This document shows, one piece after another, positions 1 through 41,874 of a stretch of 41,874 nucleotides of DNA. Origin of the DNA: a virus (lineage: Duplodnaviria; Caudoviricetes); the IMG/VR virus record IMGVR_UViG_3300009678_000089, positions 1 to 41,874 of that record; one strand, written 5' to 3'. Made by a program: the position numbers and the translations under genes. Numbering within the stretch: the first letter of the stretch is position 1; each line of letters opens with the position of its first letter. The notes under the pieces are model-generated. The model had not been told where the DNA came from. It was given only the letters and a program-made list of their open reading frames with translations, and did not search any database.

Positions 1-21
1 CCTCTCTACCGGCACAAGAGT

Positions 22-51
22 TTGACAAATCATACAACTTCCGAATAGGTT
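22..51 (+). promoter_or_regulatory. SigA/sigma70-type promoter for the packaging operon
   Basis: TTGACA (22-27), 18-nt spacer, TAGGTT (46-51), upstream of the first + strand ORF. Confidence 0.6.
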
Positions 52-92
52 GAAGCGGTTCTAGACGCCCAGCTTTGCAGTTTGGAGTTAGT

Positions 93-515
93 ATGGATTA
101 TACGGATGCACTAATTAACCAGTTGGCGGCGGAAAACCAACGATTGATTACTAGGAATGATGAATTGTGGCAGATGATTAGACAGCAATTCGATTATATT
201 CAGCGTAATGTTAAGGATAGTCAGCGGCCGGCGGGGCAAATTCCGGTTATCGCCGGGGATTCGGTAAAGGATCTAGGTGATGACACGACATTGGCCGATG
301 CATTGGCCGATTCTGCGGTCAGTTTCCATGACCCGCCAGAGATTGATGACCCGATGGACAGGTTTGTGTCGCCGAATTGGGATCCGAATTGGTCAAACGT
401 AACAGTTGAGGAACAGACTGAGAGAGATTTCGCTGAACGACAAGAGTATTTGGATGCAGAGGCTAGTTTGGCTGATGATTCTCCTAATATGCTTGGGAAT
501 ATGGGGATGGGTTGA
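93..515 (+). CDS. hypothetical protein (N-terminal coiled coil, acidic)
   Basis: ORF 75..515; start moved to ATG 93, which has GGAG at 84-87. Confidence 0.75.
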   Translation: MDYTDALINQLAAENQRLITRNDELWQMIRQQFDYIQRNVKDSQRPAGQIPVIAGDSVKDLGDDTTLADALADSAVSFHDPPEIDDPMDRFVSPNWDPNWSNVTVEEQTERDFAERQEYLDAEASLADDSPNMLGNMGMG

Positions 516-517
516 TT

Positions 518-802
518 ATGGGCCATGCTGTTAGTCCCAGGAAAGACTATACTGAACACGTTATTACTGTGTATGGAGCGCCAACTGGGTTTAAATCAGT
601 GGCTCGAGCTGGTGGGGGGATGGAGCTCACGATTCTAGTTGACGATGAGAGTAAGAAGGGCATTATGGATTTGGTGGACCATAGGGACTTTATCTTTGAG
701 TTCCGGGTTTACACTATTCCGTTGTATAATGATGGGGAGTTTGGTGAAGCTGGTCAGGATGCGAGTTCTGATGATTACGTAGATGAGCTAGTTGATGACT
801 GA
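518..802 (+). CDS. hypothetical protein
   Basis: ORF 512..802, tightly packed with neighbours; ATG at 518. Confidence 0.7.
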   Translation: MGHAVSPRKDYTEHVITVYGAPTGFKSVARAGGGMELTILVDDESKKGIMDLVDHRDFIFEFRVYTIPLYNDGEFGEAGQDASSDDYVDELVDD

Positions 803-1070
803 CTATGATGAACTGGCGGGGATGGCGTCAGATCAAGTTCTCGACCGTGTTGATAATATATTCAATATGCTCCTTGATAATATGGAGCGCCTTATTAAAA
901 CTGGGACAACTGCTAATCAGATGGCTCTAGCGAAAACCATTATTCCGGCGTTGGTTAGGGAACGGGCTAATCGGCGGACAGGTAATGATAAGACTGAGTT
1001 GAAAGAATTTATGGATGCGATGAGGCAAATGCGGGATGGCATTCATGACCCATTGGAATTGAATCAGTAA
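795..1070 (+). CDS. putative terminase small subunit
   Basis: Small, helical-looking protein directly upstream of TerL; synteny only. Confidence 0.45.
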   Translation: MTDYDELAGMASDQVLDRVDNIFNMLLDNMERLIKTGTTANQMALAKTIIPALVRERANRRTGNDKTELKEFMDAMRQMRDGIHDPLELNQ

Positions 1071-1071
1071 T

Positions 1072-2730
1072 ATGGATATGACTCCGATGGTCAGTCGGTT
1101 GAAGATTCTTGATAAGCGGATTCGGACTATTCAGTTGAATCCGAATTGGGCGCAGAAGATTTACCTTCAGAAAGTGCATGAGCAGTTCTCCACTCGAGGA
1201 CGTGTGGCGCTAATTGTGTTGAAAGGACGGCAGCTAGGGATTAGCACAATAACGGAAGCTTGTTTGTACTGCATGACGTTTATTGTGCCACGGTACCGGA
1301 GTTTGATTGTCGCGCATGAAACTGATGCGGCGAGGAACCTTCTGGAAATGACAAAGATGTACTGGGATCTATCGCCGTGGAATCCACTGTTTGAGTTGAA
1401 GAACAATAGTCGTAATGATATTCGGTGGGTGGAAACTGGTTCGTCGATGAAGATTGCGACGGCTGGTAAGAAAGGTGCTGGGGGTATTGGGCGATCTTCA
1501 ACTACCCACGGATTGCACGCATCGGAAGCTGGGTTTTGGGAAGGGGCAAGAGACATTATGTTGAGTCTTGAGCAAGCCATTCCACCATTCGGCCCGACAA
1601 TGAGGGTTATTGAATCGACCGCGAATGGGACCGGGAATTACTTTGAAGAGACATGGTGGGCGGCGGAAGAAGATGATGTCGATTATGAAACGCTGTTCCT
1701 AGCGTGGTTCCATCATCCTGAATACACTGCTGAAGCTTTGGGTATTCCGTTGTATAATATGGCGCATCTGGATGATGAGGAGAAGATTATACAGCGGGTA
1801 TTGGTGAAGCATGGGATTGATTGGAAATCGAGGTTAATCTGGCGCCGATACATGATTAAGAATAAGACGAATAATAATGTACTGGAGTTTCATCAAGAGT
1901 ATCCATGCGATCCGGAAGAAGCCTTTATTTCGTCTGGGTTGAAGGTCTTTCCATATGATAAGCTTCGGGTGTGTTATGATCCGATTCCTGGTGCCGTTGG
2001 ATTCATTATGGATACTCCATCTGGGTTTAAGTTCCAGACCAATTCTGAAGGAGCTCTAACACTTTTCCGGAACGTTAACCCAATGGCGGATTATATGATT
2101 GGCGGTGATCCGACTCATACAACGACAGGGGATTACGCATGTATGCAGATTCTGAATCGACATACTTTGGAACAAGTAGCGGTTTGGCGGGCGAAGTGTA
2201 CTCCAGGAACATTCGCCGACGAAATGTACAAAGTGGGGATGTACTTCAATCGTGCGTTGTTAGTTCCCGAAATAACTGGTCCTGGGTATATGACCGTTGG
2301 TCAGCTAAATGGGCGGAACTATCCGAACATTTACCAGAAGGCCCGGCCGGAAATCACTCGGCAATCTGGGAAGGTTGGGACTCCGACATATGGGTGGGAA
2401 ACGACATCACGGACTAAACCTCTTGCCGTTGGGTGGGGGATTCGGCATGTTGTTGAAAAGGATCTAATACTGCATGATAAGCCCACGTTCCTCGAGATGA
2501 AGGATTTTCAGACGTTGGAGAATGGGTCGTATGGATCACCGCCAGACAAAAAAGATGCGCACGATGATACGGTCATGGCATTGTGTATTGTCCTTGCCGC
2601 GAATCAATTGGACCCTGCGCCGGCCCGTAGAGTTGACGAGCGAATTGCGGAGATCGTAGCGAAGGTTAATAGTACTGGTGATAGCAGTAGTGACGGATTT
2701 CAAACATTTGACGAAATGGAGTGGAATTGA
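1072..2730 (+). CDS. terL: terminase large subunit
   Basis: Walker A LKGRQLGIST, Walker B GLHASEAGFW, coupling motif ESTANG, RNase H-like nuclease residues IGGDPT..GDYA and HDDTVMA. Confidence 0.95.
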   Translation: MDMTPMVSRLKILDKRIRTIQLNPNWAQKIYLQKVHEQFSTRGRVALIVLKGRQLGISTITEACLYCMTFIVPRYRSLIVAHETDAARNLLEMTKMYWDLSPWNPLFELKNNSRNDIRWVETGSSMKIATAGKKGAGGIGRSSTTHGLHASEAGFWEGARDIMLSLEQAIPPFGPTMRVIESTANGTGNYFEETWWAAEEDDVDYETLFLAWFHHPEYTAEALGIPLYNMAHLDDEEKIIQRVLVKHGIDWKSRLIWRRYMIKNKTNNNVLEFHQEYPCDPEEAFISSGLKVFPYDKLRVCYDPIPGAVGFIMDTPSGFKFQTNSEGALTLFRNVNPMADYMIGGDPTHTTTGDYACMQILNRHTLEQVAVWRAKCTPGTFADEMYKVGMYFNRALLVPEITGPGYMTVGQLNGRNYPNIYQKARPEITRQSGKVGTPTYGWETTSRTKPLAVGWGIRHVVEKDLILHDKPTFLEMKDFQTLENGSYGSPPDKKDAHDDTVMALCIVLAANQLDPAPARRVDERIAEIVAKVNSTGDSSSDGFQTFDEMEWN

Positions 2731-2731
2731 T

Positions 2732-3124
2732 ATGGTTCATCATGAATTTGTGTGTAGAGGATGCGGAGGGATTATCGAGGTTATCACGCAGTCAATTCGT
2801 GAATCCCCCATTGTCCCGTATCATTGTGGTCTTAAGTCGGCTAAGGATTTTAGTAATGTACAGATCGCGGGTGGGGACGTTGTTGCTTCGTTCTGGTCTA
2901 ACGGTCTTGGTGAAGGATTCGACTCACAGCGTAAGTATAGAGATGCCATGAAGCAGCGGGCGGAAGAGCTCGAGGAAAGGACTGGGAATAAGCATGAGTT
3001 TGTTCAGACTTCTGGGTCGGACGACGATCACGGGGTTAATAGAGATGAAGAGATTAGTCAAGTTGGATTGCCTCATAAGCCAAAGCCAATTGACCGTAAT
3101 TTGATTGATTCTATTCGTCAGTAA
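2732..3124 (+). CDS. FmdB-like zinc-ribbon protein
   Basis: HEFVCRGCGGIIE...HCG motif at the N-terminus; ATG 2732 just after the TerL stop. Confidence 0.65.
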   Translation: MVHHEFVCRGCGGIIEVITQSIRESPIVPYHCGLKSAKDFSNVQIAGGDVVASFWSNGLGEGFDSQRKYRDAMKQRAEELEERTGNKHEFVQTSGSDDDHGVNRDEEISQVGLPHKPKPIDRNLIDSIRQ

Positions 3125-3182
3125 TTTCCGTAAAGAGACAGACGCCTTGCAAATACCAGCCCTCTATATATAAGGTGAGCGA

Positions 3183-4970
3183 ATGCCACTTGATCCGAAT
3201 TCGGCAAATCTGGTTAATGAAGCACTAATGCTCTTTAATCAGGCTAAGGAGTTTCGGAAGCCACTGATTCGTAAGTGGGTTCGGAACTATAATATCGTGC
3301 ATAATCGGACGTGGGGATCTGGTCGGGCGAGTTACCACCCACAAACTGAGATTCCAGAGGTCCGCCCAATTTTGTTGAGTCTTGTCGCTTGGGAAATGGA
3401 CACTCCGCCAGTCTACGATTTTATGCCATATGCACCGCCAGATTCCGTGATGTATGACTACTACGATGAGATTGCCGATGACCTGAAATTTGCATACGAG
3501 GCTACCTGGAATAACAACGATTATGAGGTAGAAGTTCAGCAAATTCTCATGGATGGGGAGACATACGGTATCGGGTATGGGAAGAATGAATGGGAAGCAA
3601 CACTCACCGATGGACTAGGTGAGGTTATGATGCGACATAAGGACCCATTTACTATCTACCTTGATCCTGATGCTACGTCATGGAAAGACATTAAGTTTAT
3701 TTGTGAGGCTCGGGTAATTTCTACAGATGAGTTGCGGCGGCGATTCCCGAAATTCCGGTATGATGGCTCGCTTACTTGGGCTTCCCAAATGGACGAATCG
3801 CCAAATCAGGTTACTGGTTTTACTACTAACCCTGGGAACATCAGGAATAACCCTGCTATTCTTACTCCTGGTGTTGTTACTTCAATGGGCGGGCCTGGCC
3901 CAATTGGAAAGCAGGTGATTGAAGCGGGCGTGAGTTACATTGAGATTTGGTATCGGTCATTGGCTAAGGCTCGAGTTGAATTGCCATTGCCAACTGACAC
4001 TCTCGCACTATCGCCCAATGAGGATGATATTGATGTAGATGATCCGCCGGGACAGGGCTATATGGATGAGTGGTATTGCCTTGTCCTAGCTGGTAGTCAA
4101 GTCATTATGCATAAGAAGGCCAGGGATATCTTTCCATTTAATCGGCACCCTTATGAAAGGTATGTGCCGACAGAGGAAGGAGAATTGTATGGTTACTCTC
4201 TCGTCGAGGAACTCGGCCCACTCCAGCTTTCCATCAATCGTCTTATCTCGAGCATGGAACACAATTTGTGGTTGGCGGGCAATCCTATTTTCGTCGGATC
4301 GGGAAAAGGCGATTTGGGTCGAACAACCATATACAACAAGCCAGGTGAACGGATTACAGTCCAAGACCCGAATAACGACGTGCGATGGATGGACCCGCCG
4401 ACGATTGCACCACAGCATTTGCAAACGGTCCAATTCCTAGTTGGAGAGATGGAGCGGATTAGTGGAATGTCGGCTATTGTACGAGGGTTCTCACCGACTG
4501 GTCGCAATGCGCAAGGAGTCCTCGATTCAGTCCAAGATTCCGCATTTGTTCGAGTTCGTGCAAGACTACGCAATTTCGAGAGATTCCTCCGGCAAATGGG
4601 TTACCTTAACGCTGCCACTATGGCTGAGTTTTATGATGTCCCTAGATTTGTCGGGCGAGTAGGTAACGATGGTCAAAAGATGGGCCGTGTACTCAAATCG
4701 CAACACTTCTATTTGCCCACTAAGCAAGGCAAGGAGCCCATGCGATTTATGCTTAATGTTGTGTCGGGCGCCACACAATCAATTTCGAGACAAGCAAGAG
4801 TTGAGGACATGAAGGAAGCCTATGCGATGGGCATTGTTGATGAACATTCGGTGCTCGAGGTAATGGGCATTCCAGATTCTAAGAAGATTGCAGATAGGGT
4901 AGTTCAGCAGAAAGCAATGGCCGGAACGCTTGGGGAACCTCCCACGCAACGAGCAGCAGATAGGAGATAG
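3183..4970 (+). CDS. portal protein (P22-like)
   Basis: 595 aa after TerL; motifs DGETYGIGYGK, DPFTIYLDPDA, YGYSLVEEL..LQ..IN, ERISGMSAIVRG typical of P22-like portals. Confidence 0.88.
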   Translation: MPLDPNSANLVNEALMLFNQAKEFRKPLIRKWVRNYNIVHNRTWGSGRASYHPQTEIPEVRPILLSLVAWEMDTPPVYDFMPYAPPDSVMYDYYDEIADDLKFAYEATWNNNDYEVEVQQILMDGETYGIGYGKNEWEATLTDGLGEVMMRHKDPFTIYLDPDATSWKDIKFICEARVISTDELRRRFPKFRYDGSLTWASQMDESPNQVTGFTTNPGNIRNNPAILTPGVVTSMGGPGPIGKQVIEAGVSYIEIWYRSLAKARVELPLPTDTLALSPNEDDIDVDDPPGQGYMDEWYCLVLAGSQVIMHKKARDIFPFNRHPYERYVPTEEGELYGYSLVEELGPLQLSINRLISSMEHNLWLAGNPIFVGSGKGDLGRTTIYNKPGERITVQDPNNDVRWMDPPTIAPQHLQTVQFLVGEMERISGMSAIVRGFSPTGRNAQGVLDSVQDSAFVRVRARLRNFERFLRQMGYLNAATMAEFYDVPRFVGRVGNDGQKMGRVLKSQHFYLPTKQGKEPMRFMLNVVSGATQSISRQARVEDMKEAYAMGIVDEHSVLEVMGIPDSKKIADRVVQQKAMAGTLGEPPTQRAADRR

Positions 4971-4972
4971 TT

Positions 4973-5152
4973 ATGGGTGGAGTATCAGGGTTTGAGGAAG
5001 GCGTTAAGGAATTGGGCGGGAAGTTGGCCCAGAAGGATGAGGTTGAGTTTCAGACGCAATACGGTAGTGGTGAGCCGCAGGTTTATGGCGATGAGTTTGG
5101 TCGTGGGCATTTCTACAATGCTACAGATTGCGCCGATGCGGTCGAGGATTAA
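4973..5152 (+). CDS. small acidic hypothetical protein (59 aa, MGGVSGFEEGVKELGG...DAVED), missed by the ORF track
   Basis: Translated by hand; AGGAGA at 4962-4967; fills the portal-5156 gap exactly. Confidence 0.75.
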   Translation: MGGVSGFEEGVKELGGKLAQKDEVEFQTQYGSGEPQVYGDEFGRGHFYNATDCADAVED

Positions 5153-5155
5153 TCT

Positions 5156-5758
5156 ATGAATTCTGAGCTCTTGCAAATTCCCGCTAATACCCCTATACCT
5201 GTTTGGGGCGGCGGTAGGCCCATGTCTATTCTTAAGACTGACGCCACCGCCGGCTCATTCATCATGCGATTGATTGGTCGTGCAGCTACTCCGCCAAATC
5301 AAAAGATGGTTGACGTTCCGATTGCCTGGAATGATACCACCTTTAATATTCGATCGAAGATTCTCGCTGCTACTGCCAGTATTGGGGTAGAGGGGAATGT
5401 TGATGTTTACGGCACGACAGTTAACTCAGACTTGCCGCTAATCTTCGTATGGTCAGCGCCGCTTGATATTCAGATTGACAAAGCGAGTCTGGTTTCAGGT
5501 GGCGCATCGTTCGGTCATAGCAACATTGATTTTAGTGGGCGAGCTAGTGTCTATTTGTATGGGTCAGCGGACTTCTACGTTGGCGGCCGATTCGTCACAG
5601 AATTCAATGGGCTGCCAATTGACGGCGGAGTTGCCATTAACCGTCCGCCCCAGCCAATTGACTGTGCGAATGGCCGGTCATTGTTTGCATTGAAGGCCGC
5701 AGCGTTTAATGTCCGGGTCCTAGCCCCTAATTACCCAGTCCTTTTCCCATTCGAGTGA
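5156..5758 (+). CDS. putative virion structural protein
   Basis: 200 aa, beta-rich composition, inside the structural operon. Confidence 0.55.
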   Translation: MNSELLQIPANTPIPVWGGGRPMSILKTDATAGSFIMRLIGRAATPPNQKMVDVPIAWNDTTFNIRSKILAATASIGVEGNVDVYGTTVNSDLPLIFVWSAPLDIQIDKASLVSGGASFGHSNIDFSGRASVYLYGSADFYVGGRFVTEFNGLPIDGGVAINRPPQPIDCANGRSLFALKAAAFNVRVLAPNYPVLFPFE

Positions 5759-5767
5759 GGATCATTC

Positions 5768-6160
5768 ATGTCAGTTAATACCTTTGAGTCTCGAGATGGG
5801 CAGATTCACCTTGGGATTCCGAAGGGGGATAGTGCGAGTGTAACGATTCAGGCTAAGCCGGCCCAGATTCCGCCATTTTCTGATTGGACGGGATGGGCAT
5901 GGACTTTCCGTGTGACGCATCCAGATACCAACGCTGTACTGTTTAGCATCTCGGAAGTTGCGAATGCTGCCGGTCAAATCACTGATGCTTCTGATTCGTT
6001 TCTTGGCCTGAATCTCACACTATCATTCCTGCCCTCAGCTTACGCCACTATGGATATTGGGCCTAACTATAACTGGGGGTTGCGTGGGGCTAAAGGGAGT
6101 TTGCTGGAGACAATTGTGGATGATGGGATCTTCTTTCTAGTTAAAGGCCCGTTTTCGTAA
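5768..6160 (+). CDS. putative fibre adaptor (BppU N-terminal-like Ig fold)
   Basis: IPKGDSASVTI...DWTGWAWTFRV pattern resembles fibre-attachment domains; GAGG RBS. Confidence 0.45.
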   Translation: MSVNTFESRDGQIHLGIPKGDSASVTIQAKPAQIPPFSDWTGWAWTFRVTHPDTNAVLFSISEVANAAGQITDASDSFLGLNLTLSFLPSAYATMDIGPNYNWGLRGAKGSLLETIVDDGIFFLVKGPFS

Positions 6161-6876
6161 TGAGCTCTACGACTGTTCCGAATCTCATATTGAGTTACCC
6201 GCAATTGGAAGTAGTGGGGCAGGTAGGTGGTGGTGGCATTCCCGATACAATAACCGGGCCATCAGGTGTGGCGGGTAATGATATAACGATTGCTGCTGAC
6301 GGTAAACACTACTTCGACCATGAGAAGGCGTATTTCCATAACGTTCCAGTTTTCGCTGATAAGGCCGCTAGGAACCTCGCTATTCCATCTCCCGCAATTG
6401 GGCAGGTTTGTGCAATTGTAGATGGAATGTGTCAGTATGTTGGTGGCGGATTGTGGGTGCCAATTCCGCAGGGAGTTTTAGCATATACTGAGGTTAATGC
6501 GAATCAGACTGGGGTTCTCGCGAATACGCAGACTGTGCTTACTGGTTTGACTTTGAGTTTTGTGAGTAGAGTTAATCACGTATATCGAATTAGTCAGAAG
6601 GTCAGTTGGTTTGCTCAGCCTGGAACTTTCATTACCGATGTTGCTGATGCTTCGAGTGGCAATCAGCAGTTGGTAATAGGTCAGACGTCTGGCGTTGTAG
6701 CTGGTAATGGTTATGATTGCCGCGCTGATCGCATTATGCAGATGACGCCAATGACGCACAATCTAATTTGTCGCTGTCAATGTCCTGGTTCTGCACCCAC
6801 TATTATTGCTAGCGCTGGTAATCCTAATTGGGTAATGGTCGAGGATATGGGCCTAAGTATGGCTACTATTAATTAA
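6160..6876 (+). CDS. minor virion/fibre protein
   Basis: FADKAARNLAIPSPAIGQV motif recalls actinophage minor tail proteins; overlaps the previous stop. Confidence 0.6.
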   Translation: MSSTTVPNLILSYPQLEVVGQVGGGGIPDTITGPSGVAGNDITIAADGKHYFDHEKAYFHNVPVFADKAARNLAIPSPAIGQVCAIVDGMCQYVGGGLWVPIPQGVLAYTEVNANQTGVLANTQTVLTGLTLSFVSRVNHVYRISQKVSWFAQPGTFITDVADASSGNQQLVIGQTSGVVAGNGYDCRADRIMQMTPMTHNLICRCQCPGSAPTIIASAGNPNWVMVEDMGLSMATIN

Positions 6877-6885
6877 GGGGATTTA

Positions 6886-8214
6886 ATGCTTACAGAAGCC
6901 TCGTTAATTCTAGATGTAGCTAAGCCGCTACTAGTTACCGCTCCTGCTGGTGGTGGTAGTGGCGGTTTGGTTCTGGTTATTTCTGGGGACGCTGGGAATG
7001 ACATTATTGCCGGTAGTGATGGTGGGGCGTTTTTCGATCATATCAATCCTGCTGTTCCTGTTATTGTCTCGACAAAGCCCGCTAATGTTCTTACTGCTGG
7101 TCCTGATGGTGGTGCATGGTACCCAGGACCGACATTACCACCTGCGCCAGTAATTGTATCGACTAAACCGGGTAATGATATTACAGCGGGACCGGATGGC
7201 GGAGCTTGGTTTGATTACGTCGCGCCGCCAATCCCAATTATTGTCTCGAGCCAGGTTGGCAATTCAATTGTTGCCGGACCTGACGGCGGTGCATTTTTCC
7301 ATGATGTTCCTGGCGCTGTGCTAGTTGTCAGTACCGATCCTGGAAACCTGATTGTAGTTGGTACTGATTCTGGTGCCATGTTTAACGGTAATGCGTTGAT
7401 GGGGACTTTGGCGCTGGCCCGGAATCTTGACGGTGATACAGGATATTTCGCGCATCTAACCATCGTGAATGATGGGACTGCGACCGGGACATGGCCGGAA
7501 CGCCTCAGGTTTAATTACAACGATGGGACAAAAACTCGCCGGACTGGATACTTCAATGAATACGGTGAGATCAGGTCCATTGCTGCGAGATTGAATACAA
7601 CTGCCGCCAGATTTTACGGCCAGGAATTCACCGCTGATGGAGCTCGAAATCTAACTGTCCCGATTCTACAGGTTTCAGATGACCGGAATCTGAACACTAA
7701 TCTCTTCGCAGTTTACGGTGACGGCAAAGTTGTCGCATTAGGCTCAATGCAAACTGCCGGCTTCCAGTCGCTAGGCAATATCAACGCTTCTGGCGACATT
7801 ACTGCTGGTGGTAATATTACGTCTGGCGCACAAATTCTCGGTGATACAGTTCACGCACTTAATGATGCTGATATTGGTGCTGATCTCGATGTTGGCGGGA
7901 ACGTTGATGTAATTGGTGATGTCCATGCATTCAATCTCAATATCGACCAGGACATTGTTGCTGATGGTGTAGTGATCGGTCGTGCTGGTGTTACTTCCGA
8001 TGGATTTATTTCCTCCCTTGCTGAGACGTATGCTGGCACATTCTTCCGAGCTAATGGAGATATTACTACAGTTTTCGGTGATATCATCTGTAGCGTTGGG
8101 AGTATTTCTGCGCCGGTTGGAAACGTCACGGCATTGAACATTGGCGATAAGGTCACGGTTTCAACTACTGCCCCACCGTCGCCAGTTTTGCATGAGGTTT
8201 GGATCGACATATGA
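6886..8214 (+). CDS. fibre/spike protein with five SxxxGNxIxAGxDGG repeats
   Basis: Gly-rich tandem repeats; beta-helix-like GDI/GNI repeats; C-terminal STTAPPSP..EVWID. Confidence 0.7.
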   Translation: MLTEASLILDVAKPLLVTAPAGGGSGGLVLVISGDAGNDIIAGSDGGAFFDHINPAVPVIVSTKPANVLTAGPDGGAWYPGPTLPPAPVIVSTKPGNDITAGPDGGAWFDYVAPPIPIIVSSQVGNSIVAGPDGGAFFHDVPGAVLVVSTDPGNLIVVGTDSGAMFNGNALMGTLALARNLDGDTGYFAHLTIVNDGTATGTWPERLRFNYNDGTKTRRTGYFNEYGEIRSIAARLNTTAARFYGQEFTADGARNLTVPILQVSDDRNLNTNLFAVYGDGKVVALGSMQTAGFQSLGNINASGDITAGGNITSGAQILGDTVHALNDADIGADLDVGGNVDVIGDVHAFNLNIDQDIVADGVVIGRAGVTSDGFISSLAETYAGTFFRANGDITTVFGDIICSVGSISAPVGNVTALNIGDKVTVSTTAPPSPVLHEVWIDI

Positions 8215-9692
8215 CAGTCCCCACTACGGTAGGGTCAACTACAGCATATGTTGGTGGCGTTGGCACGATGTCGCTATCTCGTGCAACTGCTAATGCGGTG
8301 ACTGGTGATGTTGTATTAATCGCCAGTACGAGCATTACTGTTGGCACCACGATCTTCGATTGCACTAACGCCACATTTGTCACCATTTCTCCGGCAGCGG
8401 TAATGGGTACTAGAACGTGTCAGGTTATCGCACGGTATGTTGAGGCTGGCGATCCGGCTTCATATATCTGCGGCACGGGCGCAACGAGTACGGGTAAAGT
8501 TGGGCTAATGATAACTGTGCGGGGTAGTGGTATTACTTCGCAAGCTGAGTTGTCTAAGATTATTAAAGGGCCGTTGGGGCTTAGGAATGTAACTGGTACG
8601 GTATTAACGAATGTGGCAAATGGGGTTGTAACGCCAGAGAATGATTCATTGGTGCTAACTGCTTCATTTGAGGCGACTACTGCGAATGAGACAGTTACGC
8701 CCGTTTTTTCAGGCGGCGCTACACTCGTAACTTGGTCCACTACTGTATTGGGCGCCACACAAGTTGAGACAGTTCTTTGGGGTAGTAAGTCACAACTTCT
8801 ACCTAGCTTGACTTCCGCTGATACAATTACGTATCAGAATAACCAGTCGGCTACAAATGGTGCTGCGGTTCAGATTGCTATTCCGCCACCAGCATTCATT
8901 CCAAATACTCCAGCGCTTTTAACTCAATTTGGAACTGACCCGGCTATGGCGTCTGGAACGACCGAAGTTATTACCGTTCCATCAACACTGCCAGTTGGTA
9001 CACTAGTTGTCGTTGGCTTTGTCGGGATCGCTGCACTAAACCCTACCTTCACAATCGCCGATTCCGTTACGCCCGATAATACCTGGGTGATGTCAACTGC
9101 TCAGTTAGCAGGGTTTACGACTAACATCGTTCTATTCTCGAGTGTGCTGACCACTGCTTTGCCCGCTGGAAGCACACTAACAATTACCTCGAGCCAATCA
9201 ATGTCGAGACGATGTTCAGCGGTCGCTGCATTTAACAATCCATGTACTGGCAGTATTACGCATGGTGCATTTAACGAAACCTCTGCGACAATCATTTCCG
9301 GTGGTTCTCATACGCCCGCTGCCGACTCATTAGTATTCGGGGTGTTAGGTTTCAACTCTGCCGGCCGAGTATTCACCCCAGACCCAGGATGGACTGCTTA
9401 TACTAAACATCTGTCTACAGTTGGGTCAGGTGAACGTAGTGTTCAATTGGTCGCTAGATCCGGTGTTGCGGCTACGCCATTTGCGCGAGTCGGGCTAATT
9501 GATAGTAGCGGCGTTATGCTTTGCGGTTTAGGTTCCGCTGTTCTCGGAGCTCCTCCATCTACAGGTTGGATTCCCGGTGTAATGAAATACTGGGATGGTA
9601 CAGCTTGGATCACGCCGTCACCAACCGCTATTAAATATTGGGATGGAACAGCATGGCAACAAGTCCCTGCTATTAAGGTATGGCAGCCATAA
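8211..9692 (+). CDS. putative receptor-binding/fibre protein (Thr/Ala/Gly-rich, two similar beta domains, KYWDGTAW x2)
   Basis: ATGA overlap with the upstream gene at 8211; composition; duplicated terminal motif. Confidence 0.65.
   Translation: MTVPTTVGSTTAYVGGVGTMSLSRATANAVTGDVVLIASTSITVGTTIFDCTNATFVTISPAAVMGTRTCQVIARYVEAGDPASYICGTGATSTGKVGLMITVRGSGITSQAELSKIIKGPLGLRNVTGTVLTNVANGVVTPENDSLVLTASFEATTANETVTPVFSGGATLVTWSTTVLGATQVETVLWGSKSQLLPSLTSADTITYQNNQSATNGAAVQIAIPPPAFIPNTPALLTQFGTDPAMASGTTEVITVPSTLPVGTLVVVGFVGIAALNPTFTIADSVTPDNTWVMSTAQLAGFTTNIVLFSSVLTTALPAGSTLTITSSQSMSRRCSAVAAFNNPCTGSITHGAFNETSATIISGGSHTPAADSLVFGVLGFNSAGRVFTPDPGWTAYTKHLSTVGSGERSVQLVARSGVAATPFARVGLIDSSGVMLCGLGSAVLGAPPSTGWIPGVMKYWDGTAWITPSPTAIKYWDGTAWQQVPAIKVWQP
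9585..9656 (+). repeat. 24-bp imperfect direct repeat encoding KYWDGTAW twice
   Basis: aaatactgggatggtacagcttgg (9585-9608) vs aaatattgggatggaacagcatgg (9633-9656); only synonymous differences. Confidence 0.85.
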
Positions 9693-9698
9693 CTCGCC

Positions 9699-9727
9699 TT
9701 GACATAGAACTGAATATGTGGAATACT
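9699..9727 (+). promoter_or_regulatory. promoter for the head gene block
   Basis: TTGACA (9699-9704), 17 nt, AATACT (9722-9727) with extended -10 TG. Confidence 0.65.
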
Positions 9728-9757
9728 TAATTCACCACCAAATGAAGGAGTACACTA

Positions 9758-9886
9758 ATGGCAGTTGAGAGTCTTAAGAAGGCCAAGGGCGGTAACATTG
9801 TGAAGATTGGTCACACTGGTACCACTGCCTATGGTAAGAATGAGAAGGAAAAGGGTACTGTTCCCGCTTCCTACGAGCAGAAGTAA
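9758..9886 (+). CDS. small basic protein (42 aa, MAVESLKKAKGGNIVKIGHTG...), missed by the ORF track
   Basis: Strong RBS GAAGGAG 7 nt upstream; translated by hand. Confidence 0.75.
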   Translation: MAVESLKKAKGGNIVKIGHTGTTAYGKNEKEKGTVPASYEQK

Positions 9887-9896
9887 TTGAGGTATA

Positions 9897-10235
9897 ATGG
9901 CTGTTCGTAGCAAAAACACATTTCAAGAGGCACTACAAGCTACTTACCTTGATGTTGCTGCTATGAAGATGCTGCCGGATGCGGACCCTGCTTGGGTAGA
10001 TGCAATGTCCAATGAGTTTCTGACAAAGATTCAGGAACCTGGTGCGGTACAAGGGGCAATGGCAACTAATCCAATGGCAATGGGACCAGGAGGTATGCCG
10101 CCCGATATGGGTGGTGGAATGCCGCCAATGGTTGAACCTCCAGTTCCACCTATGGGTGGTGGTGGAATGATGTCATCTAGCCTTCCTCCTGGTGGAGTAC
10201 CGCCCGACGAAATTGCAGCACTTCTTGGTGGTTAA
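9897..10235 (+). CDS. hypothetical protein with Pro/Met/Gly-rich C-terminus
   Basis: GAGG RBS; low-complexity MGPGGMPP tail; followed by a terminator. Confidence 0.75.
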   Translation: MAVRSKNTFQEALQATYLDVAAMKMLPDADPAWVDAMSNEFLTKIQEPGAVQGAMATNPMAMGPGGMPPDMGGGMPPMVEPPVPPMGGGGMMSSSLPPGGVPPDEIAALLGG

Positions 10236-10248
10236 TAAAATCGAAAGG

Positions 10249-10285
10249 GGGGCCAGGATTTACGCCGCTGTCCTGGCCCCTTTTT
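10249..10285 (+). terminator. intrinsic terminator
   Basis: GGGGCCAGGA / TCCTGGCCCC 10-bp stem followed by TTTTT. Confidence 0.8.
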
Positions 10286-10323
10286 CACGTTCCAATTCAC
10301 CCAGCAGAGTAGAAAGATGAGAT

Positions 10324-11400
10324 ATGTCTGATTCTAATATCAATTCTCCAACAGATGATGAAGAGATCCCGGTTATGCGTTTCGATCGGGGCAAGGATAT
10401 GGCTGCCGATCTTGATGTGCTAATGGATGAGGGTAATGACCCGGATATTGCCGCTGCGAATAAAGGTGCGGAGGTTGATCCAGCGACATCTCCGACGCCC
10501 AATATCCCGCCCGCTACGGCCCCTGAGATCGACGCAAATGATGGTGCCGGACAATCACCGGCCGAACCAGCTAGCGGCCAGGAGAGGGCCACACAGAGGG
10601 AGCCAGAGGCTCCCATTACTTCACCTACACCAAATGTAATTAATCTTGATGGGCTCGAGATTCCCGCCGATCAAGCTGGTGATGTTAAGAATTTGATTGA
10701 GTGGGCCAATTCGATGACGCCGGCCGAGTCGGCGAAGTTGATGGATTACTACAATAATATGAAGAGAGGGGTTCAGGTTTCAGAACCTCCTGCTGAAGTT
10801 CAAGCTCAGCCATCCCCACAACAGCCAGAGACTTTTATTCCCGATGATGTTCGTGGCGAATATCCTGATCTTGCACCGTTGTTCGATAAGATTGATGAAC
10901 GATTCGCTGCGTATGATGAGCGGTTTGCAAGTGTAGAGGAATTTGACACTCAGATTCAGCAAAGGACAGAGGCAGAGGAACAGCAAGCGGCAATTGCAGT
11001 TGAGATCGAGACGGTTAAGTCGTTCCAAAATGATCTCGGACTTAGCGATGAAGAAACCACATTCCTACATTCTGCAGCGGCTCGGTCTAATTTGGCTCCT
11101 GCATTTATTCAGCAGTTTGGACTTGAAGGTGGTTTCCGAAAGACCCTCGAGTTTGCTCTACAGTCGAATCCGGATATTAATAACAGAGTTGTAGCGGCTC
11201 AACTACAGGCATTGGCTACAGGTGAGGAAGTTAATGCGAGGAAGGCTAATGCGGGTCAATTGACTGGCGATGGCGGCAATGTTAATCGTGAGAGTTATGT
11301 CCGTGGAGAAACACTAAGTCCACGTGCAAATAAACCGCGACTTTCTGAAAAGACTGCTGCTATGGCGGCTGATCTTGACAGAATGCAGAGTGGTATGTAA
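10324..11400 (+). CDS. capsid scaffolding protein
   Basis: Acidic, disordered N-terminus plus coiled coil, directly upstream of the major capsid gene. Confidence 0.7.
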   Translation: MSDSNINSPTDDEEIPVMRFDRGKDMAADLDVLMDEGNDPDIAAANKGAEVDPATSPTPNIPPATAPEIDANDGAGQSPAEPASGQERATQREPEAPITSPTPNVINLDGLEIPADQAGDVKNLIEWANSMTPAESAKLMDYYNNMKRGVQVSEPPAEVQAQPSPQQPETFIPDDVRGEYPDLAPLFDKIDERFAAYDERFASVEEFDTQIQQRTEAEEQQAAIAVEIETVKSFQNDLGLSDEETTFLHSAAARSNLAPAFIQQFGLEGGFRKTLEFALQSNPDINNRVVAAQLQALATGEEVNARKANAGQLTGDGGNVNRESYVRGETLSPRANKPRLSEKTAAMAADLDRMQSGM

Positions 11401-11447
11401 TGGTTAGTTATCAATACTTTTCATTCACTTCTGATTGGAGATAAACA

Positions 11448-12392
11448 ATGCCGGCTCCGGTAGGTGCGGACCATATTTCGGCAATTGTCAACCGTCACCT
11501 TATGGACGACGTTGTTGATCTTGCCTACACTGGCAATCCGCTGTTCTTCAGGATCTATAACAGTAACCGCCGATTTATTGAGGGCGGATACCAGATTGAA
11601 CAGCCTGTGATTGCGTACCAGTTCACCGCTGGTGGATCGTTTAGTGAGCTCGAGCCTCTTAATATGGCTCCGCAAGACACTGAGCGTTCCGCTGCATGGG
11701 GATGGAAGGAAAAGTACGTCCCGGTTGTGTTCAGTAATCTCTCACTTGTTAAGATGGACACCTCAGAATCTATTGCGAATGGTGTTCAGATTCGAGTTGA
11801 GCAGGCTGCAATGATGATGAGGGAGCATCTCGGTACCGATCTTTATTCTGATGGTACTAACCCGAAAGATGTGGAAGGTTTGCGACTGGCAATTGCGACT
11901 ACTGGTATTTACGGTGGTTGGGATCGGTCATCTGCAACATGGTTTGCGGGTGTCCTTACTGCTGGTGCTGCTCTTGGTACTGACTTTACTCTCCTTCAAA
12001 ATTACTGGTCGGCAGCTACAAGAGGTGGAAAGAATCCTACTATTGGGATTACTACTCAGGTGATCTACAATAAGATTCTTACCATCGCTCAGGCTAAGAC
12101 TCAGTACCATGTGAATACCAATGAGAAGGATACTGTTCTGGCTAATGCTGGGTTCCACAATGTTCTGTACAATGGGACTCCGCTGGTGATTGACCCGAAG
12201 TGCCCGTCAGGTGATTTGTACTGGCTGACTGAGGATTTCATTAAGCTCGCAGTTTCCCCTCGATCGGACTTCTTCATGGAGCCATTCCAGCGTGCTTATA
12301 ACCAGGCTGGTATTGGTACTAAGCTTCTGTTCACTGGTAATCTTCTCGTGACAGCCCCCGCCGTTCAGCACCGCGTTACGGGTGTCTCGTAA
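11448..12392 (+). CDS. major capsid protein (HK97 fold inferred)
   Basis: 314 aa; VVDLAYTGNPLF, GGYQIEQPV, LYSDGT..KDVEGL, GFHNVLYNGTPLVIDPKCP pattern typical of a widespread phage MCP family; GGAG RBS. Confidence 0.88.
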   Translation: MPAPVGADHISAIVNRHLMDDVVDLAYTGNPLFFRIYNSNRRFIEGGYQIEQPVIAYQFTAGGSFSELEPLNMAPQDTERSAAWGWKEKYVPVVFSNLSLVKMDTSESIANGVQIRVEQAAMMMREHLGTDLYSDGTNPKDVEGLRLAIATTGIYGGWDRSSATWFAGVLTAGAALGTDFTLLQNYWSAATRGGKNPTIGITTQVIYNKILTIAQAKTQYHVNTNEKDTVLANAGFHNVLYNGTPLVIDPKCPSGDLYWLTEDFIKLAVSPRSDFFMEPFQRAYNQAGIGTKLLFTGNLLVTAPAVQHRVTGVS

Positions 12393-12426
12393 TTAACCAC
12401 CACGATACAGATTAGGAAGGAAACAA

Positions 12427-12903
12427 ATGTCAGGTTCGTTGCTTACTGGTCCTACTCGGCGTGGTTATAACTTCGCCGGGTTCCTCACTCCCGACGGTGC
12501 GGTGATTCATTACTGCACTTCGTCTGACCATTATCGTGCGGATGCTGCGGTTAAGGAAGGGGATGCGGTTTACTTCGTTCCCCCGACTTCTGCTAATCCG
12601 CTGTCCGTTACGCCCACTGCGGCGGCTACGGGATTGTCTCGGCGATTCGCTGGCGTTGCACTTAATGCAGCTGCGGCTGGTGCAATGGTTGGAATTGTCC
12701 CTGTCGGTGGTATTGCAGTTGTCCGTGTGACTTCTGCTACCACATTGGGTCATGCGTTGAATACTTCTGCTACGCCTGGTGCATTGACCACTGTTGGTGC
12801 CGTCACGATTGCCGCTGGCGATACGGTGGCACTTGCACTTACCGCTGATGTCACCATTGGAGCTCAGCGTTGGGTTATCGCTAGACTCATTGAGAATTAC
12901 TAA
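12427..12903 (+). CDS. capsid decoration/cement protein
   Basis: Ala/Gly/Thr-rich; GDAV, FAGVALNAAAAG, GDTVALALTA motifs; immediately after MCP. Confidence 0.7.
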   Translation: MSGSLLTGPTRRGYNFAGFLTPDGAVIHYCTSSDHYRADAAVKEGDAVYFVPPTSANPLSVTPTAAATGLSRRFAGVALNAAAAGAMVGIVPVGGIAVVRVTSATTLGHALNTSATPGALTTVGAVTIAAGDTVALALTADVTIGAQRWVIARLIENY

Positions 12904-12940
12904 AATCAACTAGCTCGGCTTTGCTGGGTGCTGACGGACC

Positions 12941-12975
12941 ATCCCCCCTTTCCTTAATTGGATTGGGGGGATTTT
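12941..12975 (+). terminator. intrinsic terminator after the capsid genes
   Basis: ATCCCCC...GGGGGAT stem followed by a T run. Confidence 0.65.
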
Positions 12976-12993
12976 CCGTGATTAAACCGCTGA

Positions 12994-13022
12994 TTGCAAT
13001 AGAGCTCTGAATATGATACTGT
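12994..13022 (+). promoter_or_regulatory. promoter for the tail/ejection block
   Basis: TTGCAA, 17 nt, TACTGT with extended TG. Confidence 0.5.
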
Positions 13023-13072
13023 CCCTGATATACTAAATTAATTCCACCCAGCAACATGACAAGGATTCGTAT

Positions 13073-13795
13073 ATGTCGGTTCAGCCTGATTTTACAGATA
13101 TGCCGGTTTTCTCCGGGCCAATGCAAGAGGATACCCCGGTGTGTTTGATTAACCGGGATGATGTCGAAAGGAAATTTGAGTACATTCGGACTCTATACGT
13201 TGCGCCGCCGAGTAAGATGATTTACATTACTTGGAAGGTTGCGTGTGCGTGGCTCGCCGATCCAACACTTTCTGATTCTCCCGGTGCGCCGGAGCGGTCA
13301 ATGCGGATTAGAATTGTGCAGAGTTGGTGTGGGTATTTCGGGGACAATTGGGAAGAGTGGTTGGAGTTCCGCCCGAAGCTCGAAGTTTACACCATGCAGC
13401 AACAGCGCATCTTTATGGCTAGTGAAGATGAGACTGGCAAGTTCTCGCCGATTATCAGTAACGGAATGAATGATACTGATATGGAGGTGAGGATTCAGCA
13501 GTTGGAAGAGACTATTGCGCTGTTGAAGGAAAATGCTGCGGGTAACGTTATTTCCAGTGACATTGTTCTTCCACGGCCAGAGGAACGGCACATGGACCCT
13601 CGAGTTGTGCCGGTAGAAACGCATGACATTCCCGAGGATCTTTCGCACTTTGGCAACGCTCCGTCAATGGTCGAGAGTTTGAATATGGGACAATCGCCCA
13701 CAAGGCCAGAAGATGCCAGTACACCTGAAAGCTCTGGTAGCGTTATTGCTAAGGATACTGTGGAAGGATTGGAAGAGGACAAGGCGAAGAAATAA
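13073..13795 (+). CDS. hypothetical protein
   Basis: 240 aa ORF, AAGGA RBS. Confidence 0.75.
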   Translation: MSVQPDFTDMPVFSGPMQEDTPVCLINRDDVERKFEYIRTLYVAPPSKMIYITWKVACAWLADPTLSDSPGAPERSMRIRIVQSWCGYFGDNWEEWLEFRPKLEVYTMQQQRIFMASEDETGKFSPIISNGMNDTDMEVRIQQLEETIALLKENAAGNVISSDIVLPRPEERHMDPRVVPVETHDIPEDLSHFGNAPSMVESLNMGQSPTRPEDASTPESSGSVIAKDTVEGLEEDKAKK

Positions 13796-13802
13796 GTTGA
13801 GG

Positions 13803-14096
13803 ATGAATCGTAAAGAGATTACCCACTCCTTGCTTACTAATGATACGGCACTTAAGGCATTGTATTCTGATCTGGCTACGTTGGAGGGTTCGATCCCCGC
13901 AATGAGATTCGCTGCATATGCTGGGTGTCAATCGACTCTGATTAAGGATAAGGAGTTTGCCGCTATTGGAGCGACAGCGGATTTGAACAGGGAACTGATT
14001 GATACTAAATATCAGATTGAAGGCATGGAGTCATCGCAGCGCACTCTCCGATCTATTCTAGCTCATGGTTATCTCGACGATGAAGAGGACGAGTAA
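13803..14096 (+). CDS. hypothetical coiled-coil protein
   Basis: ATG 13803 after GAGG; TAATG junction with the next gene. Confidence 0.7.
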   Translation: MNRKEITHSLLTNDTALKALYSDLATLEGSIPAMRFAAYAGCQSTLIKDKEFAAIGATADLNRELIDTKYQIEGMESSQRTLRSILAHGYLDDEEDE

Positions 14097-15985
14097 TGGC
14101 GGGTAATGAACAGAAGCTGGAATTCCTTGACTTTTCCGTGTTTCGTGCTGGCATTGCCAGTGACGATGCACAATCAGCGCTGGGTAATCCACATGCTGAT
14201 ATCGAGAATCAGTACGCTGTGTTTGAGGAAGATAATACTTATGGGTGTATAGCGGGAACTAAATCGGGGTTGTTGGCTGGGCCAAGAGTTGAAGTAGAGA
14301 TGGACTATACAATGGCCGACGCTTCTGCGATTGGCACTTGGGTCCCGGATAATACTAATCCTGCCGGCGTGCTGGATACCGCCATTATTTCGCCATTTGC
14401 TGAGTTCTATGGTGCCGCTGAATCCGCTGGTGGTGGCATTTCACTAAATCATAAGCAACAGTCGATTATGATGATTGGGTTCGGAGCCTTTGCCAGTAAT
14501 AATAATGGTACTGGCTATCATGGGTTTCGGAAAATGCGGTTGATGGACTATGGGCAGTTGACCAGCGATATTGATTTCATTGGGTATTATCACGGCATTG
14601 ATGTTGGTACTGCTGCTGCACCAGTTCAACCTGGTGGTGGGAATTTCGTAGCTAACTTCATGGACTACTATGGCTGGATGAACATTACGCCATTCAGGTT
14701 TTTGAAGAATCCATTGCCGGATGATAAGAATAAGGCCGGGGTACCGTCGTTCATTGCAACGTCGCTCGCAATGGCAAATCCGTTAGGGTATGGAGTTTGC
14801 TCGGTTGTTCAAACTCTATCACTAGGTACTCTGCCGGGTTGGGCGGTTAACAACGTTCCTGATGCTGTATGTAATGTTACGGCATCGTGTATTCATCAAG
14901 GAAGGTTGGTCACTGCTGCTGGCCCTAACGATTTCGGCGCATGGGTTGATGAGCCATTGTTTCTCCAGCCGCAAGGTGGGCGATCGCTTCATAATAACAA
15001 TCTACATTTTACACGGAGATACAATTTCACTTCATCGGATTGGGCTACTGGTACTGTTGCGGGTAAGACAATTGTTCTGCCTAATGAGAGCAAGTGGAAT
15101 ACTATTAATGCGCTACTATCAGTTAACTATAATGACCTTGTTATTCTCAATGCCAATTCTGGGCTCACTGTGGTTCGGGGTGATATTGAGTCGGCCGGAT
15201 CACAGATTATCCATTTCCCCGGTGTTACGCCCACTTTTGGAGCTACTCCTAAGCCTGTGACAACTGACGCCGGCGTTGTGTATGGATCAAGGGTCGGAGC
15301 TTTCCTGTGGAATGGCGGTGATAAATCAGTCTGCATTTCACAGCAACTACGTCCGGACTTTATGAACACGTATATGTTTGACCGGCATTGGCACGCAATG
15401 CAGACACGGGGGAAACTGGCATATCGGTACCCGTACATCTTTGCGCCAAATGAGTGGGTCTACGATGTTCGGACTGAATCGTGGTGGAAGATCAGGAAGA
15501 AGCAAACTTCCACTCTTTTCTCTGGGTATCCAGATAATCCTTGGATTCACTATGACGTTCAGTACGATGGTCAAGTGTATGCAACTCGAGCTCAGGTTAA
15601 GGTAGACGCAGCCAATCCAAAGTTCATGGCGAGAATCAATCCTGATGCTAGGGAGTATATTTATAAGGCGAGGACGCATCCCATTTCCGCCACTATTTCA
15701 CGACGCACAAGGTTGCGGGAAATGGTGGTGCGGACTAGGGGACATGGAAGTCGGGATAAGATGACTGTGAGAATTTACGCTGATGGTGGTGATTTGAAGA
15801 AGGAGTTTCAGGTTGACTGTCAGTTGAATAAGACAATCAACACTCTGGTTAACATGGATATCACAGGGATGGATATTCAGATCGAGTTTGAGGCTGAAGA
15901 TTTGCATGTGATTGCAGGGGCTCCCGATCTGCTAGGGTTTCGCATGGGGTATTCCACTGACTCGAAGTATCTGGCGGCAGTGTAG
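14096..15985 (+). CDS. tail nozzle / tubular protein B-like (P22 gp10/T7 gp12 analogue)
   Basis: 629 aa, beta-rich; IHQGRLVTA, GAFLWNGG..VCISQQL, YDVRTESWW patterns of a propeller; synteny. Confidence 0.6.
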   Translation: MAGNEQKLEFLDFSVFRAGIASDDAQSALGNPHADIENQYAVFEEDNTYGCIAGTKSGLLAGPRVEVEMDYTMADASAIGTWVPDNTNPAGVLDTAIISPFAEFYGAAESAGGGISLNHKQQSIMMIGFGAFASNNNGTGYHGFRKMRLMDYGQLTSDIDFIGYYHGIDVGTAAAPVQPGGGNFVANFMDYYGWMNITPFRFLKNPLPDDKNKAGVPSFIATSLAMANPLGYGVCSVVQTLSLGTLPGWAVNNVPDAVCNVTASCIHQGRLVTAAGPNDFGAWVDEPLFLQPQGGRSLHNNNLHFTRRYNFTSSDWATGTVAGKTIVLPNESKWNTINALLSVNYNDLVILNANSGLTVVRGDIESAGSQIIHFPGVTPTFGATPKPVTTDAGVVYGSRVGAFLWNGGDKSVCISQQLRPDFMNTYMFDRHWHAMQTRGKLAYRYPYIFAPNEWVYDVRTESWWKIRKKQTSTLFSGYPDNPWIHYDVQYDGQVYATRAQVKVDAANPKFMARINPDAREYIYKARTHPISATISRRTRLREMVVRTRGHGSRDKMTVRIYADGGDLKKEFQVDCQLNKTINTLVNMDITGMDIQIEFEAEDLHVIAGAPDLLGFRMGYSTDSKYLAAV

Positions 15986-16653
15986 TGAAAACGCCCAATC
16001 AAGCTAGCCTCATTCTACCGCATACGGTTCTTGATGATGCTAAGACTAATGAGGATATGCGGGCGATTAGCACATGGTCGCAGAGTCAGGTATTTCCGAT
16101 TGTTTGGCGCAGTGGGCAGTTAGCAGAGAATTGGGCGTATAATGCTAGCGTTGCTGTAAATATGCAGCATGTTATTATTGCTGGAAAATCCAATGACAGC
16201 CACATGGTGATTTATAAGCAGAAGGATTGGTCTTGGCTTGCGGTTGATGGGTATATTGAACACTATCGGTACCTGACTACTGGTAATGCGTCTATTAACT
16301 TTTATATATTCTTGCGCCCATATGGCTTTACTCCATCATTAGGTGATGGAATTAAGATTGGATCAGCATGGAGTGATCGGTTGAGTCCTGTGACTTCATT
16401 CGTAGGCGGCGGATATCTGCGTTGGCATACCCCATTTTGTTCTGGCCCTATTAGATCCCTGAATGATACGGGCCAGGCAATTAATGGTATTTGGCTTCCA
16501 GCGGGCAGATATGATTGTAGCGTTAAGGTAAAGGTCACTAACTTTTCCGGTAATGATTTTGGCATTGGCGCCAGTGATGCCGGTATCCAGGCCGATAAAA
16601 TGGCTTTTACGATTACTGAATATCCCCCTACTCCTAGCATTGGTGGTATTTGA
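15985..16653 (+). CDS. putative tail protein
   Basis: GTG start overlapping the nozzle stop; beta-rich. Confidence 0.5.
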   Translation: MKTPNQASLILPHTVLDDAKTNEDMRAISTWSQSQVFPIVWRSGQLAENWAYNASVAVNMQHVIIAGKSNDSHMVIYKQKDWSWLAVDGYIEHYRYLTTGNASINFYIFLRPYGFTPSLGDGIKIGSAWSDRLSPVTSFVGGGYLRWHTPFCSGPIRSLNDTGQAINGIWLPAGRYDCSVKVKVTNFSGNDFGIGASDAGIQADKMAFTITEYPPTPSIGGI

Positions 16654-16655
16654 AC

Positions 16656-17360
16656 ATGCCAATTACTCTAGAACATGCCAGAATTCAGCTGCGGGAAAGG
16701 CTGGGTGAACCTCATGGTGAAGGGTCGTTTGAGAATAAGGAATTGAATACGTGGCTGGAAGAGGGTGCGAGACAAGTAGCTATTATTACTGAGTGTTTCG
16801 CTACCACCTCTGATGTTGTTGCGTTGACTGGACAATATATTTTCAACGCCCCGCCAAATGCGATTAGAGTGAATCGCATGGAGTGGTGCGATAATAACCC
16901 GGTTACCGCCAATTCTGTTATCTATCCATTGGAATCATGTCCGATGGTTAAGCTTAACAATTTCCGGCAGGGGGGGCAGTCTACTAGCCGAGGAGTTCCT
17001 AGTGTTTGGTCATGGTGGGGATATCCCGGAACTACAACGTTTAGGCTTCACGTATATCCCGCCGCCCATACGCCGGGCACGCTCCGCATTCATTACTATC
17101 GTTACCCTACTTCTACTGGCGATGTTGATAGTGCTAATCTCGATGTGGTTGAGGGCTGGGAACACTTCATCTACGATTACGCCGAGTACCGTGCTAGAAT
17201 TAAAGACCGAGACATCGATATCGCTAAAACGCTAAAGGAAGATTTCGACGGTAATGTCCAGGGATTGCGGCAACAGTTCCGAGCTCTAACTGATAACCAG
17301 AATGGCAGTCTCGAGCCTGACCCATTTCGCTATGATCCTTATGATCCTTACGGCTGGTAG
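16656..17360 (+). CDS. head-tail adaptor / tubular protein A-like
   Basis: LRERLGE..ELNTWLEEG, GQYIF..P, HVYPA..GTLRIHYYRYP, HFIYDYAEYRA pattern of podophage adaptor proteins. Confidence 0.75.
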   Translation: MPITLEHARIQLRERLGEPHGEGSFENKELNTWLEEGARQVAIITECFATTSDVVALTGQYIFNAPPNAIRVNRMEWCDNNPVTANSVIYPLESCPMVKLNNFRQGGQSTSRGVPSVWSWWGYPGTTTFRLHVYPAAHTPGTLRIHYYRYPTSTGDVDSANLDVVEGWEHFIYDYAEYRARIKDRDIDIAKTLKEDFDGNVQGLRQQFRALTDNQNGSLEPDPFRYDPYDPYGW

Positions 17361-17368
17361 GAGTAGCC

Positions 17369-18499
17369 ATGACTAGTTTTGGTATGGACCCGGTTGGGTA
17401 CGTTAAGAGGAAAATTGGGTGGGTAGATGCTGAACAGGTAAAGCAGCCGAAGAAGCAGACTTACAGTAAGCCTGCGCCAAAAAGCACAATGACCAATTTG
17501 CAGATTCAGCAGCAAGCTTGGGATAAGGCTGCGAAAGCGTATATGACAGGGCAGAATAATTGGAACCAGAATGCAACGATGGGCGTTAACGCTGCCCTTG
17601 CGATGCAGGGTCCAGAGCGCTATCAAATGCGTATGAATCAATTGGATGCGCAGAGGGATGTTGAACGAGCCAATCTTCAAGCTGCGTCAACTGGTGGTGC
17701 TGGAACTCGTGCTAATGAGATTGCGGCATTGGAGTACAGACTAGGGCAGGAGAACGCGAAGGGGGATATGGCGTCAATCCTGCGTGCGTCTGCGCTTAAA
17801 GATCAACTTTTGGCATTGCGTAATCAGGAGCGTGAAGGTAGCAAGGGTTTGATTACTCAGGCAATGAGGCAGGCCGAGGCGTCTAAGAATGCGAAAATGC
17901 AGGGCAATGAGTTGGGCCGGAAGGAAGCCAATCTCAATGCAAAGATGAATACAGAGGGTATTCGGTCGAATGCGACTGGCAACTTCTTTGCACCCGGTCG
18001 CTTGATGGAAGAACAAGCCCAGACAGATATCCTGAGTAATGCGTTGGCTAATTACGGTCTGGCGGATGACGAGCTCAATCGTGAATATGCTGGGTACATT
18101 CGGGATGCTGAGGAAAAGATTAACCAGATTACTCGTGACCTTCTCGCTGATACGGGTAAGACAAATGAGGAGAGGGAACAGGACGCTGAGAAGATCCGGC
18201 AAATTCAGCGTGGGCAGGAATTGGCATTTGCTCAGATGAATGCTGCGAAGGCCGGTAATAATGATGCTTCTCAGATGGCTAAATGGAATGCTGCTGTGGC
18301 CGCCAATAGGGCAAATGAGCAGAAGTTCTACACTGCGCTGGTTAATAACTCTAAGGATCAGCAAGCTTGGATTCAGGGAATTGCAGCCGCTGGTAATCAG
18401 CCAAAGCCACCACCACCAGCTAGGCCCGGTGCTGGCGTAAAGGTTCCGACTTCTGCTGCACAACGTAAACAACAACTCGCCGCCAGAAAGAATAGGTGA
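17369..18499 (+). CDS. internal virion (DNA ejection) protein
   Basis: Ala/Gln/Asn-rich helical protein after the adaptor; podovirus synteny. Confidence 0.55.
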   Translation: MTSFGMDPVGYVKRKIGWVDAEQVKQPKKQTYSKPAPKSTMTNLQIQQQAWDKAAKAYMTGQNNWNQNATMGVNAALAMQGPERYQMRMNQLDAQRDVERANLQAASTGGAGTRANEIAALEYRLGQENAKGDMASILRASALKDQLLALRNQEREGSKGLITQAMRQAEASKNAKMQGNELGRKEANLNAKMNTEGIRSNATGNFFAPGRLMEEQAQTDILSNALANYGLADDELNREYAGYIRDAEEKINQITRDLLADTGKTNEEREQDAEKIRQIQRGQELAFAQMNAAKAGNNDASQMAKWNAAVAANRANEQKFYTALVNNSKDQQAWIQGIAAAGNQPKPPPPARPGAGVKVPTSAAQRKQQLAARKNR

Positions 18500-18505
18500 T
18501 AGATC

Positions 18506-19849
18506 ATGTCTAACTTTTCCCGTGGTGGTGGTATTCCAAACTGGCGGACTGCTGTTGACCTTTTTAATCGGGGTTTGGTTGACCCTGGCGAAGTCGATTT
18601 CGTTCATAATATGCAACCGCTCGAGGGCTTTAGTAGTACGACAATGACGCCCGGTGAGGCATTGCTTAAGTCAGTTGGGAATCGGCATAATCTCCGGGCC
18701 ATTTCATCTGGCATTGGTGGCGGTCGTGAACTTATGGCTGGGCCACAAGCATTGGCATTACCACCTGGCAGTACCGGCCCGGCATATTCTGCGCCAATTG
18801 TGCAAGGTCCAATTGGTAGTACAGGGAAGATGGCTCAGCAGATTGAAGGGGTTAAGCCTTTTAATCCTATGGCGGGGATTAAATCTACAGCTAAGCCATT
18901 GGGCGCTGAAGCGGCTAAGAGTGGACTGTCAGGGTTTATCAAGGATATGTACGGTGGCGCTAAGGGTAAGGTTAGTGGTACTAAACTAGGCGCACGGTTG
19001 GTGAAGAATTCTGGTATCACGGATGACATTGCGAAAGCCGCTGCCAGTTCCGCCGATGAAGGTGCCAGTGGTATCGCTAAGTGGATTGGCGAGGGCGGAG
19101 GCATTGCAAAGGGCGGTGCATTGGCAAAGGGTTTGAAGTCCGGTGTTGCGGGTTACGTTGCACAATCTGCCGCTGATAGGTTTGTGCCGACTGAATCTGG
19201 CACCTGGAAGGACTTTGTCAAGGATGTTGGAATTGGCGCTGGAACTGGCGCTATATTCGGCGGTATCCCTGGCGCTGCAATTGGTGGCGGAGTTAGCGTT
19301 GGCGCCTGGTTGTTGGAGAAAATGCAAAGCGATGATGAGAAGGAACAGAAGAAGAATGCTGAGAAGGGTGATCCGACAGAAGAAACGCTGAATGATCTGA
19401 TTACTCTAGGGCAGCAAACGGGAACTGATGAGAATCTGCTAAAGGAAATTATCGCACGATACACGGTCGATGTTGCGCGAATTGACCCGTATGATGAGAA
19501 TGGTGATCAGAAGGATGAAGAGACTCTAGCCGGGGAATTCGATATGGCCCGGAATTCGTCATTGGATATGTTGGCGGAGATCGCCGGCTATTCTCAGCAG
19601 GACGTTGAAGAAGATCAAATGACGAGCTACTCGCCACAGGAATACGAGAACATTATGGCGATTCAGCAGAAGTTTGCTCAGCCGTATGTTGATATCGTGC
19701 GACAGGATCCGATGGCATTGTCCATGATGATGCAGTCGATGCAGGCATTCCCATATATGCTGCTACAGGAACAGAATGCAGCGCGGGCTAAATCTGCAAA
19801 GGATGCGCCAAAGCAATTGCACCTTTCTGATTTTAAGAAGGCAAGATAA
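18506..19849 (+). CDS. internal virion (DNA ejection) protein with a glycine-zipper segment
   Basis: GIGAGTGAIFGGIPGAAIGGGV putative membrane-inserting glycine zipper; synteny. Confidence 0.55.
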   Translation: MSNFSRGGGIPNWRTAVDLFNRGLVDPGEVDFVHNMQPLEGFSSTTMTPGEALLKSVGNRHNLRAISSGIGGGRELMAGPQALALPPGSTGPAYSAPIVQGPIGSTGKMAQQIEGVKPFNPMAGIKSTAKPLGAEAAKSGLSGFIKDMYGGAKGKVSGTKLGARLVKNSGITDDIAKAAASSADEGASGIAKWIGEGGGIAKGGALAKGLKSGVAGYVAQSAADRFVPTESGTWKDFVKDVGIGAGTGAIFGGIPGAAIGGGVSVGAWLLEKMQSDDEKEQKKNAEKGDPTEETLNDLITLGQQTGTDENLLKEIIARYTVDVARIDPYDENGDQKDEETLAGEFDMARNSSLDMLAEIAGYSQQDVEEDQMTSYSPQEYENIMAIQQKFAQPYVDIVRQDPMALSMMMQSMQAFPYMLLQEQNAARAKSAKDAPKQLHLSDFKKAR

Positions 19850-22800
19850 TGGGGAGATATCAGGATGCGTTGAGTCGCATTAATGCGGAAAGGGAGACTG
19901 GTGGGAGAAAGCCATTGTCCGGTGGCGATGCCGGGGCATTTGCATTCACTGCCGCCACTAGGAAACCAGCCACACCATTGCCCAAACCAAAAGCCACTGA
20001 CGTATTGGGCAACATCGCCCGTAACGTTAATCAGATGGTTGATGTCATTGGCGCAGCGCCTCGCATCTTTCAGCAAGAAGTTGACGACATTGTTAACATT
20101 GATAAAAGGCTTGCGGAGGTTCGCACCCCTGGCGATATTGCGAACCTGCCTATTATCAGACTTCTACCAGGCGCTTACGTTGCGGGTGGACTTCTACCCG
20201 GTGGAACGCCTGCTGGAGATTTGCTGGCGAATCCAGTCTTTACTGCGCTCGACGTTCTCCCATATGCTCACGGTGCCGCAAAGTCGTTGGGGAAGCAGGC
20301 GCTAGTTGACGTTGCGAAAACCGATGCAAAGATCGGCACACTAACTGGAGCTCGAGAAGCGAAGAACGCTGTTGCGAGAGTTGGGCTAGAAGATTTGCCA
20401 TTGAAGCAGAAGGTGGGATTGTCCGCCGCTAAATCGCTGGGCGAAGGGACTCGAGTTCTCCCGGATCTATTGTTTAAGAAATTCAATGAGGCGGGTGACA
20501 CAGTTCTCCGTGACCCATTTGAATCATTCCGAACTACTAAGACTGGACAGTTGGTTAACCAGTTTAGTAATCAGGTCAGACGTGCCGTCGGAGATATTAA
20601 GAGAATTGAGCTTTCATCTTCGCAGGACATTGGGCAAAAGGCTGGTGCTGCTAGTCAGTTCGAGGCATTTTCCGGTGGGGTTCAACTAGACAAACTTATC
20701 CAGCAAGCAGCGAAGGATAGTAAGGTCGGGCCTATTAGAGAGCAGTATTTGAGGGATTTGGCGGAACGGCCAATTTCCACTGCTGGAGTATCGCATTGGT
20801 CCGAGGCAGATGACTTGTCCAATATGGATCGGTCTATTCTTTCCGAAGCTGAAAGACTGTCGGAACAACTGGAGGTTCAAAAGACAAGTGATATGGCGGG
20901 TGTTGTCGATCAGTTTATTGAGCGCGATATTCGCGGTGATGTTCGTATTGTTGATGAGGCGAGAAGAACTCGGGCCGCAAAGGATAGAGCTGATAATAGC
21001 TACTTTGACTCTTCTAATTTTATTGAGCGCAAAGCTGCAAAGGCTGCCAGGGTAGATCATGGTATTACGGAAGCTACATGGAAGAATCTGCCAGGAGATC
21101 AAAAGGCAGCATTGATGGATAGTTCGCCTAGTTATATTCAGCTGCGGGAATTGTCCGAGAAACTGGACACTGTGTATCAGATGCGGGAACGGTACATTGA
21201 TGATCCGTCACTGAATCCTGAACAATATAAGGCTGCGTTGGAGGACGTTAAGAACTGGTTTAAGCAAACTCCGCCAAAGGGATTGACTACGAAGGAATGG
21301 AGTAGCGTTCAGGCTCGAGTTTCTAAGCGTAAGAATAATCTGGTTCAACTCGCGCAAAAGGATTTCCAGCGGATGCAGCTTAAGCCCGCTGATGCATATA
21401 TGCCGGAATTGCGGCGACGGTACGCTGACCAGGTTATTGAGAATTATCGGCGAGCTCAAGACGTGATTGATCCTGGCGATGCAAAGATTTGGCAAGAAGA
21501 GTATGAGCAATTTGGCAAGGAGCAGCGCCGGCAATTTCGCGAGGATATGAAGGAGAAGTATGGGGATGATTATAATCTCCTGAATTACCAATTGGCGTCA
21601 GAACTGCCGAGTGAGATTCATAACTTTGATTACCACGTTAAGGACCTATTTGCTGGGTTTATGGCGAAGGGTGAGATCACTCGACTGATGAATGAGATTA
21701 AAGGGCAGTGGCGTGATGTCCGGGCCAATTCTAAGCCAGTGTATATTCCGAGGGTAACGGCAGAGAATATTAAGTCTGTGAATTACCTGACGATTGAGCC
21801 GAAGTATATGACGCCGAAATTCGCACGGAAGATGACGTTTGATTACACGCCGGCTACCCCGAACATGGGATTGTCAATTTCATATGGCGCTTTCGAGGAT
21901 TTCATGGCACGGCAAACTGTGCCAGAAGTTGTAGAGAACCTTGTACAAACGATGGGTAAATCTACACAAGACGTTTATGATATGTATACTTCAATGGCAC
22001 AGCGCCGGCGTAGAAATATTAATCCTGGCGAAGATACACATAAGTACGTTGAGAAGAAAATGGCGGCAGGTTGGGTTGAATTCGATCCGCAGTCATTCTT
22101 CAACTTTAAAACGCTGAAGGGCAATCAGGAGTTTAAGGATATCCTGATTCCGAGAGAGGTTGAGAAGGTCTTTAAGCAGCTATTCACACCGGACAATCGG
22201 TCGTTTTTGAATTCCGGCGCAATCGGTTCGGTCAATGATATCTTTCGAGCTAGTGTATTAGCATTCTCGCCACGTTGGCATTGGTATAATCTATTGGGTG
22301 GAATGGCAATGATGACCATTCACAATCCAAAGGCATGGCTGGAAATCCCGAAGGTATGGAATGACTTTGGCGGATCAAAGGGGATGTTCTATCCTACTCG
22401 AGAACCGCACCTGAATTTTGATGACGCTGGCAGGATCGTTGAAACTGCTAAGCCATACACGAAACCGCAGCGCAAATATACTCCCGAAGAAGAAGGAGCG
22501 AGATTTGCTGGGATCACAGGTAGCTATGAAAGGGACTTGCTTAACCCAGATCAATCGGCTAAGTGGTTGGACTCTAAAATGGCCGGGGCGAAAAGTCTTA
22601 GGAGAATCTGGGACGGCATTCAAACTACGAAGCAATACTCTCTAGATGCTAACGCTTTCCTTGACGACGTTGTTCGAGCGGCAGATTTCCGTTCGACATA
22701 TAAGAGCGAATTGGACAGTCTGCTTAAAGAGGGAATCCCATCTGGGGAAGCCCATGTTTATGCATCGGAGCGGGCGCTCAAATCAGCGCAGGAGGTATTG

Positions 22801-23622
22801 ATGTCATGGAATCAAATGCTACCAATCGAACGTTCCGTGTTGCGAACAGTATTCCCATTCTACGGATGGATCAGCCACATAATGAGAATGGCAATGACAA
22901 TGCCTTTCGATCACCCTACGCGAATGGCGGTTGTCGCAGCATTTGCCAGGAACGAACAAATTGATGCAGCTACTGGCATTCCAGAACTATTCCGATCCCT
23001 CTTCTTCTTTGGTGATCCCCGGAAACAGGAGCGCACCACCGGATTTAATATCGGTGGCGCAGTACCCTTTAAGGACGTAGGGGACTTTGCGACAATGGCG
23101 GGATGGATTGGTGCAAGTTCGCCGTTGATTCAGCGTGGATTGAAGATCATGGGCGTTGATGTCCGTAGTGGTGGGCCGGAAATGTATCCGAATCTGGCTT
23201 ACGATCAGAATACTGGGCAGGTTGTGGCGAATACTGGAAATCCATTGTTGGGATTGGCGACAGACGTTATTCCGCAGAGTAAGTTGATTACGGCTGCACT
23301 TGGGATTAATGAAGAGTACAATAATATGGTGAAGTATAATAAAGCTGCTGCCGACCGTTACCTTTTGTCTAATGGCGGCCTTCCAATTCTATGGCGTGAC
23401 GTGGACACTGGTGTTGAATTTGGTAAGGAAGAATTGCAGCGGAGAAGGGTAGCTAAGAACGTGTTGCAGAATGCTAATTCATCTGGGAATACATCGGAGT
23501 TGGAGCGTTGGCCGAGCCTTTCGCCGCTGACATCGTACATTCAAATGAACAACCGTTACCGGCAGCAGGGCCGACCAGTTGATAAGCCAGCTCAAATGCC
23601 CGCCGATTTTTCGATTGCATAG
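19849..23622 (+). CDS. large internal virion/ejectosome protein (1257 aa)
   Basis: Size and position; FSPRWHWYNLLG and VFPFYGW motifs recall large podophage ejection proteins. Confidence 0.6.
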   Translation: MGRYQDALSRINAERETGGRKPLSGGDAGAFAFTAATRKPATPLPKPKATDVLGNIARNVNQMVDVIGAAPRIFQQEVDDIVNIDKRLAEVRTPGDIANLPIIRLLPGAYVAGGLLPGGTPAGDLLANPVFTALDVLPYAHGAAKSLGKQALVDVAKTDAKIGTLTGAREAKNAVARVGLEDLPLKQKVGLSAAKSLGEGTRVLPDLLFKKFNEAGDTVLRDPFESFRTTKTGQLVNQFSNQVRRAVGDIKRIELSSSQDIGQKAGAASQFEAFSGGVQLDKLIQQAAKDSKVGPIREQYLRDLAERPISTAGVSHWSEADDLSNMDRSILSEAERLSEQLEVQKTSDMAGVVDQFIERDIRGDVRIVDEARRTRAAKDRADNSYFDSSNFIERKAAKAARVDHGITEATWKNLPGDQKAALMDSSPSYIQLRELSEKLDTVYQMRERYIDDPSLNPEQYKAALEDVKNWFKQTPPKGLTTKEWSSVQARVSKRKNNLVQLAQKDFQRMQLKPADAYMPELRRRYADQVIENYRRAQDVIDPGDAKIWQEEYEQFGKEQRRQFREDMKEKYGDDYNLLNYQLASELPSEIHNFDYHVKDLFAGFMAKGEITRLMNEIKGQWRDVRANSKPVYIPRVTAENIKSVNYLTIEPKYMTPKFARKMTFDYTPATPNMGLSISYGAFEDFMARQTVPEVVENLVQTMGKSTQDVYDMYTSMAQRRRRNINPGEDTHKYVEKKMAAGWVEFDPQSFFNFKTLKGNQEFKDILIPREVEKVFKQLFTPDNRSFLNSGAIGSVNDIFRASVLAFSPRWHWYNLLGGMAMMTIHNPKAWLEIPKVWNDFGGSKGMFYPTREPHLNFDDAGRIVETAKPYTKPQRKYTPEEEGARFAGITGSYERDLLNPDQSAKWLDSKMAGAKSLRRIWDGIQTTKQYSLDANAFLDDVVRAADFRSTYKSELDSLLKEGIPSGEAHVYASERALKSAQEVLMSWNQMLPIERSVLRTVFPFYGWISHIMRMAMTMPFDHPTRMAVVAAFARNEQIDAATGIPELFRSLFFFGDPRKQERTTGFNIGGAVPFKDVGDFATMAGWIGASSPLIQRGLKIMGVDVRSGGPEMYPNLAYDQNTGQVVANTGNPLLGLATDVIPQSKLITAALGINEEYNNMVKYNKAAADRYLLSNGGLPILWRDVDTGVEFGKEELQRRRVAKNVLQNANSSGNTSELERWPSLSPLTSYIQMNNRYRQQGRPVDKPAQMPADFSIA

Positions 23623-23630
23623 GAGAGATA

Positions 23631-24089
23631 GTGGCACCCAAGATTCAGCCTAATGCAGATCGGCGGAGAGCTCTGCCGCATACTAAACAGGATCAGAAGG
23701 TTAGCAGTTATCGGAAGGGCCGGCCATTCAATAACAACTCTAAATTAGCGGAGTTGATGACGAAGCTTAGGATATCGCAACAGGAACTATCATTGCGATC
23801 GACCATTCATACCCGGACCCTATACGAATACATGACAGGACATCAGCCGATTCCCGCTCATCATATTCGGCAGATTGAAGTAGCGCTGAATCTTCCGGCG
23901 AGGGAGTTCTACGAATCGGCCGAGGAATTGTACCAGCGAGGTAGTCTCAAAATGACCCCGGCAATGGTCACTCGATTTCGCAATGTCCCTCGAGATGTAA
24001 CTGATGAGCAAGTTCAAGCACAGAAAACCATTCCACAACAAATGGCGGAACTTCCGTCGACGATTAGCAGCAACAGAAAGGCAGTGTAA
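23631..24089 (+). CDS. XRE-family helix-turn-helix DNA-binding protein
   Basis: LAELMTKLRISQQELSLRSTIHTRTLYEYMTG..IP..IEVALNL. Confidence 0.75.
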   Translation: MAPKIQPNADRRRALPHTKQDQKVSSYRKGRPFNNNSKLAELMTKLRISQQELSLRSTIHTRTLYEYMTGHQPIPAHHIRQIEVALNLPAREFYESAEELYQRGSLKMTPAMVTRFRNVPRDVTDEQVQAQKTIPQQMAELPSTISSNRKAV

Positions 24090-24346
24090 TGGCTAAGGCA
24101 AAGAAGGATGAGGATGCGACCCCCGAGGTGGATGAGAATTCGGCGGAGGTTGAAGCTGAGGTTTCAGAAGTACCAGAACACCCACCCATTTACTCTGAGG
24201 TAATTCCGGGCATGGAGCCTATCAACCCATACGTTGATAATCCAGAGGCTGATCCGCACGAGAACCAGGATGAGGTTGCACCTCATGGTTCTAATACCCC
24301 AGCAGATAAGGGAGATGATGGGAAGAACGACAAGCCAACTTCGTAA
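24089..24346 (+). CDS. small acidic, disordered protein
   Basis: TAATG junction; GAAAGG RBS. Confidence 0.7.
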   Translation: MAKAKKDEDATPEVDENSAEVEAEVSEVPEHPPIYSEVIPGMEPINPYVDNPEADPHENQDEVAPHGSNTPADKGDDGKNDKPTS

Positions 24347-25010
24347 GGATTGGGCGCCGGCCTGCAATTCCAGTAAATACATTCGCATTGATCTACATGG
24401 TCAAGGGCGGGTGACGGTTGACCCACGGATTCAATCGGCAGTTAAAGCGCTGAATGATATCCTAGTGCGTTACAATTATCTGACTCGTCGAGCGGATACT
24501 GGCGCATATAACTGCCGGCCAATTACCGGCGGTACTGGCTATAGTATCCATGCGTATGGTGTCGCCATTGATATCAACTGGCAGTCCAATCCCTATGGCA
24601 AAACCTTAATCACTGACATGCCTCGTGCAATGGTCAATGAGATTACCGCTATCCGTACCAACAACAATTGTCCGGTATGGGAATGGGGCGGGAATTGGCG
24701 GGGCAATAAGGATGCGATGCACTATGAGATTGATTGCACGCCGGTTGACCTAGCCACTGGAATTAAAAGTAACACTCCAATCCCGATTCCACCTACACCA
24801 ACACCAGGAGATGATGTTCCAATGTTCTGTCTCGTCCAACCTAATGATGGGAGAGGAGTCTACCGCTTTGATGGTACCTCAATGATGGGGGTTCCTAACC
24901 CAACAATTTTGGGCGGCGATCAGATTGTCCTCGCAGTTCTCGGATTGCCTAACCAGGTTATTGCGGTAGATGCGGTCTGGTTTAATTCCTGGCCCATCAC
25001 TCGAGGTTAA
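24318..25010 (+). CDS. endolysin, M15-family zinc peptidase
   Basis: YNCRPITGG..SIHAYGVAIDIN (SxHxxGxAxD) and WGGNW..KDAMHYEI; Pro/Thr linker then a short C-terminal domain; start at 24315 or 24318 after AAGGGAG. Confidence 0.88.
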   Translation: MGRTTSQLRKDWAPACNSSKYIRIDLHGQGRVTVDPRIQSAVKALNDILVRYNYLTRRADTGAYNCRPITGGTGYSIHAYGVAIDINWQSNPYGKTLITDMPRAMVNEITAIRTNNNCPVWEWGGNWRGNKDAMHYEIDCTPVDLATGIKSNTPIPIPPTPTPGDDVPMFCLVQPNDGRGVYRFDGTSMMGVPNPTILGGDQIVLAVLGLPNQVIAVDAVWFNSWPITRG

Positions 25011-25021
25011 TAGTGTAATTG

Positions 25022-25118
25022 GACAAACAAAAATCCCCGGTCCTTCCTTGGGCAGAGGGACCGGGGATTTTCGGAAAGGGGAATTACATGGCAGGTAGAC
25101 GACGAAGAACACCTGTTA
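25022..25118 (-). ncRNA. candidate ~95-nt small RNA (sRNA-1)
   Basis: Minus-strand TTGACA (25154-25149)-18-TATTAT promoter; hairpin, then single-stranded CCAUGUAAUUCCCCUUUCC, then terminator. Confidence 0.5.
25030..25071. terminator. bidirectional intrinsic terminator
   Basis: AAAATCCCCGGTCC / GGACCGGGGATTTT 14-bp stem; the better U tract is on the minus strand. Confidence 0.8.
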
Positions 25119-25179
25119 ATTGTTATAATATAGGGAAGATAGGGTAACTGTCAATAGAATATAGTGATCGGGTAAGTGA

Positions 25180-25425
25180 ATGGGCTTGGAATGGTGGTTA
25201 GGATTAGCTGCGATTCTCGGCCCTATCCTATCCGGTGTGTTAGTAGCTAAGATCAATAAGACTAAATCTGCAACTGAGAATAGCCAGATCATTGCCGATG
25301 CCTCAAAGACTGCTGTGGAAACTGCTGAACTCGCTCATCACGCTCAGATCACACAATTGAATGAGGCAATAGTAACACTCGAGCTCAAGCTCAAAGAATG
25401 TTTGGAGAATCATAATGAGTCCTGA
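25180..25425 (+). CDS. membrane protein (1 TM + coiled coil), holin/lysis accessory
   Basis: N-terminal hydrophobic helix WWLGLAAILGPILSGVLVA; lysis cassette position; TG-T-TATAAT extended -10 at 25121-25129. Confidence 0.7.
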   Translation: MGLEWWLGLAAILGPILSGVLVAKINKTKSATENSQIIADASKTAVETAELAHHAQITQLNEAIVTLELKLKECLENHNES

Positions 25426-25639
25426 CCTGCCAGGGTATATCCGCACAATTGTTCCGATGATTGTCGGTTGGATCGGAGCGCTACTATTGGACTGGGGGAT
25501 TGACTTTACGAACGAGGGTCTAACACAGTTCGTTGTCGTACTAGTTGGTGGGATCTATTACGTTGTTGTTCGCCTGTTGGAAAAGCGTTGGCCGAAAGCA
25601 GGTAGGTTGCTAGGGGTAGCTAAAACTCCCGTGTATTAA
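25415..25639 (+). CDS. holin (actinophage type, 2 TM)
   Basis: IRTIVPMIVGW...YYVVVRLLEKRWP..G.LLG..KTPVY pattern. Confidence 0.75.
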   Translation: MSPDLPGYIRTIVPMIVGWIGALLLDWGIDFTNEGLTQFVVVLVGGIYYVVVRLLEKRWPKAGRLLGVAKTPVY

Positions 25640-25653
25640 TCACTGCATCCAGC

Positions 25654-25698
25654 AAAAAGAAAAGGCCCGGATCAAATTAATGATCCGGGCCTTTTTCT
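25654..25698. terminator. bidirectional terminator where the two genome arms converge
   Basis: AAAAGGCCCGGATCA / TGATCCGGGCCTTTT 15-bp stem with A and T tracts on both sides. Confidence 0.9.
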
Positions 25699-25752
25699 AT
25701 GAGCGACCAGTTGCGTGTGAGTGCTCCCTGGTCTGTTGCCTATTTAGTTGTA

Positions 25753-26202
25753 TTATGCATCAGTCAGAATTAACTGATGTCGATCTCTAAGATAGTTCAT
25801 TATCGGGGCAGAGTCAATTGTAATAAGCAGATCAGCGAGAGATGGGAATGAGTAACCGTCGTAGGAATTGTCCGTAGTTTGACTGTCGCCAATATGGTCT
25901 ACATGCCAATGCCGGCGAGTGATGTTCATTCCGATCATTTTACACATTAGATGGATTTGCGGGGCGGGGGAGCAGGTAATAACAATAAGGGAATCGGCAT
26001 TAACGGTGACATACCAATCGCCAGACATTTGCTGAGCTACAACAACTGCCTCTTTCATTACCTCCCGTGTGTACTTATTCAACATCCATAGCATGTCAAT
26101 TGAATCGAGCGTTGTTCTAACGCCGTCAATATCGTCACTGTCCATGATGACTGCTGAGCGCAGAATTGGTTGGACATCAAGTTCTTCTTCGTCAATCTCC
26201 AT
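25753..26202 (-). CDS. hypothetical protein
   Basis: ORF 25753..26259; start likely at ATG 26202 (MEIDEEE). Confidence 0.7.
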   Translation of the reverse strand: MEIDEEELDVQPILRSAVIMDSDDIDGVRTTLDSIDMLWMLNKYTREVMKEAVVVAQQMSGDWYVTVNADSLIVITCSPAPQIHLMCKMIGMNITRRHWHVDHIGDSQTTDNSYDGYSFPSLADLLITIDSAPIMNYLRDRHQLILTDA

Positions 26203-26347
26203 CTTTCTTAACCACCTTCTCTTTCTTGATAACATAGCCAGTAGCTTGGATTGTTCCAAATGCTGATGTCAACGCCTGGATGGTTTTCCAATGATGAATG
26301 TCCAGATATTTAGGAGTCCACTCATGGATAACTTTCCGTCGTTTCAA
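26192..26347 (-). CDS. small basic hypothetical protein (51 aa, MKRRKVIHEWTPKY...), missed by the ORF track
   Basis: TTGA overlap with the upstream stop; GAGG upstream; fills the gap. Confidence 0.6.
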   Translation of the reverse strand: MKRRKVIHEWTPKYLDIHHWKTIQALTSAFGTIQATGYVIKKEKVVKKDGD

Positions 26348-26580
26348 CCGAAGCCTCGCTCAATTAACTGTGCTTCCCAAATCCGGTTGTTCCATTGTGA
26401 CTCAGTAAACTGACAGGCGGCCTTGAATTCTGCCTCCATCATTCGGGCATTGTGAATTAACACCTCTGCTGGGTCTAGCTTTGATGTCTCGAGATACTGA
26501 GTTTCAATAAGGCGGACACAATGGTAAGTGTCATTCGGGACTTTGATATTGCAGATAAGTTTAAGGTATGAGCGCCTCAA
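26344..26580 (-). CDS. hypothetical protein
   Basis: Tightly packed ORF. Confidence 0.6.
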   Translation of the reverse strand: MRRSYLKLICNIKVPNDTYHCVRLIETQYLETSKLDPAEVLIHNARMMEAEFKAACQFTESQWNNRIWEAQLIERGFG

Positions 26581-26871
26581 CTAATCGACCCCCATTTCGT
26601 CCTTTTCAATCGCTGCATTTAATTTAGCAGCGAAAAACACGTTCCATTTTGTGGGGATTCTATTGCCCAGGAAATACATTGGAGTATTAAGGTCAGTTGG
26701 TGGACGCAATGATGCAGCATCCCAAGTTCTTACCATTGCGTCGCAAATCCACTCGAGCATTGCTTCGAGCTCTAATTCGCGCTCAGTATGTTCCGATGGT
26801 GGATCAGGGTTAAAGGTGCTCAATCTTCTTCCTAACTCTAGGCGGATCGAATGCCGGGTAAATGTTCTCAA
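26581..26871 (-). CDS. hypothetical protein
   Basis: ORF overlapping the 3' end of the ERCC4 gene; GAGGAAA upstream. Confidence 0.6.
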   Translation of the reverse strand: MRTFTRHSIRLELGRRLSTFNPDPPSEHTERELELEAMLEWICDAMVRTWDAASLRPPTDLNTPMYFLGNRIPTKWNVFFAAKLNAAIEKDEMGVD

Positions 26872-27514
26872 CTGTTTTCCTCCCCACGCCCGGTACTTCC
26901 ATTAACCGTTTCTTTGACACTTTCCAACGTACTGGACTCCCGTTGAAATGTTTAACAATATTCCTAGCTGTCTTAATTCCGACGCCTGGCAACATCGAGA
27001 GTATATGAGCTTGCCAATCTGCATTTGATGCTCGACCCCAATCATCCTCTATTTCGAGCTGTCGTTTAGAACTGAGTGTAGAGTGCTCAGTTTTCCGTGA
27101 CCATTTATCCACAATCTCCACGTAATCAATTGTATCGGAAAGGTTGTTGGTCTTGACGATGATAAACCCTTCCGATGCTAGGGTCAATAGAATCTGCTCA
27201 ATCATGTCTTTCGTAATTACTCGGTTACTATAGGATTGGTTAACCAGAATGCCGTCGCTTGTGTAGACCAGTTTACCTTCAAGCAAGATAATGCGGTAGT
27301 CAAGTTGCCCATTGTGTAGCATCTTGAGCCGTTGATCGCCGAGCCTTCCATCAGCAATAGATGATAAGAAATCATTGATCTCCTTCCGCTGTATTCCAAC
27401 TGTCGCCGCATTTTCAACTAGGATGTCGCAGCCAAATCTCTCGGGGAATGTCGATACTTTGTTAGCAATAGACATTAGGGCTTTCGGTTCACCACTACTG
27501 CTAACCCAGATCAT
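26810..27514 (-). CDS. ERCC4 (XPF/Mus81/Hef-like) structure-specific nuclease with tandem HhH motifs
   Basis: GCDIL..GIQRKEINDFLSSIADGRL..Q..IILLEG (ERKxxxD variant); HhH motifs LPGVGIKTA and VPGVGRKT. Confidence 0.88.
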   Translation of the reverse strand: MIWVSSSGEPKALMSIANKVSTFPERFGCDILVENAATVGIQRKEINDFLSSIADGRLGDQRLKMLHNGQLDYRIILLEGKLVYTSDGILVNQSYSNRVITKDMIEQILLTLASEGFIIVKTNNLSDTIDYVEIVDKWSRKTEHSTLSSKRQLEIEDDWGRASNADWQAHILSMLPGVGIKTARNIVKHFNGSPVRWKVSKKRLMEVPGVGRKTVENIYPAFDPPRVRKKIEHL

Positions 27515-27840
27515 TAAATCTCCCCGGACTGGTACCGATCAACTAGGCGGTTAATTGCGGCAGCGTAATCGAAGAATGAGTCCACGTCAAACGCAATGCC
27601 AGTGTAATAAACTATCTGGTCATCTTCCTTTTTATATGGAACTGATGCAGGAGGTTTCGTTAGTGGCAGCATGATTGCCACAACGTTTGTAATGCCATCT
27701 TCTGTTAATACCTGTGACGGAGCGAAGATGATATCGCCCATGATAAACGGCATCTGAGCTTCATTGTTTAATAGGTGCAAAGCGGAATTCGGCCAACCCT
27801 CACCTTCTACATCTAGAACTTTGTCGATATCGTCATCCAT
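27514..27840 (-). CDS. hypothetical protein
   Basis: Start likely at ATG 27840 (MDDDIDK) after AAGGAA. Confidence 0.65.
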   Translation of the reverse strand: MDDDIDKVLDVEGEGWPNSALHLLNNEAQMPFIMGDIIFAPSQVLTEDGITNVVAIMLPLTKPPASVPYKKEDDQIVYYTGIAFDVDSFFDYAAAINRLVDRYQSGEI

Positions 27841-28582
27841 TGCGTTCCTTTCGCCAATTAGCAGTTGCCTGTAGATAGTCAACTGCGAAGTTACTAAACT
27901 CCTCGTTCTGCCATTCTTCACGCTCACGATCTTTAATCGTAGTAATGCGTCGACCGACTCGCCCCTTGTTCAACATTAAGGTTGTGTGCGGCAAATGAGG
28001 TACCCGTTTCTGCCCACGAGGCTTACTTCCGACAGGCCCAAACATCTCCTTGATAATTGGGTCCCTTTCCTTTGGATTGAGCGGTTCCATTTCACTCGTC
28101 ATAATCACGTGGCCCGGGAATTCCAGGATTAGTCTAAGGAATTTATTCCACATTGGGTTAATGATCTGGTAATCCGAGTTACCTTCAAACCCATCTCCAC
28201 CTTCCTTTTTCTTCTTTGCGAAATAAACCTCCATATCCATTCCATAGTTCCGAACACAATAGGAGTTCTGACATGCACTCCAAGCGCTAGTCATTCCATC
28301 GACATTCAGCCAATCCTGTTTATCCGCTTGATTGTTAATTGACTTTAATGCCTGGGTCGCTGGTTCCCAATCGTCCGGGAAAATCTGCGTGATATCTAGG
28401 TTCGGGAGTTTCAGCCTGCTATTCATCCGGGTCCAGGCAAAGTCATTATCGAGAACATACATTGTTGAATTGGGTGTAGCCTCAGCGATGGTCAATCCAC
28501 ATCGAGATTTACCGGCGCCAGGTCCACCGAATACCAAGATCCTTTCCGGATCGTTGGGATCTGGCGGGATAATATCTGTCAT
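27833..28582 (-). CDS. AAA/RecA-like ATPase (Sak4-like single-strand annealing protein)
   Basis: Walker A FGGPGAGKS; Walker B WLNVDGMT; KDR near the C-terminus; neighbour of an exonuclease. Confidence 0.75.
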   Translation of the reverse strand: MTDIIPPDPNDPERILVFGGPGAGKSRCGLTIAEATPNSTMYVLDNDFAWTRMNSRLKLPNLDITQIFPDDWEPATQALKSINNQADKQDWLNVDGMTSAWSACQNSYCVRNYGMDMEVYFAKKKKEGGDGFEGNSDYQIINPMWNKFLRLILEFPGHVIMTSEMEPLNPKERDPIIKEMFGPVGSKPRGQKRVPHLPHTTLMLNKGRVGRRITTIKDREREEWQNEEFSNFAVDYLQATANWRKERNG

Positions 28583-28866
28583 AGTTTCCCCTTAATTCCG
28601 AGTTCTTCCCTGACGACTCTAATCTCCTCAGCAATTGCGCGGCGATGTTTAGCCAAGGCAAGTCTGAATCTAACAAAGCCGACCTCTCCGTCAGGATAAG
28701 CCATCTGAATCTCCAGAAAATTCCGACCAGGCGCATCAGGGAATTCGACTTTGACAACTTGTAGGAATCGTTCGTCGTCACAAATATACCCCTCGCCCCA
28801 CACTCTCCATTCCCGTGATTTAAAAGTCTTGAGTATTGGTTGACTCTGTTCCGTTGTTGCTGGCAT
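28579..28866 (-). CDS. hypothetical protein (possibly PC4-like ssDNA-binding)
   Basis: LQVVKVEF..GRNFLEIQ..GFVRF beta pattern followed by a helix; weak resemblance. Confidence 0.45.
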   Translation of the reverse strand: MPATTEQSQPILKTFKSREWRVWGEGYICDDERFLQVVKVEFPDAPGRNFLEIQMAYPDGEVGFVRFRLALAKHRRAIAEEIRVVREELGIKGKL

Positions 28867-29257
28867 TAAACTTCTTCTCCTCTTCTTTCTCGAGGTGTGT
28901 CATATGATCCATATGGACTCTGAACTTCCAGTCAGCATAGTACATTTTATTATGCAGGTCTGCGATATGTAGGGCGTCTGACTGTGATGATGGGTTGGCA
29001 AGATAAGCAATTAGTAGGCATAGTGGGCAGGTGCCGCAACCCGATTTCGCGCAATACTTCCGAATGAATGCATTGCCAAGGTCATTGGCGACCATGAACT
29101 TCTCATTGGTATCTGAGTTCTTCCACTTATCCAGCGCCGGATTATTAGCATCTTCATGAACCCATTGCTTTAGATTATCAGGTGCCGGGTAGCTTTTGCC
29201 AAACAATCTTTGCTGGTTTTCCGTCGTTGGATTGTTTGTCGGATTCTCCGAGCTCAA
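28820..29257 (-). CDS. hypothetical protein with a Cys cluster (CAKSGCGTCPLC)
   Basis: ORF overlapping both neighbours; GGAGAGGA upstream. Confidence 0.6.
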   Translation of the reverse strand: MSSENPTNNPTTENQQRLFGKSYPAPDNLKQWVHEDANNPALDKWKNSDTNEKFMVANDLGNAFIRKYCAKSGCGTCPLCLLIAYLANPSSQSDALHIADLHNKMYYADWKFRVHMDHMTHLEKEEEKKFNASNNGTESTNTQDF

Positions 29258-30440
29258 GATCCTCTCCCTCTGCCTTTGATTTCCTCGGCCTTTGAACTGT
29301 CACATACTGTTGTTGATACGCTGGGAATTTCCGCTCCGGCATAGGGTGGTCTACGTATCGAATAGTCCAACCTTCGCCAACTGCCTTGTTATCTGGAAGC
29401 TTAGTTACGATCTCCTTTGCCTCAGCTTTTAGCAACCTCATTTCATCGTCACGAACCTTACACTCATCCTGTAGAGTTAACACTCGGAATGCAATTGCTT
29501 CCAACTTCTCGAGTTCCAAAGCGTCAAGGTCGCCATTAGGAACAGTTCGTTTTTTAGGTGCATCATAATTGTGCAGGAATTTGGTATCGCAGAAGAAGTT
29601 TTCCTCGGTACACTCCATTGATATAGGGCGGCCAGTTCTAACAGATTGCTCCAACATCTCCACTCTGTTGTAATAGTCTGCTTTCCTGGGGAAGTCCTGG
29701 GGATTAACAAACTCATATTTCGTTCTCTTAACTTTGAATGCGATGTCGGAATCTGGGTCGTCAATCGGCACCTTCCAACCGTAGAGGAATATTACTGGCA
29801 ATGCTGATTCGGCGCCGAAATAATAACTCCCGCCCTGCCATTTATACTGACGGATTAATAGGTTCTTAATATCATTGGCGGGCGTATGCATATATTTCAT
29901 TGCCTCCTTCCACAACGCCTCACCCAGTGTCTTAACTTCGCCAATGAATACCTGGCCCAATTTCCATTCACAGTTGACCGGCGCCTCGACCAATTGCAAT
30001 AGACAATCAAGGTGCCCGTTAATCTCCACGCCATCATACAGTTTCCATGTCACGCCAAATTCCGCATCTGAGTCCTTTAGCTGTCGGGCTGTTGGAATAT
30101 GGCGCCAATCAGCAGGGTCAGATGGATCGAGAATCTTGAACTTCATTCCCGTTTCTTTATGAATTCTCTTTATGCATTGCTTTAACGTTATGGGCTCGAG
30201 AATCGACGATACCTGCATGGCTTCAGTTGCCCACGAGTCGCCCTGTGTGCCTTTCTCCCGGCCTTTCTGGGAGGCTAGGTAGGAGAGTCCTACCGGGCAG
30301 CTTCCGACGCCGGAGGCGCGAATATAGACGGTTCCGTCAAATAGATAAACACTAGCTCTGGAGTAGGGATTTCCTGATTTCGGATTCACTGGATATCCTA
30401 GTGTTGGTGGCCTGTCTGATTTGATGTTATCCAATGGCAT
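29178..30440 (-). CDS. Cas4-like PD-(D/E)xK exonuclease
   Basis: IRASGVGSCP, INGHLDCLL, IGEVKT, YKWQGGSY (QxxxY), C-terminal C..C..H. Confidence 0.8.
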   Translation of the reverse strand: MPLDNIKSDRPPTLGYPVNPKSGNPYSRASVYLFDGTVYIRASGVGSCPVGLSYLASQKGREKGTQGDSWATEAMQVSSILEPITLKQCIKRIHKETGMKFKILDPSDPADWRHIPTARQLKDSDAEFGVTWKLYDGVEINGHLDCLLQLVEAPVNCEWKLGQVFIGEVKTLGEALWKEAMKYMHTPANDIKNLLIRQYKWQGGSYYFGAESALPVIFLYGWKVPIDDPDSDIAFKVKRTKYEFVNPQDFPRKADYYNRVEMLEQSVRTGRPISMECTEENFFCDTKFLHNYDAPKKRTVPNGDLDALELEKLEAIAFRVLTLQDECKVRDDEMRLLKAEAKEIVTKLPDNKAVGEGWTIRYVDHPMPERKFPAYQQQYVTVQRPRKSKAEGEDLELGESDKQSNDGKPAKIVWQKLPGT

Positions 30441-30462
30441 TGAGTTCCCCGTGAAGTCAAAG

Positions 30463-30502
30463 ATGGCCGGTAATGCTCACTGACTGTTGCATTACCGGCC
30501 AT
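30463..30502. terminator. perfect 14-bp hairpin (terminator or processing site)
   Basis: ATGGCCGGTAATGC / GCATTACCGGCCAT. Confidence 0.6.
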
Positions 30503-30518
30503 TCTTATTGGCTAGATG

Positions 30519-30797
30519 TTACTGTTCGTAGAGGATGTCTGACTCGAATAGGCTCGAGTATTTCTGTTCATCCCAAGGGTTCTGTTCCTCGCCAGTTTCA
30601 TCTACAATACCGATATCTTCGAGAATGGCAGACTCAATGGCATTTTCGATTGTGGAGTCCAAATCGAAAATCGCATCATGTACCAAATCCAAGTCAATGT
30701 CATCTGATGCCAAGGACTCTTTGCGAATTCGGTACGTGTAGATGACAACGATTTCCTCCTCGCCTACACACAATGTCTCATGATGGTAAGTTGTCAT
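30519..30797 (-). CDS. small, highly acidic protein
   Basis: 92 aa, very rich in D/E. Confidence 0.7.
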   Translation of the reverse strand: MTTYHHETLCVGEEEIVVIYTYRIRKESLASDDIDLDLVHDAIFDLDSTIENAIESAILEDIGIVDETGEEQNPWDEQKYSSLFESDILYEQ

Positions 30798-30803
30798 GGC
30801 GTG

Positions 30804-31424
30804 TTAGAACTCCCACAAATCAGCGTTCAGAACCTGGCGCCTCAATTGCTTTGATTCTTTAACAACGTCCAGGTCCAACGCTGCCTCCTGGAATTCGTCA
30901 TAGCTATTAGAGTTTGTAACGAGGTCAACGATTTCTTGCGGGTAAGTGGCAGGTTCCGACGTTGCGGCAACGGTACTACCATTATCCGCACGATCCTCGT
31001 CAGTTTCAGGAAGCATGATTTGCCACTTGAATTCTTTACCGTCATTGCCCGTGCCAACAGATTCATGACGAATCCAGGTGCAACTAAGTCCGATCCAAGA
31101 CTTAGCGATATTTGGCGGACCGTTCTTTTGAATCTGCTCGATGCCGCCCGTTTCAATGAGGGTGTCAATGAGGCGACCAATCCCCGAGCTCTCATTGAAC
31201 ATATGGTTCTTCAAATCACTGACATCAACTTCATTCGGGGAGATTAGCGGGGCCTTCTTCCCGCACCCATAGAAGTTCTCAATCTCTCCGATTTCGCCGC
31301 CGGCATTAACGGTGAGCTTTAGGGTAGTACCGCCGTTGTTATTCACGTCAAAGTACGCATCTGTTACAGGACCAGTGAATCGGTCCTCCAATCCAGATAC
31401 GGTACCCCATCCTGCTTCTGTCAT
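30804..31424 (-). CDS. hypothetical protein, possibly ssDNA-binding
   Basis: Start at ATG 31424 after GAAAGGTG; beta-rich N-terminal domain, acidic linker; position in the recombination module. Confidence 0.45.
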   Translation of the reverse strand: MTEAGWGTVSGLEDRFTGPVTDAYFDVNNNGGTTLKLTVNAGGEIGEIENFYGCGKKAPLISPNEVDVSDLKNHMFNESSGIGRLIDTLIETGGIEQIQKNGPPNIAKSWIGLSCTWIRHESVGTGNDGKEFKWQIMLPETDEDRADNGSTVAATSEPATYPQEIVDLVTNSNSYDEFQEAALDLDVVKESKQLRRQVLNADLWEF

Positions 31425-31517
31425 TATATATTCACCTTTCAATGTGGTTTGCTGGTTTATCCCTGACCCTGAAAATGGGAGGGCGAATAATAAGATTACC
31501 TCGTGTTAATAACTAAG

Positions 31518-32039
31518 TCAATCAAATCTTCCGGTGCGCATGGCTGCGTGTAGAATTCCTAGTGGTTGTTCCAATACGGCTTTATGGCCGGGAACAACCT
31601 CGCATAATTTCCTGGACAATGCTTCGCTACTCTGAACGATTAATTCAGTGAGGTTATTGAAGTCCCCGATAGCTAGACATTGTAGTGTCGTGACAATTTC
31701 TCGAGGGTAGTTCGTCATGGTAATCTTGATAACGTGACGGTCCTCTATTGCCTCGACAGTTGACTCGGGGAATGGAATGAAATCTCCACGGTAATGATGG
31801 GTTACTTTATGTAGATCATAGGTGAACATTTCAATAACCTGCATGAAACTCGCTCGTGCCAGGCCAACGTCAACGATGACTTTATCTGGAATTTCAACTG
31901 TGGCGGTAGCGGTCATCCAATTTAGTTCAGTTGGCTGCCATTCATGCTCGAGGAATTCCCCGTCGAGTTGAGGTAGCGAATCAATCAGTGGTTCAAGTTC
32001 AGCAAAGATGCTCTCAATATATTCATCTACACTATCCAT
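31518..32039 (-). CDS. hypothetical protein
   Basis: GGGAGA RBS; overlaps the helicase stop. Confidence 0.7.
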   Translation of the reverse strand: MDSVDEYIESIFAELEPLIDSLPQLDGEFLEHEWQPTELNWMTATATVEIPDKVIVDVGLARASFMQVIEMFTYDLHKVTHHYRGDFIPFPESTVEAIEDRHVIKITMTNYPREIVTTLQCLAIGDFNNLTELIVQSSEALSRKLCEVVPGHKAVLEQPLGILHAAMRTGRFD

Positions 32040-34173
32040 TGTTCTCCCATACCAAGCTCTCCATCCACCAATTCGGGATAAACCTTCTTTTATTCCAGAT
32101 GTTCTTCATGAACTGTTGGTCCATGATATATGTTACACAGTGGTCAGACTTACTTCTAACTCCCCGACCTGACATTTGAACGAGAGAACGAATGGTTTGA
32201 ATAGAGTACCAGTCGTTGCCGTTTCGGCCATTAGCTCGGGAAGAGATGAGCCTGTCTTTAAGATTGGGGAATGGGATTTTGGCGATGATGACAACTCGGC
32301 AATCATCATCTTTAAAATCAACCCCACGGTCAAGTGAGGGGGCAATGAGGATTGATCCAGGCGTCGCTCTATACTTAGCGATTGCCCCTTCTCGCTCTTT
32401 AGCGTTACTGTAAGTAACAACTGTTCTTCCATCTTTCTTAACCCTTTCTGCTAGGTAGTTCATTAATTCATAACTCACCGCATGGACTAGGATTCTGTCG
32501 TTGGGATGAGCTCTACACTTTTCCGCTACTGCTTCCCGCATTACCGGCCAAGCTTGTTCCTTATTCTTATACGTCATGTTCGCACTACCGATATATTTAA
32601 TAGGGCGGTTCTCAATTGGGAAGGTCATTGGCACCTGGACGTTCTCGAACTCTTTATCCCAGCCCAAGTCCATCGCCATATGTTCAGCGCTGATAATTGT
32701 AGCGGACATTGCGATCCAAATGCCGCCATGACGCCATAGATTATGTTGTCCGTAGTTATTAACGTAGACTGGTTTCAGTATCAATGCAGAATCGTGAGGT
32801 TGCCGGACCCAAACATTTTCTTCGTTTGATAGTTCCGGTGCAACAGACTGGACCATATCAAGGACCGTTTCCCACCGCTTGAATTCTTCGATATCCTTAA
32901 CAGTAGACTTAGGTAGAGTCTTGATATGAGTAATGAGCTTGTCAAGTACCGTATTTGTGAGCCAGTCGCCAATTTTCTTATACCTCGATCCGTCTTTAGG
33001 AACCTCCTCGCCAATACTCCTCAAATATCTCGCCCCAATCCAACATTCTGCGAATCCCATAAGCTCAGATTCAAGAATATCTGCCTCGTCAGCGACAACC
33101 AAATCTCTATACGAGAACTTACTATGGTAAGCCTTATTGGTCTCGTACAGAAAGTATCTAGTATTAAGGACTGCCAAGGGAGACATCGCTGCATCATTTT
33201 TGGCGATCTTATAGGGACAATATTCAATTCCGGTTGTGTCATCTCGTTCAGGACACCAGATACACTTTGTACCAGTACAATGCGAGCAATTAGTGTCCGG
33301 GCTTCCATATATAGTTGGGTAGTTGGAACGCCCACGAATGACTCGGGCATAATCGAAGTCCTTTACGAATTGATCTTGTAGACTCAGGCTCGAGCAGATA
33401 TACGTTGTTTTCTTTCCGGTCATTAGCCGGATCATCTCACCAATTAGAGTTTTTCCCGATCCCGTTGGAGCGTCAATAAAAATGAGCTTTTGACCGCGAT
33501 TAATTGATTCCAATACAGTTCCAACAGCATCCAACTGATGAGGTCTAATTCCTTCAACCCATTCAGGCAGGCGAGCAAGCTCTTTTTCCCAATCACTTCT
33601 TGGAATAGAGTCATTTGTGGGAAGGTAATGCTGAGTTGCATGTTCTGGTTCTGTGACAAGAGTTAACTGTCCTTCTCCAACATATTCATTAGGACGTTGG
33701 GTTTGAATGTCTCGTTGATTGTGTTCGCCTGATGCCTTGACTTCTTCACTGCCCTTGTCATTGTTGCGTTGAATTTCAATTGCCGATTCCGCGCCCGATC
33801 CCGCTTTCGTTTCCGTTGTAGTCTTGCCCGCTTCAATTTCACTCGGTGCTGAGCTGTCATCTAGTCTAGTCCTTTCAAGTTCAAGTAATACTCCCACCAA
33901 ATGAGAACAACCACTGGCGGCACGAAATTCTCCACCAGCATGAGTCCAACATTCACATTGCCATTTACTGCCATCATAAGTGACATGGTAAGTATCGTAT
34001 TCGTCGGATAGCTTTGAGCTCCCGATGACTGTAAAATCATTGTCGTTGTTCTTTCGGACAGAGCGTTGGCGTGCTCGCTTCTTTAGCGAATCCGATACTC
34101 CAGACAAATCGCCGTACTTCATGCGCCATTTGGTGGATTTCGGCTTCGACTTACTCGTGCCCCAATCTGTCAT
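32032..34173 (-). CDS. DinG/XPD-family SF2 helicase with Fe-S Cys cluster and N-terminal SWIM zinc finger
   Basis: RPHQ Q-motif, APTGSGKT, LQDQF, GRSNYP, CSHC..C..C..CPY, VADEAD, MSATI, RGVDF, KIPFP, QMSGRGVRSKSD; SWIM YHVT..CECW-x-CSH. Confidence 0.92.
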   Translation of the reverse strand: MTDWGTSKSKPKSTKWRMKYGDLSGVSDSLKKRARQRSVRKNNDNDFTVIGSSKLSDEYDTYHVTYDGSKWQCECWTHAGGEFRAASGCSHLVGVLLELERTRLDDSSAPSEIEAGKTTTETKAGSGAESAIEIQRNNDKGSEEVKASGEHNQRDIQTQRPNEYVGEGQLTLVTEPEHATQHYLPTNDSIPRSDWEKELARLPEWVEGIRPHQLDAVGTVLESINRGQKLIFIDAPTGSGKTLIGEMIRLMTGKKTTYICSSLSLQDQFVKDFDYARVIRGRSNYPTIYGSPDTNCSHCTGTKCIWCPERDDTTGIEYCPYKIAKNDAAMSPLAVLNTRYFLYETNKAYHSKFSYRDLVVADEADILESELMGFAECWIGARYLRSIGEEVPKDGSRYKKIGDWLTNTVLDKLITHIKTLPKSTVKDIEEFKRWETVLDMVQSVAPELSNEENVWVRQPHDSALILKPVYVNNYGQHNLWRHGGIWIAMSATIISAEHMAMDLGWDKEFENVQVPMTFPIENRPIKYIGSANMTYKNKEQAWPVMREAVAEKCRAHPNDRILVHAVSYELMNYLAERVKKDGRTVVTYSNAKEREGAIAKYRATPGSILIAPSLDRGVDFKDDDCRVVIIAKIPFPNLKDRLISSRANGRNGNDWYSIQTIRSLVQMSGRGVRSKSDHCVTYIMDQQFMKNIWNKRRFIPNWWMESLVWENNG

Positions 34174-34175
34174 AA

Positions 34176-34364
34176 TTAACTAAGCTCCTTCCAGATGTTC
34201 ATGAAACTACCATCGGACCTAAGAATAACCACCTGAACCGTGTTCTCATTATCGCGGAAGATATCACGGACCTTATATAGTGTATCTTGACTGTGGAGAT
34301 TGTCCTTTGTTGGAACTGAGTGAGGTTGAGCGCGGTAATTGGTCATGTATTTAAGGCTGTCCAT
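34176..34364 (-). CDS. hypothetical protein
   Basis: Start at ATG 34364 after AAGGAGGAG. Confidence 0.7.
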   Translation of the reverse strand: MDSLKYMTNYRAQPHSVPTKDNLHSQDTLYKVRDIFRDNENTVQVVILRSDGSFMNIWKELS

Positions 34365-34509
34365 TTGTCTCCTCCTTTTCCAATTCGCGGTGCGGGCCGT
34401 CATAGACCTGGTAATTCAATGCATGTTTATGGCAGTAATACTCGTCGTATTCAGTGTCCACTACAACGGCGGGGTTTAAGCACACGTTGCACTTTCGTTT
34501 CTGCGGCAT
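34351..34509 (-). CDS. small zinc-finger protein (52 aa, MPQKRKCNVC...YCHKH), missed by the ORF track
   Basis: GGAG RBS; CxxC...CxxH; translated by hand. Confidence 0.7.
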   Translation of the reverse strand: MPQKRKCNVCLNPAVVVDTEYDEYYCHKHALNYQVYDGPHRELEKEETNGQP

Positions 34510-34548
34510 GTAATTAACTCCAATCAATTCTCATTTAATCCAATAGAC

Positions 34549-34603
34549 AACAATAGGCCCCGATCGGTCCTAAATTAATAGGACCAATCGGAGCCGTATT
34601 GTT
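34549..34603 (-). terminator. long imperfect hairpin downstream of the acidic-tail gene
   Basis: ~24-bp stem whose + strand C-A mismatches become G-U pairs on the minus strand. Confidence 0.65.
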
Positions 34604-34697
34604 CGGGGCTTAACCAATTACTTACTCACTGTGAATGCTGTGACATTAGCAGAAAGATTAGCAACGTGGATAAGGACACCCCGATTATGGACAATGA

Positions 34698-35150
34698 TTA
34701 CTCGTCGTCATCGTCATCATCATTGTCATCGGAATCGTCGTCGAGATCATCGTAATCTTCATCGTCATCATCATCGTCGTCGGTTTCGGTTGCGCCATTC
34801 TCCGCAGCCTTTTCCGCACGCTTTGCACGACGCTCTTCCTTCTTAGTTTCCCGAGCGTCAATCTCATCTTCCGTCATTGGGCGGAATGTATTGGAATCCT
34901 TCTTGATAATCAGAATGTACCGATCATCCTTTTCCGGGTGCTCATCGTAGTGAACTTCAATTCCGACGAAGTTATACTCACCACGAACCTTAGTCCTAGC
35001 TGCCTGAACACTAGCCTCAGAACTGTACTCACGAATTCCGTAATACTGGTCATCTACCGGAACCTCGTTAACCAAATTCATAATTACAGGTGTTGCGCCA
35101 GGACGCTTAGTCTTTCGTGGCACATAATTCTCGAGCCGGGTCAAAGCCAT
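34698..35150 (-). CDS. hypothetical protein with a basic helix and a ~27-residue poly-Asp/Glu tail
   Basis: ORF with its own promoter, structured leader and downstream hairpin. Confidence 0.8.
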   Translation of the reverse strand: MALTRLENYVPRKTKRPGATPVIMNLVNEVPVDDQYYGIREYSSEASVQAARTKVRGEYNFVGIEVHYDEHPEKDDRYILIIKKDSNTFRPMTEDEIDARETKKEERRAKRAEKAAENGATETDDDDDDDEDYDDLDDDSDDNDDDDDDE

Positions 35151-35196
35151 TGTTATTCCGTCATCTTTCTGGGGTTAAGGGATGTTTATAATTTTA

Positions 35197-35345
35197 GTGG
35201 CGGGGGATAACCGCCAGGATAACCGTAGAATTAGCCTCGGAGGTAAAGAGGATTAAACCTCGGAGGGTAACCGGGGAGGTTATCCTGCCGAATATTTCCG
35301 GGGGAATCATGCCAGAAATTCCCGGCGATCTATCCCCCACCACGT
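35197..35345 (-). ncRNA. candidate ~150-nt structured RNA or 5' leader (sRNA-3)
   Basis: Closing stem 35197-35209/35331-35343 (G-U only on the minus strand); inner stem 35215-35224/35278-35287; begins just after a promoter. Confidence 0.6.
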
Positions 35346-35350
35346 CCTGA

Positions 35351-35379
35351 ATACTAGCAGGTATATACGGTCAAAGCAA
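35351..35379 (-). promoter_or_regulatory. promoter
   Basis: TTGCTT, 17 nt, TAGTAT with extended TG. Confidence 0.7.
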
Positions 35380-35450
35380 ATCGAATGTCTAAGTCCCCGG
35401 TAAATGGGAGGAATTCCCACCATCGTTAGGGGCACCTAACATTCGGCCGT

Positions 35451-35735
35451 CTATGCTAGCACGATAATTTCTGGCTCGATGATTACCAATTGGGAATAGA
35501 GTAGATCATATTCCGCTGGGTCAAGGATGGCTTCAAGTTCCTGGAGTTTCGATTGGAGATTGTAGCTAAGAGGGTTGCTGTTCCAGAGCTCGATGAATTC
35601 AGTAATGGCATTGTCTGCGTCCATTGGATTGACAACTGGGCCTTGAATTGTTGCTACGAGTTGTGCTGCGGCTTCATCAGCGGCAGTAGCGTAGGCATTA
35701 ATGCTTACTGATCCGAACGGCGGTAGGTCTGACAT
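35451..35735 (-). CDS. acidic hypothetical protein
   Basis: GAGGAGG RBS; abuts the upstream stop. Confidence 0.75.
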   Translation of the reverse strand: MSDLPPFGSVSINAYATAADEAAAQLVATIQGPVVNPMDADNAITEFIELWNSNPLSYNLQSKLQELEAILDPAEYDLLYSQLVIIEPEIIVLA

Positions 35736-36647
35736 TTAATCCTCCTCAGTTACTTCGTAGAATGTTTCTCTCATGCTTGCCTCTGCCCGAATTCTATCAA
35801 TGATTTGCTCACTGCATTCTGGTGCTGCCTTCTTCAATCGGCGTAGTGATTTCTGCTGGAGTTCTACATAATTATAGCAGGCGCCTAATGCGTGCCCAAG
35901 ATTATCAATAGCTGCTTCCAATCTTTCTTCCAAAATGCGGGTTATTCCGGGCAGTGGAATGTCAGGGAGATTATCTGGTTTTAATGCACGTCGTGCATCC
36001 TTCAAAGCCTTAAAGCGTTCATCAATGAGTACGGCATATGACTGCTCCTTAGCCGCCTCATTGAGATCCTTCATTAACCTAAGCTGTTCGGTACACAATG
36101 CTCGAGTATCTGCGTCCATTGAATCTAGAATCCCTTTACGTAGGAATTCGGCCATTCCATGTACTAATGCAGTACGGAGAACATCTTGACTGGAAAAGAA
36201 AACACCCTGCTCACCATTAATCTCAGCATTAGCGATTAGTTTAGCCAATGAGTTTAATGGTGCGGGGTGATAGATTCTAAGACCGTCTGCTGTTGTGGTT
36301 ATTTTCGCTAGGTCAGATGCCCAACTTGCTGTTCCCTTTTCAATATCTAGTGTTAGGAATGGAGCTAGGTAGGTGCTATGTCCATGAACATCTTGAGTTG
36401 GTACTTCCATTTTCCAAGGAGTATCAATAAAGTCATCAGCATGAGCTCGTAGCTTATCTGCCATTTTCTGCGGGTTAGTCTCTCGCAGAATTTGCTTGAT
36501 GCCTTTCTGCTGCGTCCTTTTTCTCTCATGTTTACTAGTGCCCCACCCACCACCGTCTTTATTGGTGGAAGGTAGGGCAATAATTCCGTCTGGCAATTCG
36601 AGTTGTGTTTCAGCTTCGTCGTCGTCATCGCCATTGGCTGATGGCAT
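35736..36647 (-). CDS. hypothetical protein (~303 aa, helical C-terminus)
   Basis: ORF 35736..36716; start likely at ATG 36647 after GGGGAAAGG; own promoter. Confidence 0.75.
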   Translation of the reverse strand: MPSANGDDDDEAETQLELPDGIIALPSTNKDGGGWGTSKHERKRTQQKGIKQILRETNPQKMADKLRAHADDFIDTPWKMEVPTQDVHGHSTYLAPFLTLDIEKGTASWASDLAKITTTADGLRIYHPAPLNSLAKLIANAEINGEQGVFFSSQDVLRTALVHGMAEFLRKGILDSMDADTRALCTEQLRLMKDLNEAAKEQSYAVLIDERFKALKDARRALKPDNLPDIPLPGITRILEERLEAAIDNLGHALGACYNYVELQQKSLRRLKKAAPECSEQIIDRIRAEASMRETFYEVTEED

Positions 36648-36736
36648 ATGGTTAGCCTTTCCCCTTGTAGTTTCCCCTGTTGAACTGATCGCATTAGGCC
36701 AAAAATCGAGGATCATCTAAAGCGACAAGTGTAGGA

Positions 36737-36765
36737 AGTCTACTCTCTGAATAGCATCGAGTCAA
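36737..36765 (-). promoter_or_regulatory. leftward promoter
   Basis: TTGACT, 17 nt, TAGACT. Confidence 0.75.
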
Positions 36766-36788
36766 TAGGCATGGTCCTTTCCAATGGT

Positions 36789-36918
36789 ATGGTATTAATT
36801 TGGTAAAGCAATAGTATGAATTAATGCCCCGACATGCGTTATCCGTATATCCGTGCCTCAGAACCACGGATATAGGGATAACGCATTACTAGATATTGGT
36901 TTACCAAATTGATACCAT
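36789..36918. repeat. nested ~130-bp imperfect inverted repeat
   Basis: Outer arms 36789-36813/36894-36918 (23/25 match); inner arms 36834-36855/36865-36886 (21/22 match). Confidence 0.9.
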
Positions 36919-36981
36919 CATATTAAAATACAAAAGTCCTCATTTCCCATAGGATCAGAGCACTATCGGGAGGAATATTGA

Positions 36982-37010
36982 TTGACTCGACTCTAACCCC
37001 AGTGTATAAT
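36982..37010 (+). promoter_or_regulatory. rightward near-consensus promoter
   Basis: TTGACT, 17 nt, TATAAT. Confidence 0.85.
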
Positions 37011-37016
37011 GTTATT

Positions 37017-37106
37017 AGTGGTTCCGGCCATCCCCTCTGTAGACCGGAATCCCTTTACACTGAGAAATGCCCCTGGAACTTGAGCGATCCAGGGGCATTT
37101 CTCTTT
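37017..37106 (+). ncRNA. candidate ~90-nt small RNA (sRNA-2)
   Basis: Consensus promoter; hairpin GGTTCCGG/CCGGAATC with a C-rich loop; 16-bp terminator stem 37062-37103 plus TTT; no ORF. Confidence 0.7.
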
Positions 37107-37129
37107 GCGTATCAACCTAATCCAATTAG

Positions 37130-37342
37130 CTATTCGCCACAAGCCTTTCGGCAAATATGGCACATTGTGAACTGGTAGGCGGGATGGTTTCTTTTCTGCT
37201 TGAATTCAATCCGCTTCAATACCACACTGTTATTACCCAACTCCTTTAAGCCACAGGCAGTTGACATTTCAGTTCGTCCTGCCAATGGGCGTAAGTGATA
37301 GACTCGAGAATGGAGCGGGTCATTTGGCATTCTAGAGGACAT
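37130..37342 (-). CDS. small zinc-finger protein (H..C..CxxC)
   Basis: Start likely at ATG 37342, with GAGGGG 7 nt upstream. Confidence 0.65.
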   Translation of the reverse strand: MSSRMPNDPLHSRVYHLRPLAGRTEMSTACGLKELGNNSVVLKRIEFKQKRNHPAYQFTMCHICRKACGE

Positions 37343-37754
37343 TGACCATCCCCTCATGTGATGTTGCGGTAACTAATTTCTTACAGGTTCCATCGGGCTT
37401 CAACCTATAAGCACCATACTCATCGACCTTGAAAGATTTATTGGTCTGGAATTCTACATACAAGGTTTGTCGGACACGAAATATATTCCAATCGACGATG
37501 ACTGAATTAATCCGGTCGATGGTCTTTCGGTCTTGATAACCAAACATACAGAATCGGGCATGGTCTGTGCGATTATAGGGAAACACTACAATTGGAACGC
37601 CATCTTGCCAAATTACTGTCTGACCATTCTTCCCCTTTCTAGCTAGGGTATCCCAGGCTATTTGTTTGGTATGCGGGAGATCCTCCTGACGATTCATGAC
37701 TTCTGCTAGGTGTAGATAATTAACTCGAGCTTTACGTCCTCCGAAGTTGGGCAT
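37332..37754 (-). CDS. hypothetical early protein
   Basis: 140 aa ORF; GYQDRKTIDRIN resembles a recurrent phage motif (recollection, unverified). Confidence 0.7.
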   Translation of the reverse strand: MPNFGGRKARVNYLHLAEVMNRQEDLPHTKQIAWDTLARKGKNGQTVIWQDGVPIVVFPYNRTDHARFCMFGYQDRKTIDRINSVIVDWNIFRVRQTLYVEFQTNKSFKVDEYGAYRLKPDGTCKKLVTATSHEGMVNVL

Positions 37755-37767
37755 GATTATTTACTAA

Positions 37768-38196
37768 CTAAGGGATGATGAGGTTTTTTGGCGGCACGAT
37801 GAGATTAGAGTCACTGCCTGTTATTGCGGCGACAGATTCGTTGACCTTATCAAAGTGTTCTGATTGAATGCTGATGATATGATCGACAACGCGCTCATAA
37901 TAGTTGGCGAGGAATTTGCTGCGAGTAACCATCGAGATATTAGTGGTCAATCCAGAGCGCCGTTCAATATGTTGGCGAGTCACGAAGGTTGGTTGGCCGT
38001 TAAGAATCAATGCTGGCTGGGGAACTTGAATCAACGCAAATCGCTTAGCTACTTCATTAACATTGTTTTCCTGAATCCTTGTAATACCGCAGACCTGCAT
38101 CATCAGGACAATTGTGTTGGTGATTTCAGTTTCAGATGGGTCGGCGTGTAGACCTTCCCAATCTTCTACCTTATCCCAGTATGCTCGGATTGGCAT
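37768..38196 (-). CDS. hypothetical early protein
   Basis: AAGGAG RBS; abuts the upstream stop. Confidence 0.75.
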   Translation of the reverse strand: MPIRAYWDKVEDWEGLHADPSETEITNTIVLMMQVCGITRIQENNVNEVAKRFALIQVPQPALILNGQPTFVTRQHIERRSGLTTNISMVTRSKFLANYYERVVDHIISIQSEHFDKVNESVAAITGSDSNLIVPPKNLIIP

Positions 38197-38574
38197 TTAG
38201 TCTCCTTTAATCTGGGTTGGAGTTACTAGCGTGTAATCATCTTCATCTACGAGCTCGAGAAAGATACAACCATCGCGCCGAGTGAAATGATAGGGATGCG
38301 GGGTATGATCGTTAAGAGCGTCGAACATTCTTTCTTCAAGATCAATGAGCCATTCCAATTCCTCCTCTCTTGCCATTTTAACTGTCAGAGTCCAATCGGC
38401 TTCCCAATTTTCCGGGTCTTTGCCGTCCTCGTCACAGATATCGCATTCGTAGTGCTCAATGTCCCAGGTGTCTAGGTACACTGCAAACTTTCTGACCTGG
38501 AACGACAATGGGCCTTCATCAATTAGTAGGCCAGTTTCAACACCGTATTTACCGTTAATCAGCACCGTTTCCAT
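38197..38574 (-). CDS. acidic hypothetical early protein
   Basis: GAAAAGG RBS. Confidence 0.75.
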   Translation of the reverse strand: METVLINGKYGVETGLLIDEGPLSFQVRKFAVYLDTWDIEHYECDICDEDGKDPENWEADWTLTVKMAREEELEWLIDLEERMFDALNDHTPHPYHFTRRDGCIFLELVDEDDYTLVTPTQIKGD

Positions 38575-38601
38575 TGTATCATGCCTTTCTATAAATTTGG
38601 G

Positions 38602-38736
38602 TTAGATGCAGTCAGCGTAGTTGCCGGCATCAACACAGTCTTGTTTCATCCAAGAGTCAATGATGAATGCACTACACGCGAATCCGACGGTCATAACGAT
38701 TGCGAATATGATGAATAGTTTAATGTCTTTATTCAT
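38602..38736 (-). CDS. small membrane protein (44 aa, MNKDIKLFIIFAIVMTVGFACSAFII...), missed by the ORF track
   Basis: ATGA overlap; one TM helix. Confidence 0.7.
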   Translation of the reverse strand: MNKDIKLFIIFAIVMTVGFACSAFIIDSWMKQDCVDAGNYADCI

Positions 38737-38990
38737 CGGATGATTGGCTCTACGATTGTACTATTATCATTGATGTGATCTACTTGTTGGAATTCTACGC
38801 TGATAACCGTGTTAAATACATAGACTGCCCAGTAATGACCTTCATGGTTCTTAATAGCGAATGAGTAATTGTCGTCGTCAATTTCCACCAGACAATTCAG
38901 ATACCGATGGTAGCTAATTGGATCGGCGGATGATTCAGCATCTACAACTACAACATTTAGTGCGGCACCGTTGAACAATTCAATAGCCAT
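38733..38990 (-). CDS. hypothetical early protein
   Basis: Start at ATG 38990 after GGAAAGAGGA. Confidence 0.75.
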   Translation of the reverse strand: MAIELFNGAALNVVVVDAESSADPISYHRYLNCLVEIDDDNYSFAIKNHEGHYWAVYVFNTVISVEFQQVDHINDNSTIVEPIIR

Positions 38991-39059
38991 AATTCCTCTT
39001 TCCATTTAATGTCGGACATGACAGTACCCCGATTACCATTACAGTAACCGGGGTACTAT

Positions 39060-39239
39060 TCAAAATCGAATTCGATCGGCGTGAACTTCACAAGCATCGA
39101 CGCCGTTATTGTACTTCCAACCAACTCGCGACAATACCTCGCGAATTCTGTCATGTGATTGGACACCGCCAACTGCTGCCGTTTTACCGCAATAATCGCA
39201 GCTAATGTTGATGGTAGTTTCAGCAGTGTGAATTGCCAA
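39060..39239 (-). CDS. small zinc-finger protein (59 aa, CDYCG...GW...DACEVH), missed by the ORF track
   Basis: TTG start after AGGAG; translated by hand. Confidence 0.7.
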   Translation of the reverse strand: MAIHTAETTINISCDYCGKTAAVGGVQSHDRIREVLSRVGWKYNNGVDACEVHADRIRF

Positions 39240-39242
39240 CTG

Positions 39243-39323
39243 TCATTCTCCTAAATGATAATGAGCGGTCCAGAGTAGATAGTTAACGCAGACAACAAGG
39301 TACGTTATCCAAAACAGATTCAA
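39243..39323 (-). CDS. 26-aa hydrophobic peptide (MNLFWITYLVVCVNYLLWTAHYHLGE)
   Basis: TTG start after AAGGA; fills the gap. Confidence 0.4.
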   Translation of the reverse strand: MNLFWITYLVVCVNYLLWTAHYHLGE

Positions 39324-39331
39324 TTAGATCC

Positions 39332-39424
39332 TTAGAAGTAGAATTTGTACAACCTATACAGCGTGTAAATCACGAGGCATAAGAGTATTCTATTCCAGTC
39401 GATTACTACTGTCGTTGTATTCAT
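39332..39424 (-). CDS. 30-aa hydrophobic peptide (MNTTTVVIDWNRILLCLVIYTLYRLYKFYF)
   Basis: AAAGAGGA RBS; follows a promoter and leader hairpin. Confidence 0.6.
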   Translation of the reverse strand: MNTTTVVIDWNRILLCLVIYTLYRLYKFYF

Positions 39425-39520
39425 TTATCCTCTTTACGATAGGTTGGGGGATGATGCACCGATTTCCCAAATGGTATCACACCGACATAGAACACCGATG
39501 CACCATCCCCATTGAGTATT

Positions 39521-39549
39521 AAATTATATGTTAAGTATTCATCAAGCAA
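39521..39549 (-). promoter_or_regulatory. early-region promoter
   Basis: TTGCTT with TAATTT at 17 nt (TATAAT at 15 nt). Confidence 0.55.
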
Positions 39550-39698
39550 TCGGTAGGGAGGATATAACGAGAATGTTCGTCCAATTACCCAGGGAGTTAG
39601 AACCTACTGTCTATTCACAAGATGGTATCACGCCCACAATTTCGCAGTGGGCCGCACTAGGCTTAAGACCTATTTATACTCGCCTAGTCGAGTGTGAG

Positions 39699-39935
39699 TT
39701 ATTCAGTCTCAACTTCTTCACTCTCATTATCCTCAGTTTCTTCTTTCCACATTTCTTCCCAACACGCAGGATGAGTACCACTAATCAAGAGCTCCTTAAA
39801 ATCGTCGTCTTTGTCAGGGAATGCGAATTGAATCAACTCGCCAGCTTTCCATGAATTAAAGCTACCCTCATCAACCTCAACTGTTTCCTGCTTGCCACAC
39901 ATCATGCATTTCGGGCAGAGAACTTTAATTGACAT
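39699..39935 (-). CDS. small Cys/His protein (CPKCMMCG...GELIQFAFP...ISGTHPACW)
   Basis: Start at ATG 39935 after GGGAGG. Confidence 0.75.
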   Translation of the reverse strand: MSIKVLCPKCMMCGKQETVEVDEGSFNSWKAGELIQFAFPDKDDDFKELLISGTHPACWEEMWKEETEDNESEEVETE

Positions 39936-40092
39936 TGCGTGCCTCCCATTTCCTGGCAATTCTAACATGGTTAAACCCTCGGTCTTTACCATTATTCAAA
40001 TCTCGAGCTTCATGCGTCCAACCACACTTACAATTAACAATCATGGTTGCCTTATTCAACTGAGCTTTGACTGTGAATTCATGGGTCGCCAT
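39925..40092 (-). CDS. small zinc-finger-like protein (55 aa, H..CKCGW..H), missed by the ORF track
   Basis: TAATG junction; AAGGGG RBS; translated by hand. Confidence 0.7.
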   Translation of the reverse strand: MATHEFTVKAQLNKATMIVNCKCGWTHEARDLNNGKDRGFNHVRIARKWEARNVN

Positions 40093-40391
40093 TACTTCCC
40101 CTTGTTCATCCTGCTAATCAATACTCTACGGTACTGCATTCGGTTAGGCTTATCCTCCCGCTTTCCCGGAATCAAATAACCGTCGGGATGGATATAATTC
40201 CTAGTCGAGACTTCACCAAACCTATTAATCGTATCTTCACGCTTCGTATGGCAGTTAACGCACTGAATTACCAGTAGCGTTCCCCACGATGGTTTACGCT
40301 CAGCATTGATTGGCTTCCAACTATGCCCAATTGTTCTACAGGTAACCCAGCTATCAGGCCAGGTATTAGTCAGTTTATTCACAGCATTCAT
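40092..40391 (-). CDS. zinc-finger protein (CRTIGHSW..CVNC..RNYIHPDGY)
   Basis: Motif recalls a small actinophage protein family; AAAGAGGA RBS. Confidence 0.75.
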   Translation of the reverse strand: MNAVNKLTNTWPDSWVTCRTIGHSWKPINAERKPSWGTLLVIQCVNCHTKREDTINRFGEVSTRNYIHPDGYLIPGKREDKPNRMQYRRVLISRMNKGK

Positions 40392-40405
40392 ATCGTCATC
40401 CTCTT

Positions 40406-40588
40406 TCATAGCTCGAATACTTCCTGTGCTTTCCTGCCCCGACCATTCCCAGCTTTCTTGACAATTTCATCGGTACGCATTCCACGCTCCCATTGGGTAA
40501 TGGTAACTGTGCACTCATTAATTGGAACCTTTGGCGGAGCGTATTCTTTCTCGAGTTTCTTGTCAACAATTAGGTCGAGGCTATTCAT
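40406..40588 (-). CDS. hypothetical early protein
   Basis: Tightly packed ORF. Confidence 0.65.
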   Translation of the reverse strand: MNSLDLIVDKKLEKEYAPPKVPINECTVTITQWERGMRTDEIVKKAGNGRGRKAQEVFEL

Positions 40589-40592
40589 CAGA

Positions 40593-40784
40593 TTACTTCC
40601 CCAACTTAATAAGCTCGTATCGGACAGTCTTTGCGCCTTCCATTTTACTGGCGTTAATGTTCAAGCGCAAACAGTAAGCTTTTGCAGTGTGCTTTGGCAT
40701 GGAACTAAAGCTGGACACAATAACTCCCTTTCCAGTAGTATCATATTCGATGACATTAATTCCGTACATTTCAGCTACCTCCAA
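40593..40784 (-). CDS. hypothetical early protein
   Basis: Tightly packed ORF; start may be ATG at MYGINV after GGAGG. Confidence 0.65.
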   Translation of the reverse strand: MEVAEMYGINVIEYDTTGKGVIVSSFSSMPKHTAKAYCLRLNINASKMEGAKTVRYELIKLGK

Positions 40785-40986
40785 AGATCAAATCAAATTC
40801 AGCTCGATCCATGTCATTCCAATCGAGCATCAATTCTTCGATGTATTCCATTGGAGTCAATTCATCGGACCATCTATCCCACGATGGACCGTCACACATA
40901 TCATCCATTTCCATCCCCACTTTGGAGACTAGAATTCGGTTGACTTTCTTGCACCATTCTTCATAGGTCAATTCGTAGTCAGTCAT
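40771..40986 (-). CDS. small acidic early protein
   Basis: AGAGAGGA RBS; D/E/W-rich. Confidence 0.75.
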   Translation of the reverse strand: MTDYELTYEEWCKKVNRILVSKVGMEMDDMCDGPSWDRWSDELTPMEYIEELMLDWNDMDRAEFDLIFGGS

Positions 40987-41149
40987 TTCATCCTCTCTTT
41001 GGTCTTACTAACTAAGGGTCGGATATCTAGCTGGCATTGGAATTAATTTTAATCAATTAATCTGAGCGTAGATATGCCGAAAGGCTAGACCCCGTAGTTG
41101 GAGTCTAGCCTTTCCGCCCATCATTCTCGCGATCATTTGAGGTTGGATT

Positions 41150-41347
41150 TCACACCTCGACCTTCCACTGTGAACAAATCCCAACATTTCCAGTCGCGAT
41201 ATCGCAGTTCACAATTCCGTTGCGTTCAAAGATGCTGACATCCATCATCGGAATGAAATGGTCCAATATCCAGACTCTTTCGCTGAACGGTTTACGATCA
41301 TCATTCTGCATCATTATTGCGATTGCCTCTGCCATCATTTCCAGCAT
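41150..41347 (-). CDS. hypothetical early protein
   Basis: AAAGAGGA RBS. Confidence 0.7.
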   Translation of the reverse strand: MLEMMAEAIAIMMQNDDRKPFSERVWILDHFIPMMDVSIFERNGIVNCDIATGNVGICSQWKVEV

Positions 41348-41417
41348 TTCATTCCTCTTTCTGTCGGTTGAATTTCGGGAGGGTTATTGGGGGAGGTTTC
41401 CCTCCCCCGAATTTCCC

Positions 41418-41810
41418 TTAGAGTCCGAACACCTCGTTAGAGGCGACCTTTCGACCTTGCGGCTGCGTGATCCAAACCTTGACGAATTGGACGTTGTTCT
41501 TACGCTCAACTTCCAGCTTGACAATTCGGTCGGTCGAATCGTCGTCGGTCACGCGCGCCGATCCGCGGAGGAAATTTCCCTCCGTATCAACGTCGGCATT
41601 CACGTCGTCGGCAATCAGCCCGACGATAGGCGACTGAATTGGACCGGAATTCATCGGCAGGGGCCACGCCTTAGAAACAGTGGCGCGCTTTCCCTCTGCG
41701 TTAATCACAGGGAACCAACCGTAAATTTCCTTGCCCGCCTTAGTCGCAATCTTTGCGACCGGAATTTCCACGGTAGTCTCATCTTCCAGAATCAGCGTAA
41801 CATTCTTCAC
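41418..41810 (-). CDS. first early gene, hypothetical 130-aa protein
   Basis: GTG start with GAAAGAGGA RBS; TGC-TACTAT extended -10 near the window end; followed by a GAAA-tetraloop hairpin. Confidence 0.8.
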   Translation of the reverse strand: MKNVTLILEDETTVEIPVAKIATKAGKEIYGWFPVINAEGKRATVSKAWPLPMNSGPIQSPIVGLIADDVNADVDTEGNFLRGSARVTDDDSTDRIVKLEVERKNNVQFVKVWITQPQGRKVASNEVFGL

Positions 41811-41874
41811 GGTATTTCCTCTTTCGGTTTGTTCGGCCGGTTTGTTCCGACAGGGATCATAGTAGCAGGTTCTA

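Follow-up and report, generated by a model that had tools for sequence, protein, structure and literature searches.

The closest described arrangement is the start-associated sequences (SAS) of Cluster K mycobacteriophages, an idiosyncratic RBS motif that is found in one orientation at a subset of non-structural genes and has a single reverse copy away from any gene start (Pope et al. 2011, PMC3203893). Whether its partner is an RNA or a protein is left open where that paper takes up the motif (PMC3203893), and its role, open since 2011, is still called unknown in the text of PMC11373665. In our scan of mycobacteriophage Anaya, 16 forward SAS and one reverse copy were found, the latter in a hairpin loop at about 59,870 of the record, in the gap between genes 96 and 97; the scanned stretches of Pixie (18 SAS) and TM4 (10 SAS) contained no reverse copy. 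In par of pAD1, the Fst type I toxin-antitoxin system, RNA II is a convergent RNA with a shared terminator hairpin, an oppositely read DNA direct repeat covers the SD, and the SD is hidden by an mRNA hairpin (PMC7472228). The 6C sRNA uses C-rich loops to bind many mRNAs and needs no chaperone to do so (PMC6486639). Phage antisense regulators include P22 sar, lambda OOP and aQ, and PAK_P4as15, and in phage PAK_P4 an antisense RNA is tied to the endolysin gene (PMC12197685). No paper on an RNA carrying the mirror of an RBS tag in a phage was listed by our literature searches.

The window analysed here, i.e., the whole stretch of 41,874 nt (83.7 kb with both strands counted), comes from an uncultured freshwater phage (IMGVR_UViG_3300009678_000089). 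Private tags occur in the RBSs of about one-third of its early genes, and three folded non-coding units, likely to be RNAs that lower the translation of the tagged early genes, carry exact mirrors of these tags in segments predicted to be open:

25022-25118, minus strand: unit 1, with a weak 5' hairpin, an unpaired linker and a strong terminator with a U tail
35197-35345, minus strand: unit 2, a closed multi-helix fold of 149 nt on the early strand
37017-37106, plus strand: unit 3, with a large-loop 5' hairpin and a perfect 16-bp terminator hairpin (37062-37103)

Judged by sequence, the layout resembles that of the Cluster K SAS: AAAGAGGA, at five early SDs, and AAGGGGAA, at three, are private RBS motifs in one orientation, and for AAAGAGGA there is a lone reverse copy off gene starts, in the loop of unit 2. 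What differs here is the presence of three putative RNAs with three tags. Whereas SAS is 13 bp long, the tags are 8-10 nt long, stand on one to five genes each and are unrelated in sequence, and there are three mirror units, two of which have their own promoter and terminator. Unit 3 is like par RNA II in that it is convergent, shares a direct repeat that lies over the target SD, and has a target SD within a predicted mRNA hairpin; its predicted target, however, is a 70-aa Cys/His protein rather than an Fst/Ldr-like hydrophobic membrane peptide, stands last in a long operon, no promoter of its own having been found, and has one evident repeat. RsaE, like 6C, is a C-rich-loop sRNA. The units share with both the unpaired C/U-rich loops as predicted binders of G-rich RBSs, but they are phage-encoded, have no Rfam match, and carry loops suited to private tags and not to G-rich tracts in general. 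The c4 RNA of P1 and P7 is a further phage antisense regulator; like c4, sar, OOP, aQ and PAK_P4as15, the units would be short phage RNAs that have their own promoters and block phage mRNAs by pairing, but those RNAs have one or two cognate mRNAs as targets, mostly in cis, and the units are predicted to reach several genes through the SD tags that these share.

The positions and non-coding character of the three units agree with the earlier note on this DNA. Their folds have z-scores of -5.6, -5.8 and -6.1 (units 1, 2 and 3) relative to shuffles, 0/200 of which were as stable in each case. The C/U tracts, which had been described as exposed, are indeed unpaired in the minimum-energy folds; the probability of being unpaired reaches 0.93 in UUCCCCUU, 0.49 in UCCUCUUU and no more than 0.17 in CCAUCCCCUC. 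An Rfam scan of the whole window (E up to 10) gave seven matches, none within the units, which match neither 6C, RsaE, c4, sar, OOP, 6S, YrlA nor any other family, and tRNA-like, 6S or Y RNA identities were dropped because there was no Rfam match. Neither a sigma factor nor an RNA polymerase could be recognized among the 59 ORFs scanned, as had been claimed; an HTH_3 regulator is, however, encoded at 23631-24089, so RNA is not the sole candidate regulator. A holin-like match to four Streptomyces phage records is the single indication pointing to a Gram-positive host, and no prophage relative of the phage was found in the genome contigs searched. For the pairing statistics, we used 55 automatically called starts (29 early, 26 late) and 61 curated starts (33 early, 28 late).

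Unit 2 sits between ORF 35735-35451 and an acidic ORF (35150-34698). Its features and those of its tag, including the sites that enter the tag count, are:

35351-35379, minus strand: candidate weak promoter of unit 2, TTGCTT-17-TG.TAGTAT, below the promoter-scan threshold
35245-35256, minus strand: apical 12-nt loop of unit 2, UUAAUCCUCUUU, holding the only reverse copy of AAAGAGGA
41817-41824, minus strand: AAAGAGGA tag, SD of ORF 41810 (tag count)
41353-41360, minus strand: AAAGAGGA tag, SD of ORF 41347 (tag count)
40399-40406, minus strand: AAAGAGGA tag, SD of ORF 40391 (tag count)
39428-39435, minus strand: AAAGAGGA tag, SD of the 30-aa hydrophobic ORF 39424-39332, with an 11-nt exact match to the unit 2 loop (tag count)
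38994-39001, minus strand: AAAGAGGA tag, SD of ORF 38990, which pairs with the unit 1 linker too (tag count)
35735-35744, minus strand: GAGGAUUAAA, SD of ORF 35735-35451, which immediately precedes unit 2, with a 10-nt exact match to the unit 2 loop

With its weak promoter, and with no U-tract or U-tail terminator after the fold, unit 2 is probably part of, or cut from, an early mRNA rather than an independent small RNA. AAAGAGGA has six sites in the 83.7 kb, where 0.85 are expected; five are at early SDs and the sixth is the reverse copy in the unit 2 loop. Matches of at least 8 nt to this loop occur at 5/55 automatically called starts of the phage vs 13/1184 in related phages (Fisher p 8e-4), a share that is reached in none of 47 related loci. 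The loop mirrors 7/61 curated starts (six without the ORF that was added to the set afterwards), and in a comparison set of 1292 large loops of hairpins in related phages (231 anti-SD-like), no loop exceeds four of these 61 starts. The best duplex of unit 2 was equalled by 136/300 core-fixed shuffles. On the basis of the tag counts, anti-RBS pairing of unit 2 with the phage's own early genes is supported as a prediction. The CCUCC bulge of unit 2 was rejected as a seed (179/300 core-fixed shuffles equally good).

Unit 3 is convergent with the early operon and is predicted to act on its neighbour:

36982-37010, plus strand: promoter of unit 3, TTGACT-17-TATAAT, 11/12 consensus
37028-37037, plus strand: loop core of unit 3, CCATCCCCTC, a DNA direct repeat of 37346-37355
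37346-37355, minus strand: SD of the 70-aa ORF, GAGGGGAUGG, the predicted target of unit 3
37130-37342, minus strand: 70-aa Cys/His-containing hydrophilic ORF, the last gene before the unit 3 terminator

The duplex between the unit 3 loop and the start of ORF 37342 has an energy of -28.1 kcal/mol, with 10 nt exact and about 15-17 bp in all, and is equalled by 0/1335 foreign starts, 0/300 shuffles and 1/300 core-fixed shuffles. GAGGGGAT is confined to two places, the unit 3 loop and the SD of ORF 37342, and this SD is predicted to be held together with its AUG in an 8-bp hairpin of its own. No second direct repeat was found between unit 3 and its predicted partner mRNA, and no promoter was found for ORF 37342 itself. 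The minus-strand tail of the unit 3 terminator is weak and absent from the list of strong terminators; the geometry fits a shared bidirectional terminator. In a par-like scan, 411/1415 called genes had a downstream hairpin and unit 3 was recovered, most of the other long matches shown being the RBS of the next gene. The modelled accessibility of the unit 3 loop is only 17%. The one long duplex with the neighbour supports predicted anti-RBS pairing for unit 3. The CCCUUU linker was rejected as a seed, being predicted to be paired (probability of being unpaired about 0), with 230/300 shuffles equally good. The 70-aa ORF has no Pfam match and no known family; the Atlas holds unnamed look-alikes at 0.91-0.92.

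The features of unit 1 and its tag are:

25125-25154, minus strand: promoter of unit 1, TTGACA-16/18-TATATT/TATTAT, 11/12 consensus
25073-25090, minus strand: exposed segment of unit 1, CAUGUAAUUCCCCUUUCC, mirror of the tag AAGGGGAA and of an AUG
25088-25147, plus strand: 19-codon ORF on the strand opposite unit 1
40096-40103, minus strand: AAGGGGAA tag before ORF 40092 (tag count)
36659-36666, minus strand: AAGGGGAA tag before ORF 36647 (tag count)
28586-28593, minus strand: AAGGGGAA tag before the Sak4-like AAA ORF 28582 (tag count, family scan)

AAGGGGAA has five sites, three at early starts and one, the mirror, in the unit 1 linker; this reverse copy precedes the 19-codon ORF, so the status of AAGGGGAA as a tag with a single reverse copy is ambiguous. 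The tag match is marginal (p 0.045, with 2/47 related loci equally high), and the best duplex was equalled by 32/300 core-fixed shuffles. For unit 1, predicted pairing with early RBSs of this phage is more weakly supported.

Taken together, the units match 10/29 early vs 0/26 late automatically called starts, and 11/33 early vs 2/28 late curated starts (p 0.013); the matched share over all 55 starts, 18%, compares with 17% in the best related locus. Tag counts and duplex energies bear out the claimed complementarity of the exposed segments to early RBSs. Pairing beyond controls did not hold once opening energies were included: for none of the units does the best target in the phage itself outdo foreign starts, P(any of 61) being 0.81 for unit 1 and 0.35 for each of units 2 and 3, computed over 1300 of the 1335 foreign starts. 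The segments were initially chosen for their anti-SD look, a selection that the controls remove only in part. On the strand opposite units 2 and 3, no start codon lies at the proper distance from the tag, so these two units are not simply RBSs in reverse.

No homologue of the units was found by blastn against 139 loci or by pattern scans of viral contigs. Two blastn matches to unit 1 were rejected, one (L038, 21/23) as coding DNA and the other (L020, 18/19) as an ordinary RBS with ATG. In the viral contigs, the promoter plus unit 3 core pattern gave 42 matches, none with the unit 3 fold; the exact unit 2 and unit 1 patterns gave 0 and 0 matches, and a loose unit 2 pattern gave 11, none homologous. 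The nearest relatives have at most 61% capsid protein identity, and ORFs 36647, 35150 and 37342 had no convincing relatives in the searches. A clear mirror loop was seen in just 1/11 related records with a tag and in neither of the two closest (G002, G004); in G009, a related phage, the loop of a 13-bp hairpin is the mirror of that phage's own tag. The 13 runs listed included no RNA run holding the phage, and four freshwater DNA runs, with patchy coverage, gave short, mostly identical pieces with no variant letters listed in the units, and so no covariation.

The explanation we favour, with slightly more belief than doubt, is that private SD variants mark groups of early genes and that the loops of the three units pair over those RBSs and so damp early translation. 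Exact complements of the tags in predicted open loops make the units likely RNAs that pair over RBSs. The predicted folds, the two cassettes, the tag counts and the complementarity are read from the sequence, the whole case being sequence statistics on one genome; transcription, pairing in the cell, repression and its timing we infer. Unit 2, which likely lies within early mRNA or is released from it, would exert feedback on the gene just upstream of it as well as on the AAAGAGGA genes. Unit 3 would run convergently with the operon and, as an antisense RNA built like par RNA II, block the operon's 70-aa last gene. Unit 1 would have a wider reach, its anti-RBS and anti-AUG segment covering the AAGGGGAA genes and also the plus-strand mini-ORF ahead of the holin-like genes. 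Stable RNAs accumulating from host-type promoters would then act as a delayed brake on early genes; the early-to-late switch inferred in the earlier note goes further than the sequence supports.

For unit 1, a possible though less probable account, compatible with the favoured explanation for units 2 and 3, is that it is mainly a cis-antisense RNA or an interfering promoter for the lysis module. It lies between the endolysin and holin-like genes, antisense to both, and an extended -10 on the plus strand that faces the holin-like genes (TG.TATAAT, 25121-25129) overlaps with the promoter of unit 1. Since unit 1 covers the RBS and start of the 19-codon ORF and its promoter overlaps the holin-side -10, it would delay lysis. 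The plus strand has a textbook RBS and ATG, whose SD (-12.5) is stronger than that of any other start listed for 24900-41874, and the antisense RNA tied to the endolysin gene of PAK_P4 is a precedent (PMC12197685). However, the mini-ORF runs through the minus-strand promoter of unit 1 and stops 32 nt short of the next start, and the unit 1 linker also mirrors the tag of three early genes.

A good promoter had been proposed before each unit; this stands for units 1 and 3 (11/12 consensus) but not for unit 2 (7/12, extended -10). The sigma-70-type promoter loci with 11/12 consensus number only two in the genome, those ahead of units 1 and 3, and these units, oriented against the neighbouring genes as the earlier note had it, are the sole promoter-to-terminator cassettes in the genome, with terminal hairpins of -31.5 and -29.9 kcal/mol, respectively. 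The 11/12 promoters alone are within chance (16 matches in 20 shuffles); a terminator of -20 kcal/mol or lower at 45-220 nt downstream is found at just 2.3% of positions, so that the chance of both promoters having one is about 5e-4. The single plan proposed for units 1 and 3 survives as a common layout with no sequence likeness: 249/500 shuffles align equally well, and the two as one family were rejected on this basis. Promoter-terminator cassettes are present in eight related loci, and in the four tested (L018, L052, L058, L034) no convincing neighbour target was found. An unlikely alternative is that the units are terminators, or mRNA-stabilising or processing structures, in which the C/U-SD mirroring is a coincidence or a relic of old local duplications, with no pairing in vivo. 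The hairpins at 25027-25074 and 37062-37103 are directly behind genes and able to end transcripts from both sides, the accessibility-corrected energies are not significant, and the searches found no conservation. This alternative leaves unexplained why the two best promoters of the genome are aimed into hairpins against gene direction, the 5+1 distribution of AAAGAGGA, and the -28 kcal/mol duplex with the unit 3 neighbour.

Less likely still, the RNAs may act mainly on host mRNAs or competing phages, for shut-off or exclusion, through generic anti-SD loops like those with which 6C RNA binds many mRNAs without chaperones (PMC6486639); several foreign starts do pair with the unit 1 linker better than any own start, but the tags that the unit 2 and unit 3 loops fit are non-canonical and peculiar to this phage. 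That the tags are protein-binding sites in DNA or RNA, or the other-strand hairpins SD decoys, with no RNA-RNA pairing, is the least probable reading: the SAS partner was left open between RNA and protein (PMC3203893), the phage encodes an HTH protein, and the antisense strand of unit 3 folds better (-47.5 vs -41.7 kcal/mol) with an SD-like tract in its loop, but the strand displaying the anti-tag gives unit 2 its best and most regular fold, and the promoters of units 1 and 3 yield the anti-tag strand.

If private tags are indeed read by mirror loops, a bolder generalization, which we would sooner doubt than believe, is a three-channel translational address code in which the SD variant sorts early genes, a separate mirror RNA reads each group, and timing is set through RNA-RNA pairing instead of sigma factors or a polymerase of the phage; the Cluster K SAS would be its one-channel case. 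The mechanism of early-gene turn-down in phages without their own polymerase or sigma factor is mostly unknown, and a mirror RNA for each RBS tag offers a concrete and cheap test for this question and for that of the SAS binder. If true, three tag-RNA pairs in a 42-kb genome would mean that such control can be multiplexed, and multiplexed pairs of this kind would be useful for orthogonal translation switches.

Each of the three non-coding units folds into stems, as had been read from the sequence, and does so far more stably than shuffled sequences (z-scores of -5.6, -5.8 and -6.1 for units 1, 2 and 3); none of them matched an Rfam family. The window takes in the entire virus record of 41,874 bases, and the units lie among the following genes, identified by scanning 59 ORFs for protein families:

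25022-25118, minus strand: unit 1
35197-35345, minus strand: unit 2
37017-37106, plus strand: unit 3
Plus strand: terminase, P22-like portal, capsid protein, SU10 adaptor, HTH_3 protein, M15 endolysin and two small membrane proteins
Minus strand: ERCC4, Sak4-like AAA and DinG-like helicase genes and many small ORFs

From this gene content, we infer that the minus strand is early and the plus strand late. None of the matches for these 59 ORFs is to a sigma factor, an RNA polymerase or an integrase, in agreement with the description of this phage as lacking a recognisable sigma factor or polymerase. The HTH_3 (XRE-type) protein (23631-24089, plus) closes the structural block and has weak tblastn matches in two other loci (L071 and L050), and a bidirectional terminator (25660-25695) marks the junction of the late and early strands. 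Window DNA is present in a groundwater sequencing run, perhaps the one it came from, and identical pieces occur in four of four freshwater runs. Capsid protein identity with the closest relatives is 52-61%, helicase identity with relatives reaches 47%, and the holin-like ORF matches four Streptomyces phage records.

The good promoter proposed for every unit is found for units 1 and 3, which sit behind the window's only 11-of-12 promoter loci and terminate in two of its three strongest terminator-like hairpins, but not for unit 2, which has a weak promoter-like site, no U tail and the same orientation as the neighbouring genes. The simplest reading of unit 2 is a structured part of the early mRNA that may be excised from it. 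Scanning the whole window for promoters with a terminator 45-220 nt downstream returned units 1 and 3 and nothing else; 20 shuffles yielded 12 weaker cassettes, with at least two in 2 of the 20, and the number of cassettes is by itself unremarkable. Hairpins of -20 kcal/mol or better occur at this distance for 2.3% of positions. The two units with a common layout, 1 and 3, show no homology in sequence, an equally good alignment being obtained in 249 of 500 shuffles.

In the first pairing test, each RNA was scored (duplex energy plus opening energies) against 61 curated start regions of this phage; the control was 1300 of the 1335 start regions called in loci of related phages. The best own targets reached -13.5, -10.8 and -14.5 kcal/mol for units 1, 2 and 3 and are not exceptional (P of an equal value among 61 foreign starts, 0.81, 0.35 and 0.35); several foreign starts pair better with unit 1 than its own do. 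The test is conservative because the foreign set is mostly of higher G+C. Complementarity to Shine-Dalgarno (SD) sequences alone is weak evidence, since anti-SD RNAs pair with SDs everywhere. The proposed complementarity to early ribosome-binding sites is no better than for foreign starts when opening energies are counted.

A third test asked whether each unit's loop mirrors a tag private to this phage, i.e., whether a predicted open loop or linker carries the reverse complement of a short SD variant found before start codons. The tag AAAGAGGA has 6 sites on both strands versus 0.85 expected: five at SD distance from early starts (minus-strand ORFs 41810, 41347, 40391, 39424 and 38990, named by start coordinate) and the sixth a reverse copy within the 12-nt loop of unit 2. 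Matches of at least 8 nt to this loop precede 5 of 55 auto-called own starts versus 13 of 1184 across the 47 related loci compared (p = 8e-4), a share equalled in none of the 47; the 30-codon ORF 39424, outside the auto-called set, was added after its match was seen. The loop mirrors 7 of the 61 curated starts; the maximum is 4 among the 1292 large hairpin loops taken from related records, a set that includes 231 anti-SD-like ones. Its best duplex energy is not exceptional, being equalled by 136 of 300 core-fixed shuffles. Neither unit 2 nor unit 3 has a properly spaced start codon after the tag on the opposite strand.

The longest exact match to the unit 2 loop is the SD of the 30-codon ORF (39332-39424, minus), which lies behind a long hairpin (39445-39512) and encodes a hydrophobic peptide of 30 residues with no Pfam match; its predicted build is type I toxin-like. 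About 200 nt upstream, in an early intergenic gap, is a Pistol ribozyme (Rfam RF02679, 64 bits, E = 1.6e-9; 39626-39693, minus).

For unit 3, GAGGGGAT is found at two places only, its loop and the SD of the convergent neighbour ORF 37342. Among five seeds tested for duplex energy, this pair forms a duplex of -28.1 kcal/mol. None of 1335 foreign starts and none of 300 shuffles did as well; when the anti-SD core was kept fixed, 1 shuffle in 300 did. The SD and AUG of ORF 37342 are predicted to be able to form an 8-bp hairpin of their own. The layout resembles that of the par locus as described in PMC7472228: a direct repeat covers the SD, a stem is predicted to hide it, and the two RNAs would be convergent, with a terminator that they may share. 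The ORF 37342 protein is not Fst-like, and therefore unit 3 would act like RNA II without membership. Nested inverted repeats (25- and 22-nt arms) at 36789-36918, upstream of orphan ORF 36647, form a 130-nt AT-rich hairpin that may serve as an origin or as a structured leader.

The tag AAGGGGAA has five sites: three early starts, one intragenic site and the linker of unit 1 (p = 0.045; equally high in 2 of 47 loci). On the strand opposite unit 1 the tag reads as a true RBS, followed by an ATG and a 19-codon ORF. Unit 1 as an antisense RNA of the lysis module is a tentative possibility, compatible with the other readings. At 25121-25154, a plus-strand extended -10 promoter facing the holin-like genes overlaps back to back with the minus-strand promoter driving unit 1; mutual occlusion is possible.

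Pooled, the three segments, initially selected for their anti-SD look, match 10 of 29 early versus 0 of 26 late auto-called starts, and each matched start belongs to a single unit. An intergenic same-strand reverse copy exists for 2 of the 3 tags; in 14 related loci with 35 tags there are 3 (two stem-buried, one weakly open).

No homologues of the units were found in searches of related loci and viral contigs. Among 16 related records read (nearly) whole, 11 carry a tag on at least three starts. A clear mirror is present in one of these (G009): a perfect 13-bp hairpin (z -7.3) whose 12-nt loop is complementary to that phage's own tag. The hairpin lies opposite in strand to the tagged genes, has no promoter match and is the last of three large hairpins in one gap (14270-14560 of L192, the same record). 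Weaker candidates occur in G006, G008 and G011, and none in the two closest relatives, G002 and G004. In Cluster K mycobacteriophages, PMC3203893 describes 13-bp start-associated sequences with a single reverse copy in the four K1 phages; their function is given as unknown there and still so in PMC11373665. In the right part of Anaya there are 16 copies in forward orientation and a single reverse one. The latter sits in the loop of a hairpin (P(unpaired) 0.67, z -3.9) between genes 96 and 97 (L221 31790-31920; JF704106 ~59,790-59,920), behind a second strong hairpin. A mirror is not needed for a tag, since Pixie (18 copies) and TM4 (10) have no reverse copy within the stretches scanned.

Unrelated promoter-to-terminator cassettes lie in the related phages L018 (7704-7845, minus; antisense to early genes, fold z -5.1), L052 (17506-17624, plus) and L058 (1228-1289, minus); a target was looked for in each and none found. 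In an unrelated high-GC viral contig (L144, ~1450-1560, minus), a short unit running from promoter to terminator contains a CCCAUCCCCUCCCCCUC tract that is long and unpaired.

We lean slightly towards the units acting as RNAs that would turn down early translation by pairing across the tagged SDs. Plain terminators with mirrors arising by chance are unlikely. Host or competitor targets are quite improbable, and protein-binding or decoy sites most doubtful. The earlier note's observation is partly confirmed and its interpretation partly supported: sequence statistics favour pairing with this phage's own early genes, and an early-to-late switch or host shut-off is a hypothetical role.

With the units pairing over tagged SDs, unit 2 would provide feedback from inside the early transcript, unit 3 would be a par-like antisense RNA against one neighbour, and unit 1 would target starts more broadly and may, in addition, act in cis on the lysis module. 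C-rich loops that pair without a chaperone have precedent (PMC6486639), as do translation-blocking phage antisense RNAs (PMC12197685). What appears to be new here is a single small genome with three tags and as many mirror units. Because host-type promoters would fire early, the outcome would be a brake that sets in late, once stable RNA has accumulated, or carrier-state silencing.

Follow-up and report, generated by a model that had tools for sequence, protein, structure and literature searches.

A structured phage RNA whose predicted open loop is complementary to the ribosome sites of likely early genes: a candidate antisense leader

The minus strand of an uncultured freshwater phage carries a real and well-formed structured element, a fair candidate for a small RNA, whose one open loop is complementary to a motif repeated at the ribosome-binding sites (RBS) of genes that are regarded as early from their position. 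This loop-RBS complementarity is unlikely to be due to chance within the genome. The explanation that we prefer, tentatively and on the basis of modelled folds and duplexes, is that of an antisense RNA, probably an mRNA leader, which would damp the translation of the early genes.

The window, that is the whole stretch of DNA analysed, is a complete viral record of 41,874 nt. Its plus strand carries the terminase, portal, major head and endolysin genes, and its minus strand carries helicase and Sak4-like genes together with many small genes of no assigned function. The phage has no close relatives; the top helicase homologues are 38-47% identical. Four DNA runs of freshwater or freshwater sediment, from four studies, contain short identical pieces of it, and two of these four runs cover the structured element, with no variants in those pieces. 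No RNA run is listed as containing the phage, a result that tells in neither direction. An actinobacterial host is suggested, because the relatives are GC-rich with GAAAGG-type sites.

Fold, promoter-like box and transcript layout

The features around the element are given below in the direction of the minus strand.

35385..35445, minus strand: hairpin after the 94-aa gene, just 5' of the promoter, likely the end of the upstream operon (z -2.9)
35351..35379, minus strand: promoter-like box, TTGCTT (35379-35374), 17 nt, TAGTAT (35356-35351), with a TG extended -10; from the sequence and a pattern count, predicted start at ~35345-35343
35197..35343, minus strand: structured RNA, with P1 35343-35324 paired to 35215-35197 (19 bp, one bulge), P2 35323-35302, P3 35301-35288 and the long arm P4 35286-35216
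35245..35256, minus strand: open apical loop UUAAUCCUCUUU, 12 nt, on stem 35261-35257/35244-35240; predicted to be the sole accessible anti-RBS site
34698..35150, minus strand: 150-aa acidic-tail gene, downstream, likely co-transcribed with the RNA
34556..34595, minus strand: terminator-like hairpin of 17 bp, predicted to close a likely transcript of ~790 nt

The stretch 35197-35379 folds at -78.7 kcal/mol (z -5.94), with none of 200 shuffles equally stable, and the 149-nt element at -75.1 kcal/mol beats all 1392 windows of 149 nt sampled in 60-nt steps (best -65.4). G-U pairs point to the minus strand as the folded strand, on which the fold starts 7 nt past the extended -10 box. The original prediction had described a long rod; the very stable fold stands, but the predicted shape is a four-way junction made of a closing helix, two short hairpins and one long arm. 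Nearly all stem pairs have a probability above 0.9, with weaker values only at junction and bulge pairs, and of the 177 structures within 3 kcal/mol the eight that were sampled all have one topology. The alternative pairings that had been taken to suggest a switch are thus replaced by a single dominant topology, and we found no competing folds tied to a terminator or ribosome site, as a riboswitch or attenuator would have.

The GAGGU/ACCUC stem proposed to present the loop was recovered at its place in the long arm, and opening UUAAUCCUCUUU is predicted to cost 0.44 kcal/mol. Three CCUCC motifs are present as claimed, but they are buried in stems (5.2, 7.3 and 5.4 kcal/mol to open), and the stretch resembling the 16S tail, once read as an exposed mimic, is also buried in a stem, where ACCUCCCC would cost 7.4 kcal/mol to open. 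Because the motifs and the 16S-like stretch are buried, the RNA would be single-site and not multivalent; and because it is the complement and not a copy of a Shine-Dalgarno (SD) site, it would act as an antisense and not as a decoy. The earlier idea of a multi-valent SD decoy was therefore given up.

With ~150 nt and its 5' and 3' ends paired in a long closing helix, the element could also be a protein-binding mimic, similar to 6S/Ms1, Y, SRP or CsrB RNAs, which we count among the least probable readings. 6S and Ms1 RNAs form a long duplex with a two-sided central bubble, and sponges of the CsrB/RsmZ type expose several GGA motifs in loops. Here the four-way junction has no two-sided central bubble and no unpaired 3' strand, and none of the three hairpin loops contains an exposed GGA. 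A search of Rfam over 34500-36000, at E values up to 10, returned no match to the families that had been named as candidates (6S/Ms1, CsrB-like) or to any other, and ARAGORN detected no tRNA-like module in the element.

Two exact copies of CCTCNGAGG flank the loop and occur nowhere else in the genome, and these near-palindromes, 23 bp apart, could be tandem operators, or the element could be an origin hairpin, acting in both cases at the DNA level. We see a very slight chance of this. The copies lie ~80-110 bp downstream of the promoter, the G-U pairs favour one strand, the RNA stem itself requires the repeat, and copies with one mismatch are below chance (7 vs 13.5).

The box TTGCTT-17-TAGTAT, proposed as the promoter, is present with its TG extended -10 and is one of eight genome matches, four per strand, to the pattern TTG...TGnTAnnnT; its -35 matches at only 3 of 6 positions, and a sigma-70 scan did not list 35351-35379. 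In another part of the window (36789-36918), nested long inverted repeats with 25-nt and 22-nt arms, AT-rich and with z ~ -11, stand before a 326-aa ORF and overlap a second TTGCTT promoter-like box; this is a candidate origin or operator region.

A GTG lies at the predicted start of the element, 7 nt after the -10 box, and its frame stays open to a stop just past the closing helix, so that a leaderless 49-aa ORF (35343-35194) or a leader peptide may be encoded, with the fold controlling its own translation. This is very improbable, as the GTG is paired within a GC-rich helix of 12 bp and the corresponding element of the nearest relative, called G010 here, gives no similar peptide.

There is no U-tract 3' of the fold, and only beyond the 150-aa gene does the next terminator-like hairpin (34595-34556) occur; a ~790-nt transcript, possibly processed, would thus probably have the RNA as its leader. 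To that extent the earlier proposal of a regulatory leader for the acidic-tail gene holds; the loop, however, forms only a weak duplex with the start of that gene (-4.9 kcal/mol). The same layout gives rise to the main rival of the antisense reading, unlikely in our view, in which a plain 5' leader acts in cis to protect or tune the 150-aa mRNA, as a 5'-end stabiliser or processing site, and the tag match is chance or secondary. Besides the missing U-tract and the distant terminator, it is favoured by a closing helix that begins at the predicted 5' end. Yet the fold stops 46 nt before the 150-aa start codon, that start region stays unstructured, no alternative fold is seen, and the place of the reversed tag in the loop would be left unexplained.

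The proteins neighbouring the element are without family match. The 150-aa protein shows weak membership (best E 0.026) of a small family found in related phages, and its predicted small alpha/beta fold has no clear match in a fold search (best Z 4.3), which speaks neither for nor against a role as RNA chaperone. Large searches with the 150-aa and 94-aa proteins gave no homologues, the two non-self matches being long repetitive proteins. A second structured stretch (34600-34690, minus strand) lies between the 150-aa gene and its terminator.

The start tag and its pairing with the loop

The motif AAAGAGGA has six copies in the genome against 1.37 expected, a number reached by none of 100 shuffles. 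All five minus-strand copies sit 3-7 nt 5' of a start codon within the last 3 kb of the record, which bears out the claim that the loop complement is the RBS of five genes, early by position; the sixth copy is reversed and forms the loop of the RNA. In a count that made no use of the loop, no 8-mer of the 7.3-kb early region ranked above AAAGAGGA once Asp-codon repeats were set aside. A host with an altered 16S tail fitting the tag was considered and rejected, as canonical-type sites are also present in the phage and a search with one variant pattern gave no matches in genome contigs.

The predicted partners of the loop are the following.

35734..35748, minus strand: ribosome site and start of the 94-aa gene (35735-35451), directly upstream; best predicted partner genome-wide, 14-15 contiguous bp including G-U
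41817..41824, minus strand: AAAGAGGA ribosome site of the 130-aa gene (start 41810); predicted target, 8 bp
41353..41360, minus strand: AAAGAGGA site of the 65-aa gene (start 41347); predicted target
40990..40998, minus strand: AGAGAGGAU site of the 71-aa gene (start 40986); predicted target, 9 bp including one G-U
40398..40406, minus strand: AAAGAGGAU site of the 99-aa gene (start 40391); predicted target, 9 bp
39427..39437, minus strand: GUAAAGAGGAU site of a 30-aa hydrophobic ORF (39424-39332); predicted target, 10-11 bp
38994..39001, minus strand: AAAGAGGA site of the 85-aa gene (start 38990); predicted target

The strongest predicted partner, the start of the 94-aa gene, had been missed by the original prediction, whose list also lacked the site of the 71-aa gene. 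Third-best genome-wide is the start of the 30-aa ORF at 39424, which has the longest Watson-Crick match to the loop region; the perfect 11-nt match reported at 39427-39437 is real, but it uses two stem bases. Five of the predicted target sites offer 8-10 bp only, and the site of the 94-aa gene is predicted to cost 4.9 kcal/mol to open; both count against the antisense reading.

Other features were noted among these genes. The 30-aa ORF (39332-39424, minus strand) consists of one hydrophobic stretch followed by basic residues and resembles small membrane peptides. Some 200 nt upstream of it, between early genes, lies a pistol ribozyme (39626-39693, minus strand; Rfam RF02679, 64 bits, E 1.6e-9), the sole Rfam match in the window, which would cut the early transcript. 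A hairpin after the first early gene (41387-41416, minus strand) is 74% like part of the long arm of the RNA over 27 nt.

Among start lists curated by eye, duplexes of -10 kcal/mol or better with the 14-nt loop region are predicted for 8 of 18 early starts, 2 of 11 in the replication module and 3 of 17 in the structural arm, while 3.75% of random early windows (n=400) reach this value. Only one in 1000 loop shuffles, and one in 511 GC-matched 14-mers, pairs as well as the loop with the 18 early starts. Pyrimidine-rich loops in general pair somewhat with purine-rich ribosome sites. The chance of finding one given 8-mer in the 86 loop positions of 27 stable hairpins is ~1e-3, or nearer 1e-2 when the choice of motif is allowed for, and across ~250,000 windows many chance cases would be expected.

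Pairing of this kind is known from the 6C (B11) sRNA of high-GC Gram-positives, in which, according to the available text of the source, a pyrimidine-rich loop needs no chaperone to pair directly with many mRNAs at their ribosome sites, and pairing over the ribosome site represses (PMC6486639). The element resembles 6C in having a pyrimidine-rich hairpin loop complementary to the ribosome sites of many mRNAs, and the predictions (0.44 kcal/mol to open the loop, 8 of 18 early starts) agree with such a mode of action. In contrast to 6C, a host RNA with C-run loops for G-rich sites, it is phage-encoded, has a four-way junction and a single C/U loop with no C-runs, and this loop fits the phage's own tag; the 6C family model gave no Rfam match to E 10. 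The c4 antisense RNA of P1 and P7 is likewise a structured phage RNA, with loops that pair near the ribosome site of a phage mRNA, and controls one antirepressor mRNA in immunity, as far as the accessible part of the source describes it (PMC12197685). As in c4, the best predicted site here is in an adjacent gene, but c4 has one antirepressor target whereas one loop here fits at least seven separate starts. No match to C4 was obtained in Rfam.

On the antisense reading, transcription would begin at ~35345 behind the likely promoter, and the predicted stable scaffold would hold its one 12-nt loop open. Read-through into the 150-aa gene would make the RNA an mRNA leader acting in trans, unless it acts as a processed piece. 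The loop would pair with the GAGGA-type ribosome-binding tag of likely early genes, starting with 8-10 bp in the loop and extending on the 94-aa gene to 14-15 bp over the ribosome site and start codon. Initiation would then be blocked at the tagged sites, and the early genes may be damped as a group as infection proceeds. No RNA chaperone need be assumed for this, as with 6C RNA.

The same pairing could have the opposite effect. The RNA might act on the tagged mRNAs as an adaptor, by which they are opened, stabilised or marked, given that a private tag at ribosome sites could serve selective translation and that the available text on a comparable phage motif, the start-associated sequence (SAS), leaves its function open (PMC3203893). 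We regard activation as very unlikely, because the pairing covers the ribosome site itself, which is repressive in 6C RNA in the text available (PMC6486639), the tagged sites are predicted to be already open (1.1-2.8 kcal/mol), and no ribosome-recruiting part is seen in the RNA.

It can also be supposed that the element is a broad anti-SD RNA directed against host mRNAs in a translation shut-off, the phage sites being bystanders. CCUCUUU could pair with the canonical SD via one G-U, and the loop ranks fourth among 77 intergenic loops against the canonical SD. This reading is distinctly unlikely: the U and A-U bases of the loop suit the phage AAAGAGGAU tag better than the canonical site, and an RNA of this kind would be expected to leave the phage's own sites alone.

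Homologue searches and the element of the nearest relative

Helicase- and capsid-based searches collected 2, 35, 3, 35 and 80 loci, partly overlapping, the last being 80 of 111. Neither the element nor its G010 counterpart had a BLAST match among 50,697 phage records. A covariance model built from a single sequence, and so of little power, recovered only the element itself in the window and 37 related loci, the next match having E 2.7 (locus L114), and none in 20 whole records. The loop pattern was found in 98 stretches of viral contigs, about the chance number by a rough estimate, none of them similar by nhmmer. The stem-loop pattern matched 1 of 24 related records, against two control matches, and a pattern common to the RNA and the G010 element retrieved six stretches, G010 itself and five unrelated ones. 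At the L114 match (8735-8900), a structured gap with a T-loop-like hairpin lies 1.1 kb upstream of the helicase gene.

G010, the nearest relative found (capsid 62%), has a 91-nt fold where its early genes end; a TAnnnT box precedes the fold by 7 nt, and a convergent ORF faces it. The fold opens with GUGG, the same opening as the RNA element, closes with CCAC and carries a 12-nt anti-SD loop, CACUCCUUUCUA. Its topology is unlike that of the RNA element and its fold is weaker (z -3.85, 1 of 200 shuffles equally stable); Rfam returned no match. Against G010's own curated starts, the G010 loop fits better than the loop of the RNA element in 11 of 11 cases, while the latter fits the 18 starts of its own phage better than the G010 loop in 10 and worse in 7. 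The G010 loop is close to a generic anti-SD, which also agrees with a host shut-off. The G010 element has no adjoining downstream sense gene, and this speaks against the cis-acting leader. G010 is one analogue and does not amount to covariation, neither within the RNA nor between its loop and the tag.

Beyond G010, hairpin scans of related loci picked out two hairpins in L182 and one in L198, all perfectly paired and GC-rich with a C/U loop, besides a weak one in L212; the intergenic hairpin-loop scan undercounts, as its ORF mask hid the G010 element. The hairpins of L182 (11600-11690, plus strand; ~17700-17790, minus strand) and L198 (11030-11080, plus strand) are likely terminators. A ribosome site 12 nt downstream of one L182 loop is complementary to that loop, and the second L182 copy follows a T-arm-like hairpin.

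The Cluster K parallel and its meaning

Pope et al. described in Cluster K mycobacteriophages a 13-nt SAS of unexplained function, with one reversed copy in four K1 phages; the available text of that paper leaves open whether its partner is RNA or protein, and describes no hairpin at the reversed SAS (PMC3203893). In Angelica (39.6 kb) we found 17 forward matches and one reversed match to the SAS (<=2 mismatches); the latter forms the 10-nt apical loop that tops a long hairpin of the mRNA-sense strand. This intergenic hairpin region matches 194 records, many without an annotated gene there. The parallel with the element is close in several respects: in both systems a repeated tag marks the ribosome sites of non-structural genes, a lone reversed copy lies away from starts, and here as in Angelica this copy serves as the apical loop on a long hairpin that follows a promoter-like box. 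Here too the tag is over-represented, stands 3-7 nt before starts (5/5) and has one reversed copy. The SAS, which in a subset of cases has extended inverted repeats upstream, however has 13 nt and 11-19 copies, against 8-9 nt and five exact copies here, and its hairpin has no sequence relation to the RNA element.

Among 16 Cluster K records picked across the identity range, the exact anti-SAS loop is present in 6, a variant with two central mismatches in 3 and neither in 7. The hairpin stems covary, with 11 of 31 pairs changing on both sides (0 of 500 shuffles; 12 sequences), in a test that leans in favour of the structure, which was derived from the same alignment of 12 of the 16 records (ShedlockHolmes, LeMond, Larva and Nergal were left out). 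Marshawn has 10 SAS copies in ~19 kb and no anti-SAS loop, and Unicorn 9 copies in ~19 kb with the variant loop; loop and tag therefore do not change together there. The persistence of the Cluster K leader where the anti-SAS loop is lost is a point for the cis-acting protective leader. In AnnaSerena, for which a SAS is described in the accessible text of the source (PMC7302621), no reversed site was found in the 36.7 of 56.7 kb examined.

In its own right, the Cluster K region is a conserved, covarying multi-hairpin non-coding RNA (locus L294, 38500-38700, or Angelica 58499-58699; loci L295-L310), downstream of a TTG-17-TAGACT box. Two Cluster K leaders gave no match in Rfam, and the hypothetical gene annotated over the RNA in some records is probably spurious. 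Late transcription of Adephagia appears, in the available text of the source, to start in this hairpin gap (PMC11373665).

Loop-mediated blocking of ribosome sites is well known from host sRNAs and single-target phage antisense RNAs. In the main texts of the open-licence literature and of bioRxiv, we found no paper on a phage RNA that addresses its own early-gene set via a shared start tag. It can be speculated, as a doubtful possibility, that phages give a whole class of their early mRNAs a private motif at the ribosome site, and that one antisense loop, carried by the leader of a later transcript, silences them all. On this view one RNA-timed early-to-late switch would exist in independent versions, as the RNA element, the element of G010 and the late-leader hairpin of Cluster K, of which the last would supply the partner that the SAS still lacks. 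If true, phage development would have a timing device built of RNA only, and the question of the binding partner of start-associated sequences would be answered; the Cluster K parallel makes the idea testable in a cultured phage with a harmless laboratory host.
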